Of a stretch of 64,000 nucleotides of DNA, positions 1 through 64,000 are shown one piece after another. The number at the start of each line of letters is the position of its first letter. Positions within the stretch are counted from its first letter, which is position 1. Source of the DNA: Anthoceros angustus (Eukaryota > Plantae > Anthocerotophyta); the NCBI GenBank assembly GCA_010909165.1, contig VJWM01000126.1:124001-188000 (forward strand). The letters are read 5' to 3'. The translations under genes were made by a program, and so were the position numbers. The notes beneath the pieces were generated by a model that saw only the letters and a program-made list of their open reading frames with translations, had not been told where the DNA came from and made no database searches.

Positions 1-1065
1 GGCCGTCATGCTTGATGGATGTGAAACCGGCTATCCTGTCCCTCACTCAGCTGACCTCCCCTCCGGCGTCACTCCGGAGGCAGCAGCGCCCGGGTCCGGG
101 TCCAGCCACCTGCAAAAAAGCGACTACTTCTGGAGCAAGCGCGCACGCAACCACTGCTCATCCTGGTCCCCACAGCGCGCATGGAACCAAGAATCCTACC
201 CTCGTCTCCCTCCCGCAGTCCAAGAATTGAGCAAGAAAAGCGCCATGGCCGCAGATGCACGCAATTTCACCACGCCACCACAGCACAGCACATCACAGCA
301 CACCAAGCCACAGCAGCTGAACCCTATCAGGTGGGAAGACACACGCAAACACGCACCACGGGGTGATGCGAGCCGGCCATGCCTATCTAGTCCCCTAGCC
401 GCAAGAACGAACCTACATACCACTACCTACCCTCCAAAATCCCTCCTTGCCTTCCCTCTCCTTTCCTCCACTTCCAATTCCCCTAACACCTGCTCCAGCA
501 GCTCACTCCTCCACCATTCTCCCTGCCCTGCTGCTGCTCTCTCCTAGAACCGCGGCCCGCGCCTCCGAGGCATAAATCAGCTTCACATTCTCCAATGCGT
601 CTTCCTCCTCCGGCCTACCTTCTCCTCCCAGCCAGCCAGCCAACTTCCTGTTCCCGCACCAATTGCTGCAGGCGAGATCCGAGGCCTGCCGCAAGCCGGC
701 AAATCCTGTCTCTGCTGCTCCGGAAGTCCGAATTTTTTTCCGCCTATTGTGCGCTGCTCTCCTTGCCTCTGCCTTCTTGCGCTGCTGCTGCTGCTGCTGA
801 TGCTGCTGCTGACGCTGTCTCCGCCGCCTCCGCCGCGAGCGCGTGCGAGAGCGTGCCTGCTACGCCTGCCTGCCCGCCTTGCTGCTCGCCCGCCTGCACA
901 GCTTGCGACGAGAGTCGCGACTAGCGAGGTAGTCAGACCGCGGAACCCCGTTGCCTCGCAGCCCGTCGCGGACTGTAACGCGTCCCGTTATGTTCTACGG
1001 CCTCGGCTCTCGGCCCTCGGCGGGCCTTGCTGGGCCCACGATTGGGTTAGGTTAGGTTTCCATAA
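1..1065 (-). promoter_or_regulatory. Probable promoter and 5' UTR (with intron) of a minus-strand gene that runs off the left edge
   Basis: Minus-strand acceptor (tgcag|GTG) near 110, candidate ATG at 9-7, (GCT)n tract ~781-810, TGGGCC site-II-like motif ~1031 and telo-box-like ggttaggttaggttt ~1045-1059. No coding homology visible. Confidence 0.3.
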
Positions 1066-2369
1066 ATGAGTTGGTAGGTAATTTAGGTGGGCGCGCGGGG
1101 GAGAGGTTTATATGAGCCATGCCATGCCGGTAATTTAGGATGTTGCACATGCGATATGAATGGGCGGACAGCTGGATGCCATGTCATATGTATGCTAGTG
1201 AGCAAGTTCACGTGCATCGCATGTACTAGCCATCATGGTGGGAGCCATAAGCCATGACTTTCACACATGCCTCACGCTGCCCTTCCGTTATCACAAGCTC
1301 ACACCGCACATCCATGCCATAAGCAAGCGGCTACGCTGCACACGTTTTCAGACCTAGAAGCATTCCGAACAAAGCCCGATAAGTTATCTGTACCAGACCA
1401 GGTCATATCTCATTATTTTGGTTTGGGCAGGACGTAATGTATGGATATAATCGACTGCAAGATTTTCAATCAGTAATTACTAATTTAATTAGTAATTTTA
1501 TCATTTTCTACTTTCTAGGTCCAATTTAGATCACTCATTTACACCTTTTCTTTACAAGACATGACAAGTGAATCCCTCATTCTCTTTGGGTGAAGAATGG
1601 AACACTAGCATGCCAAAAGAAAATACATAAATTCTAACATTGAGGAGATTTTAAAACCCTCGGTTGCATGTTGTTGTCATGTATAAGAATGGGATGGCGT
1701 CTTATTGACTTGAATTCTAATATGAACCATGGAATGAATGCTAGTGTCAAAACATTCCCCTATGGATAGATGAATCATCCTTTACAAACATGAGCAAATA
1801 AATGTGTACCTATTTAAAATTATACAAGTTCAAAATTTATACCTTCAAGAATTTACCCCTTTAAGAATTTTCTTTTCTCTACGGATCCTTCTTAGAGTAT
1901 ATCAAATACTAAAATAATAATAAATTAAAAATAATAATAAACACCACACCCCCCCGGTAAGTAACCACCACGGTGGACCACATATTTGTAATCTTATATT
2001 TTACATATTTTACATTACTCTTTTAATTAGGTACTTTTTTTTATTATACATAGTCATACTAAAAAGCATGTTTGCATTCTAAAGTAGATGAGACAAGTAT
2101 AAATTACATATAATTACATAAAATATTACTTAATTATAGCTCCATAATTAAAATTATTCTCCTACGGTAAGATATAATTATAAAATATCTTTTCTAATGA
2201 TGGTAATAATTAACACCATAATTACTATGGTGAAGTGGTCTTACCCCTAAAACTCACAAATTTGAGCAAGGCGTGGTGATTAGTAACCGCTCACGGGGCT
2301 CCACTTCCGAATAGGTTATCCTAGATTATAAGACTCCACCTCTGAACAAGTTATCTAGACTGTCTGGAG

Positions 2370-2760
2370 TGACAATTAGAGGGATGGAGTCTTGGGGCAT
2401 TAAGTAACGTGACAACTGAAGGCACAGCGTCCAAGGTCAGTAAGTAATTAAAGTACAAAGGAATGAAGGCAGCAATCCAGCTCTTCATCCCACTTGCTTT
2501 GGAAACGGGGCCTTGACTAAGGACTTTAATAAATTTATCAAGTTTTGCACTGAAATATGTGTATATCATGCACAAAGATGTGGAGCAGGGTTACCTCTCT
2601 CCTATGTCATAGCATTCTTTCGGGAAGGTGTCCATTGGCAGAGATGCATCCTTATGGCATATAGGCTATTTAATCTCCCTTGTTATGACATCATTGGCAT
2701 TTTAGGGGACCTTAGATATGGAGCTTCGTTTGCTCTTTTTAGCTATGACACTTGGGGTCT
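2370..2760 (+). mobile_element. Degenerate 3' remnant of an RLE-type (CRE-like) non-LTR retrotransposon
   Basis: Broken frames read ..LKYKGMKAAIQLFIPLALETG..DFNKFIKFC..G.PLS..IAFFRE, resembling the K..KY..FIPLA.ET.G..FFRQRVS C-terminus of RLE non-LTR ORFs. A related piece lies at 52940-53250. Confidence 0.45.
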
Positions 2761-3644
2761 CCCCACCTATGATGTTTATATAAATAGGCTCACCCCAATC
2801 TCTTCTCTCTCCATAAAATATATCTCCTAGGTGCAAACCCCATTCATACTGGCCCTTTTGTGGAATACCTCTCAGCTTATATTGGCTCTTAGAAAATTTA
2901 AATATTATTAACTTAATTTAGCTATCATTTAATAATAATAATTTTATAAAATAAAATCGTGAGAAATTGGTATAATTTCAAAAAAAATTCTAAACCATCA
3001 ATCCCATTGAAGAAATCTTTTAAATAATTCGAAGAATTTACATAGATATAAACAATTTATTCGGAGATGTTCATTTCCATGAAATGGAAGCATAGGGAAC
3101 TAAAGGAATGGAGCAAACGTTCGAGGGCTCCTAGTACCGTATTATGGTACGTGGTTTATCCATATACAGTAAGTGTGGTCCAATAAAAAAACGTCTACAT
3201 TCGTTCGATTACCACTTACCACTTCTGCTATGCACGGTCCATCGTGGGATGAAGCCCTCTCTCCTCCCTCAGTAAAGTTTCGGCTATGCACGGTTCGTTA
3301 TGTGATTGGCGCGTAGCGCATTCGGAAAAAAAGGGTAGACTTTGTCGTCGACAAGCGAACCAAGGCGTCGAAGATCGGAGCGAAAGGGTGAGCCAGTAGT
3401 CAGGAAGGGGCCTAAGTGCCCAAAGGGGGGAGAGTCGACTGAACATCTCAGAGTATAAGGGTTTGGCACATCACGAGAAGTAACCCGAAAACCTGAATGC
3501 TGGTCGCACACACTTGGGACTCGGGGGAGCTCCGGACGGATTCCTCTGCACGTATGATGTGCTTGTCACAGAGTGCAAGGTTTGTTTGTCACGTGAAATC
3601 GTGCAGGTGACCACCGGCTTGCCCACTTGGAACGTTGAGACGCA

Positions 3645-4727
3645 ATGGATTGCGGTTGCAAGCAGGCAGCTCCTGTGCAGGCTATGTGCCCGTCGCTGGC
3701 TCCGGTGCGGCCAGTTTATCTTGTCTCCGCCACCTGCGCCTTCTCTGCACCGCGTGCCTACAGGCAAATTGCTTCTTGCTGGAGTTTGCGTCCGCGCAGT
3801 GGCTCACCATCGGGAGGAGGGAACAGGCCTCGACAGCCTGCACTTCCTTCGGGACTTAAACTTTCAGGTCAGCCGGCAAGGGCGGAGCGGGAACCGCGGC
3901 TATGGCAGGACGTAGGCTGGCTGGAAACTGCTCTTGCAACTGGTTTGATGCTCATAGCTGGTGACGCGCGTGGAGAGGAAGCGGTAGTAGACTCCGGCAG
4001 TGCGGCTGTAGACTCTGGAAGTGTGGTGGAAGCGGCAAGCGGATCCGAGCAGGATGTGTTTGAGATCATTCGAGACGTCGACCCTGCAAGTGCAGGTGTA
4101 GACTCTGGAAATGCGGTGGAAGCGGCAAGCGGATCCGCGCAGGATGTGTTTGAGAGCATTCGAGACGCAGGCTCTGGTGGTGCGGGGCTAGATTCTGGAA
4201 ATGCGGTCGAAGCTGCAAGCGGATCCGCGCAGGATGTGTTCGAGGTTATTCAAGACGTAGGCTCTGGTAGTGCGGTTGTAGGCTCTGGAAGTGCGGTGGA
4301 AGCGGGAAGCGGACCCGCGCAGGACATGTTTGAGATTATTCAAGGCGTAGGCTCTGGTAGTGCGGCTGTAGACTCTGGAACTCCGGTTCTAGACTCTGGA
4401 AGTGCGGTGGAAGCGGCAAGCGGATCCGCGCAGGATGTATTTGAGGTTATTCAAGACTCTGATACCGGTGACCTGTTTGGCTCTTTGGCAACCAGCACTA
4501 TCAGCCTCCTGTTTGTCCTGGCTGCCGTTGGCCTCGTTGTCGTCACCATCGGTGTGGTGTATCTGTCAATCTCAGACTACCGCGAGAAGAAGGATGCCGA
4601 AAAGGATAGGGAAGGTCGGAAGCCTGCCAAGGTGCAAATTGAAGAGACAGGTACCTCGATCACTGGTAGTGGCAAGGGATTCGGGAAGAAGCCAGAAAAG
4701 GTCTCCAAGGAAAAGACCCGGAAGTAG
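3645..4727 (+). CDS. Intronless 360-aa putative plastid (thylakoid) single-pass membrane protein with five 30-aa acidic Ser/Gly/Ala repeats
   Basis: S/R/P-rich N-terminus nearly free of acidic residues (transit-peptide-like); hydrophobic signal-like segment WLETALATGLMLIAGDARG|EE; repeats VDSGxAVEAASGSAQDVFE(I/V)IxD; one TM helix ISLLFVLAAVGLVVVTIGVVYLSI; Lys-rich tail with GKGFG. Confidence 0.8.
   Translation: MDCGCKQAAPVQAMCPSLAPVRPVYLVSATCAFSAPRAYRQIASCWSLRPRSGSPSGGGNRPRQPALPSGLKLSGQPARAEREPRLWQDVGWLETALATGLMLIAGDARGEEAVVDSGSAAVDSGSVVEAASGSEQDVFEIIRDVDPASAGVDSGNAVEAASGSAQDVFESIRDAGSGGAGLDSGNAVEAASGSAQDVFEVIQDVGSGSAVVGSGSAVEAGSGPAQDMFEIIQGVGSGSAAVDSGTPVLDSGSAVEAASGSAQDVFEVIQDSDTGDLFGSLATSTISLLFVLAAVGLVVVTIGVVYLSISDYREKKDAEKDREGRKPAKVQIEETGTSITGSGKGFGKKPEKVSKEKTRK
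4008..4459 (+). repeat. Coding tandem repeat, 90-bp unit, 5 copies
   Basis: ggatccg(a/c)gcaggatgtgtt-like core recurs at 4041, 4131, 4221, 4311 and ~4422 (last spacing has a 21-bp insert); all in frame. Confidence 0.95.
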
Positions 4728-5308
4728 TCAGCTTGTCAAGTCGTCTACATGAGTGACAACTTCTTGGACAGTATGTCAAGTTCCAAACAGCATGGCAATA
4801 ATTCCGTGCACAATGTGGTCTGGCTGCCATAACTCCTCATGCTCTCATAGTACTCCAGTTCCTTAGTCCAGCATGCCGGCATATTATTCAATGTACACAG
4901 ACCAATTAAATCCTGCATACGCAGCAAGAATGGCACCAAGTCCAGAAGACCTTCCAGAACCGGGACCTCAAACGTATCTGGCTTCAGATCATCTGTACAG
5001 GACAGCCAGCATGGGACTGAAAAATGACAACCAATCAAGAGGCTCTGCCTAAGCCTCAATCATTCAGCCAGCAAGCGGTTTTAACTAGATTACACTCCCA
5101 TAGTGACAATCTACATGCCACCTTCAACGACAGTTACCCAAGGCATCGATTCCTAACTATCTAGTAGTACCTTCGAAGTACTTCAACCATTACCTCCACC
5201 TGGATCCACAAGGAGAAAAACGAAACAGGCATTCGTGTTCATAGTGATCTATCAAGGAGGAGGACAAGTATCAGCCCTAACAAACAGTATCACAAACACC
5301 CTGTTAAA

Positions 5309-8300
5309 TTAAGCGTTTGGCCTGGAAAGGCTTCCAGAGACCCCTGAAGTCTTCAGTTTCGCATTCACACTTCGGAAGTCAACCAAATCCTCAAAAAGTT
5401 TGTCTGTAGGCTTGTCCTGCCCGGCTGGCTGCTGTGCTGGTGGGCCCTGAGCACCAAGACCATCTTGCAAAGACAAACTATGCGTCCTGCTTGTGATGTC
5501 CGCCACCTGTGGGAAAGAGGGAGATCTCTGATAAGGGTCAGAGTTTAGAGTGGATTGCTGCTGCTGCTGCTGGAAGTACTGCTGCCTTAGGGAGTGCTGG
5601 CCTGGTGGTGGCGGAATTGGGGAGACAACATTGTTAGGAACCACACTTTTCCCATACAGCAGTGCACGCTGCTGTTGATTCATGGGCTGCTGAGCCTGTT
5701 GCTGGTTTAATAGCTGCGGACTTCCGCTCCAAGCTGCATCACCTGAGTATCCACTAGGAGGAGAAAGTGGACTAGACCATGGTGCTGCATACCCTGCAGA
5801 AGGCAGCTGGCCAGTTGCTCCCTGATAATGTTGCAGAGTTTGCTGTGCCTGCTGCTGCTGTTGATACTGAGCATAGGTATATTTAGGCTGAGGCACTTGA
5901 CCGACAACTCCTCCATTTGAGTAAGTGTACTGCTGCTGTGGAGGAGATGACCCATATACCCCAGCCTGAGGTTGGGGAACACCCTCAGGCTGAGAGACAG
6001 CCTGAAAAGGAGCTGTTGCAAAGGGGTTCACAGATTGCTGCTGCCCGCTAGACAGCGGCACAAGAGCAGTGGATGCTGGTTGAGAGGAACCAAGAGATGA
6101 GTGAACATAGTTTGGGTTCACCAAGGGCTGAGGCTGTACTGTCTGCGGTTGGGTATCCTGGTAAGCATCCCCACTCAGTAAATCTACCGTCATCTCCCGC
6201 TGGCTTGGAGTAGAAGACAATTTCCTTGGTGGAGGAGGCGGGGGAAGAGCAAGCTGAGGAGATGCCTTGCTTGGTTCAGAAATCTGGCTCTGGGATCTGA
6301 AACGTGAAGGTCTACAACACCAGGGTCACAACCCATCAGTCTACACAATCAACAGCACTTGCAAAACTATACCCACAAACACAGGCAATCCAGTGATGGC
6401 CAACAGAAAGAACAGGAAAAACCTGTGTGCAAGCTGCTGAAAATCATCCTCTGCCTCCTCTTCTTCATGATCAAACTGGCGTCCATGAGGAGCAGGTGGA
6501 GCTGTTGCATTTGGAGAATCCCGAGGTAAAGGAGACCCTGACGCTAAAGCATCATGCTTAGCTATGACACGTTGCAGGTCATCATTTAAAGCTAGGCCCC
6601 TGCGAAGCAACTCCTCATCTCTGCAGCAAACCATCCCAGCATTCACCTGAGTTCAGGAAGATGCTCAATCGTTTATCCAAAAGCTCCCAGGGAGACCCGA
6701 TTAACTGAATTGCATTACTCACGATGTGGTGCTAACAAGGTGCTCCACCCGCCGCTGAGAAACACGACACTGCTCCAGAAGCTCAACAATAACCTCCTCC
6801 TTCACAGCCTGCAAAGCAGAAGGCATGTACTTGTTTAGTGGCTACACTGACTTCCAACACTTTGTCACTTCTAGGAGTAGACTTGCTGACCTCTTTACTT
6901 GGTGGGTCTATAGCATTTAACATCTCGCTAAGCAAATCGACCCCACCCTGAGCTGTTTCAATGTCTGATAAGCTGCAGTCATGAACCATCGTCACGAAGA
7001 CGGCCATTTATACCCAAAAAGCCAGAGATTGTAGCCAATGAAAACATTAGATTATGTCCTTGGTGGCTACAACTAAGGATGAATGCCTTACTTCATGGTT
7101 GTCTCTGTAGTGGCCTGTCGAGCTGCTTCCACCCTTTGCGGACCGTATCCTGGAGGATTATATGCAGTTATTGGCTGGGTCTGTGGGGGAGTGAAAATGG
7201 GAACAGCTGCTTCTGCTGCTCTTTGTGGGAATTCGACACCAAATCGCTGCAGATTGTGGAAACATTGTGTTTTAGTGGACGAACAGGTTACGAAATTCAA
7301 AATATAAATAGAATGTGGGATTCACATGGACGTACCCTCAATTCATCATAAGCCAGGTAGTATTGAGGATATCGACCTCCTGGACCTCCAAAAGCTTCCT
7401 GCCAAGCGTCTACCAAGACCAGGATTTTATCTCTCACCTGCATGTCCGTCTGCAAAAGAAAAATGCAGTTCAGCATCACGGTGATGCCATCAAACGGCCA
7501 ACAAAGTCAAGCCTTCAGAAAGCTGAGGAACTAACCTTCTTCTTCACAATCTTGACCATCTCATGCAACACATCTCTTTCTGCCACTTGCTGATGTACGA
7601 TATCGGTGCAGTTTTTTATCAGAGTTTCCAACACCTGACAAATCCAAAGGGGACAAACAACCTCAACTATTTCCTAAAAGGTGCACAACGGCTACAGCAC
7701 AGAGGAAAGGAAATATCATGCTACGTGCAAGACACTTGCATCCCGCAAACTGCTCAGGGGCTTCAGCCCTCATGTATAAGCAGCTCCCGTACTCCAGGTT
7801 CACTTACAGTCAGAGCAAGCAGTTGCACTTTCGGGTTCTTGCTCCCCAGGCGTTTCTTCACTGCCTTGATCACATCTCTTGCTTGCCTGCCCAGGCAAAG
7901 GAAGACAACATCAACCAGTGCAAAATACCGCTGCTCGAAACTGCTTTCTACAGAGGTTCATCAGCAGGCGACAACAAAAACACTCACTCGCTCGAACTTG
8001 CAAGCCATATCACATTTTGCTTCGCATTCACAGGCTACCCGTTCCTCACCTGTGCCAAAGGTAGGAGGGAGACAAGAAGCGCAGTGACAGGTTCGCATAA
8101 CCACAGCACGCTGCATACTGCCAGAACTCATTCAAGCACAAGATCCAGTTTACGGTCGGCAAAGTAAAAGTTGCTCGAATGAGAAGTACAAATACTACAC
8201 AGCACAACTGCGTCTCCGCACGACGGCTACATAGTACCACCCCAAATACATCCACAAACAAAGATTCCTCCAGGCCCGCTCCAACGGCCAACAACTCAGG

Positions 8301-8729
8301 GCTGCTGAGCACAGCATTCACCAGCTAAAAGCCCGTACGTTTGCACGAATTGCACCATACTCACACACACACACACACAAGCTCAAGCTCAAGCTCAGCT
8401 GCAAAGGAGGCTCCAGCCCTAACACAAGCCAAGCAAACCATCACCACTCCAACAACAAAGCTTCAAACATCAAACCCTCCCAAAAATCCACCCGACACCC
8501 AAATTCCCACACCTCCAACCCAAAACCACACTTTCCGACCCTCAAAATTGCCACAACACAAAACCAGCCCAGAATTGCCCCCCCACGGCTCCTAATTCCA
8601 CAATCCCCGACCCAAACCTTACCCCGGGTCCCCGTTGATGATGTCGCAGATGTCCAGGTTCATGGCCCAGTCGGGCCCGATGAGCAGATCGCTGGTGGCC
8701 TTATCCACGAGGCCTGCCGCCGCCGCCAT
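5309..8729 (-). CDS. TOL: TOM1-like (TOL) VHS-GAT domain protein, ESCRT-0-like ubiquitin receptor; about 9 exons
   Basis: Spliced translation: [36 protein letters not shown] (8729-8623) | [26 protein letters not shown] (7886-7808) | [33 protein letters not shown] (7634-7536) | [31 protein letters not shown] (VHS). GAT exons read [49 protein letters not shown]-rich last exon ends [17 protein letters not shown] junctions and phases fit for the exons checked. Confidence 0.95.
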
Positions 8730-9825
8730 GTCGCTCCCACTTCCCTCCTGCTCCCCCTAGCCCGGCCCGCCCTCGAATCCTCCGCTCCCCTCCCCTGCCC
8801 TGCCTTCCCTAGCCCAGCCTCGCACGGAATTGAGTCAATTGGAGAGCGTTTCCAAACTCGGCGGCGTCGTCGGCAGCAATCTCATCCCCGGGCAGCATCA
8901 GCAGGAGCATGCTGCACAGGGCTAAAGTAAGGAAGAAGAGCTCCCAAAGCGAGGAAGATGCGGTGCTGCTACCGGAAGCCTTTTTCTCCGCTCAACACAA
9001 AGGTGTTAAACACACACAACAAATCCAACTCCAACTCCGCACCAACTCCCGCACGCAACACAGCAGCCTAGGGAACCAGGTATGGAATCCAGCATCAGCC
9101 GGAGAGGGCGGAGGCAGAAGCCACGAGCCCGGAACGGAAGCAAACTGGGCCCAGCACACTACAGCCCGTCCATCCACGAACGGGGCTCTCTCTCTCTTCT
9201 TTGCCTTGATCGCACTGGCCTGGTACACATATGTACTGGCCAGCTTCCGGAGCTCCTCCTTTGTTAACTCGTATTCAGTCCACTCCTTCCCCATTCCCCG
9301 TGAGCACGCGTCCATAAAACTACACTACATACTACATGCCCACCTCCTCTTTCCTATCTAAAACCTCTTTCCTTTATAAAAACGCATATATCTAAATGCC
9401 TACCACGGAAGTCTAGGTAGGTATACGTTACACGCGCTAGGTTACAATGGGAAACACCTAGGTGTAGTAAACGGTGCAAAATTTTTAATAATTCTAATTT
9501 ATAAATTAATTCATTAATAATATATATACATAATATACACAAGATGGAGACTTTATAAATCTGCACAGATGAGAAGTCCCATCTACACTGGGGCGATGGG
9601 AACAATCCTCTACAGATCCATGGCCTAGAGTACTCTATAGTCATATACCCAAGACCTATGATCTCCTTCGATTCAATATTACCTTTCCTTTGCTATTCCC
9701 CTCCATCAACTGCCAAATCTTCCGCGTTAACTGTTAACGGTTCCCCTTTGTTCACTCCTTCCGGACATCAACTAGTCTCTACATCAATATCATTGCATGT
9801 CTCAAGTATTTCCTAACTGGGACAT

Positions 9826-9980
9826 TGCCTGCATCAACTACTGCATATATTAACTACTGCATGCATCAACTACTGCCTATATCAACTACCGCATGCATCA
9901 TCTACTGCCTATATCAACTACCGCATGCATCATCTACTGCCTATATCAACTACCGCATGCATCAACTACTGCCTGCATCA
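9826..9980. repeat. Minisatellite, 16/32-bp unit (tactgcctatatcaactaccgcatgcatcaac)
   Basis: Directly visible tandem copies, decaying on both sides. Confidence 0.85.
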
Positions 9981-11092
9981 ACGGTGAAGTACCAGCTGCT
10001 TGACTGTTACTCTCCCGTCCCTCCGACTTATTTGCAATTTTGTAGCTAGTACTCTCCCTCATTAATTATCCACTTATTTGCAATTTTCTAGCTAGTACTT
10101 TCCCTTATTAATTATCACTATCTCTTTCTGAACTTATCAAACATTCACATCTCAACTATTTCCTAACTAGTACTCCCCCTACATCAACTAATACTTGCAT
10201 CAACTAGTACCCTAATGATTTATCACTATCAGGTCGGATACGACTCATGAAGTGTTCCCTTGCCGTCCGACTTCTTTCTATCCTCTGTACTTACACCAAA
10301 TAAAAGTGTCTTTTCATCTTTCACTATCTGGTCCGTCCGGTCTCTTACTGTTTCTTCCTATATAATGAAGTGTTCCGTCATTCATTTATGTATCCCTATT
10401 CGAACACTCAGACTTATTCTTGTATTGTGTATAAAACACATACGCTTAGACTTATTCTTGTATTATGTACAAAACATATACCCAATTATCATCATCATTC
10501 AAGGTGGTCTTAAGCTTGAATTCGCATGAGGTGATCCAATGTACCCACTCATCAATTCACAAGTCTAGTATTCTCATCAACTTTCCCGATTCCTTGCATC
10601 CAGAGCTAGCGTAACAACCACAAAGTTTTTTTTGGCGTGCACTATATAGCCAAGGTTCTTATTATACATGTGCTAGTTAGTAGCCAATAATACTAATTGA
10701 GTTATTAGTCTTATTAAGTGAAAATAATATGTCTAAAAAGTGACCAGAATACAACGGTGGCATGGCCTACCCGCATGTATGGAATGTCCAGGGGCTCCGG
10801 ACACGCGTTTCTTTCCAGATTCCTTGTGACAGTTGGATTCCCGAACACATGGGTGCCGGCTGTTGGAAGCGCTGAGTACAATCCGTGAGAAACGACGGGT
10901 CTCTTTCCCTGGTGAGGCCGTCAGCAGTCACGCTTCTGAGGTGACCTGACTCTTGACCGGGGACGACTTGACCACTGGGTAGCTTGCAAACTACGCTTGG
11001 AACCCCTGTCCGTCAGCTTTAAGAACCGGATGAACAACCCGTTCGAGCCTCGGGATGCTCCGGGCTAGAGGAGGCAAAGAGGCTGCTTGTCC

Positions 11093-11710
11093 ATGGCTGA
11101 TGGAGTGATTGTGTTGCTGCTGCTCTGTTTGCTTTCGTGTTCGGCAGCCTCTGCTAACAGACTTCACTTACCAAGAGGCAAGGAGCTTGTTCCAGCTTCC
11201 GGCCAACCAAGCGACGGGAATTTTAGGGAATCTTCTATTTCCATATCCAATCCTGTTGAGAACCATGACCATGACGAGTTCCAGCACCCCGTGCCGGGCC
11301 ACACTACATGTCACGTCTGTGAGCGAGAATCAGTAGGTGAAAGCAAGTGCAGGGGAGTGGCTCACAAGTTGTTGCGCAGGTTGTTGCGAGGTGAGAAAAA
11401 GGTTGCTCCTGATGGATCATGCACAGGCTTTTTCAGCTGCCTTCTTGTCCTGTCCCGCTTTCGATCCTCGTTTACGAGGCATTGCGAGATCAGGATATGT
11501 TTCATTTCAGAAGCAAAAGGTAAACTGACGATGAAGTAGACTTTGATTTTTCTGACCAGGCGTTTGTATTCGCCTGGTTCAGATAATGGTGAGCAACCCG
11601 GTGTCTCGAAGGAGGAAGGATTAGGGCTGAAAAGAAAGCTAGCGGTCGTGGCTAAGTTAGCAAGTTGGAAACCAGGTTTGCCTCCGTCTCCCCCTTCAGG
11701 TCACGACTGA
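11093..11710 (+). CDS. Putative small secreted peptide precursor (144 aa, 3 exons including a 9-nt micro-exon) with an IDA/PIP-like C-terminal motif
   Basis: Model: exon1 11093-11390, intron gtgaga..tttcag (120 nt), exon2 11511-11519, intron gtaaac..ctgac..ttcag (63 nt), exon3 11583-11710; 435 nt in frame. Signal peptide MADGVIVLLLLCLLSCSAASA; basic sites RRLLR and KRKL; terminus LASWKPGLPPSPPSGHD*. Confidence 0.65.
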
Positions 11711-12467
11711 TCAACGGGGCAGCCGAAGGAAGTACTACGAACAGATCTCCCAGAAGTTTGTGAAAAAGGAGGTTACCTGTCTCGAAGCCTCTCGACATCC
11801 ACATCGGCTGGCCGAGGGCGTCGGGAAGTTCTGCTCGAGAACTCTGCAACAGAAACCATCTAAGATGCGCTAAATGAAGGAGAATCACAAAGGAGGTCAC
11901 ACACGACGAGGAGAAAGACAAGAGTCAACAAGAAAGATTTTCGGGAGGCGTAGCTAGGATGCAGACACAAAGTCTGCACCAACAGTAGAACGCTATCCCA
12001 GACACCTCTAGGCCGGGTGAAATAGGCCACACCGGATCGAGGCCAGTGTGCCCTTTGGATTGCTGGCCACAAAACTCAACAGATCAAAGCGACAAAGCGT
12101 GACAGATCAGGACGAAAACAAGGCGCACACTCAACCATACGGCCATACAAGACTGTAGAGAACCTGCTTGAGAGGAAAGATAGTAGAGACATCTTGCCTC
12201 TTCAAAGGGACCCGAAACCTTGTTCTTGGCCTCCGATGGACCAGGGTGATGAGGCGAACAATCACACCGGTCTTGGGGAGGCGCTCGCTGTCTACACTAC
12301 TCTTCCTCCGCTCGCAAATGACAGAGCGTGGTAAAAAGGACCTGAACAACAAACGAGAGAAAGCACGTAGACGACAGACACGGACAGTGAGAAGTAGGAA
12401 GTAGGGCGGGGCTTTTCAATCAAACCCTTCGAGCAGGGATGCCAATGTTAGGGCAAGCCGAAGCTGA

Positions 12468-14117
12468 TTAGGTCGCTTCGACTGTGTCTTGGATTTCTAA
12501 CAGCATTTGGGTTCTCAAGGGCGCAAACGAACGACGATGGATGTCACATGGACCATGTTTTCTCATTGCTGCTATGTGGGCACGGGTTCCATATCCCTTG
12601 TTCTCCTTGAACCCATACACGGGCCATTCCCTGCACATCATGACACACCTCGGGTAAGATTTCAGATGGAGCTTGTGTTGTGAGAAAGAGACAGCATGAA
12701 GATGATGGCGCGTCAGGGACTGGTGTGGTGTACTTGTCATATGCTTCCATGAGACGATCTCTGGTGACTTTGGCCAAAATGGAAGCTGCGGCTATCACAT
12801 AACTTTCTGCGTCCCCCTGTGTATGTGGAGCACCAGACGGTCACGGAATGCAGTGGGTGGGGCGGGGGGGGAGGTGGGGAAAGCGGAAAGTGCACACACA
12901 TTTCTGCTTCAGATGCTGTAAGGGAGAGACTTACTCGAACGACAGGTCGTGCTTTATCGGTGCTTAGACCATCAGGTAGTCTTGGTCCATCCACAAGCAC
13001 GTAGTCCGGTACAAGTGAACCGTTTTCACCTGAGCTCAGTTGCTCCACGCATTGAGCCATAGCTTGCATTGTTGCCTGGGGACAAGCCCAAGCGACGGAT
13101 GAGCCCAAGGACTTAGTACGAAAAGTTAGGACCTGCTCCTCATACCTGCAGGATGTTGATAGCGTCAATCGTTGCTCTGTCAACGATCTTCACCTGCCAG
13201 ACGAGGGCTTGAAATGTCAACAACATTACAAACAAGACACAGGGGCATATGGAAGCTGGTTGAACAGGTGTTGGCAACCTACAGCGTAGCTCACACCTGG
13301 GGCGGAGATGATTTCTGTGTACAACTCCTCTCTCTCCTTCTCCGTAAGCTTCTTGCTGTCGTTGATACCTGGACTTGCACACAAGCTTCTATCACCACTT
13401 CGAACAACGTGCAACTGAGCAAGACAGAAGGTTTGAAGCAGATGGGGGGGCATGAAGTGGGGTGACCAAGAGGAACAAGACCTGCCTTGAATCATGACAT
13501 GGGAAGGGATGACACATGCAGCTGCAACCACTGGTCCAGCAAGCGGGCCTCGTCCTGCCTCGTCCACTCCTGCCACATGCTTGAACCCTCGCTGCCACAA
13601 CTCAGCCTGCACCACATTGCATTCTCCAACATCAGGCACGCAGCTTCAGCCTGACATGTTCAAGGATGTCACAAGCGAAGTGTAGAAGCCTGTCATCCTA
13701 TGCAACAGAAGTTGCACCTCAAGCGATCTGCTAGGAAGAAGTTTCCCTTTCCGCACAGCCATGTCCCCGGATGCTGCCACATCCTGCTCCACTCCTTCAC
13801 TCCTCTTAGGGCTCCGTCTCTTCCTACACGAGGGTCCAGAGTGTTCAGTCTGCACTTCACCTTTCTCTTCCCGGGCTTTCCTTTCCCGAGTGCCACTAGA
13901 CAAAGCAGCTGCCGTGCTCTTAGCCTTCACGGCTGCTTCCAAATGCAGGCATTGATACAAAACAGGGTGTCAGAGCAGCAGGAACACAACCACGAAAACC
14001 GCCCAAAAATTTCACGTCGTTCACATCTGAAATTGTCTTACGCAGAACAGGCTGGAGAGTTGAGGAGGAGGCCAGCCTCGCGGACCGCCGGACCGCAACT
14101 GCTGCAGCTGCTGCCAT
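12468..14117 (-). CDS. rnhB: Bacterial-type ribonuclease HII with N-terminal extension (probably organelle-targeted); about 8 exons; start could lie further upstream
   Basis: Spliced motifs: [104 protein letters not shown]-terminus [19 protein letters not shown]. Confidence 0.92.
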
Positions 14118-14532
14118 TGAGTCAATGCTCCCCAGTGCTTCAACCCCACTCTGCAAATCCTGCTCAAAATGTTTTTCCGCATTGCCGTCCTCGCGTGCCC
14201 TACCTAGCTTCTCCCTCAATTTGAGGTTCGACCTGCATGAGTTTCAAATTTCAAACCGTAGCCGCGTAAGTAGCCATTGAAGTTCTTCTTTCTTTTTTTG
14301 TGGAAATCTTCCATCGTAGACTTCCCCGAGCACACCGCACATTAGCGGATGTGGGATGCTGAACTTGGCTTCACAGGCATTCTCTCATATGCAGATGCAA
14401 AGATGCAATCGTGCGATGCAAACGGTTTCGTTTCCTTGAATAGGAAGAGAGAAAATTTGCGGTGTTGGTGTAGCTTGTCGAGAGAGACCCTTGACGGAAA
14501 GCCCCTGGCGTCATTGCTGTTGGTAAAGCAAG

Positions 14533-15350
14533 TCAGACAATCATGTCATCTAGCTCGGCATCGACAAAGAAGTCTCCTGAAGACACCTTCATTGCCTCGT
14601 TCAGCAGCTGGTTCACATCCAAAAACTTCTCCTCGTTGGCTGAGCTCGTAGCTTCTGGGATGGTCATCACTTCTTCCACTTCATTCCTGGAATCATCCCC
14701 TGCATCTCCCCTGTGTTGTAGCCCTTTTCGAACTCAGCGATGGAGGACGCAGCCGCCATGGCTTCAAACTCCTTGCCCACTCCTGACACATGCACCTCTT
14801 TGCTGCTGCATCCACCCCCGCCTGCCTTCCCGCTGCCTCCGCAGCAGCTGCTATTTCCCGTGCCAGAACTCTGCGTGGTGCTAACAATGCTGGCAATGCC
14901 GCTACCGGGGGCATCGGCGTCCGCCTGAGCCACCACTCTGCCTCGAGGCCTGCCTTGGGTTGGGAACCAGAATTAATGAAAAAAAATTCAGAGAGGAAAA
15001 GGCGGAGGAAGAGGAGGAGGAGGAGCCGGGAGAGGAGAAAGAGAGACATCGACATGCCCTCAGTCCGGAGAGTACAGGCACTTGCGAGGCTGCTGCAGCC
15101 TGATGAGGGAACTGAGCCTGACTGGCCTGCAGCCTCATCAGCTGCACAGATGAAACAGCCGGAGCCATGGCTCGATCTTGGGTCCAACTGAGCAGCACCA
15201 GCAGGTTGGCTCTGGCTGTCTGGCACGCAGCGAGAGAGATCGAGGGCACAAGTGTATTCGGGTGCCTACAGACCATACGCATACGTGTCTCTACATACGA
15301 ATCTCAGCATCCCGCCATTTAGATTCCTTTTTCTCTTTGATGTCGGTGGT
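14533..15350 (-). pseudogene. Possible decayed AP2/ERF (DREB-like) transcription factor gene
   Basis: Motifs in order but across shifted frames: KWRDAEIR; PWL/GCFICAADEAA; SSLNF; AREIAAAAEAA; acidic end FFVDAELDDMIV*. Several frameshifts are needed, so support is weak. Confidence 0.3.
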
Positions 15351-15899
15351 TGTTGTGGGCTGAAATCATATTCATGTCTTCCCGTATGGGAGAGTACATA
15401 GTCCGACGCTGGAGAAAGGAGAAGATTGGCTGATGTGCAAACAACATCAAATATTGGAACACATACGTACCAAGCATATAGCATACCTCATATGTTTTCG
15501 TGTAACTTGCCACCAGCTACACGTTGTTAACCCCTAAACGACCATACCTATTTCCCATGAAATTCAAGCTTTGGGGTTTCTGACTTTCTGTAAACGTTGT
15601 GATCATACATTAATTTCGAGAAAATTGGGTAGTGCTAAGCTCTATGCGGGCTTTCCAACAAGCCTATGGTTGCCTTCTTCGGAGTAGAATTATAGTTCCA
15701 AGCTTGAAAGGAACCTCCCGGAGTTTTCGGTGAAGATGCCCTTCTTTGGGCTCTTTGGAAGTGTTCCAGGCACGTGCTCAAGTGCTAAACACAACTGGAG
15801 ATGCAAAAGGATCATTACTAGTCACCACAAGAAATCCAAGGAAAATTGACGGACAATTCATCTGATACACCAAGAGAAACAGCTGGGCCCTTCACGAAA

Positions 15900-16860
15900 T
15901 GGACTCGCCGTGGCAGCAAGCTTCTATCTACACTTTCCAAAGCGGGTTCATAAAACTGGGCCCATGTGCAAAGTGGCGGTCACGCAGTCCGTTCCGTGCA
16001 TACGAAGCTCCTCCTTGAGTGGTTGCCACCAGTGGACGCGTGGCGGGAAAACCCTCCATCCTGCAAGGTACCGGGAGGACACCCATCCCTACACACACTG
16101 ACCACCAGCCACCGGCCACATCCCGCATCTCGATCTTGCCATGGCCGGATTCTCTCTCCTGCCACTCACTATGGATCTCTCAAGTAGTAAAGACGCAGAT
16201 TTGGCAGGCAATATATCCACTCACCAAGATGAGAATGTTATCCAGGACATGCTCCTCGCCGAGGTGGATTTGTAACTACAAGACAAGTGGTAGTCTCCCA
16301 TTTGATCTTACATTTCATGGAAATGTGTGCAAGCAACGATGAGATCAATAATCATGGGCAATAGACAGTTTCAGTGGTAATGCAATTCTAAAACCGGAAC
16401 GGCCAATCAAGGCCAGTGAAGAGAGCGAGTAGTGCACTTGCAGGTCCATGGCACCGGCTAGGTGGCGGGACCACGCCCAGACCATGCCACTCACGCGCTT
16501 ATCTCCTTGGCAAGAAACCAACATCGGCTATTTTGTAGCAAATCTCTTGGGTCGGTCCTTGGGCGCTCTTCGTCGCCTCTGCCATGCTCTGGCTACCACA
16601 GCCTTCTTCGATACACCAACCCTATCTCCAAGCAACACAATGGATTGTTGACGTGAAAAACGTGCTTGAAGTCTGAGTCTCCTGCACCAGAATGAGATCC
16701 CCAGACGTTGCAAATGAGAGAAAGACTCAGTGTAGGGACAAAGTATGACTGCCTCTTTACTAGACAAACATCAACAATCCACTTAGCTTGGAGTATTGAG
16801 CTCCTGCCATCTCCTGCTACTGCGTGCACCTTCTTCCCAGTGAATAATAGAAGAAAAGGT
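15900..16860 (-). mobile_element. Possible degenerate LINE (L1-like) ORF2 C-terminal fragment
   Basis: Short motif SILQAKWIV and Trp-rich broken frames typical of the post-RT region; many stops. Confidence 0.25.
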
Positions 16861-18399
16861 GTGCGCCTCGGTAATATAGCTATTTAATCCTTGGCCTTCG
16901 GCAATAATGCCTATTGAAGGTAACTAATTATGTCCTTGGTCTTTGGTCCCGATTTATATTCTCTATTGTTTATGGCTTTATAAATAACCAGTTCGCATCC
17001 TCATGCACCATTCCATCATTCCTCACATGTGTCATAGAGACATATATGGCTCATGCATGTCATAGCACATTCTCTCTCTACAGACCATTTCACATGTTAT
17101 CCATCCACATGCATGCACAGATATGCATACCTTTCATGCCCGCGTGGGCTCATTCACCACTTCATGACACATGGCTTATGCCATGTGTCAGCGTTGTCTC
17201 TTGCTATCATTTTACTTCCCATGTGTCCGGTCAGTGTGTGTACAGTTCATGGCATGATACCTTTCTCGGTGGACCAAAACGAGTGATCAATAGTAAAATT
17301 CTCAATTTCTATGAATTAAACTATAGTAGAAAAAGTAGGTCCAAACTCTTGATCCAAGACCCTTGGACGTTTAGGGGTTAATGCATCATCTTGAGACTTG
17401 TGTCCATCCAAAATATCTCAGCCGTCCAATTCTTGAGTAATTGGTGGATTTCGCCCATTGTGGAAGCAAACAAGGTATTATCCTTGCAAAGTTGATGGAC
17501 TGCATATCATGAAAATGTACATGGTGGTCATGTCCATCTCGAAATCACTCTCAAGGGTGTAAGCATGGTTAGGTGCTCACTTTAGTTAGAAACGGTTGAA
17601 ACGCTCTTATTTTGTCCTCATGCAATGTCTACAATTATGAAAAATTCATTTCTTTTCCAACTTGTCTGATTTTTTTACATGTTATAGTAATGTCTATTTT
17701 TATCTAGGATTAAAATTTAATAAAGAATGGTATATTAAAATATGCTTAAAAAATTCAACTTGTTTAAGGACAATGTCCCCACATAGTCGGCCTTTTGCCG
17801 CTTCATTTCACGAACCGTGGCTCAGAACGCCCCATCGCCTTCCAAAATGTCGGAGTTTAAAAATCCTGGTCGGATTTATGGTCAACATAGCATATCATTT
17901 ATGGTGCAAAGTGGATCGAGTACGTGCATACCGCTTTAGCCGGCAAATGACCTAGGTATCAGAGAACTCAACTTGAACTCTGTAGGCTAGGCTTAATCGT
18001 GACAAGCTCCAGGCTACATGCGTGACGTGGTGGAAGGAGCGGATCAGTTCGGACGGCGCTACAAGTTGCAAGTAGGTCCGCGGCGCTGGGTTGGTGGATA
18101 GTGCGGGGGCGGTGTGCTGCAGGTTAGAACCTGCTTGTGTTTCCCTTCCTCATACAACCGTAGGGTGACTTCCTGTGGGGCAACTAAGTGGTGACCTTGC
18201 TATGCTGCCAAACATAGACAGCTGGAACTGAGTGTGTTACATGTTTGTGCTATTGTTGTGCTTCGTGGTTAGGTCAGCTGGGACCCAAGCTTGCATGTTT
18301 GACCCCAATGTCCTCTGCACACATATGATCTCGCGACTCCATGTGGCCTCCATTGTGGGTTTGGTGTTGCTTTTACCAGCAGGGTTTCTTAGGCTAATT

Positions 18400-21300
18400 A
18401 GTGTGTTCTTCTGTGACATGTGCAGACGGAGTTCTACCTTCGCTTCTGTCAAGAACACCCGGAAATACAAGTTGGGCAACGGTCATTCGAGAAGTTGAAG
18501 CCGTTCTTTGTTAAGAGCTTGCAAGCGCAATCTCCGGCTGCTACCATGTGGAAATGGCGTTCTTAAAGATGCCTTCAATAACCTCAAACAGTCCAGTGGT
18601 TCACCCGTGGCTGTCATTGTTCCTGTCTGGTGTGTGCTCATCCTTTTGGCTCAGAAGAGCTTCATTGTAACGCTGCCTCCACTTGTTTGGCTTTAGTCAG
18701 GACACTATGTGAGCGCGTTCTTTGTGCAAAGGGTGAGGATGTTGCCTGGCATTCCCTGGCATGCTTGCTAGGAACATATGACACGTGTGGTGTCAACACA
18801 CTTCCCTTCTGCCCTTTAGAGACATGTTTGGATATTGATCTTGCTCTTAAGTGGCTTTTTTCAATATCGGTGGTCGGAAAGGATCTTGTCATGACAAGAA
18901 AAGGATCAAACTAGTGTTTTGAAACACATCCTTCCGTGTTTGTGGAGTATCTAAAGGTAAAAGCTGAAGGAGTTTACATTTCCTTGATTACATCCAGTGG
19001 CGAGGATAGAGTTCGGACATTGTCTCGAATGGTTCCCACAGGATGTTGTGGTTTCGTTGATCGATTTTGCTCGAACTACGCATTTGGGGTCCAAAATGAG
19101 ATTCAATCCATGCGGCGAGCGACCGTTACTATTTTGGTGTTGGTTTTCTGGTATTGATGGACAGTCACGGACCTCGTGAAAGTACTATCACTTTTATATT
19201 AGCGATGACATGGTCCATGACACTCTTTGTGCAACACTATTTGCTAAAGCAGTGGCGATGGATCACGATGCGGATTCCCTCAACCTCGAGAACAAGTGCA
19301 GGTGGATGGATAGCCAATTCAAAGCGCTAGCTGCCTACTATTCAGTATCCTAGCATCACGGTGGGTGTAACATGCTTTGGTCTTATTTTGGAAGTGGGCG
19401 GGAAGGAGCACGATGGTGCAGTGCCATCTTGAGCGTGCTCTGCGGCTGAGTCTCCCCGCTTGCGGGAATGGAAATGCTGCGGATGTGGTGGAGTACCTCG
19501 GCCAAAACATCTATCTTGGTGGCCGAGGTCTTATGCAAGTGCTGATCATGCGAGTTCACGAAGTTTTGGCTCATTGGAAAAGCAGTGGTAAACCCGAAAC
19601 AAATTTGGTTGTGACCCCATACTGGATCAAGCAATGCACACATATGGTTGTGACATGCATGACGCAGTGCGAATGCGGAAGCCTTGCATGTTTACTGCGG
19701 TGTATGGAGAGCAACCATTCGGTAGTGTGAAATGGTGCCTCATGTTGGCTTTTGGAGGTTAGTCGAATCACACCTCATGGGCGTCTTGGCCCCGGAACAA
19801 ACATGACAAGCTTAACCACTCGGCGATGATTGCGATCATGCACTTCCAACAATTAAAGCGGTGAGGATGATGATGTTGTTGATGTCTCGAGATGGCGGAT
19901 ATCTTGGAAGTTGGAGATAACTTCCTTGTCTTGGCGACCTGAAGATGAAGTGGATTTTACCTGACTTGCACTAAGGCCAAGCACACAGTCTCGTTGCCTT
20001 GGAGTAAAAGAGAATTCCAGTGGGAGGAGGTGGTTGTCGGACAATACTATATGTTGGAAAAGCATTTTGCCCGAGTCAGTATAGCTTGCCTTGGGATCCG
20101 GAGGAATGCATTTTGCCTCAAATTGTTCGGACATGCAAGTTCACAATGGCACCACATGGGCACGATGGAGAAGTCCAGCTATATGCTAACCACGAGCCGG
20201 GGAACAAGTGCCTATGTCTATGAAAGCAGAGGAAGGTGAGTACTCTTACCGGAAGCAGTTACTGGTTCATGATCAATCATGGTCTTGAGATGAGCACAAC
20301 CCGATTCGATCAACACGCTGTCGCGTGCGGAGGCAATTAATGCAAGCAGCGATGTTGCTATTTTCACATTGTTTGCTGCGTTTATCGATCTGCTATGTTG
20401 TCACCTTACGGGTGCCGAGTTTACTAGAATGTTGTCACACTATAGGCTTTGCAATTTGTCGGCGTTCCAACATGTTTTGGCTCAAGACTTGTGACCCAAA
20501 TTACGTGCTATAACGCTGCATCTTTTCGATATATGTTTCGTTGCCACAGATCATGTTCATTCGGTCTTGAGATGAGCACCGATTGGATGAACACTCATCT
20601 CGAGGAGGACAACGAATTAATGCAATATCGTGCCCCAGGTTTCTATTTTCACATTGCTCGGGGCCGTTTTCGGGCTATGTTGTCACCCTGCTTCGGTCTG
20701 AGTTTACTAGACTATGTTGTCATGTAGGTGCATGTGGTAGTTTCACAAAATGTTTTTGGCTCAAGACTTGTGACCCAAATGTCGTTTCTTGATATCTGTT
20801 GTGCCCTAATAGATGTGTGGGGTGGGAGCTCAAGTTTGATAAAACTCGGTGGGTATGTGGTATGTGGGTATGTGGGTATGTGGGTATGTGGGTATGTGGA
20901 TGTGGATGTGGATGTGGATGTGGATGTGGATGTGGGGATGGGGATGTGGGGATGTGGATGTGGGGATGTGGGGATGTGGGGATGTGGGGATGTGGATGTG
21001 GGTATGTGGGTATGTGGGTATGTGGATGTGGATGTGGATGTGGGGATGGGATGGGATGTGTGTATGGATGTGGATGTGGGATGGGATGTATGTATGTGGG
21101 TATGTGGGTATGTGGGTATGTGGATGTGGATGTGGATGTGGATGTGGATGTGGATGTGGATGTGGATGTGGGGATGTGGATGTGGATGTGGATGTCACGC
21201 AATTGCGAATGCGGAGCCTTGCATGTTTCGCAGAGTGTATGGAGAGCAACCATTCCAGGTGAAATGGTGCCTCATGCTGGCTTTTGAGGTTAGTAATCAC

Positions 21301-21790
21301 ACCTCACAGTCACCGGGCCCCGCATAAACACGACAAGCGCTTGACCGCAAGTCCTCGACCGATGATTGCCGATCATGCACTTCCAACAATTGAAGTGAGG
21401 ATGATGATGTTGTTGATGTCTCGTAGATGGCGTATATCTTGGAAGTTGGAGATAACTTCCTTGTCTCGCACTCGCAGATGAAGGGCTGGATTTTTACCGT
21501 TGACTTGCACTAAGGCCAAGCACACGTTATTGGAGTCTCAGATTGCCTTGGAGTAAAAGAGAATTCCAGTGGGAGGAGGTGGTTGTTGGACAATACTATA
21601 TGTTGGAAAAGCATTTGCCCGAGTCTGTGTATAGCTTGCCTTGGGATCTGGAGGAATGCATTTTGCCAACTCAAATTGTTCAGACATGCAAGTTCACAAT
21701 GGTACCACATGGGCACGATGGAGAAGTCCAGCTATATAGGCTAACCACCGAAGCCCAGGAACAAGTCACTGCCTATGTCTATCCAGAGTG
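18400..21790 (+). mobile_element. Frameshifted DDD/E transposase of a Sola2-like DNA transposon; C-terminal part present twice
   Basis: Recoverable motifs: DVVVSLIDFA.NYAF.VQNEIQSM (~19040-19110), YHFYISDDMVHDT (~19185-19225), MLWSYFGSG.GK.EHDGA.AIL.RALR..NAADVVEYL (~19370-19500), and C-terminal GDNFLV..EVVVGQYY..KFTM. Termini/TIRs not identified. Confidence 0.65.
20850..21195. repeat. Compound microsatellite (TGTGGA)n/(TGTGGGTA)n/(TGTGGGGA)n
   Basis: Directly visible; produces the spurious MWMW/HPHP ORFs. Confidence 0.95.
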
Positions 21791-23399
21791 TGCTCGAGGC
21801 TGTGAGTGGGTGTCAGGATAAGTCACCAAGCCTATGTGCAAATTCAAGTTTGGAGCATGACATTCGAAGGTTACTAGCTTCGAGCGCTCAAGGTGCAAAA
21901 GGAGTTCCTGGACAAAATTCAAACATTGGTGCACAGATTCCGCTTAAACTGGAGACAATGCTGTCTATGACTCGGGAGGCCTGGGTGACCTAGGCTGCAA
22001 CCCTGACCAGCAAGAGGTTGGTTGTCCACATGCTGAAGGTTCGAACGGCAATAACAACTAGGTTTGAAAACCTGAAAGAGGATGCCCAGGCGGGTGGTAA
22101 GCAGTACCACCCCCAGTGGTTTCAAGTTCATGTGTTGTCCTTGAAGACAGCCGCAACACTACTTCGAGAAGTTGTAGTGGGCTATAGCAAGCATGAAGCG
22201 TTAAGAACTTTGTGGATGTGTTTTACATTGCTTCCTCGCATGCTCACCGGCTTGACTGCTAGAAATTCTTTATCTCCGGGTAAATGGCCCTAGTTTTTCC
22301 ATTTTCAATCATTGCAAACAAAGCAGACTCCATGCACTCTTTGTCATGTCGGACTCTTGGTCACGTTGGCCTCAAATCTTGCTGGTCCCCATGCCGGGTT
22401 CGACAAGCTGTTGAAAGGATCGAGGTCGAATTTTCAAAATCTATCGCCAGTGATTGGCCATCTAGGCCTTGCTTTCCTTATACCTGGGCATGTTTCAGCG
22501 AAAGTAATCATGTCACCCACCCTTTAGTGGCCTTATGCACACGAGTGGCCTCCTGCATTGGCAATTTAAAGCCGGCAAGCACTTCGTAGACCACGCAAGC
22601 TAGCCCGCCTTTGTCCTTTGTGGAGATTAGATTTGCGGACTTCGCTCAGTATGCAATGGAAGCGCACTTGGGAGGAGTGGTTGGTGTGGGGAGGGACATG
22701 GAATCTTCAAGCCGGATTAGGCAAGCTGGCCTGTGGCACCCTCTTCGCCGGAGGTGAGTATCACCATTTGTCAATGACAAAAGTCACTAGTCACCTTGGC
22801 GCACACTACTTGCATCGAATGGAACGGGCCAAGGCACGCAAGCGCCATCGGAAGAAGGTCCGAGATCGCAGTGTGGCCCCATATGCCAAGCCTTCCACCG
22901 CCGTGCACGCCGCACATCATGGAGGTGGTCGGTTGCCAAGGCACCGATCCGCAGCTTCCGGGGACTCAAGCGAGGAGGACACTGGCGATGTGATAGATTG
23001 AGGGCGCCACCCGAGGTCGGGCAACAAGTTCCTTCCGTCTGGCTGGCTCGCACATCCACGACACTAGATAGGTTGTGTGACAATGGGTGGATGGAGCGAT
23101 CCCTTGATGCTTGTTTTGTGGCATTGTACATTACATCGCCTTTGGGCCACGAGGGTGGCAGTGTGAAATCTGTGGTGTGGCATATTTTGGATCTTTGGTT
23201 TCATGTTAAAGCTGGTTCTGCAGTAGCACAGTCTTTGTTGTGTGTTCTGTCCCACAAAATGTCTACATGGCCGTGTGTCATTAAACTAATCTGGTGTCAT
23301 TGGAATTGTATATGTGTCCGTGCCACGAGCATTGAACTGTGGATCAGACTCTGAGGCATTGTTTTTGTAGACCATCCGAGGCCCTCCTTTCTCGCGCAA

Positions 23400-26300
23400 G
23401 TGTGTGGCTGGGTTTGCTCGTACATTGAGCAATTACAACCGAGTAGCTTCCTCCCAACGTTGCTATGAACTACAAATGGAGAATTGCTTCACAGACCCAC
23501 AAAAACCAGTGCATTCTCCCACAAGTAACATGATTGTCAAAAGTGCAAGGATTCACATCTATGCCAATTATGGATGCTTGCACATTAATCGCCCATCCAC
23601 AAGATCCTACACATGTCTACAAGCCTTGACAAAAAGTGACCACTGTGGACTAAGAACAAAGCAAGCCCATGTATATTTTGCAGGACCCTCCCTTTACGCT
23701 ATGTCGCCACAACTTGATCCAACCATGTTCTATATCCAGCAGAGAAAGAAAGGCGAGTGTTCTTGTTCTTCTCATTGGCCCCGAATAGCTACCATTGGAA
23801 ACTTTGTGGTCGTGATGCCTCAAGCATTATTGGGTCACCACGTGGCCTCGAATCCGAGTCGGTAGGCACTTTTGTCAGTAGGCACCGGCTCATAGTAGTA
23901 ACCTTTCACAACTTTTTCACCTGCTGCAAAAATCTCACCACCCCACGCTGGATCTTCAGTTTGCACAGCTAATGTGACCATGGGCTCTGTGCAACGCAAT
24001 ACATACCACATAACTTTCTCTTTATTACCAGGCCTCGAACGCACCATGAAGTTATCTCGTGCACACAGGGACGCTGCACCAAATTCCAAATTTGCCGGTT
24101 GTTCCACCATGGCACTTTGTGAAGCTTTCTTGGGACGCCCTGGTCTCCCGGACTTGGAGGCACCCTTCCATTTCAAAGTTCCTGGAGTCTGCTCCGGCTT
24201 GCCTTTTCTACGCAAAGGCTGACGTCGTCCACCAGATAACTCCACCACTTCAGGTACAGCCGATGCTTCGGGAAGTGGCGATTTCTCCGCATCCTTATGA
24301 ATGACAATAGCCACTTCATGGTGGCGACACATAGTGGCCGCTTCACCAGAGAATCGGCCATTGGAACACCAAAGACAAGTGGCCACATCCATACCCGCAA
24401 AGCCACCGCCATAGTGGTCACGTCCTCCCCATCCTTGCTGGGCACCTCCACCTCATCTTCCGCCTGCATCCGTGGTCACTTCCACGACGGCACAAGTTCT
24501 AAAGGTGTGTCGCGCAAGCCGTGTGTCATTAAACTAACTGTGTCATTGAATTGTATATGTGTCCGCGCACGAGCATTGAACTGGATCGACTCGAGGCATT
24601 GTTTTTAGACCATCCGAGGCCCTCTTTCTCGCGCAAGTGTGGGTTTGCTCGTACATTGAGCAATTACAACCGGTAGCTTCCTCCCAACGCTAAGAACTAC
24701 AAACGGAGAATTGCTTCACAGACCCACAAAAACCAGTGCATTCTCCCACAAGTAACATGATTGTCAAAAGTGCAAGGATTCACATCTATGCCAATTATGG
24801 ATGCTTGCACATTACACTGGCCCATCCACAAAGATCCTACACATGTCTACAAGCCTTGACAAAAAGTGACCACTGTGGACTAAGAACAAAGCAAGCCCAT
24901 GTATATTTTGCAGCAGGACCCTCCCTTTACGCTATGTCGCCACAACTTGATCCAACCATGTTCTATATCCAGCAGAGAGCCAAGAAGTCTGGAGTGTTCT
25001 TGTTCTTCTCATTGGCCCCGGAATAGCTACCATTGGAAACTTTGTGGTCGTGATGCCTCAAGCATTATTGGGTCACCACGTGGCCTCGAATCCGAGTCGG
25101 TAGGCACTTTTGTCGAGGGCACCGCTCATAGTAGTAACCTTTCACAACCTTTTCACCGCCGCAAAATCTCACCACCCCACTGGATCTTCGCTTGCTAATG
25201 TGACCATGGGCTCAGGCAACGCAATACATACCACATAACTTTCTCTTTATTACCAGGCCTCGAACGCACCATGAAGTTATCTCGTGCACACAGGGACGCT
25301 GCACCAAATTCCAAACCTGCCGGTTGTTCCACCATGGCACTTTGTGAAGCTTTCTTGGGACGCCTGGTCTCCGGACTTGGAGGCACCCTTCCGCTTTCAA
25401 AGTTCCCGAGTCTGCTCCTTGCCTTTTCTACGCAAAGATCGACCGTCCCACCGATACCTCCACCACTTCACCGATGCGAAGTGGCGATTTCTCCGCATCC
25501 TTATGAATGACAATAGCCACTTCATCTGGCTCGACACATAGTGGCCGCTTCACCAGAGAATCGGCCATTGAACACCAAAGACAAGTGGCCACATCCATAC
25601 CACCGCAAAGCCACGCCATAATGGTCACGTCCTCCCCATCCTTCGGGCACCTCCACCTCATCTTCTAGCCTGATCCGTGGTCACTTCCACGACGGCACAA
25701 GTTCTGAGTTGCGTGTTCGTCTGCACAAGCCGCGGTGTCATTCTTGACAGCCAGAGTTTCATCATCATGCACAAGGTGGGTGTCCCCCTGCACGACCTGA
25801 GTCTTGGTGAGAAAACCTGGGTATCCTCCTGCACTGCCTCGGTATCCTCTTCCATTGCCTGGGTATCCTCTTCCACTGCCGCATTGCGATCTTCAACACA
25901 CTGAGTTGTAGGCTGGCCTTGTTGGAGCTGATCGGCCACACATGGGTGCCCACCTTGTGGCACACCACCAATCTGACCCATGTCAGTGAGTGGAACTGAA
26001 AAACTGGGGCCAGCAAACAAAGAAGTCACCACGTGAGAGGCATCTGCATCAACCAAAGGAGCCAACCCCAAACATGACATCGCTGGATCGCCACATGAGT
26101 GGGCCAAATACACACCGCACTGTAGTACGTGCCTCACCAGACTCAATCCACAGGTTTGAGACACAGGGACCACCAGATCCGCGATTCCATGACATAGTTG
26201 TGCATTGGCCAACAGGCGAATCGGGCTGCTTTGGGATAGGTGGCCGCCCACGTGGTGGTGTGATCAACGCCTCAAGACCGCCAAGCGAGGACAGGGGCAG

Positions 26301-29300
26301 CCTATATGTGCCTAGGGACAAGCTTGTATAGCACAAAGGTCTCAGATATAGCTTTTCCATGCAAAGCAACAACCTTAGAGCACTACTAACTGTGAGACTC
26401 ATGAACCGCCTTCTTATGTGAGTCACCGGGGCACTATCCTGCGGCAAAGACTCCCCAACAATTCTTCCAAACGGTGCTCCATGATGTGGAATTCTGCAGT
26501 GCCCATGATAATGCTCCACTGCCTCGGTCACGCTCCTGTGCATCCGTTGGACTCCACTAGTGAATGGCCAACCCTTGGCCTGCAACCATCGTGTCGGACT
26601 TGAAGAGAACAAGCCCCACAAGGGAGGAAAACAAAGTCATAGCATCCGAATCCCTACATAGCACCACAAAAACCAATTGCGCTTAGATGCATGGGAATAG
26701 ATCTCAAGACACAAAACAAGGCATGCACAAGTGGCACTGTGCACACGCAGACTTCGTGATCCGGAGGGCTACATTCGCTAGTGTAAGAAGGGCTGGAATC
26801 CATTGAGGAGTCCTTTCTTTCTTGAGCGTCAAGCTATGTATGCGCCAAAGGCATCATGTAAATCCTCCGCCAGATGCCTGCTGAGGGCGCCACGCTTTTG
26901 TTGTTGGCTCGATTGTCCGCCGCCTGACCGCACGCAATTGCGCCGGACACGAGCAACATGTGCATCTTCTACCTGCAAGGACTGTACATAATTAGGTCAG
27001 GCTCGTGTGAGTATGAAATTGATGACTGCTCCACATAACCGCACCTCCTTGTTATAGCAGATTGCGCCAAGGGCGCGCCTGTGAGCTCCCTAGAGCAATT
27101 TTTGCCGCAAGGTTGCTTGTCTCCTCGCTTGCAATCACCGACAGGTCTGCTTCGACAAGGAGATGAGGTCTTCCACCGCCATGCTTTTGATCTTTGTGTG
27201 CAACTCTAGCGATCCCACCTACACAAAACAAGTGTGCACACGACAACTTGAGGAAATGCTAACATGTCCACCATGCCACCCAAGAAGACAACATGAGAAA
27301 GTGCTCACAGGTCCAAAAATGTGACAGAATGCCAGCATGAATAGCTGCCCATGTGTCCACAATGTGACATAATAACAATGGCATCATCAATTGTTAAGAT
27401 GTCCACCGCATGACAACATGACGGCAGGAGAAATGCCCACAGGTGCACAACGTGACATGATGACAGCATGAAAAAATGCCCACAGGTGCACAACGTGACA
27501 TGATGACAGCATGAACAAATGCCCACAAGTGCACAAAGTGACATGATGACAGCATGAACAATTGCCCACAGGTGCACAACGTGACATGATGATGATGAAT
27601 AGATGCCCACATGTGCACAACGTGACATGATGATGAACAAATGCCCACAGTGCACAACGTGACATGATGACGATGAACAAATGCTTACAGTGCATAACGT
27701 GACATGATGACAAGATGAACAAATGTCATTACTTCCACCGCTGCATTGCGATCTTCAACACACCGAGTTGTAGGCCTTGTTGAGCCGACGGCCACACATG
27801 GGTGCCCACCTTGTGGCACACCACCAATCGACCCATGTCGTTGAGTGGAATCAAAACTGGGGCCAAACAAAGAAGTCGCCACGTGAGAGGCATCTCGATC
27901 AACCAAAGGAGCCAACCCCAAACATGACATCGCTGGATCGCCACATGAGTGGGCCAAATACACACACCGCACTGTAGTACGTGCCTCACGGGACTCAATC
28001 CGGGTTTGAGACTGGGACCACCAGATCCGCGATTCCATGACATAGTTGTGCATTGGCCAACAGGGCGAATCAATCGGCCGCTGGGATAGGTGGCCGCCCA
28101 CGTGGTGGTGTGATCAACGCAACCGCGAGGATAAGCAGCCTACTATATGTGCCTAGGGACAAGCGTATTGCTAAAGGTCTCAGATATAGCTTTTCCATGC
28201 AAAGCAACAACCTTAGAGCACTACTAACTGTGAGACTCATGAACCGCCTTCTTATGTGAGTCACCAGGGGCACTATCCTGCAAAGACCATCCCCAACAAT
28301 TCTTCCAAACGGTGCTCCATGATGTGGAATTCTGCAGTGCCCATGATAATGCTCGTCCACTCGCTCTCGGTCACGCTCCTGTGCATCCGTTGGACTCCAC
28401 TAGTGAATGGCCAACCCTTGGCCTGCAACCACTGCCGGACTTGAAGAGAGGAAGCCCCACAAGGGAGGAAAACAAAGTCATAGCATCCGAATCCCCTACA
28501 CAGCACCACAAAACCAATTGCAGTTAGATGCATGGGAATAGATCTCAAGACACAAACAAGGCATGCATACGGCACTGGTGCACACGCAGACTTCGTGATC
28601 CGGAGGGCTACATTCGCTAGTGTAAGAAGGGCTGGAATCCATTGAGGAGTCCTTTCTTTCTTGAGCTGCTATGTATGCGCCAAAGGCATCATGTAAATCC
28701 TCCGCCAGACACAGCCTGCTGGAGGGCGCCACGCTTTTGTTGTTGGCTCTCGATTGTCCGCCGCCTCCCGCACGCAATTGCCCGGACACGAGCAACATGT
28801 GCATCTTCTACCGCAGGACGACATAATTAGGTCAGCTCGTGTGAGTATGAAGTTGATGACCGCCCACATAACCGCACCTCCTTGTTATAGCAGATTGCGC
28901 CAAGGGCGCGCCTGTGAGCTCCCTAGAGCAATTTTTGCCGCAAGGTTGCTTGTCTCCTCGCTTGCAATCACCGACACCTCTCTTGCTCGACAAGGAGATG
29001 AGGTCTTCCACCGCCAGCTTTGATCTTTGTGTGCAACTCTAGCGATCCCACCTACACAAACAAGTGTGCACACGACAACTTGAGGAAATGCTAACATGTC
29101 CACCATGCCACCCAAGAAGACAAGATGAGAAAGTGCCCACAGTCCAAAATGTGACAATGCCAAGATGAATAGCTGCACATGTGTCCACAATGTCACATAA
29201 TAACAATGGCATCATCAATTGTAAAGATGTCCATGACAACATGACGGCAGGAGAAATGCCCATGTGCACAACGTGACATGATGATGATGAACAAATGCCC

Positions 29301-30456
29301 ACAGTGCACAACGTGACATGATGACAAGATGAACAAATGCCCACAAGTGCACAAAGTGACATGATGACAAGATGAACAATTGCCCAGGTGCACAACGTGA
29401 CATGACAAGATGAACAAATGCCCACAGTGCACAACGTGACATGATGACAAGATGAACAGATGCTCTGTGTGCAATAACGTGACACGATGACAAGATGAAC
29501 AAATGCTTATGCATAACGTGACATGATGACAAGATGAACAAATGTCGCTACTTCCACCGCGAATACACGACGATCAAGAAACCGCCACACTCCAAGACGT
29601 CACCAGATCACCACCCGCCATGCATGACGGATCGCATAAAGGACGACATGACAAGCATACACTACATGCATATGACATGACATGACAAGACACCACTAGG
29701 TGTTGATGTGCCCAAAGGGCCCCCGCCAAACCGCACTGATAGATGTCAATGCCCATGAGGCCCCTCTCCCTCCCCTCCCCTCCCGTGAAGAATCCTCACA
29801 ATTGAGCTACCGCAAGAGTCTATCTGAATCCACAGAAAACACCAAGCTCACACAAACAACATACAGTTAGCAAGCAGCTGTAAGTGAATTTTACAAGACT
29901 GAGGCTAAGTCAAGACCAGCAAAGAACTTGTCAAGCTTGTTGCTCCCTCTATGCAATCAATAAGAGCAAGCTCACATAAATCAAGCTCAAACCTGTTAAA
30001 CGTGATGGATGCGAAAACCAGGGAACAAACCCTTCCAAATGAGCAGTTGGGCTCAAGGCAGGTCCTGCATGTCCTAAGCAAAGCACATAACCTAAGGGTA
30101 GCACTCACAATGAATCTTAAACCGCAGGGAATCTAAAACTATAAGAAAAACCCACCTGACATTGCACCTTTCTCCGGTTCTACATCCTCCGCTCCGGGAA
30201 CTGCATGGTTTCTGTCCTCCTCAGCCGCAGCTATGACATCAACCTCCTCTTCGGGAGTACATTCTTGCTCACGCTCCCGTGCATGCAAGTCCTCCTTTGG
30301 GTCTTGCTCTCCACCGGCGTCACCCTGTCTAACCTCATCACTAGTGTCCTCAGAGTCCGAGGACACTGGCCCAAACACAGCCTTCTTGCCCTTCCCCTTG
30401 CTCTGTGACCTCGTCATAGGGCCATGTGATCCAGGGGTCTCCTTCTCCTTGTGCAC
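23400..30456 (-). mobile_element. Degenerate multi-exon accessory gene, probably of the same DNA transposon, convergent with the transposase and containing internal tandem duplications
   Basis: 5' acidic exon (30139-30456, MTRSQSKGKGKK..EEEVDV). 3' domain DNFMVRS..WYVLRC..WGGEIF..GEKVVKGYYY..KFPM (~23790-24070, repeated ~25030-25280) resembles the transposase C-terminus. Confidence 0.45.
27420..27727. repeat. Minisatellite, ~36-39-bp unit (gtgcacaacgtgacatgatgacagcatgaacaaatgcccaca); second array at 29260-29547
   Basis: Directly visible, about 8 copies per array. Confidence 0.9.
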
Positions 30457-30479
30457 TTTCTTCTCCTTCTACACGTGGC

Positions 30480-31170
30480 CACTCCAAGGCCAGCACCCTC
30501 ACACGCCCAGCACCTCACATACCTGCACATGTGCACACAAGACCGCAAAGCAGGCTCAAGTTCTTCACTACCATCAAGACACAAGGAGAAGTCGCACATC
30601 GCACCACTCCAACAAAATCACAATGCCACCACCTCCAAGCCTAGCACTGACATGTGCACACAAGAGCATTATTCAGCTCAAGTCCTTCACCGTAACATTG
30701 CACACAAGGAATGATCAAAGGAGCCGCACCTCGCACCCACTAGAGCACCCTCACACGCCCAAAGACCACATAGCCCTAGAGCATGCACATGTCCACAATG
30801 ACCTTTACAGGCTCAAGTTCTTGAGGACACCATCGACAAGGAGAAGCCGCATCGGCACCCACCCAAGGCCAAGACCTCACGCCGCATCTCACAGCCCCAG
30901 ATCCTGCACATGTGCACACAAGAGCATTACTCAGGCTCAAGTCCTTCATTGTGACATTGCACACAAGGAATGATCAAAGGAGCTGCACCTCGGCACCCAC
31001 AAGAGCACCCTCACACGCCCAGCACCACATAGCCCTAGAGCCTGCACATGTCCACACCGGCCGGCTCAAGTTCTTCGATGACACCACAGGAGAAGCCGCA
31101 TCGGCACCCACTCCAAGGCCGACCCTCATGCGCACATCATCATTTCACGCATCCCACATGTGCACACAAG
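30480..31170. repeat. Degenerate ~125/250-bp tandem repeat (cacatgtgcacacaagagc..ggctcaagt)
   Basis: The block at ~30650-30880 recurs at ~30907-31120. Confidence 0.75.
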
Positions 31171-31759
31171 AGCGTTAAGCAAGCCTCACAAGCCGAAAAC
31201 ACGATTGCCACACACAAGGCACATTACCTTCAAAATCGCACACACAAAACCGCCGATTCAGTACGCACGAGCTTGCATGTGGGGAGCCCGCTCACAGAAG
31301 GGAAGGAGGGCTCCTATATGAAGCCCCACATAGCTAACAATGCAGCACAAAGGGTTGATTACAACAACCAGAGCTCGAGCACGCGATCTTCTGAGCCCGC
31401 TGAGTGCGATCCCGGATGTGGGCGAGCGTGAGATTGCATCCAGGCCCTGGGGCGGCGGATCAACTCAACACCGAGCCCGGATGGCAATAGCGAGTGCGCC
31501 ACGCCAGGGCGAATTGGGGTAAGCGGTTGACTTACCACCGGATGAAAATGTAGATCCAAGTAAAAGTAAAAGTAAGTTAAAGTAAATAATAGCAAACGTA
31601 AAAGTATATAAAAGTGAAACTAAAATATATTGAAATATTATTTTAATGAAAAATTAAAGTCAGCCTCTCACATCTCTCTATTCTTTTCAAAGTAACCAAG
31701 TGTACCAAGCCATATGGTACTAAAGTGTATCACCAAACCATGCTACCACCCTCAACCTA

Positions 31760-34135
31760 GAGAGGCTGATGACCTTGGATACTCCCCTCGGCTCGGGAGG
31801 AATTAACTCCCGACATGAACGAATCTGGGTCAAGTTTCCTTCAAAGACTCCTATTCCGGAGAATGTTGCCTTCTTTTTTCACGAGGCAGTGTAACTCTTT
31901 TGCTGTCAAGACTGGAGCGGCAAGATCGGAGTGGCACTAGAGTAGCTCAAGTGCTTGCTTACGAACTTTGACTCTTAGTTCCTCTCCAGTCTTAATGCAC
32001 GAGCTAGGCAATAGCTTCAGGCCCGGCCGCATTGCTCCCAGAGCATCGATCGCCCACAAACGCAGAACTCATCACCTCCATGGGAATCGACGGAATGGGC
32101 CCAGGGGACCTCGATCAACATCCTCTCTGACGCGTAGGGCGATCCTGGATCCATCTTATTGTTGCCTCCTGGCCGTGCTGCTCCAAACCGCGCTTTGCCT
32201 CGCAGCGATGGACCCTGGTGACCAAGCGGCTTTGTAGGCAGTGCGGGCCAGTGTCGCACGAGGTAAGCACTTGAATTCATATAAGCACTTCCTCGACCAA
32301 CAACCAAGCAAACAAATCTAATACGCAGATATATAGGTGCAACTAATCGGCCTGAGGTGCCGAGGGACGGACCATTCCCCTCATGAGTGCGAGCATGCAT
32401 TCGGAGGAGTCAAGGGTAAGGAGCCGTGCCCAGCCGTGGAGGTACGCACAATGAAGCGTGTTGGGAGAAGCATCCGAATTGCGGCTCACGGGTTATCGAA
32501 AGCAAAGAACCCGGCCAATGCATCTCACAACCTCATCCACAAAATCAGCGAAGAGCAAAGGCACCGTGGAGGAGGTACCGGCAAAGTCCCGTGGACTCAT
32601 TCCAACACGCATTCCAGCACTCATTCCAGCACTCGCATCTCAACGGGAGAAGGCGAGTTTGGAGGGCAAGGAGAGTGAGCACGTAGAGGAAGCGTGCAAG
32701 CCATCTGAGCCACAGCCACATGAGTGGTTAACAAGCGTCGAATTGAAGAGCAATCAACAGCGTCAGCTAAAGGAGTTGTTGGAGGCATCACGACATGTGT
32801 TTGCTTTCACGCTTGCAGAGATGGGGAAGTACACCAAAGGGAAGTTCCACATAGAACTAATCAAGGATGAACCAGTGTTCCGCAGGAGGCACATGCTCAA
32901 TAACGCAAGAAGAAAATGGCGAGCAACCGGCTAGGGGGGAGAGTAGTCCACATGACAGGCGCATGAGGATGCTGAAGACAACCCTCCACTCATGGACAAG
33001 GTTCATAACCTCTGGACGACATTCCCGAAGGAGATTGGTTTTGTGCACAATGCGCTATATGAGGTGCGACGTAGTTCTACTAATGATAATGTTTTGACTT
33101 AGAGTCTCACATTATCGTGGGGATTAGTTGCACCTATATATTTATATTAGATTTGTTTGCTTGGTTGTTGGTCGAGGAAGTGCTTATATGAATTCAAGCA
33201 CTCGGCATGCCATGCCGTGATACTAATCTCTGCACTTGGGTTTAGTGTTTGATTAGCATTAATTAATTTAAGTACTTATGTTTAAGTAAGTAATTAGTGT
33301 CAATTAATCTAAGATGCTTATGTTAGTTAAGCATTGATTAGTATTAATTAATCTAAGGTGCTTATGTTAATTAAGCATGGTTAATTAAGTATGGTGATTA
33401 GTGTTAATTAAACATGGTTAGTAATAGCTAAGTGAATAAGCTCAAGTAATATGCTTTGGCATATTCCTTGCATATTATAGTGTATTCTTAGGATATTTCC
33501 GGCATACGCTGATGCCAATAGGATATCTTAGGAATATGCCGATGCTAAGGGCTAGTATATATAGACCCTTCCATTGAGGATAAGCTCACATCATAGCTTG
33601 TCCTCTAGATATGCAATGCAAGGGTGTTGTGAGGAGGCCAAAGTTATGACTCCGAGAGCGATGTGTGAGAAATTTGGGTGTTGTTCTCGTGGGGAGAGTG
33701 TGTTTGTACCACGATTGCGAGCTACTCCCTCCTGTTGTTACAAGCTATGATCTCGTGTGTGTACGCTAGATAGGCGTGCTAGGATTGATAGGCCGTGTTA
33801 GGCTTAGTGTGCTAGGCGATGCTAGGCGATGCTAGGCCAATGCTTAATTAACACAAGCACCTTAGATTAGTTAACACTAATCAATGCTTAACTAACATAA
33901 GCATGTTAGATTAATTAACACTAATTACTTACTTAAAGATAAGTAATTAAATTAATTAATGCTAATCAAACACTAAACCCAAGTGCAAAGATTAATATCA
34001 CACAGCATGACACCAGCCTCATCAACCCTAACAATAAGCTCATTAACTAGGAGGGCGACGACCCTTGCACCTATACCGCGCCATGGGAAGGAGTGTTGTG
34101 AATGACGGACGCGGGGGGAGGGGGATCCGACGAGT
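31760..34135 (+). pseudogene. 5' remnant of a paralogous LRR-VIII-1 receptor kinase (leader, signal peptide, LRRNT), split by an LTR insertion
   Basis: CCLLAVLLQTALCLAAMDPGDQAAL*AVRAS [insert] LINPNNKLIN*EGDDPCTYTAPWEGVL aligns with CCLLALLLQAALCLAATDPGDLAALQAVKASLTDPNNRLANWVGDDPCNAPWEGVF of the gene at 55.2 kb. Upstream 31830-31920 matches 54870-54985. Confidence 0.9.
32252..34012 (-). mobile_element. Rearranged Ty3/gypsy LTR insertion (TG...CA) with 4-bp TSD CCAG
   Basis: ccag|tgtcgc at 32248-32257 and catgaca|ccag at 34006-34016. The ends are reverse complements of the solo LTR at 47942-48510. Internal pol-like fragment HVFAFTLAEMGKYTKGKFHIELIKDEPVFRRRH (ORF 32458-32934). Confidence 0.85.
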
Positions 34136-34139
34136 GAGC

Positions 34140-37100
34140 CACGAAGCGCTGACAAGTGAGTTCTTGGAGCTCTCCAAGAACTTAGCGGCTCCAAGGCTTC
34201 CCTTATGGCCTCCCGAGATGCCGCAAAGGCTCGGCTGGAAGGGCTGGGAGACGAGACGGCCCAGCGAGCAGGAGAGCACGCCCGACTGCTGGAGCACCAG
34301 TGGAGGCGGGAGTACTGGGTCCTATGGTCTCATGTGGAAGAAGCCATCCAGCAGGTGGACTCAGACTTCTCCTACTACCACACGGAGCTCCTGAATGCCG
34401 CAAACGTGGTGCACCAGCCGGCTGAGGCGATAGGGCCCCCAGAGGAGTCGGAGGAGGCCGTGGGAGAAGAAGGGCTGGGGGAGAATGCGGTTACAGGGAA
34501 CCTAGGCGCTCTGTTTGGGGACAAGAGCAGTGGCGAGGCTGAGCCGTCGGAGGAGGAGCGGCACCTGGATGGTCGAGCCGGACCAGGAACGTCAGCCCCT
34601 GTGGAACACAAGGTGTTCTCTCCAGACCCTGTACCGGATTGGATGGCCTAGAGGGGAGTGGTCCGGTGAGGAGGGAGGAGCCGGAGGTAAGGGGAAGACC
34701 CATGGTGCGGGTGGTGAGGTCCGCTCCTGGGGAAGGGCGGACCTAGAGGTCCTCCCGGGGTTAAGGACGGACCTAGTGGCGTCTGATGAACCGCCCTAGC
34801 GGACTCCTCCGGTCCCTCCTCCCACCAGACTAGTGGACGGGGGACCCACTGGGGCGCAGGGGGTGCAATGCCCAAACTCGAGGTCATAGCGGAATCGTGA
34901 GGAAGACCTGATGATAGCAATGTCGTCACACTCTCAGGAGTGAGGCCCAACCAAGGACGAGGTAAGACCCGGGCCCTTGCTGGAATGCAGGGGTCAAGGA
35001 TAATCGTCAGGCGCCCCCCGCTGTGGCTAGGGATTGGCACGCGGGAAGTCACCAAGTCAGAGAGGCCCACCAAGACATAAGTAGCCACGCGTAAGGATCT
35101 GGCATCCCTCTCGCATGTGTGGGTAGCTGGCAGTAGGGCCAGCTCTCGGGTTGTAATAAAGGCACTGCCTTAGAGGCAGTATAAGAGGGGGTTCGCTGCC
35201 CCTACAATGTGATTTTCCTTTTGGGGTTGATGCCGTGTTGTGCATACTGACTTCTGTGAGCCAAGTGCTAATATGTTGCCCGAGTCACCGAAAGGGCGGA
35301 CTACTCCGGAGTTGATAATCCATCTCGTGACGAACCCCCCCAACACGTGGAGGTGATTGCAGGTGCTGAGGAACTACGACCGTTGCTCCTCAAGGGCGGG
35401 ACGCATGTGACAAGTGGACCGGAGCGGACAAGGGAAGTCAGCCAACCAGCAGAGGGTGCGGAGAGCCCGGACTGGCTGGACCGCGCGGACGTGGATACGG
35501 AGGTGCTACGGCCCGACATTTCATTGGAGTGCGAGCCCACACTACGATGGACTGCGAAGTGCAAGAGCAAGCGAAGAGAGAAGAGCGGAAGGGAAGTGCT
35601 CCAAAAGAGCGGACACGAGGATGTGAACGATTCCTTAAACGTTCGGCGATACCGAGCCTATACGGTAGAATTTGATCATGATATGGAACATGAGGGGGAG
35701 AGGTGAGCGGAGAGCGCGAAGTAGAGAGATCGGGCGGTGGTACGGTTGGGCCCGGGGCTGTAATCTCTGGCCGTTGACATTGCGAAGGGTGGTTCGTACC
35801 CCTGTTCAATTCGTTGGAAGGGTCGGAAGGTACCTTGAGCACCGCTTTCTTGCACAATGCCCGTCGCCAGGTGATTGCCGTAGAGCCGGATCACGAATCG
35901 CGTTGTACCATGGGTCCCACGCTTGAACGCTTATCGGGCGGATCGTAAGTGGATCCGGGTCCCATGCATGCCCACTCGCTGCTGGGGAGAGTCCGGGCAG
36001 CCGACTAACGATAGCAACCACTAGTTAGGATCGTAAGGATCGGGTCCTATGGTCTCATGTGGAAGAAGCCATCCAAGCTGGGACTCGAGACTACTACCTA
36101 CACAGCTCCCCGAATGCCGCAAACGTGGTGCACCTGGCCGAGGCGATAGGGCCCCAGAGGAGCTCTGAGGAGGCCGTGGGAGAAGGGCTGGGGAGAATGC
36201 GGTTACGAACCTAGGCGCCTGCTTGGGGACAAGAGAAGCATGGCGAGCTGGCCGTCGGGCACGGATGGTCGAGCGGACCAGGTCGTGACCCACGCGGAAC
36301 ACAAGGTGTTCTCTCCAGACCCTGTACCGGATTGGATGGCCTAGAGGGGAGTGGTCCGGTGAGGAGGGAGGAGCCGGAGGTAAGGGGAAGACCCATGGTG
36401 CGGGGTGGTGAGGTCCGTTCCCAGGGGGAAGGGCCGGACCTAGAGGTCTGGCCTCCGGAGTTAAGGACGGACCTAGTGGCGTCTGATGAACCGCCCTAGC
36501 GGACTCCTCCGGTCCCTCCTCCCACCAGACTAGTGGACGGGGGACCCACTGGGGCGCAGGGGGTGCAATGCCCAAACTCGAGGTCATAGCGGAATCGTGA
36601 GGAAGACCATTGATGATAGCTTGTCGGCGCACCTCGAGTGAGGCCCAACCAAGGACGAGGTAAGACCCGCCTTCGGAATGCAGGGGTCAAGGATAATCAG
36701 TTGTCGCCCGCGCTGTGGCTGAGATTGGGCGCCAAAGGCGGGAAGTCACCAAGTCACAGTGAGGCCCACCAAGACATAAGTAGCCACGCGTAAGGATCCG
36801 CATCCTCTCTGTGTGTAGGCGTGGGGCCAGCCTCGGGTTGTAATAAAGGCACCGCCTTAGAGGCGGATAAGAGGGGTTCGCCCTACAATGTGATTTTCCT
36901 TTGGGGTTGATGCCGTGTTGTGCATAGCAGGAGCCAAGTGCTAATATGTTGCCCGAGTCACCGAAAGGGCGGACTACTCCGGAGTTGATAATCCATCCGT
37001 GACGAACCCCCCCAACACGTGGAGGTGATTGCAGCCGAGGAACTACGACTGCTGCTCCTCAAGGGCGGGACGCATGTGACAAGTGGACCGGAGCGGACAA

Positions 37101-37895
37101 GGGAAGTGACCAACCCGGGGTGCGGAGAGCCGGTGGGCCGTGATGATACGGAGGTGCTCTGACCATTCAGTGCGAGCCCACACTACGATGGACCAAGTGC
37201 AAGAGCAAGCGAAGAGAGAAGAGCGGAAGGGAAGTGCTCCAAAAGAGCGGACACGAGGATGTGAACGATTCCTTAAACGTTAAAGCGTCGAGCCTACGGT
37301 AGAATTTGATCATGATATGGAACATGAGGGGGAGAGGTGAGCGGAGAGCGCGAAGTAGAGAGATCGGGCGGTGGTACGGTTGGGCCCGGGGCTGTAATCT
37401 CTGGCCGTTGACATTGCGAAGGGTGGTTCGTACCCCTGTTCAATTCGTTGGAAGGGTCGGAAGGTACCTTGAGCACCGTTTCTTGCACAATGCCTGTGTC
37501 GCTAGGTGATTGCCGTAGTAGAGCCGGATCACGAATCGCGTTGTACCATGGGTCCGGACGCTTGAACGCTTATCGGGCGGATCGTAAGTGGATCTGGGGT
37601 CCGATGCATGCCCACTCTCGTCAGTGGGGGAGAGTCCGGCGGTGGGTGCCGACTAACGATAGCAGCCTAGACTAGTTAGGATCGTAAGGGGATCGGGGTC
37701 CGCTACCCACTAACGTAATTGGGGAAGCCCAGTAGTGGGGTTCGGCTAACGATAGCGGCCTAGATTAGTTAGGAGCGCGGAGTAGGTAAGCAATAAGCGA
37801 ACAGAGCGAACCATTCCCTTGGGATCGAACCTTATACTACACGATATGGGATTAGTGTGCACCCGGCTGGACCATCGGCGAAAGTGTGTCCACAC
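34140..37895 (+). mobile_element. Unclassified TE segment (long-LTR-like) with a 148-aa ORF (34205-34651) and a ~1.7-kb tandem duplication
   Basis: 34318-36038 is repeated at 36042-37688. The 3' part (cccttgggatcgaaccttatactacacg..gtgtgcac) resembles gypsy LTR ends. It interrupts the RLK pseudogene. Confidence 0.45.
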
Positions 37896-37899
37896 TAGG

Positions 37900-40210
37900 A
37901 CACTATACTAGTAAGGGCACTTAATCCATCATCAGGCTCATAGCGAACGATTACAATTAGGTATCGTTTCACGTTTCTGTTTAAGAAAGCTCTGCATGTT
38001 CACATGCTCTATTCTGATCAATTGAAGCACCAGGCTTAATCTCTAATCGATTACCACAGAAAATTGTCATGGTATCAGAGCGATCAGCCTTCGATTTGAC
38101 ATAAACAATCATGATCTATACATTACAAAGCCATGCTAGGCTCTTAAAGGCGACAACGCCTACTAAGAAAAACAAATCAAATTAACCAACAACTTGATTG
38201 GCAATGAGATTGCAGAGAAACAATTTATCTCAAAGAAGCCAATAAGAACCTATGGATTTGTAGCCGCATAAGAACATGCTCAGTCTTGCTCCTCATAGTA
38301 GAGGAACTATATCTGCAAAGTCACTTAGAACCCTAAGAATATGATTGGACCTAGATTCAAGTGTCATTCCTATTTACACAAGAAGAACCACAAAACCTAC
38401 AATGATCAGGGAATTCACATCATCGTTTGATGTCCCTTCACCTAACTCACCTCAACACATCAGTGATAAGGTCCTTACCCACCTAGATATAATCCGCAGG
38501 CAACACAACCTGTTCTCACAACCTCCGTCATTAGAAATTTAGGCTCTACAAAACTCCATAATTCAGAAACCGTTCTTGAGCAAACACATCTAAACCTGAA
38601 AGAACACAAAAAACATACAGAGTTTTAATTACAATGCACCTAGACACAAGTTGCCTCCTAAGACACATAGCCATCCGTCTTTAGACACCAAACCAATATA
38701 ATATGTGTTCCTTTGGTATCTGCCTCTCCACGATAGACCGTTTCAACAGCCAACAACATAAATTTATTGGCTTCGATGGAGACATCGATGGCTTCGACGA
38801 TGATAACGGTGGCTCCTCCTCCGGCACAATAGCAGCCCAAGGCACAGCCGTCTGTGTGCGCACACAGACCAGAGTACGGCGACCTCCATCTTGGCCTTCG
38901 TCCTCAGCCCATTGGGCGCACACTATTGAACCTCCATCCTGGCCTTCGTCCGGTGAAAACACTTCTCCGCTCGTAAGGCAAAGGGTCCTCAAGGATTGGA
39001 ACGGGTGCCCTCTCTCAGCCATACACTTCAACTATCGCGCAAGATGTGGATAATGAGTACCGTGGCACACACAACCATCAACGGAATGCTAGGCCCGACA
39101 GGCACACACATCATACAAATGCAGGTACTATACAAAGGTATTCCCCATCTAATTGGAGGGACCCTAAAATTTAGCCTATTGTTTATCTGCTGCTATTGAC
39201 CAATTTTTATTTGCTAATTATTGTGAGGCCATCACATGTCCCAAAAGGGAAAATTGGAAGATTGCTATCAAATCAAAACTAAACTCTCTTAGGCCTAACA
39301 ACCTTGGACTCTTCCTACTTTACCTCTAGACAGAAAATTAGTCGAATCTTTATAAGTCGCAATTAGCTTGATCTTAAAAGTGAATATTTAAGATCCAGCT
39401 AAATGCAGATGGTAGCATAGAGAGATACAAGGCTAGGCTAGTGGCAAAGGGATACTCACAGCATATGGTTTTGACTACGATGAGACCTTCAATCCGGTAC
39501 TCAAGATCACATCCTTAAGAACCCTTATGGCGTTAGCTTCTCACCACGATTATAAGCTAGTGCAATTAGATATAAAAACTGCTTTCTCGTATGGCGATCT
39601 TGACCATGACATATATATGGAAATACTTGAGGGCATACATATTAAAAATAAAGCAAAATACACTACTTGCAAACAATTAAGCAAAGCATACAAACTTAAA
39701 CAAAGCGCCATGAAAAAGGAATTCCAAACTAGGTATTACTCGTAAGTCCTTAGACTTTACTAGGTTTGACTCATAAAGTAACATCTATATTTATAGATCC
39801 TATAATCACTTTATCATCCTAGGAGTAGATACGTCGATGATATTGTCCTTATATCCAACTCTAATGATGTGTTAGGAGAAACTAGGTCGATGCTTTCAAA
39901 AAAGTTTGTCATGACCACATACATGTAGGGATCTTTCTTATTACCTAGGGATTCAGGTTCTTAGACATAAAAATACTAGAAGTATATTCATTCATCAATC
40001 AAAATATATTCAAGAAATTTTAACCAAGTATAAAATGCTAGAAACCAAGCCTATATCTATACCAATGAAGGTGAATCTTAAACTCAGCACAGCCGACGAG
40101 TAACAGGGTCAGGACTGAAATATATATCCATGAGCTCCCCACTCCTCAGCCATAGCCTGGAGCCTCATGTACCTTATGGTTTGTACAAGATCTCACTTGG
40201 CACTTTCAGT
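37900..40210 (+). mobile_element. Degenerate Ty1/copia retrotransposon (LTR 3' end, PBS, RT fragment)
   Basis: ..tgtca|TGGTATCAGAGC (tRNA-iMet PBS) at 38070-38081. RT motifs RYKARLVAKGYSQ, DYDETFNPVLKITSLRTL, QLDIKTAF.YGDLDHDIYME and YVDDIV at ~39420-39850. Confidence 0.9.
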
Positions 40211-40219
40211 GGAAGCTTT

Positions 40220-40468
40220 GCGTGCATGCTTACCTTGTTATTTCCTGGCTTGGATCAATAAGACTTGTGTTTCTTCTGCTGCTGTTGTTGTTGTGTGCTG
40301 GACGATGATCTAACGTGGGCCATGGAAGGCCAGTTTGTGGACAGCAGGATAAGCATGGATCCTTGTGGAAAGGAAGATTCCATTTTGGTACTCTTTGAAG
40401 ACATCCGCCCTGACAACCTAGCTACAAGCTTATTTTTAATGTATGTACGGAGAAGGGAGGGAAGCTAC
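40220..40468 (+). pseudogene. Remnant of the RLK 3' UTR/flank; continues at 44819-44950 after the CACTA insertion
   Basis: gcatgcttac..cctggcttg..ggtactctttgaagacat..ccctgaca matches 58450-58700. ctcgtcacctcctcggg..aaggttcatcaccactagt..caaaggttctt..ctagatgctaca matches 58745-58858. Confidence 0.85.
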
Positions 40469-43400
40469 CACTACTACAATACGAGCCCTAATATGATGGT
40501 GGCCTAATGACGTGCACGCCCCATGACATTACTACGTCATTACAACATGACGCTGGGGAAAAGCAATGATGCGAAGATATTCTACGGTAATTACTCCAAA
40601 GTACTCATAATGATGCAGGTTCTTCACGGCATTATTTGTACCTGAAGACGGGCTATTGACCGCTGATCTCCAATATTTTCCACCATTTACCGGTACTCTC
40701 CCACATTTTAGCCGGTACTCTTTGATGGCAACCAACCCGTACTCTCCGGTAGCCTCAACTAGCTACACTTAGAGCTTACTATGAAGAATTGTGCCAATTG
40801 CAACCACATGCCTCAAGCTGGTCCACCTGCACTCAGAGCTTGCTATGGAGAACTATGCCCGTTGGACTCAACCTAGTAAATGAGGAGACGATGGCTTGAG
40901 CTGCAAACAGAGGAGGGGTTTGCTCTTAATTGCTACCCTATTTTGGATGTCTCTCACCCACGCGTCCTGTCCAGCAAGATCTCGGCTTGCAGGATCGGTT
41001 TTTCAAATGGTGGGCTTGGCGTTGCCTTAAGCTCCTCCTTGATCTTGATTGACTTCTCCTAGGCTGTTGCTTGTAATTGTTGGAGCATGGGTTCATCTCT
41101 TTCTGGGCTTCGCTTCTGCAAATGTATCAGGCTTGTACGCTATTGATTAGCAATATGTGAACGTTGGGTTGGGCTTGGGAGTGTGTTGCCTTGGCTCGTT
41201 GTCTCATGTCTGGCATTGGGCGGCAACTAATGCAGAGAGAATACTATTGCGTTGGTGAGTTCTTACAAAGATGAGAACACAAGATCGCTAATCGCCCTCG
41301 TGGACGAGGTGGCCAGATGTGGGAGCTAGGTTAGTGTGCTTCACGCTTTGTTGTTGCCCTTCTTTTTCCAGTGAATGATTTAACCTACCCTACTCCATAC
41401 TCCTCTGGCTATTGTAGCCTAGCACTACTAGGAAAATGGGTCTTTTACTAGAGGCTATTTTTTAGAGCGAAGAGAGATTTCAGGCTAGTTTCATTTTACA
41501 ACGGGTGTTCATGGTTCAAGTATTATTTTCACGTATAGCCATTCGCTTTACTACAGAAGTTCTGGTATTCTACTATGAGGGGGATTTAGCCACGGGTTTT
41601 CCTGATGACGTGGTGTAACGAAAGCGCTTTTACAACGAGGGCTCTTCTGGGTTACAACACAAAACGATTTTAGCTAGGACTTTTCAGAATTAGATGTTCT
41701 GTTACTACGACTACCGTTGTAAACCTGCTCAAGTGTGGTTCACAATGATTTCCTTTACAACGGATCATGGTCTGGTTACAACGGTGCGTGATTTACAATG
41801 GGACGTTAAGTTTTACAATGCGGGCGTTTACAACACAGGCATACAACAACAAGCCGGTTACTAAGGAGGACAGTAGTTTACAACGAGGGTCAAGGGTATT
41901 GGGACGATTTATGTGCATGTCGTTTAGGGTTTGAGTTTAGGGTTACATGTGAGTGGAATGAGAGATGATGACTTTATTAGGAGACATTACACTCTGGCTC
42001 CTCGTTTGCATCGGTCACCCAAAACCATTTCTCTAATGCCCATAACCAATAGGGCATTACATGGTTCTTTTAATCCTCACTCTACAGGTTGATGCGGATG
42101 CGTGAGGGTCCCCGTTTGCGACGCGCGACCTCTCCCTCTCCTATTACACACTCAATTCCGTTGTCCTCAATGCCCATAGCCTTCTCCAATTCTACCACAA
42201 GAAGGTGGTAACTGTGGAAATCCTCCGCCTTCCATCCACCAGCCTTCCCTTCCGGAACATCCGTCCACTGGGCAAACCTTTGCACCTCCTTATGCACGCG
42301 CTCTAGCTTGTCAAGGTGCTTATACACCAACCGCATCAGACGCCACAGATACTTGTGAGAAAGGGAGTTAGGCTTGTCAATTAAGATTGACAATTCTTTC
42401 TGGTCGTCCTCGAAAATCGGAATCCCATGTCCAGTATTGAAAGCCATAGCTTGGCCGCTTCCCGCTCTTCACAACCGTACCTCAGCTACAAGCTTGCTCC
42501 AGACCAAGTGTCGACAAAGTGTTATCAGTCCAGAGTTGCGAATTGCAGCAGCAAAATCAAAAGGCCAACAAAGCAGCGCGCACAAACTTCAATGGCAAAC
42601 CAGACAACTGCCTACAACCTGTAGGAAATAGCTCAGATCGCAAAGCGCATGAGGAATCGTTCAGCAAGGCAAATCAGAAACCAATGGAGTGCCTTGGAGG
42701 CGGTGCCTCCTTATATTGCCAACTGGGGCAAATGGATGGCCGCCACATGTCGGAAGGAATCGAGTTCAAATTGCCACATGCTAAAGTGCATCGGCCGGAA
42801 GTCATGTTGCGAAAATGACAAGTCCCAAAACCCGACATCAACTCGAGTGGTCAATCGGAATCCTTGACGAAATCTCTGACAAAATGACAATGTGTCCTTG
42901 ACGAAATCTCTGACAAAATGACAATGTGTCCTTGACGAAATCTCTGACAGAATGAAACTGTGTCCGACTACCCATCACATGTATAAGTAGCACATGGGTT
43001 TAGGTTTCTATCAAAGTCTATGTGCCTCTGATACTTAACCATGGAACCTTATAACCATGGTTTAAGAAGCCCGATACCCAAGGACACATCGATGCGAGTC
43101 CTTGGGTGTCGGATACTTCAACCCACTGGGTTTACAAAGTGTCCTTGGGTTTCGAAATCCGGGTTTATAGGTTAACCTGGGTTTTTTTCTTTGTTTCGAA
43201 ACCCAAGGACAATTTCATTCAAAGTAATATGTCCTTGGGATTTGAGGCCGGAGTCTCGGAAAACCTTGGTTTACCATATTAGGGTTTACTGAAACCTAAT
43301 AACCATGGTTTAAGAAGACCGATACCCAAGGACACATCGATGCGAGTCCTTGGGTGTCGGATACTTCAACCCATTGGGTTTACAAAGTGTCCTTGGGTTT

Positions 43401-44818
43401 CGAAACCCGGGTTAACTATTTCGAAACCCAAGGACACTTTCATTCAAAGTAATATGTCCTTGGGGTTTGGGGCCGGGGTCTCGGAACCCAAGGAAGTAAT
43501 TGGCTATAAATGGTTGGAAATGCAGGCAGTAATTACGTGCAGCCAGAGGCCGTGTTCACATTACAAGAGCACCATGCAAGCGATTTGGACTTGGAATCCT
43601 AGCGGTAAAGTTGCGCGGGATAGAACCTACCGTGTTCAAAAAAAAAAAAGTGTCATGAAATCATCTCCAGCAGTTGAGTAAGCCGGGTTTACAGCGCGGG
43701 TGTTGCCAATAGGGTTACAGCACGGGTGTTGCCCTAAAACAAATCGATCTATAGATTGATTTGTTTTCGTGCTATGCAGATGTGCTCTTCACCTTCCCTC
43801 ACGTTGGTTTTCATGAGCAAGGTAAGCATTGATTTGAACATACTCGAACCTTTTCATCACGTGTTGGGCAACCTGCTTGTGCCTTCTCGGTGTATAGGAT
43901 TTCTCTTGTGCACTACAGTGACATCCATCCGCTACATTCTTATAGGTAAGGAGGGCCTTGTGATGAGAGAGCCAAGCCAAGCCCTCCACTGCCCCTCAAT
44001 GACATGGAGTTGAATAGGGGATGAGGTTGGTCTTTTTTTCTCATGAGGTTTTGCTGCTTTATTGTGTCTACAATCTTTGAGCTAGCATCCTAGCAATGTT
44101 CAAACCTAGCAAGCTTATACATTTGTTTCCATCTTTTTTATTCTATGACATATATATTGAATGAAGGGACTGGCGGCATGGATCATGAGTAAGTATGCTA
44201 CACTTGGTTTATGATTCATTGTTGCTGCTCAGCTTGCTTTCGAACCTTACAAATTGAACTAAAAGTTGTGCTTGAGTGATTCAAGCTGGAGGAGTCTGCC
44301 GGGTAGTTCTCTTTCGTGAAAATGCAACGAGGCTTTACAAAACCCTTACATTGTAGGCAGAGGTGCGAGTAGACTAGGTTTGTATATAATTGATATAGTA
44401 TAACATAATTATAAACTATGATTGAGATCATAATTTCGAGGTCCGGTTCGGGATTTTGGGAGGTCCGGGTTTTCGAGATTTTTGGGTACGGATGGAAGAG
44501 GTACACATCACATGTTCCGTTGAATTGTTCTGGCCCCGTTTCACCTATTCCGTTGGATGGAACTGTCTCCATCCCGTTTCGTCCCGGTTGTCCTACTCGG
44601 GATTTGCAAACTTGGTACCGGCCACTGGGGAGGCAAAGGGGACCGGTTAGCACCTCGCATAAATAACCCCTATTTGTGTCGGGTTCATAATGACGCAAAT
44701 TATGATGCCCATACAAGAATCCCGGTATAATAAGTGGGCGCTAGACATGATTTTTGCGTCATACAACACGTCATATTAGAATAAAACTCGTCGTATTAGA
44801 ACATGTTTTGTAGTAGTG
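40469..44818. mobile_element. Non-autonomous CACTA (En/Spm) DNA transposon with 3-bp TSD TAC; nested second CACTA left end at 41423
   Basis: tac|CACTACTACAATAC ... GTTTTGTAGTAGTG|tac. The flanks rejoin into sequence homologous to 58725-58760. Short subterminal repeats (ttacaac). No recognisable transposase. Confidence 0.88.
42862..43490. repeat. 34-bp repeat x3 (42862-42950) and a ~250-bp direct duplication rich in hairpins (cccaaggacac..gtccttggg)
   Basis: Directly visible; copies start at ~43052 and ~43300. Confidence 0.85.
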
Positions 44819-44949
44819 TACACTGTTTCTCGTCACCTCCTCGGGAGCACTAGTGCTTCTATGGTGCGTCCAAGTGAAATTTTGAAGGTTCATCACCACT
44901 AGTTTACTCTTCAAAGGTTCTTGAACCTTGTATCACCTAGATGCTACAA

Positions 44950-45722
44950 GGCAAGGAGAACCATGAGAGTCAACAAGAAGATTAAAAGGATCAAGAAGCA
45001 TTTTCTGGAAGTGTAGGAAGGAGGCACGCATGCATGAAGACTGCACCAACGATTGAACGCTACTATCCCAGACACCTTTAGGCCGAGTGAAATAGGAAGC
45101 ATTGGATCGAGGCCAGTGCGCACTTCGAATTGCTGGCCATGAAGCTCACCAGACTAGAACGACAAACCTTACGCTATCAATGCGAAAACAAAATGCACAA
45201 GTCATTCTCACGAATGTCTCTGACCATGAGAGATTGTACAGAACCAGCTTGGGAAAAAAGCTACAAACCAACTTGGGAGGAATGTTAGAAACCAGCTTAG
45301 GAGGAGAGCTAGAAAGGGTCTCGAGACCATGTTCTTGGCCTTTTCTGGACTACGGCGATGAGGTGACCAGGGTGATCGGTGTGCACTCTCACTCTGATTC
45401 TTGGTGAGGCGCTCGCTCCCTACTCTTCCTCCGAAACACTCATTTCCAAACAACAAAGAATTGCTAATATGTGTCGTATATAGAAGGACCTAAATAACAA
45501 GCACCATTAGAAAGCACAAAAGGATAGAGACCGCACGGAGCTTTGAATCACAAGAGGATAGAGACCTCCAGTTTTGAGAAGTCGCACGGAGCTTTGAACC
45601 AGGAACCCTAAAACTGGGAGGCCAATTGCAATGTTAGGGAGCACCAAAGCTGATTACATTGCACCTTGGATTTCTATTAGCATTTCAGTTCTCAAGGGAA
45701 CGAAGAATGACAATGAATGTTA
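44950..45722 (-). pseudogene. Remnant copy of the RNase HII last codons and 3' region
   Basis: Colinear similarity with 11905-12545, e.g. ctatcccagacacct.taggccg.gtgaaatagg..ggatcgaggccagtg and cttggatttcta..agcattt..gttctcaaggg. Confidence 0.88.
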
Positions 45723-46269
45723 AAGGTTCTTTTAGGTGGTTCTGGCCCGAATAGGACTACGGCCAAGAAAGCTGTTCAAGAAGGGTTGGCCAAGACTTAT
45801 GTTGGCAACCCTTTGTATGGTGAATAAATCTCTATACACCAATCATTGTCTAACTTTGTATATTATCCTTGCTTGAAGTCTAAGAGAAGTGTAACTCTTT
45901 CATTGATGTTATAATCAATAATTAGTTAGAATAACTCTAAATATTGACACTAAGTGTCAAAATGATATTGACACAATTGATACAACCATATACCGAGAAA
46001 ACTTAGAGTTCCTTGATCTTCGAAATACTATATAATCAATATTCTCTGTGTATGTTCTCTATATAGTTACCAATAAGTCAATTAACAAATATCTAGACTG
46101 AGAAAACTTACTCATCCCTTTATCTTCGAAATACTGAATAATCAATGTTCTCTATATATGCCCATTATCCATCTTCTATTTTACACAAAGGAAGACCTTC
46201 GATCTCACCCTTCATTGTACCTCATATCCATTGGTTAAAATCTTATAGTATCTCTTCATCTTAACACAA

Positions 46270-46590
46270 CCATAGAACGTGGAAGCTTTAGTACCTATAG
46301 TAGGGTAGAAACGTTTAGTACCTATTGTAGTGTAGAAACCTTTAGAACCTATTGTAGTGTAGAAAACAATAGTACCTATGGTAGTGTAGAACCTGATGAT
46401 CTTGAAAGGGTAGGAATTTTGAGTACCTACAGTAGTGGCGAAACCTTTAGAACATATAGTATTGTAGAAAATTATAGTACCTATGGTAGTGTAGTACCTA
46501 ATGATCTTGAAAGGGTAGGAACTTTTAGTACCTATAGTAATGTAGAAACCATTAGAACCTATGGTAGTGTAGAACCTATTCATCTTGAAA
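46270..46590. repeat. Degenerate 24-bp minisatellite (gtacctattgtagtgtagaaacct-like)
   Basis: Directly visible; gives the YTTIGTK pseudo-ORF. Confidence 0.8.
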
Positions 46591-47712
46591 CATAAGCAGA
46601 CACAAGAGTAGATTTTCTAATTTACCTATTCAGGAATATGGATATATATGAAAATGATGTTGTCATGATAGATAGTTATTCTGATATAAATGTACAAGAA
46701 ATGGTACAACTACTTGGGAGGATCAATATGAATGAAGAAGATGTTGTCATGATAGACCAAGAATCAATCATCATGGAGGTAAAATTGGCCACCCTCTTAT
46801 TTATCTTAGTTTTATTGTTTTAATGTATGTATCCATAGCACCATAATCAATACAATGTATAATAATCTTATGCAGGCAGCAAATGAGTCACAACCAATGG
46901 AATATGAGTGTGTGCAAAGTGCTCGGAAGCGGAAGGCGACATGGGAGGCGAAGGAGATGGAAGAAAGGAGAAAGAGAGTGAGAAGAGAAGAGGAGGAAAG
47001 AAAGAGATTGCAATGTCCTCGAAAGCGGAATCGTGAATGGGAGGTGGAGGAGGAGGAGGAGGAGAGAGGAAGGACAAAGAAACTGAGAAGGGAAGCGGAG
47101 AGAAGGAACACAACACTATTACAAACTACAAGCCTGTGTTGCGATTATATGTTACATTTTAGGCCTCCTATATTTCAGTTTAGCCCTCCTATGTTTCAGT
47201 TTAGCCCTCCTATGTTTCATTTTAGCCCTCCTATGTTTCATTTTTGAGACAATTTTATAGTCCCCTGGGTTACATGTGCCGATACAAAGCTAAAAGATGT
47301 TGAGTTTGGAGGTTTGGCAAAAGTGGCTCAGGGGACTGCATGGGTACAAGTAGACCTAACATTGTAAGCGTCAAGTAACCAGACATTGTCAACGTATGCA
47401 CTATGTCTGTAGTCTTTCATAAATAAGCCCGGGTGTGTCAGTATCCCTTTGAACTCGCATGCCTCCATGTTTTTAGGCCTTTTTTTACTTGCATCCAGTG
47501 TCGTTTGTTTGTTGGCCATGTCCGTTCTCGAACTCATCTCTAGATTTTCAGGGCTAATTGAAACTCACTTGCCCGTCTCAATTGTTTGACTGGCCTCCAT
47601 GTTTTTTAGGCCATTTCACACTCACATCCACATGTCAAATTATCCGGATAACTCATGAGTAACCGATGAGTTTGTCTGTTGAAGGATATTGGATGTTCTC
47701 GCGTGCAGCTGT

Positions 47713-47885
47713 CCAAGAGTGCTTTCTTCGCCGTTGACAAAACCACTCCAAGAGTGCTCTCTTCGCCATTGACAAAACCACTCCAAGAGTGCTCTCTTCG
47801 CCGTTGACAAAACCACTCCAAGAGTGCTCTCTTCGCCGTTGACAAAACCACTCCAAGAGTGCTCTCTTCGCCGTTAACAAAACCA
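47713..47885. repeat. 35-bp tandem repeat x5 (ccactccaagagtgctctcttcgccgttgacaaaa); 21-bp repeat at ~47170-47240
   Basis: Units start at 47743, 47778, 47813 and 47848 with no spacers. Confidence 0.92.
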
Positions 47886-47941
47886 TTAGTGAAATCCCCG
47901 ACATGGATGACCTTGGCATAAGCTAATCTCCACTTGGGCTC

Positions 47942-48510
47942 TGTCATGCCGTGTAACACTAATCTCTGCACTTGGGTTTAGTGTTTGATTAGCATAATGA
48001 TCTAATTACTTATCTTTAAGTAAATAATTAGTGTTAATAATCTAAAATGCCTATGTTATTTAAGCATTGATTAGTGTTAATTAAACATGGTTAGCAATAA
48101 CTAAGTGGATAAGCACAAGTAATATGCTTTAGCATATTTCCTTGCATAATATAGTGTATTCTTAGGATATTTCTGGCATATGCTGATGCCAATAGGATAT
48201 CTTAGGAATATGCCGATGCTAAGGGCTAATATATATAGACCCTTTCACAAAGGACAAGCTCAGATCATAGCTTGTCCTCTAGATATGTAATGCAAGGGTG
48301 TTGTGAAGAGGCCAAAGATATGACTCCAAGAACGATGAGTGAGGAATTTGCGTGTTGTTCTCGTAGGGAGAGTGTATTTGTGCCATGACGTGCGAGCTAC
48401 TCCCTTCTATTGTTTATTGGTTTGTACATATATTTGCATATTTGATTTGTTTGCTTGGTTGTCTGTTGAGAAAGTGGTCATATCAATGCAAGTGCTTACC
48501 TTGGGCGACA
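47942..48510 (+). mobile_element. Solo LTR (569 bp) with 4-bp TSD GCTC
   Basis: gctc|TGTCATGCC ... GGGCGACA|gctc; TATA-like tatatataga at ~48230; same family as 32252-34012. Confidence 0.92.
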
Positions 48511-51500
48511 GCTCTATTGGGTTTGTGATTTGTAAGTTCAACTTTACAAGGTGTTACAGACCCTGCGCGCATAAGGCCTTCAAATCTACGAGGTTGTTTT
48601 GTAGGAGGATCATCACGCCCTTCAAGTGCCGTGATGCTCCTGTTTCCTGCTACTCGCGAACTTTATAAGGTGTTACATTGTAAAATGCGTTGCCAGATTA
48701 CAGACCATATTTAGTTAAAATAATGTGCATGTGTATTGCCTTAAAATTATGTTTATATGCAAGAAAATAATGTAATTATATGATTAAAATCATAAATTTA
48801 TGCACTTAATCATAAATTGTTTTATAAATATTTATAAATTATTTAATTTAAATATATTTTTATTGATATAATAATATATTGAACAAATATTCATGTATTG
48901 CATGATATATGTATACAATCTGATTCCTATATATTATACCATACAATATATCATATGTCGATATCTATATGTAGGAAAAATAAACGTATGAAAAAAATAT
49001 GAATGTATATTGATATATAAACAACATTGTAAATCCTTAAAACTTGAATTCTTTAAGTTTTCAGAAAACTTTTCAAGTTTTCAGTGAGTTTTCAAGTTTT
49101 CAGTGAATTTTCATTTGCTTGTACAAATATTTTGAGAAATAAAAATTAACCACTATTAAAAAAAAACAAATTCAAGTTGTAAGCTAGATTGTAATGTAAA
49201 GTCACGGATTTTAAGGTTGTAAATGGCGTTCTAACGTAGGTTATGAAAGAGGTTGGAATTAAATCAAGTCTTGGAAAAATTCATATTATTCCATACTTTG
49301 TTTTTCACCCATATTTTGAACTTACCAACTTTGAGCATATATTCCGATAGCCTGGTGCTTCAATATTAAGTTTAAAAAAAATTTACAATAGACCTCAAAA
49401 TCCAACATCTACCTTGAAGATTCTAGTAGACACTTTTAACCGATCTCGATTTTGTGCGCGTTCACATCGGTGCATATGTGGAACAAAGTTTTCATGTAAC
49501 CATGGTTGGGGGTCAGAAAAAACCAGGGTCACATTGGCTCAGGGCACCCCACCCGAGCTGAAAGGACAACTTAAATTGTCAGCCTTTGTGAAAATTGTTT
49601 GCCAATCAAGCGTGACTTTTGACTCCGTTTTTTTGCACACACTTGGAAGACAATGGTGGGTGTCAATGGAAAATGTTTGCTCATGGATGCATAGACTGTG
49701 GCATCCGAAACAACAAAAGATTTCACGCGAAAACCAAGATACGAGGCTTTTGGAAAATTACATGAATTTTGATACAAGAGTGTACAGACATCAGAATTAT
49801 AAGTGGCATATTTTATTTTAAAGGTAATGATACGTTTGTAATTATGGTTTTGGAAGGAAAATGCAAAAAATTAACGTAGCCTTTGAAAAAAAATACAATG
49901 AATATTTGAGCAGAAAAATTACAGAAAAGCCCCTCGTCATTCTGGGTTAAGCTGTCAAACTACAACCTCCTATTCAGAACCTACTTTACAACCTAGAGTA
50001 CAAGGCAACCACAATGTAAATGGCGTTGTCACTAGGTAGTAAACGAGCGCACGCTAAAGGAATATAAACTTAATGTAATATAATGTAATGTAATAGGAAT
50101 TGTTACTAAGAAACGTGAAAGGAGCTCCAAATACCACCAATTAGTAAGAGTTGAAGAAACATCAGCTCACCATTCTCATATGCTTTGCGTGCACCACTAA
50201 AGGCATGTAAACTTGATGTAATATAATATAATAGGAATTTAATTATTACTAAGAAAAGTGAAAGGAGCTCCAAATGCCACCAATCATGATGTAAGAGTTG
50301 AAGAAACACTCGCTCACCATTCCCATATGCTTTGATTGCATTCCATGGAATATTTCTAATTGCCACCTTGCCATGCTCTATCGGCCTTATTACTAGTTTC
50401 AAAATTTCTTACAATATGTAGCACCCTACACTATAAGAATTGCAAGTAACGACACGTTTTACAACCTCACGTGGTAAAAACGGACATTTAGACGTTTGTG
50501 GACTGACAGGTTAATGAAGTCGTAAAATTGCTAATGTGGTAGATTGTCACATCATCGAGTTGCTGAAGTGGTGGCCATGTCATTGAAATGCTGATGTAGC
50601 AGACACGTCACAAACTGGGCGGGTAAAGTATCTGAGGTAGCCGGTTTATAACGCCATTTACAAGTGCAAGGGAGCCTAACATGCCTCGAGACGGCGGGGC
50701 CTGACCTTTTAAGCTTTTTTCAGAAATAATAAATTCTTATACTAACACCTATGATGTAACAACTTGGTAAAGAAGTGAAAGTAAATACTGATAAAAGTGG
50801 GTAAAACATAAAGAACAGGTGAAAATGGAAGATAAAAATGTCTTAGGATAATATGACAATTAGTTTATGATAATTACAATTCAATTAGGAATTGCTTAGT
50901 TGATATAGTAGTCAGCTGGACAATTGATAGTTCGTCTCGAGTGGCGATAAGCCACCAACAATACTAGTTGTATTTAAAGTCTGATGCGAGACTGGAATGA
51001 AGTAGATATCGATTCCAAGATCACAAAGTCTCCAATGTGTTTCATCTAATCGCTAACCAAGCAAGCATATATCAAAATTTTAATTATATCAATGCTTAAG
51101 AATATTAGTTAATCTATTATTAATATGTGTATTCTTATTGATAAGAAATATAGTATGTATATACAAAACAACCAAAATATTTAGATTATTAACTCTCAAT
51201 ATTGCCTACTCATAGAGAGCACATGAGTAGGTTTCTCATTAATCTTTAAAGTAACATTTACATATTTTTCAATATTTGCAATAAAGTTCACATATTTCAT
51301 CAATTTCTGGTGTAAGATGTGTTGAAACTAGGGTAGCTTCAATGACAGGTGAGGTGCTCTACAAGTCCCTAAGTTGGACGGCACGCACACATGTTACGAA
51401 TAGAGTTGTTGGAGACTTCGGTATATCACACTGTGACAAACCTCGTGCTGGCCTGTTAGCAGAAGGAGGATTAGTTTGGGTGAACAACAATTTCTCTCAA

Positions 51501-52939
51501 GGCAATGATTCCAGAGTAACTTATCAATGGGCCAGTAAACAACCTATGCAAGAACCCGGCCTTAAGTCAGCAGCGAGAGCAAACACGCGACAGAATGGTG
51601 ACCAGATTTCACAGCAGGATGAAAACGAGCGTTAGTCAGCACATATTCGAAAGCGTAAGAAGCGAATAGAAAACAAGGAACGGACAGGACTTCCCAAGCC
51701 TGCACGTTAACAACTATAGACAAACACCATTATAATGTAGACAGGGCAATACTCTATCCTTAGAAGGCATGATGTTTTTAGTTTCTGAGAGACTTCTTAT
51801 AGTTCTCTAGTAGTGCCTTTCCCTAGAATACATTAATCAGCTGGTGGCTTCACAAATTCCAATGTTCCAACTCACATCAAGAAATACATATTCTATGGCT
51901 AGCTTGCACAAATATGGGCCCGTCTGTTCAAAGTGTGGGACCTGTCATAAACTCATTTTTCTGGAAATACCTAACAGGTCAACAAATGTTATTAATATAC
52001 ATATGCTGTAACACTTCATGGAAGTTGTATATTGTAATCTATCTCATAATGATATTCTCTTCCTTGTTTTTTTTGTAAACCGAAGCTTGTAGAGTAAACC
52101 TTCAAACTTACAAGTACCTTGTTTTGAAAGCCTCCCTTGTTTCATCTTAATAAGTTGAGCATCGTACCATCGTTTTTATATCAAGATTTTGCAAACATTG
52201 ATTATGAACCAACATCATACTTTTGTCGAATAATTTGAAGAGCAACATGATTACACCTAATATATCATGTTTTTGTTTCTTTGTCCCAAGTATTGACTTA
52301 CATTCCTCCAAGATGTATTTTTTGCCCTCTTTCTTCTCTAGAGTGGGATTAGTAATAAATTCCACACAATGGTCCCTTCTCTTTTTATAAAGAAGAAGGC
52401 TCTTCATATGTCCTTCGCACCCACGGCCTTGAAACTTCCTTGATCTTGGCCGGAGGAAGGATATTGGTCTAACTTCTCTATGGCGACATCTTGGAGGCGG
52501 TTGGGGGTTATAGGATAGATTAGTGCGGGTGCACGCCCCCCTGGCCTTGTGCCCTGTCGTGGGTTGTCCCCTTTCGCCTCGGGGTAGAAGGGATTTCCCA
52601 TCTCATTCGTTTTATAAAGTCTCCATGTCTCTCACTTCTCTAGCATGGGAAAAATTTACATAATCTACTATAAACCCATAGCCAGTAGCAAGCTCTTTAA
52701 CTATGAGACAATCCCACCATGAACCTCTCCATAAAGCTTCAAATTCTACAATAAAATGTAAATAAATAAATAAAATAATAACCATATTTGAAACATGAAC
52801 TCATAATCTAGTTACATTATTTGAATCAAAATCTCAATGATATCCTGGGTAACAAGTTGACCTACCCATTTTTGTAAAGTGTGATCCATTCTCCATTAGG
52901 AATAGATGGATATGTCATGCCGTGTGACACTAATATGAG

Positions 52940-53250
52940 CCTATCACAGCCACAGAAATGGGAGGGGCCTCCCCCTTTCCTCTATGGTGGCTTTCTTTCG
53001 CCAATGGGTTTCCATAGCTCTGCAGAAGGCACTGACTAATACTGTTTATAAGACAGCTACGTGCGCAGGACTAGTGGCTTCTTCAGCACCGGTGGTAGGT
53101 AGGCCCTTCATCATCCCTATTCACGATATCATTGGTGCAGTAGGTAGTTACGGGAAAGGCATTCGAGGGGACTGGGACTTCCCCTTTTACCATTAGCCGT
53201 TTTTAGGTTGTTCCTCCTCAGACTTCAGGGGTAGATGGGATTTCCCATCT
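52940..53250 (+). mobile_element. 3' remnant of an RLE-type non-LTR retrotransposon, preceded by a ~25-bp LTR-start fragment at 52913
   Basis: MVAFFRQWVSIALQKA resembles the FRQRVSIALQRA motif; tgtcatgccgtgtgacactaat matches the LTR 5' end. Confidence 0.55.
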
Positions 53251-53489
53251 AATCTATTAATCACGTCTACTCTATTCTATTTGAAAACAAGATAGTGAAT
53301 TCTAAAATGAAATGTTAAATCCTTAAGTTGCTTCGTTCTTTTGAGACGCTTGAAAAATTTTATATGAACAAGATTTATATGAATAACATTTGAGAAAGTT
53401 ATAGAATATCTACTTCTCTAGTATTTATATTGACCATAAATATTCTAATTTTATCATGTAATAAGGTGTCCAGCAAAACTAAACTTCCG

Positions 53490-54650
53490 TTCAAATGGAA
53501 GTATTGGAAACGTATACTTACACACCATTCAATCCTGAGCACCCACAAAAAAATGTACACTGCAAGCAGCGCGATGGAAGCTAGCCTTGACGGCATAAGA
53601 AGAAGAATCTATATAAAAATATCCACATCTTCAAAAAGAAACTTCCGTTGGCATGAAATGGAAGCATAGAAAATCGGAGAGTAGAAGAAGAAGAAGAATT
53701 TTATTTTAGTCCACTAAGGACGAATTTCCGTCATGGGACTTGGTACTTAACAACTTGTACCATGGCGTGCCTCAGCTACTTGCACCAAGGGCATTAAGCC
53801 ATTTGGAGTAGCATTTCACAATGGGTAGAATGGTAAAAGACCATTCAACCCTGGGCACCCACAAAAAATAGAGTGCAAGCAGCGGGATGTAAGGTAGCCT
53901 AGGTCTTGCTTTCCAAATGGGCTTCCATCCCAGATCCCCTGACTGGATAAGCAGGGCTTCCAGCCGCTGAAGACTGGCTCCCAGTGGATGAGAAGGGCTT
54001 GAAATTCCAGCCTCTAGTGACTTGAGCCCCCAAATCTTTCTGCTGTCGGAGTGAATGAAAGACATGCCTGCTGGAGCAAGAGAATGTTCCCAGTGCCCCA
54101 GTAGAGCTCGCGTCGAATGGGGGACATAGCTAGCATGCAGAGAAATGGGGGAGGGCTTGATATACCTACTAGAGGAAAGGAAATCACCAGTGCCCAGGTA
54201 GGGCTCCAGCCGAGTGCCACCAGAGATGTGGTAGTTGGTGGCCCATGGTCAGGAAGATAGTGCCGCAGAGTGGGCAATTACATGGTTCTAAGCGAGATGC
54301 GGGATGCATATTCCAGTGTGAACTATCTAATGGAGTAGGATGCTGTAGTAACATGAGATTGTCCGGGAGAAGCAGCAGGGCTCTGCTGCCACACCCTGGG
54401 CAGTGGTGGCTGGAACCCTACATTCATAGGTCGCTTCTTCCAGCCGTATGGCAGAGTACCTACATAACCCGGGCTTTGGGGAGGGAGAAGACTACACATC
54501 ACTTTGTTTGCTCTGGCTGATGTGCAACGAGCATTTTTGGAAGGCAGGCATACCAGGGGAATGTTCGCCGGTGAGTCTTTGTAGGCTAGGTCTCCGCACA
54601 CCAAACATGTTGTCCTGTAATTTGTGCGTCAATGCCGTCATGTTGTGACT
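53490..54650 (-). mobile_element. Possible degenerate L1-like LINE 3' fragments
   Basis: Duplicated block (53525-53590 / 53840-53900) encoding LLA.Y.FLWV.R.EW; Trp-rich broken frames. Confidence 0.3.
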
Positions 54651-55192
54651 TGTGTCCATCCTAGAAATTCAGCCTTGTACTTCTTGCGAAATTGGCGGAA
54701 TGTGTCCATCTTGGAAGCAAGTTGAGGAAGATTGATGGGCCGTCTCCATCTTGAAAGCAAGGTGAATTAGTGACAAGTGAGCAGTAGTATTGCACACATC
54801 CCTCTCGAAACCATTCCGAGAAAAAGACTGGTGACCATCCTGGGCAAGACAACTTCTGAAAGTCTTCGAAGCAAGTTGCCCTGGTCAAGCTCTCGAGCCT
54901 CCAATTCCGGAGCGTCCGCCTTCCATTTTCACAAACCCGGGCAGCTGCCAACTTCCATGCATGTTTTTCGGGAAGACTGGAGAGCGACTGCACTGGGACT
55001 GGACTGGCGGCAGGGCCGCGTACACGGACTCTGACTCACATCTCCGAGTCCCACTCGCAGTCCCGATCCACGAACTGGGCGGCGGCTGCAACCCATCCGC
55101 ACTGCACCCAGAGCGGAGCGGCGGGGAGGCGATCCTTTGCCTGCAGGAAAGCGGAGAGGACATCAGTCCATGGATAAAACCCGTCCACAGGA

Positions 55193-58100
55193 ATGGCGAG
55201 CCCTCCATCTTCCCAGACCTGCACAAAGATGACAACAGCTCGCGGCAGGCGGCAGGCCTGCTGCCTCCTGGCCCTACTGCTCCAGGCCGCGCTCTGCCTG
55301 GCGGCCACGGACCCGGGCGACCTGGCGGCGCTGCAGGCGGTGAAGGCCAGCCTGACCGACCCCAACAACAGGCTTGCGAACTGGGTGGGCGACGATCCTG
55401 CAACGCGCCGTGGGAGGGCGTCTTCTGCAGCACGGACGCGGCAGGGATCTCGCATGTCGTGGAGCTGAGGCTGTTTCGGATGGGGCTGCAGGGGACGCTG
55501 GCGCCGGAGATCGGCAACCTCCTGCAGCTGACGACGCTGAACGTGATGTGGAACGAGATCACGGGCGGGCTGCCGTCGAGCGTGGGGAATCTGAAGAATC
55601 TCTTCCTCCTGCTGGTGAACGGGAACAACATGTCGGGTCCGCTCCCGGACGAGCTCGGGAACCTGCCCGGCCTCAACCGGATCCAGATCGACCAGAACAA
55701 ATTCTCGGGCCCGGTCCCGACGACCTTCAGCAACCTCCGCGCCATCCAGCACCTGCACATGAACAACAACTCCCTGGCCGGCCCGATCCCGCCCGTCCTC
55801 GGCTCCCTCCCGAACCTCCTCCACATCCTCCTCGACAACAACCAGATCACCGGGAGCATCCCCAGCGACATCGGCAACAGCCCCTCCCTCCTCATCCTCC
55901 AGCTCGACAACAACCCCCTCTCCCCGCAGCCCATCCCTCCCCCCATCGCCGCCATCCCGACCCTCCTCAAGCTCAGCCTCCGCAACTGCAACCTCCAGGG
56001 TCCGGTCCCGCCCATTTCCTCCATGCCGTCCCTCAAGGTGCTGGATCTGTCCCGCAACAACCTCACCGGAACCCTCCCGAACTCCTCCTCCCTCGTCAAC
56101 CTCACCGCCGCGTCCCTCTCCTCCAACGCCCTCTCCCAGGACATCACCGACCTGGGGCTCGGCCCGCTCCCGTCCCTCCAGTCCCTCCTCCTCGCCAACA
56201 ACCATCTCAGCGGGACCGCGGACGCGAACCGGCTCCTCAACTTCACCGGCGGCGCCGCCGGTTCCCCGGTGGCGTCACCGGCGGCGCCGCCACCCAACAC
56301 CACCATCATCATCGACCTCCAGAACAACTCCCTCTCCAACTTCGACGCGCCTCCCTCCGGAGTCACGCTCTGGCTGGCCGGGAACACGGACCCCAAGGTC
56401 TGCCCGACCGGGGCCGCCAAGTACAGCGAATGCACACCCAGAAGCGAAGATGAAGGCGACCTCCAGGCAGCGGGGAATCACGGGGAAGAGGCTCCCGACT
56501 GCCCCGGCACCGACTGCCCCGACGCGTTTTCTGCCCCGAAGCTCATCAAGGACGTCTGCAGCTGCCTCTACCCGGTCTCGGTGGTGCAGCGGCTCAAATC
56601 CCCGGGGTTCACCATCTTCGAGCCCTTCCGGACCAACTACACCATCTACTTCGCGGGCGCCATCTCCGCCGCCACCAACAACACCGTCCCGCTGTCATGG
56701 GACCAGGTGGCGGTGCGGAATTTCACGTGGGAGCCCGGGCCTCGGCTCCGGCTGGATCTGCAGCTCTTCCCGAGCTGGCCGGAACAGCAGTTCTTCACGA
56801 TGGAGCAGGTGAACACCATGTTCTTCGTCTTCTCCAACTGGAAGCTCCCGGACGATCCCTGGTTCGGGCCGTACGAGTTCATCGACTGGGACCCCGGGTA
56901 CTACGCGAACCAGAACGCGACGGCGGTCGCGAAAGGCGGCGGGCTCAGCGCGGGCGCGGTGGCCGGCATCGTGATCGGGGCCGTCGCTGTGACGGCCGTG
57001 GTGGTCGGGCTGGTAGGGTTGTGGTTCTTCCGGAACAAGAAGGTGCCGCCCGCGCTGCAGCGAGTGCTGCTCACGAGAAGGAGGAGAGAGTCGGGGTTTG
57101 GGAGCCAGTACAAGCTCAACATCTCGGGAGTGCGGGAGTTTACCTTCGACGAGCTGTGTGTGGCTACCAACTACTTCAGCGATGATCGGAAGCTCGGGCA
57201 GGGCGGGTACGGGAAGGTGTATCGAGGAGAGTTGGAGATCGAGGTTCCGGATGATGCGTCAGGGTTGCATGGGCATCGCCATGAGCAGGATGAGGCTGCC
57301 GCGGGGTTGGTGAAAGAGAAAGAGGGAGAACAAGCTCAAGCGCAATTGAGAGCGCATCGAGATGGCCATGGCGGTGGGGAGAACGATGACGCTGAGGGTG
57401 GGAATGTTAGGGCTACGAAGACGAGGGTTGTTTCGGTGGCGATCAAGCGGGCGGAGGAAGGGAGTTTGCAGGGAAGTCGGGAGTTTTACACCGAGATTGA
57501 GCTCTTGTCGCGGGTGCATCACCGGAATCTGGTAGGGTTGGTAGGGTATTGTGATGATCAGGGGGAGCAGATGCTGGTGTACGAGTACATGCAAGGGGGG
57601 ACGTTGCGGGATAATCTGAGCGCGGCGCCGCAGGGCGGGGTGCCGGAGCTGGATTTCCCGACGCGGCTGCGGATTGCGCTGGGGAGCGCGCGGGGGATTG
57701 CATACCTGCACAACGAGGCGAGCCCGCCGATTTTCCACCGGGACATCAAGGCGAGCAACATTTTGCTGGACGCAAAGCGGAATGCTAAGGTTGCGGATTT
57801 CGGGCTGTCGAAGTTGGCGCCGGCGCCGGAGCAGGAGGGGTCGGGGCCCGGGCATGTGTCGACGGTGGTGAAGGGTACGCCGGGGTACTTGGATCCCGAG
57901 TATTTTCTCACGCACAAGCTGACAGACAAGAGCGACGTTTACAGCTTCGGGGTGGTGCTGTTGGAGCTGGTGACGGGCATGCATCCCATCACGCAGGGGA
58001 AGAACATTGTGCGGGAGGTGAAGGCGGCGTACCAGGCGGGGACGTTAGGGTCGGTGCTGGATCCTTGTCTGGCGGAGTATCCGGCGCAGATGTTCGAGCC

Positions 58101-58353
58101 GATGGCACGCCTGGCTCTGGCTTGCTGCCAGGATAACCCTGACGGGAGGCCGACCATTCTGGAGGTGGTGCGGGATCTGGAGGACATTTGGCGCACCATG
58201 CCCTGGGCTGCTGCAGAACATGTCAGCGCCGACCCCGCCTTGCACAACTACTACTACAGGCCGGCTCCTTATCATGGGGCTCATGGGACCGACTCCGAGC
58301 CATCCACCGACCTTCTTCTCAGCGGCACCGTGGTGGATGTTGCTCCTCGATAA
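55193..58353 (+). CDS. Intronless LRR receptor-like Ser/Thr kinase, subfamily LRR-VIII-1 (At1g06840-like); 1-nt frameshift at ~55397 as assembled
   Basis: Signal peptide and LRRNT lie in ORF 55193-55468; the rest lies in ORF 54961-58353: NVMWNEITG, LLLVNGNNMSGPLPDELGNLPGLNRIQIDQN, HMNNNSL, HILLDNN, RLKSPGF, WEPGPRL, FGPYE, a TM helix, and kinase motifs GQGGYG, VAIK, HRDIKASN, DFGLS, GTPGYLDPEY, SDVYSFG. The true start is ATG 55193 or 55229. Confidence 0.93.
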
Positions 58354-59636
58354 ATGACATCAGCTCTCAGCTGTGGGGGACTGTGTGCACATGCAGCATA
58401 TGTATCTATGTTAATGGGTACTCTCTTCGGGAACCATCTGGAGTCAGGCGCATGCTTACTTCATTATTGCCTGGCTTGATTCAACAAGTCGCTACGACTT
58501 GTTTCTGCTTTTGCCGCTGTTGTGCGTCTGATTCGCTCCCAAGGACGACTCTGTTCCGACCTCGATCCTGGAAAGGCGGTTTTTGGGTAACAGGACCTGT
58601 TTGGACAGCGGAGTCCATGGATCCGATTGGGGCAGGGCAATATATTCCGAATTGGTACTCCTTGAAGACATAGCCCCTGACAGCCTCCAAACTTTATTGT
58701 ATATTTTTTTCTGTGCAAGAATCAGACAGAAGCTGCATTCTTCCTCGTCACCTCCTCGGGTCTGTTCAACGCAAATTTTGAAGAAAGGTTCATCATCACC
58801 ACTAGTAGCTAGATACTCCTCAAAGGTTCTTCCTTATCGGGCTGCACTAGATGCTACAGTTCCCATGGATAACCATCCGTTAAAAGAAAATTCTGTACTT
58901 CTCTTGCCCGAAGAGAACAAAACGCCAGAATCGCCGGGATTCCTCCAAAGTCACTACAGCAGTGGGCTGTATACGGGGACTGGGGAGAGCTGTCGGTAGG
59001 TACTTGGCAGGTAAGTACTAGCCTCTAGGTAGCTGGCTGTCACCTACCCTCTCGATTTCTCTTCAATGATGCATGTGGTCGTTTTTTATTCTTCCCATTG
59101 ATCCTCAGGTACCCTGTTGTGATCCATGCTCGTCGTCACATCTTCTTCAAAGCCAGAGCCGGATCCCCAACCTTCATAATCATCACCACTTGTTCTTGGG
59201 CACGCCCGACAACTACTCACTGTCAGTCGCACGATTGGGGAACCTCCATCGGGACAGGCCTTCCCATGGCGGTTGGCTCGCCTGATTGAAAGTTTTCGGC
59301 CGATCTGTAAATAGCCAATCAGCGACAACCCACATGGTGATTGCACAGAAACACAGCAACATTAGAAACTCAACAACATTAGAAATTCTTGAAAGGACAG
59401 TTGTACATTACATGGCCTAAATATATTCCCGCCAGATGCCCAGATTTTTGTTCGTTCAACGTGGGGAGACACAGTCATGGCATTTCCCAACAAGGAACGA
59501 AAACCCATTTTGGGAAAAAAGCCCCACACCCACTATACAAGTAAAAAAATGGCTGCATAAGGTACAAATAGTGTAAAGATTCTGCTGTCTGTGAAAAGTC
59601 AAAAACTAATTACACCGTGGGCATTCGCGGGGGAGC

Positions 59637-61814
59637 TTATGCTAGAATTTTACTCATTAGCTTCAAAACAGTGTCTTTGTCCGGCAAAGCAGGAATAGCC
59701 CCTCGCTCCGTAGTTGTAATTGCGCCACAGGCATTCGCAAACCGGAGAGCCTCTGTCAGACGCTCCTCATTCTGCCCCCGCCACAGCATACGTTGTTTCA
59801 TAAGCCACAGAACCATTGTTTGCCTGCAGACAACTAGCCACCTATATCGCTGTAACAGAATCATACCTTGTACAAATTCATGTCCCCAACCAGCTGGGTC
59901 AAAAAACCACCGACGAATGCATCGCCTGCACCCGTGGTATCCACAGCCTGCACTAGATGACCTGCAACTCTTCCGCTGAAGTCCTGTAACGTGGAAATGG
60001 TACCAAGCAATAAGTGATCACCTCGTCTCCTACCTTCACGTAAGCTCGCATAACCAACCTAGGGAACGAAGAACGTTATCAGACCTTTGTGTAATACCGA
60101 CATCCCTCCTGGCCCTCCGTCACCAACAGCAGCTTCAGATTGTCGTGCCACAATGATCGGGCAGCCTTGTCACTGTACGGGTCGGACCCCTCTGTCAAAA
60201 AGGCAACTTCCTCCTCACTCACCTGCAAACCATCCACCTCACACAAGATGAGGTCTTTTGTTGTGAAATAAGGTGGTTCCTCTCAAATAATCAACGGAAA
60301 CTCTTCTGACTGCCAAGTACCTTGATAATGTCAGCCTCATTCCAAATGCTTTTGATACCTTCTCGAGCAGCTTCGGCAGAAGGCCACAAGGGCAGCCTCA
60401 AGTTGGGGTCATATGACAATAATACACCGGCTTCTTTGGCGATTCGCATGGCAGCGAGGTGTGCAGATCTACAAGGCTCGGTAATCAGACTGATGGAGCC
60501 ATAGTGCAACACCGATGCCTGAGTAACATAGAAGCATTAATCAGCTGGATAAGTGCTGCATGCTTGACGCCAGAGATGGCCATCTTGCATAAGAAGATAA
60601 AACTGCTGCATACACGAGTATCAAAGCATCGACCTGCTTCAAAAGGTCAACATCAAGCTCAGAAGCCTCAAGTAGCATGTCCGCGCTGGGATTGCGGTAA
60701 AACATAAATTCTCGCTCTCCATCGTGCCTCAGAGTAACAAACGCTAGGGCTGTTCTAGCTCCCACATCAAACCGTATTCCCCGGCTATCCACTTGGTTCT
60801 CTTTCAGGATGTCAACAAGCATGTGCCCGAACTCATCGTCCCCAACCTGCAACACCAGGCAGCCAATCGTTGAAAAATATAAAAAGGACCCCAGATGAGC
60901 ACGGGGAGGAGGAAGAAAGGTGAGCGAAATACCTTGCCAACGAAAGCAGAGTTCCCACCCAGCCGTGCAATGCCAACAGCAACATTAGCAGGCGCTCCTC
61001 CAGGTGCTTTCTTAAAAGCAGGCGCATTGGCGAGAGAAAGACCTCCCACTGTCGGAACAAAATCAATTAGCATTTCGCCAAAGCACACAACCAGATCCGA
61101 GCTGCCTTGACGCCCGTTTTGGTCAGCTGTTGCCGATGCCCTGACATCTCCTGTAGCAGACCACAGAGTGACGTGATGTTCCCGGGAGCACACAAGCCTC
61201 GAGGCTGGTAGGGGGAAAAAACAAAAGGAAGGATGAAGTCGGCATCAAATTTCAAGAAATTCGCTGTGAGGCACAACAATGAGCAGAAGAAAACGCTCTC
61301 CATCCCCCTGCACCTCACCCTCCACCGACGGAGAAGAAAACATCACAACAATACAAATTAAACAACACATCGTACAGAAAAAGCCACAGCCATGGCTACC
61401 ACATGCGGCGGATGTCCATCAGAAGCAAGGAGGGAGTGAGAGGGAAAAAAAAAAAGCACCCGCACGCATCAAGTCACTGAGCATCAAGGCCAAACCTTGA
61501 CATCGATCCCGAAGCCCTGCTTTGCCAAATCCCTTATTCAACCCGTCAAAACTGGAAAGAAAACGTTCACCACATCTGATGCGAGCAAGAGGGGCGCGGG
61601 AGAAGAACAATCGAAGCTTGGAGCCTTTGGAAAATGGGAGAAGAGCTTTGGATTGAGGGAAAAGAGGAATGCCTGAGAGCAATTGCTTGCCATTACGGAT
61701 AGGCTGTGAGTTGATTAGGTTGTGAGAGGAAGATGGACTGCCTGCGGCTGTGGCGGAGTAATCCAGAATAGCTGTCGACGCCACCAGCGCGCCACCGCAC
61801 GCTGCCATTGCCAT
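59637..61814 (-). CDS. FRK: Fructokinase (pfkB family) with plastid-transit-like N-terminus; 7 exons
   Basis: [118 protein letters not shown]; GT-AG introns. Confidence 0.96.
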
Positions 61815-62439
61815 ATCCTCCCAACACCCCTTGCCCTTGCCCTCCCTGACCCCGCTCCTTCCCCGCCCCTCCGCCGGCTCCCGGCCCTCCCACTCCTCAA
61901 CTCAACAGCAACTCCCCGCAGATCGCTTACCCGGCAACAGCCTTGGCGCTCTCCGTGCTGCTGCTGCTGCTGCTGCGCGGAATGGCGGACAGGCAAAGGA
62001 AAAACCTGCGGAAGCTTCTAAAACCGGGATCCCGCAGCTGAGCTTATCCGCAAAGCCGAGGGGATGGATCCGCCTCTCTGAGAGTTTTCCCCGCTTCTCT
62101 CAACCAGCTGCTTCAAGATCGGGAGCAAAGCCGTGCATCCTCCTCCCAAATTAGCATCATATCCCCGGGTTCCCTCACTTCCCCCGATCCGCAATTAGAC
62201 ACCTGCAGGCGAGCGGCAGCGCAACTGTCTCCGTCTCTTGAATCACGCAGCGAAAGCAGAACCGGCAGTCGAGGAAGAGCGTGACAGCGCAGCGAGCGGC
62301 AGGGCGCTCCGGACGCGGCGCGGGCAGGGGCGGAGGCGGCCTCGCGGGCAGGACAAGACACGACAAGGCCACAGTACACGGGTACAGCGCCCGGTCGTGA
62401 AGCGCGAGTGGGAGAGAGAGCGCGCGGGCGCGGCGGTGG

Positions 62440-62464
62440 CAGGCGAGCGAGGCGAGGCAGCGGG

Positions 62465-62497
<33 letters not shown>

Positions 62498-62750
62498 CTG
62501 GCGGACTGGCAGGCAGGTTGCTCAAGGCGCTCAAGGTGAAGGCAAAGGCGAAGACAAGGAAGGCTCTGTGCAACAGTGTGCCAGTGAGTGCGCGAGTGTG
62601 CGCTTCAGCGCGTGCGAGTGGTGGACGAGGAATGGCAAGAAGGGAAGGAAGGGAAGCCGGGGAGCAGGAAAGTGAGGAAGCAAGCGAAAGCTAGGAATGC
62701 AGGAAGGAAGAAAGGCAGGAAGGCTGGCAGGAAGGAAGGAAGGAAGGACA
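62440..62750. repeat. (GGCA)n and (GGAA)n microsatellites upstream of FRK
   Basis: Directly visible. Confidence 0.8.
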
Positions 62751-63399
62751 CTAGCAATAGGAAACATTAATATATACTACATGTACAAGAATGCGCATCC
62801 CCCAGCGTAGGCCTGTTGCTTAGTATCTAACAAAATGGTTTTGGCCTCTCCAGACTCAGACCAGGCCAGCCCTACGTCATCAGCTGTTAACTTTATCCTT
62901 TATTTTGCTCGTGGCTGCATCACGTGGCTGCAGCCCTCGTCCTCGTCGCATCATGGTATGTATAACATAACGCCTCCCAGACTGGGCCACTGCCTGCCCT
63001 GACCTGCCGACCTGCCCTGCCCCCCAAACCGTGCCCGTATCATCACGACCGTCACTGATGCTGGTTGGTCACAGGCCTGGTTCGTGGTGGGGGCCGGTGC
63101 TGCCACCGCTTTCATACTACGGGGCTACTGTCCACTCGCCACGCGGCGCCCCAAGCTTCTCCTCTTTGCTCTTTTGTGCGCGAGACCACTTGTAAATCGA
63201 ATTGAATATTTTATGTATCTTCATATATCTCTCACTAATATGTTAGATTTATACTCATTATTTATATAAATTATTCGTAATCTAATTTATATATATTTTT
63301 AACTTTATTACTTTTTCATCAAAGTATTATCTACAAATCCATCCCTCATTTTCCATTTTCTTTTTTTGTACCACTTTATCCAATACCCTACGCACGTAT

Positions 63400-64000
63400 A
63401 CCTAGAGAATGCCTTACCTAGAGAACGTCTTACCTAGAGAACGCCTTACCTAGAGAACGCCTTACTTACTTACCTTACCGACTGCATGTATGTACATACT
63501 TGGATCAGTCTTGGATCGGTTCCTACATATTTGCCGTATCCTACGCTGCACCGTAGTATATATTAGAACACGTACAGCACTCTAAGTACCCCCTACAAAT
63601 TTTGTACTTGCTCGACAAAAGTACCCATCATTTTCCATATGCTTTCTTTATACCACTTAACCAAAGTTCGTATTTGTACGACGCCAGTAAGAATGGAGAA
63701 CGCCTTACCTAGAGAATGCCTTACATGGAGAATGCCTTACATGGAGAATGCCTTACCTGCATCGGTGAGTACATATGGAGAATCCCTTGTGTGGACCGTG
63801 TACGTGCATTTGCGTCTTCCGGAAAGGTTAGTACTTACCGGTGCAGGTACAAAGGCCAATGTAGACCTCCTCAACAAATTTGAAAAGAATGCATGGAGAA
63901 TGCCTTACATGCATCGGTGAGTACAAATGGAGAATCCCTTGCGTGGAGAACGCCTTACCTAAGCCTGCGAGTATGTACCGGTACGTGCATTTGCGTCTTT
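63400..64000. repeat. 16-bp repeat clusters (ctagagaa(c/t)gccttac / atggagaatgccttac), probably TE- or satellite-derived; runs off the window
   Basis: Copies at 63402, 63418, 63434, 63450, at ~63695-63757 and near 63895-63960. Confidence 0.8.

Follow-up and report, generated by a model that had tools for sequence, protein, structure and literature searches.

In the window analysed here, namely the whole 64-kb stretch of Anthoceros angustus DNA, a gene of two exons lies on the plus strand at 11093-11390 and 11583-11710, and with its one intron of 192 nt it is real, transcribed and spliced. Its frame begins with an ATG at 11093 and is open until a GT donor at 11391, 99 residues in all, so that the coding part of exon 1 (11093..11390) holds aa 1-99 and the first base of codon 100. 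The single intron (11391..11582, GT..AG) ends with the acceptor AG at 11581-11582, the intron phase is kept, and Asp100 is formed from the split codon G|AT. The coding part of exon 2 (11583..11710) then supplies the last two bases of codon 100 and, after Asp100, 41 more residues (aa 101-141) with the end KPGLPPSPPSGHD, followed by the stop at 11708-11710. The main product thus comes from one intron and 141 codons, with 298 + 128 nt of coding sequence.

Several other features are found in the same window. A bacterial-type RNase HII gene, with relatives in PF01351, occupies 12468-14220 on the minus strand and converges on the two-exon gene, which stands 758 bp from the 3' end of this neighbour (ORFs 12468-13639). 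On the other side, at 5309-6646 on the minus strand, there are exons of a TOM1-like/GAT-domain gene (a weak PF03127 match, below the Pfam cutoff) and then a long Gln-rich C-terminal exon. A Pro-rich frame occurs twice in a GC-rich segment, at 34607-34777 and 36300-36470 on the minus strand; its two copies agree in every one of about 35 residues, and they fit a tandem duplication at 31760-45722. Moreover, 43 kb from the two-exon gene, an uninterrupted ORF of 1130 aa at 54961-58353 on the plus strand encodes an LRR receptor kinase (Pfam LRR and kinase); among the solved relatives of this kinase, GSO1, FLS2 and MIK2 come out best, before HAESA/HSL1.

Transcripts and splicing of the two-exon gene

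The RNA evidence consists of the contigs of one public run from one study, and in such contigs rare isoforms are dropped. The run is 100% identical to the window, with 84% of the sampled words of 11000-11900 present, and its contigs were placed on 10500-12500 (2001 letters). The RNA label of the run is itself a guess; that the run is RNA or cDNA follows from the spliced joint described below together with the zero coverage of the upstream intergenic DNA, where no contig falls at 10500-11102. Coverage begins at 11107, which is 14 nt after the ATG, and the start codon itself lies outside the coverage. One contig extends over 11107-11390, its end falling exactly at the donor; another one, of 58 nt, joins 11390 directly to 11583, by which 192 nt with GT..AG ends are skipped; and a third one, of 1410 nt, starts at 11581, runs past the stop and through 12500, and continues for 490 letters beyond. 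The contigs show that the gene is transcribed, where it is spliced and which frame is read through the joint.

An intron-retaining form is present as well, since one contig runs unspliced over 11361-11610. The mean depth is 26.6 for the joint contig vs 11.4 for the unspliced contig, which suggests, these depths being contig means, that the spliced form dominates over the unspliced one. The unspliced form would encode a product of 148 aa ending in KGKLTMK, without the Pro-rich tail described below. As for the transcribed region past the stop (11711..12500, plus strand), it is known from the 1410-nt contig; it could be 3' UTR, or else the place where the RNA overlaps the 3' end of the RNase HII-type gene that converges on it. 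This contig is unbroken from exon 2 (11581) into the last exon of the RNase HII gene, and the transcripts of the two genes may overlap at their 3' ends.

From the sequence, an earlier note had proposed two introns around a 9-nt micro-exon, AAGCAAAAG, at 11511..11519, and a product of 144 aa. In fact good splice signals are found for this model, for the single intron 11391-11582 and for an acceptor at 11559 alike, so the sequence alone cannot choose between the three options. The contigs point to the single intron of 192 nt: the donor at 11391 and the acceptor at 11582 are used, the micro-exon occurs as an exon in no contig of the run in spite of its good flanking signals, and no letters stand between the two sides of the joint. 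Because there is only the single intron, with the micro-exon unused and the frame kept, the product has 141 aa, and the length of 144 aa has to be given up together with the micro-exon. The CTGAC branch site that was pointed out in the same note is present at 11552-11556, 27 nt before the acceptor and within the 192-nt intron, where it is the likely branch site. It had also been considered that transcripts might use the acceptor at ~11559 and leave the C-terminal motif out of frame; no contig of the run uses this acceptor, and through the joint 11390>11583 the tail is in frame in the spliced RNA.

Layout of the predicted precursor

The N-terminus (aa 1-21, 11093..11155, plus strand) is predicted to be a signal peptide. 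It has a short polar head and a hydrophobic core of 12 residues with the h-region VIVLLLLCLLSC, the hydropathy reaching 3.8 over aa 4-13, and small residues are found at -3/-1, with ASA before N22; a helix at aa 3-17 is given by single-sequence AlphaFold2. By inspection this arrangement would be classic for a cleavable signal peptide, as expected of a secretion signal. It should be mentioned that the products of the two exons were searched and folded separately, and the predictions below are to be read for each exon product by itself.

The pro-region that follows has mostly low confidence in the AlphaFold2 prediction. A stretch rich in His and acidic residues is followed by C73, C76 and C86 (11264..11365, plus strand; pLDDT about 50-60; no Pfam family), which agrees with the CHVC..C motif beside His/acid residues described previously. 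With three Cys and seven His in the pro-region, the Cys do not make a closed disulfide set, their number being odd. Near the end of exon 1, just before the exon junction, RRLL at aa 95-98 (11375..11386, plus strand) matches by sequence the RxxL/RxLx motif of S1P/SBT6.1 type and sits in a predicted helix at aa 83-98. Motifs of this kind are cut by S1P/SBT6.1 and SBT3.5 in RALF23, CLEL6 and PROSCOOP12 (PMC13082318).

In exon 2 the prediction becomes more definite. A Lys-rich helix is predicted at aa 109-126 (11609..11662, plus strand; residues 9-26 of the exon-2 product, pLDDT about 80) with KRK at 116-118, and its hydrophobic moment reaches 0.5; the net charge of the exon-2 piece is +2. The basic sites that had been claimed for the pro-protein can thus be named as RRLL, of RxxL type, and KRK. 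The last part of the protein is a Pro/Ser-rich C-terminal 15-mer, SWKPGLPPSPPSGHD (aa 127-141, 11663..11707, plus strand), which is translated from the spliced frame, is predicted as coil, and may be taken as the candidate mature peptide.

Altogether the protein would follow the general layout of the precursors of post-translationally modified peptides, with a signal peptide, a non-conserved pro-region, few Cys, processing sites and a short C-terminal Pro-rich motif. These features are also found in many unrelated small secreted proteins. With moderate confidence, we consider the locus to be an expressed two-exon gene for a secreted pre-pro-protein of 141 aa that is built like such a precursor. 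More specifically, we infer secretion, processing, modification and any signalling role along the following lines. A signal peptide that is cleaved close to ASA|N (aa 21/22) would direct the protein into the secretory pathway, and the pro-region would be mostly unstructured; a subtilase would then cut at RRLL (aa 95-98), possibly also at KRK (aa 116-118), and free a C-terminal piece made of the Lys-rich helix and the Pro/Ser-rich tail. The SPP/LPP prolines of the tail would be typical substrates for hydroxylation and arabinosylation, and the C-terminal product might act outside the cell, in the apoplast.

The same layout is compatible with a secreted protein that is no hormone, either a protein of the apoplast or cell wall whose short end is Hyp-glycosylated like that of extensin or HypSys, or a cationic antimicrobial or membrane-active helix peptide (LKRKLAVVAKLASWK). 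The contiguous SPP/LPP prolines of the tail, the confidently predicted Lys-rich helix with its moment of up to 0.5, the charge of exon 2 and the three Cys and seven His of the pro-region all agree with this, and the nearest neighbours in the ESM Atlas feature search, a language-model comparison, are small unnamed streptophyte proteins, although their best value, 0.85, does not reach the level regarded as meaningful. However, one short Pro run without repeats makes neither an extensin nor an AGP, the hydrophobic moment is moderate, and Pfam and phmmer gave no homology to a known antimicrobial or cell-wall family, so we regard a non-hormone protein as rather unlikely.

Relatives, neighbour gene and coding evidence

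Searches with the gene returned little. In Pfam nothing was found for either exon piece at E up to 10, in Rfam nothing was found on 10000-13000 at E up to 1, and neither exon 1 nor the 55-aa ORF containing exon 2 had a match in metagenome scans. A word search with exon 1 yielded 2 candidates, none of which was scored. When exon 1 was compared by phmmer with 1.84 billion protein representatives, 3 matches were obtained with E of 1e-5 to 1e-6. These were rejected as chance, as they are proteins of 526-2088 aa with scores summed from 6-8 weak repeats, and each repeat matches 20-50 residues around the HP..G.TT.C..C stretch. Within the 64-kb window no paralogue was detected by regex, blastn or tblastn, and the sole tail-like matches were Pro-rich frames in the duplicated GC-rich segment and frames of the LRR-kinase gene; for example, non-terminal Pro-rich strings like the tail are LPPSPPS at 55940 and PLPPAPPSSPDH at two duplicated sites. 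Since the collections did not return even the gene itself, the blank searches show only that no called protein resembles it. With no relative detected in the collections searched, there is weak evidence that the gene is an orphan restricted to its lineage, and purifying selection finds no support, there being no relatives to compare.

The converging RNase HII-type gene was used to look for the same locus in other genomes. An exact look-up of its ORF in the window found nothing on record, and everything returned by a first word search with it came from mosses, algae or bacteria or lay on very short contigs. Mosses (Sphagnum) and a zygnematophyte alga have the best relatives of the RNase HII piece, as would fit a streptophyte that is no seed plant. 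In a second word search, with the last exon of the RNase HII gene, one Logan protein (P0124) was obtained with 71% identity, which lies on a 16-kb contig of SRR10916128 (locus L001). Only the RNase HII exon aligns there, with 79% nucleotide identity; the contig continues for 896 bp past the RNase HII gene, and no copy of exon 2 is recognisable in them. Past the RNase HII gene, L001:10244-11139 is AT-rich DNA instead of a gene, with 29% GC vs 43% for the locus. As this relative is distant and its contig ends early, the synteny comparison is nearly uninformative on conservation.

The evidence from codons is weak. GC1 is higher than GC2 in both exons and not in the intron, and in a crude codon test the proposed frame has the best score among the sense frames, where all scores are negative. 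After the splice, 42 further codons are open, which would not be a rare event by chance, with a probability of about 0.13 at equal codon use by our own calculation.

One may ask from these results whether the frame is a young or accidental ORF in a spliced RNA that has no protein function, be it a de novo candidate or a transcript that acts through the 3' overlap with RNase HII. The blank searches, the lack of a recognisable exon 2 in the 896 bp of L001, the contig that continues from exon 2 into the last exon of the neighbour, the weak codon evidence and the presence of the unspliced form are all in keeping with such an ORF. Against it stand the textbook signal peptide at the start, the frame that is open across a precisely used intron and the GC1 > GC2 pattern typical of coding sequence, and the silence of L001 counts for less given its 79% nucleotide identity in a conserved exon and the end of the contig 896 bp past the neighbour. 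We therefore consider an accidental ORF improbable, and keep the secreted pre-pro-protein as the preferred reading in the following part.

The C-terminal tail and known peptide hormones

The earlier note regarded the gene as a hidden secreted prepropeptide of an IDA/PIP-like family. The spliced gene, the signal-like N-terminus and the in-frame Pro-rich C-terminus in the contigs bear out the first half of this description; the membership in IDA or PIP does not hold up, as will be seen from the tail. For IDA, the mature 12-mer is of the type PIPPSxPSKRHN, with a central Pro and a terminal His-Asn; the His-Asn is crucial and docks on two arginines of the receptor, and the basic residues before it are crucial as well (PMC8462819). 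In our case the tail PGLPPSPPSGHD has a central Pro and a His, and ends with Asp, not Asn; moreover Ser-Gly stands at the positions of the basic pair before His-Asn. IDA is cut at YLPK|GVPIPP, where P2 is Pro and P4 is Tyr (PMC13082318), and in the context LASWK|PGLPP of our tail only the P1 Lys matches. The patterns of the other families are also lacking: there is no SPGxGH as in the CEP pattern xFRPTxPGxSPGxGH, neither the SGPS core nor the GxGH end of PIP/PIPL, no PxGPNP/DP core with an HN or HH end as in CLE, for which the regex scan of the window likewise found no motif, and of the features of RALF only RRLL, with no Tyr and no Cys after it.

The tail was then aligned without gaps, from the C-terminus, to the mature peptides of Table 1 in PMC8462819, which makes 16 comparisons, and the shuffle p values given here are uncorrected for this number. 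With AtIDA there are 4/12 identities (Pro1, Pro4, the central Pro7 and His11, with Asp for Asn), at an uncorrected p of 0.09 for identity and 0.02 for BLOSUM; with the bryophyte MpIDA1 there are 3/12, at 0.32 and 0.16. Other families come out about as well. For instance, CEP1 has 3/15 identities when anchored C-terminally (p 0.03, BLOSUM) and 4/15 with the final Asp dropped, PIPL3 has 2-3/11, and with the terminal Asp dropped 3/11 (p 0.04, BLOSUM), and MpCLE2 has 3/12 (p 0.05, BLOSUM), the identities of CLV3, CLE41, MpCLE1 and MpCLE2 to the tail being 2-3/12 in all. Once the 16 comparisons are allowed for, the likeness of the tail to IDA appears no better than chance. Because CEP1, PIPL3 and MpCLE2 are about as similar, and like strings occur elsewhere in the window, the resemblance is no more specific than any Pro/Ser-rich peptide with His as its last residue but one would show. 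Judged by its translated tail, the gene product is not a demonstrable member of IDA, PIP, CEP or CLE, and a Pro-rich tail with a penultimate His is insufficient to assign a hormone family.

It would accordingly be quite unlikely that the last 12-15 residues make up an IDA/PIP/CEP-superfamily ligand with hydroxylated prolines, in which His-Asp replaces His-Asn and which is recognised by an LRR-RLK XI of the HSL clade in this plant: such a ligand would have Pro1, Pro4, the penultimate His and Pro7, the central and hydroxylated one, in common with IDA, the signal peptide, pro-region and terminal motif would fit, and hornworts are among the bryophytes with HSL-clade receptors and IDA orthologues (PMC8462819), but the 4/12 identities (3/12 with MpIDA1) are equalled by other families, neither a terminal Asn, nor Lys or Arg before His, nor GxGH, nor Pro and Tyr at P2 and P4 is present, similar Pro-rich strings arise by chance in other frames of the window, and the precursor of 141 aa is about twice as long as that of IDA (77 aa). 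Moreover, the published hornwort IDA orthologues, found by the pattern PIPxSxPSKRHN, follow that pattern (PMC8462819), so a canonical IDA-type gene may already exist in Anthoceros angustus. According to published surveys, non-vascular plants lack PIP/PIPL (PMC13091385); CEP is described for seed plants, and the reported range of PIP is limited to vascular plants or to angiosperms (PMC8462819, PMC13091385).

A bolder version, for which we see only a slight chance, is that the gene founds a family of Hyp peptide ligands of the hornwort lineage, whose C-terminal peptide of 12-15 residues has His-Asp as its last two residues, or Gly-His once trimmed, and is recognised by an LRR-RLK XI of the HSL clade. 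If true, it would be a ligand type between the HN-ending IDA/CLE and the GH-ending CEP/PIP, the latter being thought to be seed- or vascular-only in origin. If relatives were found to have kept nothing but the tail, bryophytes, with their few LRR-RLK XI receptors, would gain a new candidate ligand. How pairs of peptide and receptor originated in early land plants is still an open matter. Annotation often overlooks genes for small secreted peptides, and the present gene, hidden and correctly spliced, has this general build in a non-flowering plant.

To sum up the comparison with known systems on the preferred reading of a secreted pre-pro-protein, the precursor can be set beside four kinds of peptides. 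HypSys of Solanaceae are made from precursors that start with a signal peptide and measure about 150 aa, and their Pro/Ser-rich peptides of the LPPxSP kind carry arabinosylated Hyp; HypSys are known only from a few flowering-plant families, and their peptides are internal, unlike the C-terminal tail here. The precursors processed by S1P/SBT6.1, such as RALF23 (138 aa, RRIL) and GLV1/CLEL6, are similar in length and have their site upstream of the C-terminal part as RRLL is here, where the cleavage would be putative; the differences are that YISY, the four-Cys RALF core and the DY sulfation motif are all absent in our protein. IDA/IDL, the ligands of HAESA/HSL2 with the mature peptide GVPIPPSAPSKRHN, likewise have a signal peptide, a variable pro-region and a C-terminal Pro/Ser-rich motif, and share Pro at 1, 4 and 7 and His at 11 of the C-terminally aligned 12-mer, whereas His-Asp, Ser-Gly and ASWK|P stand here in place of His-Asn, Lys-Arg and YLPK|G, in a precursor of 141 aa against 77 aa. 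CEP and PIP/PIPL, the ligands of CEPR and RLK7 with the GxGH end, differ by an SPGxGH or SGPS core that is not found here and by identities of only 3-4/15, yet they are likewise Pro-rich C-terminal peptides of 15 residues with an aromatic-basic-Pro start, WKP here vs FRP there, and with Gly-His near the end, so that our tail, with its terminal Asp trimmed, would end in GH.
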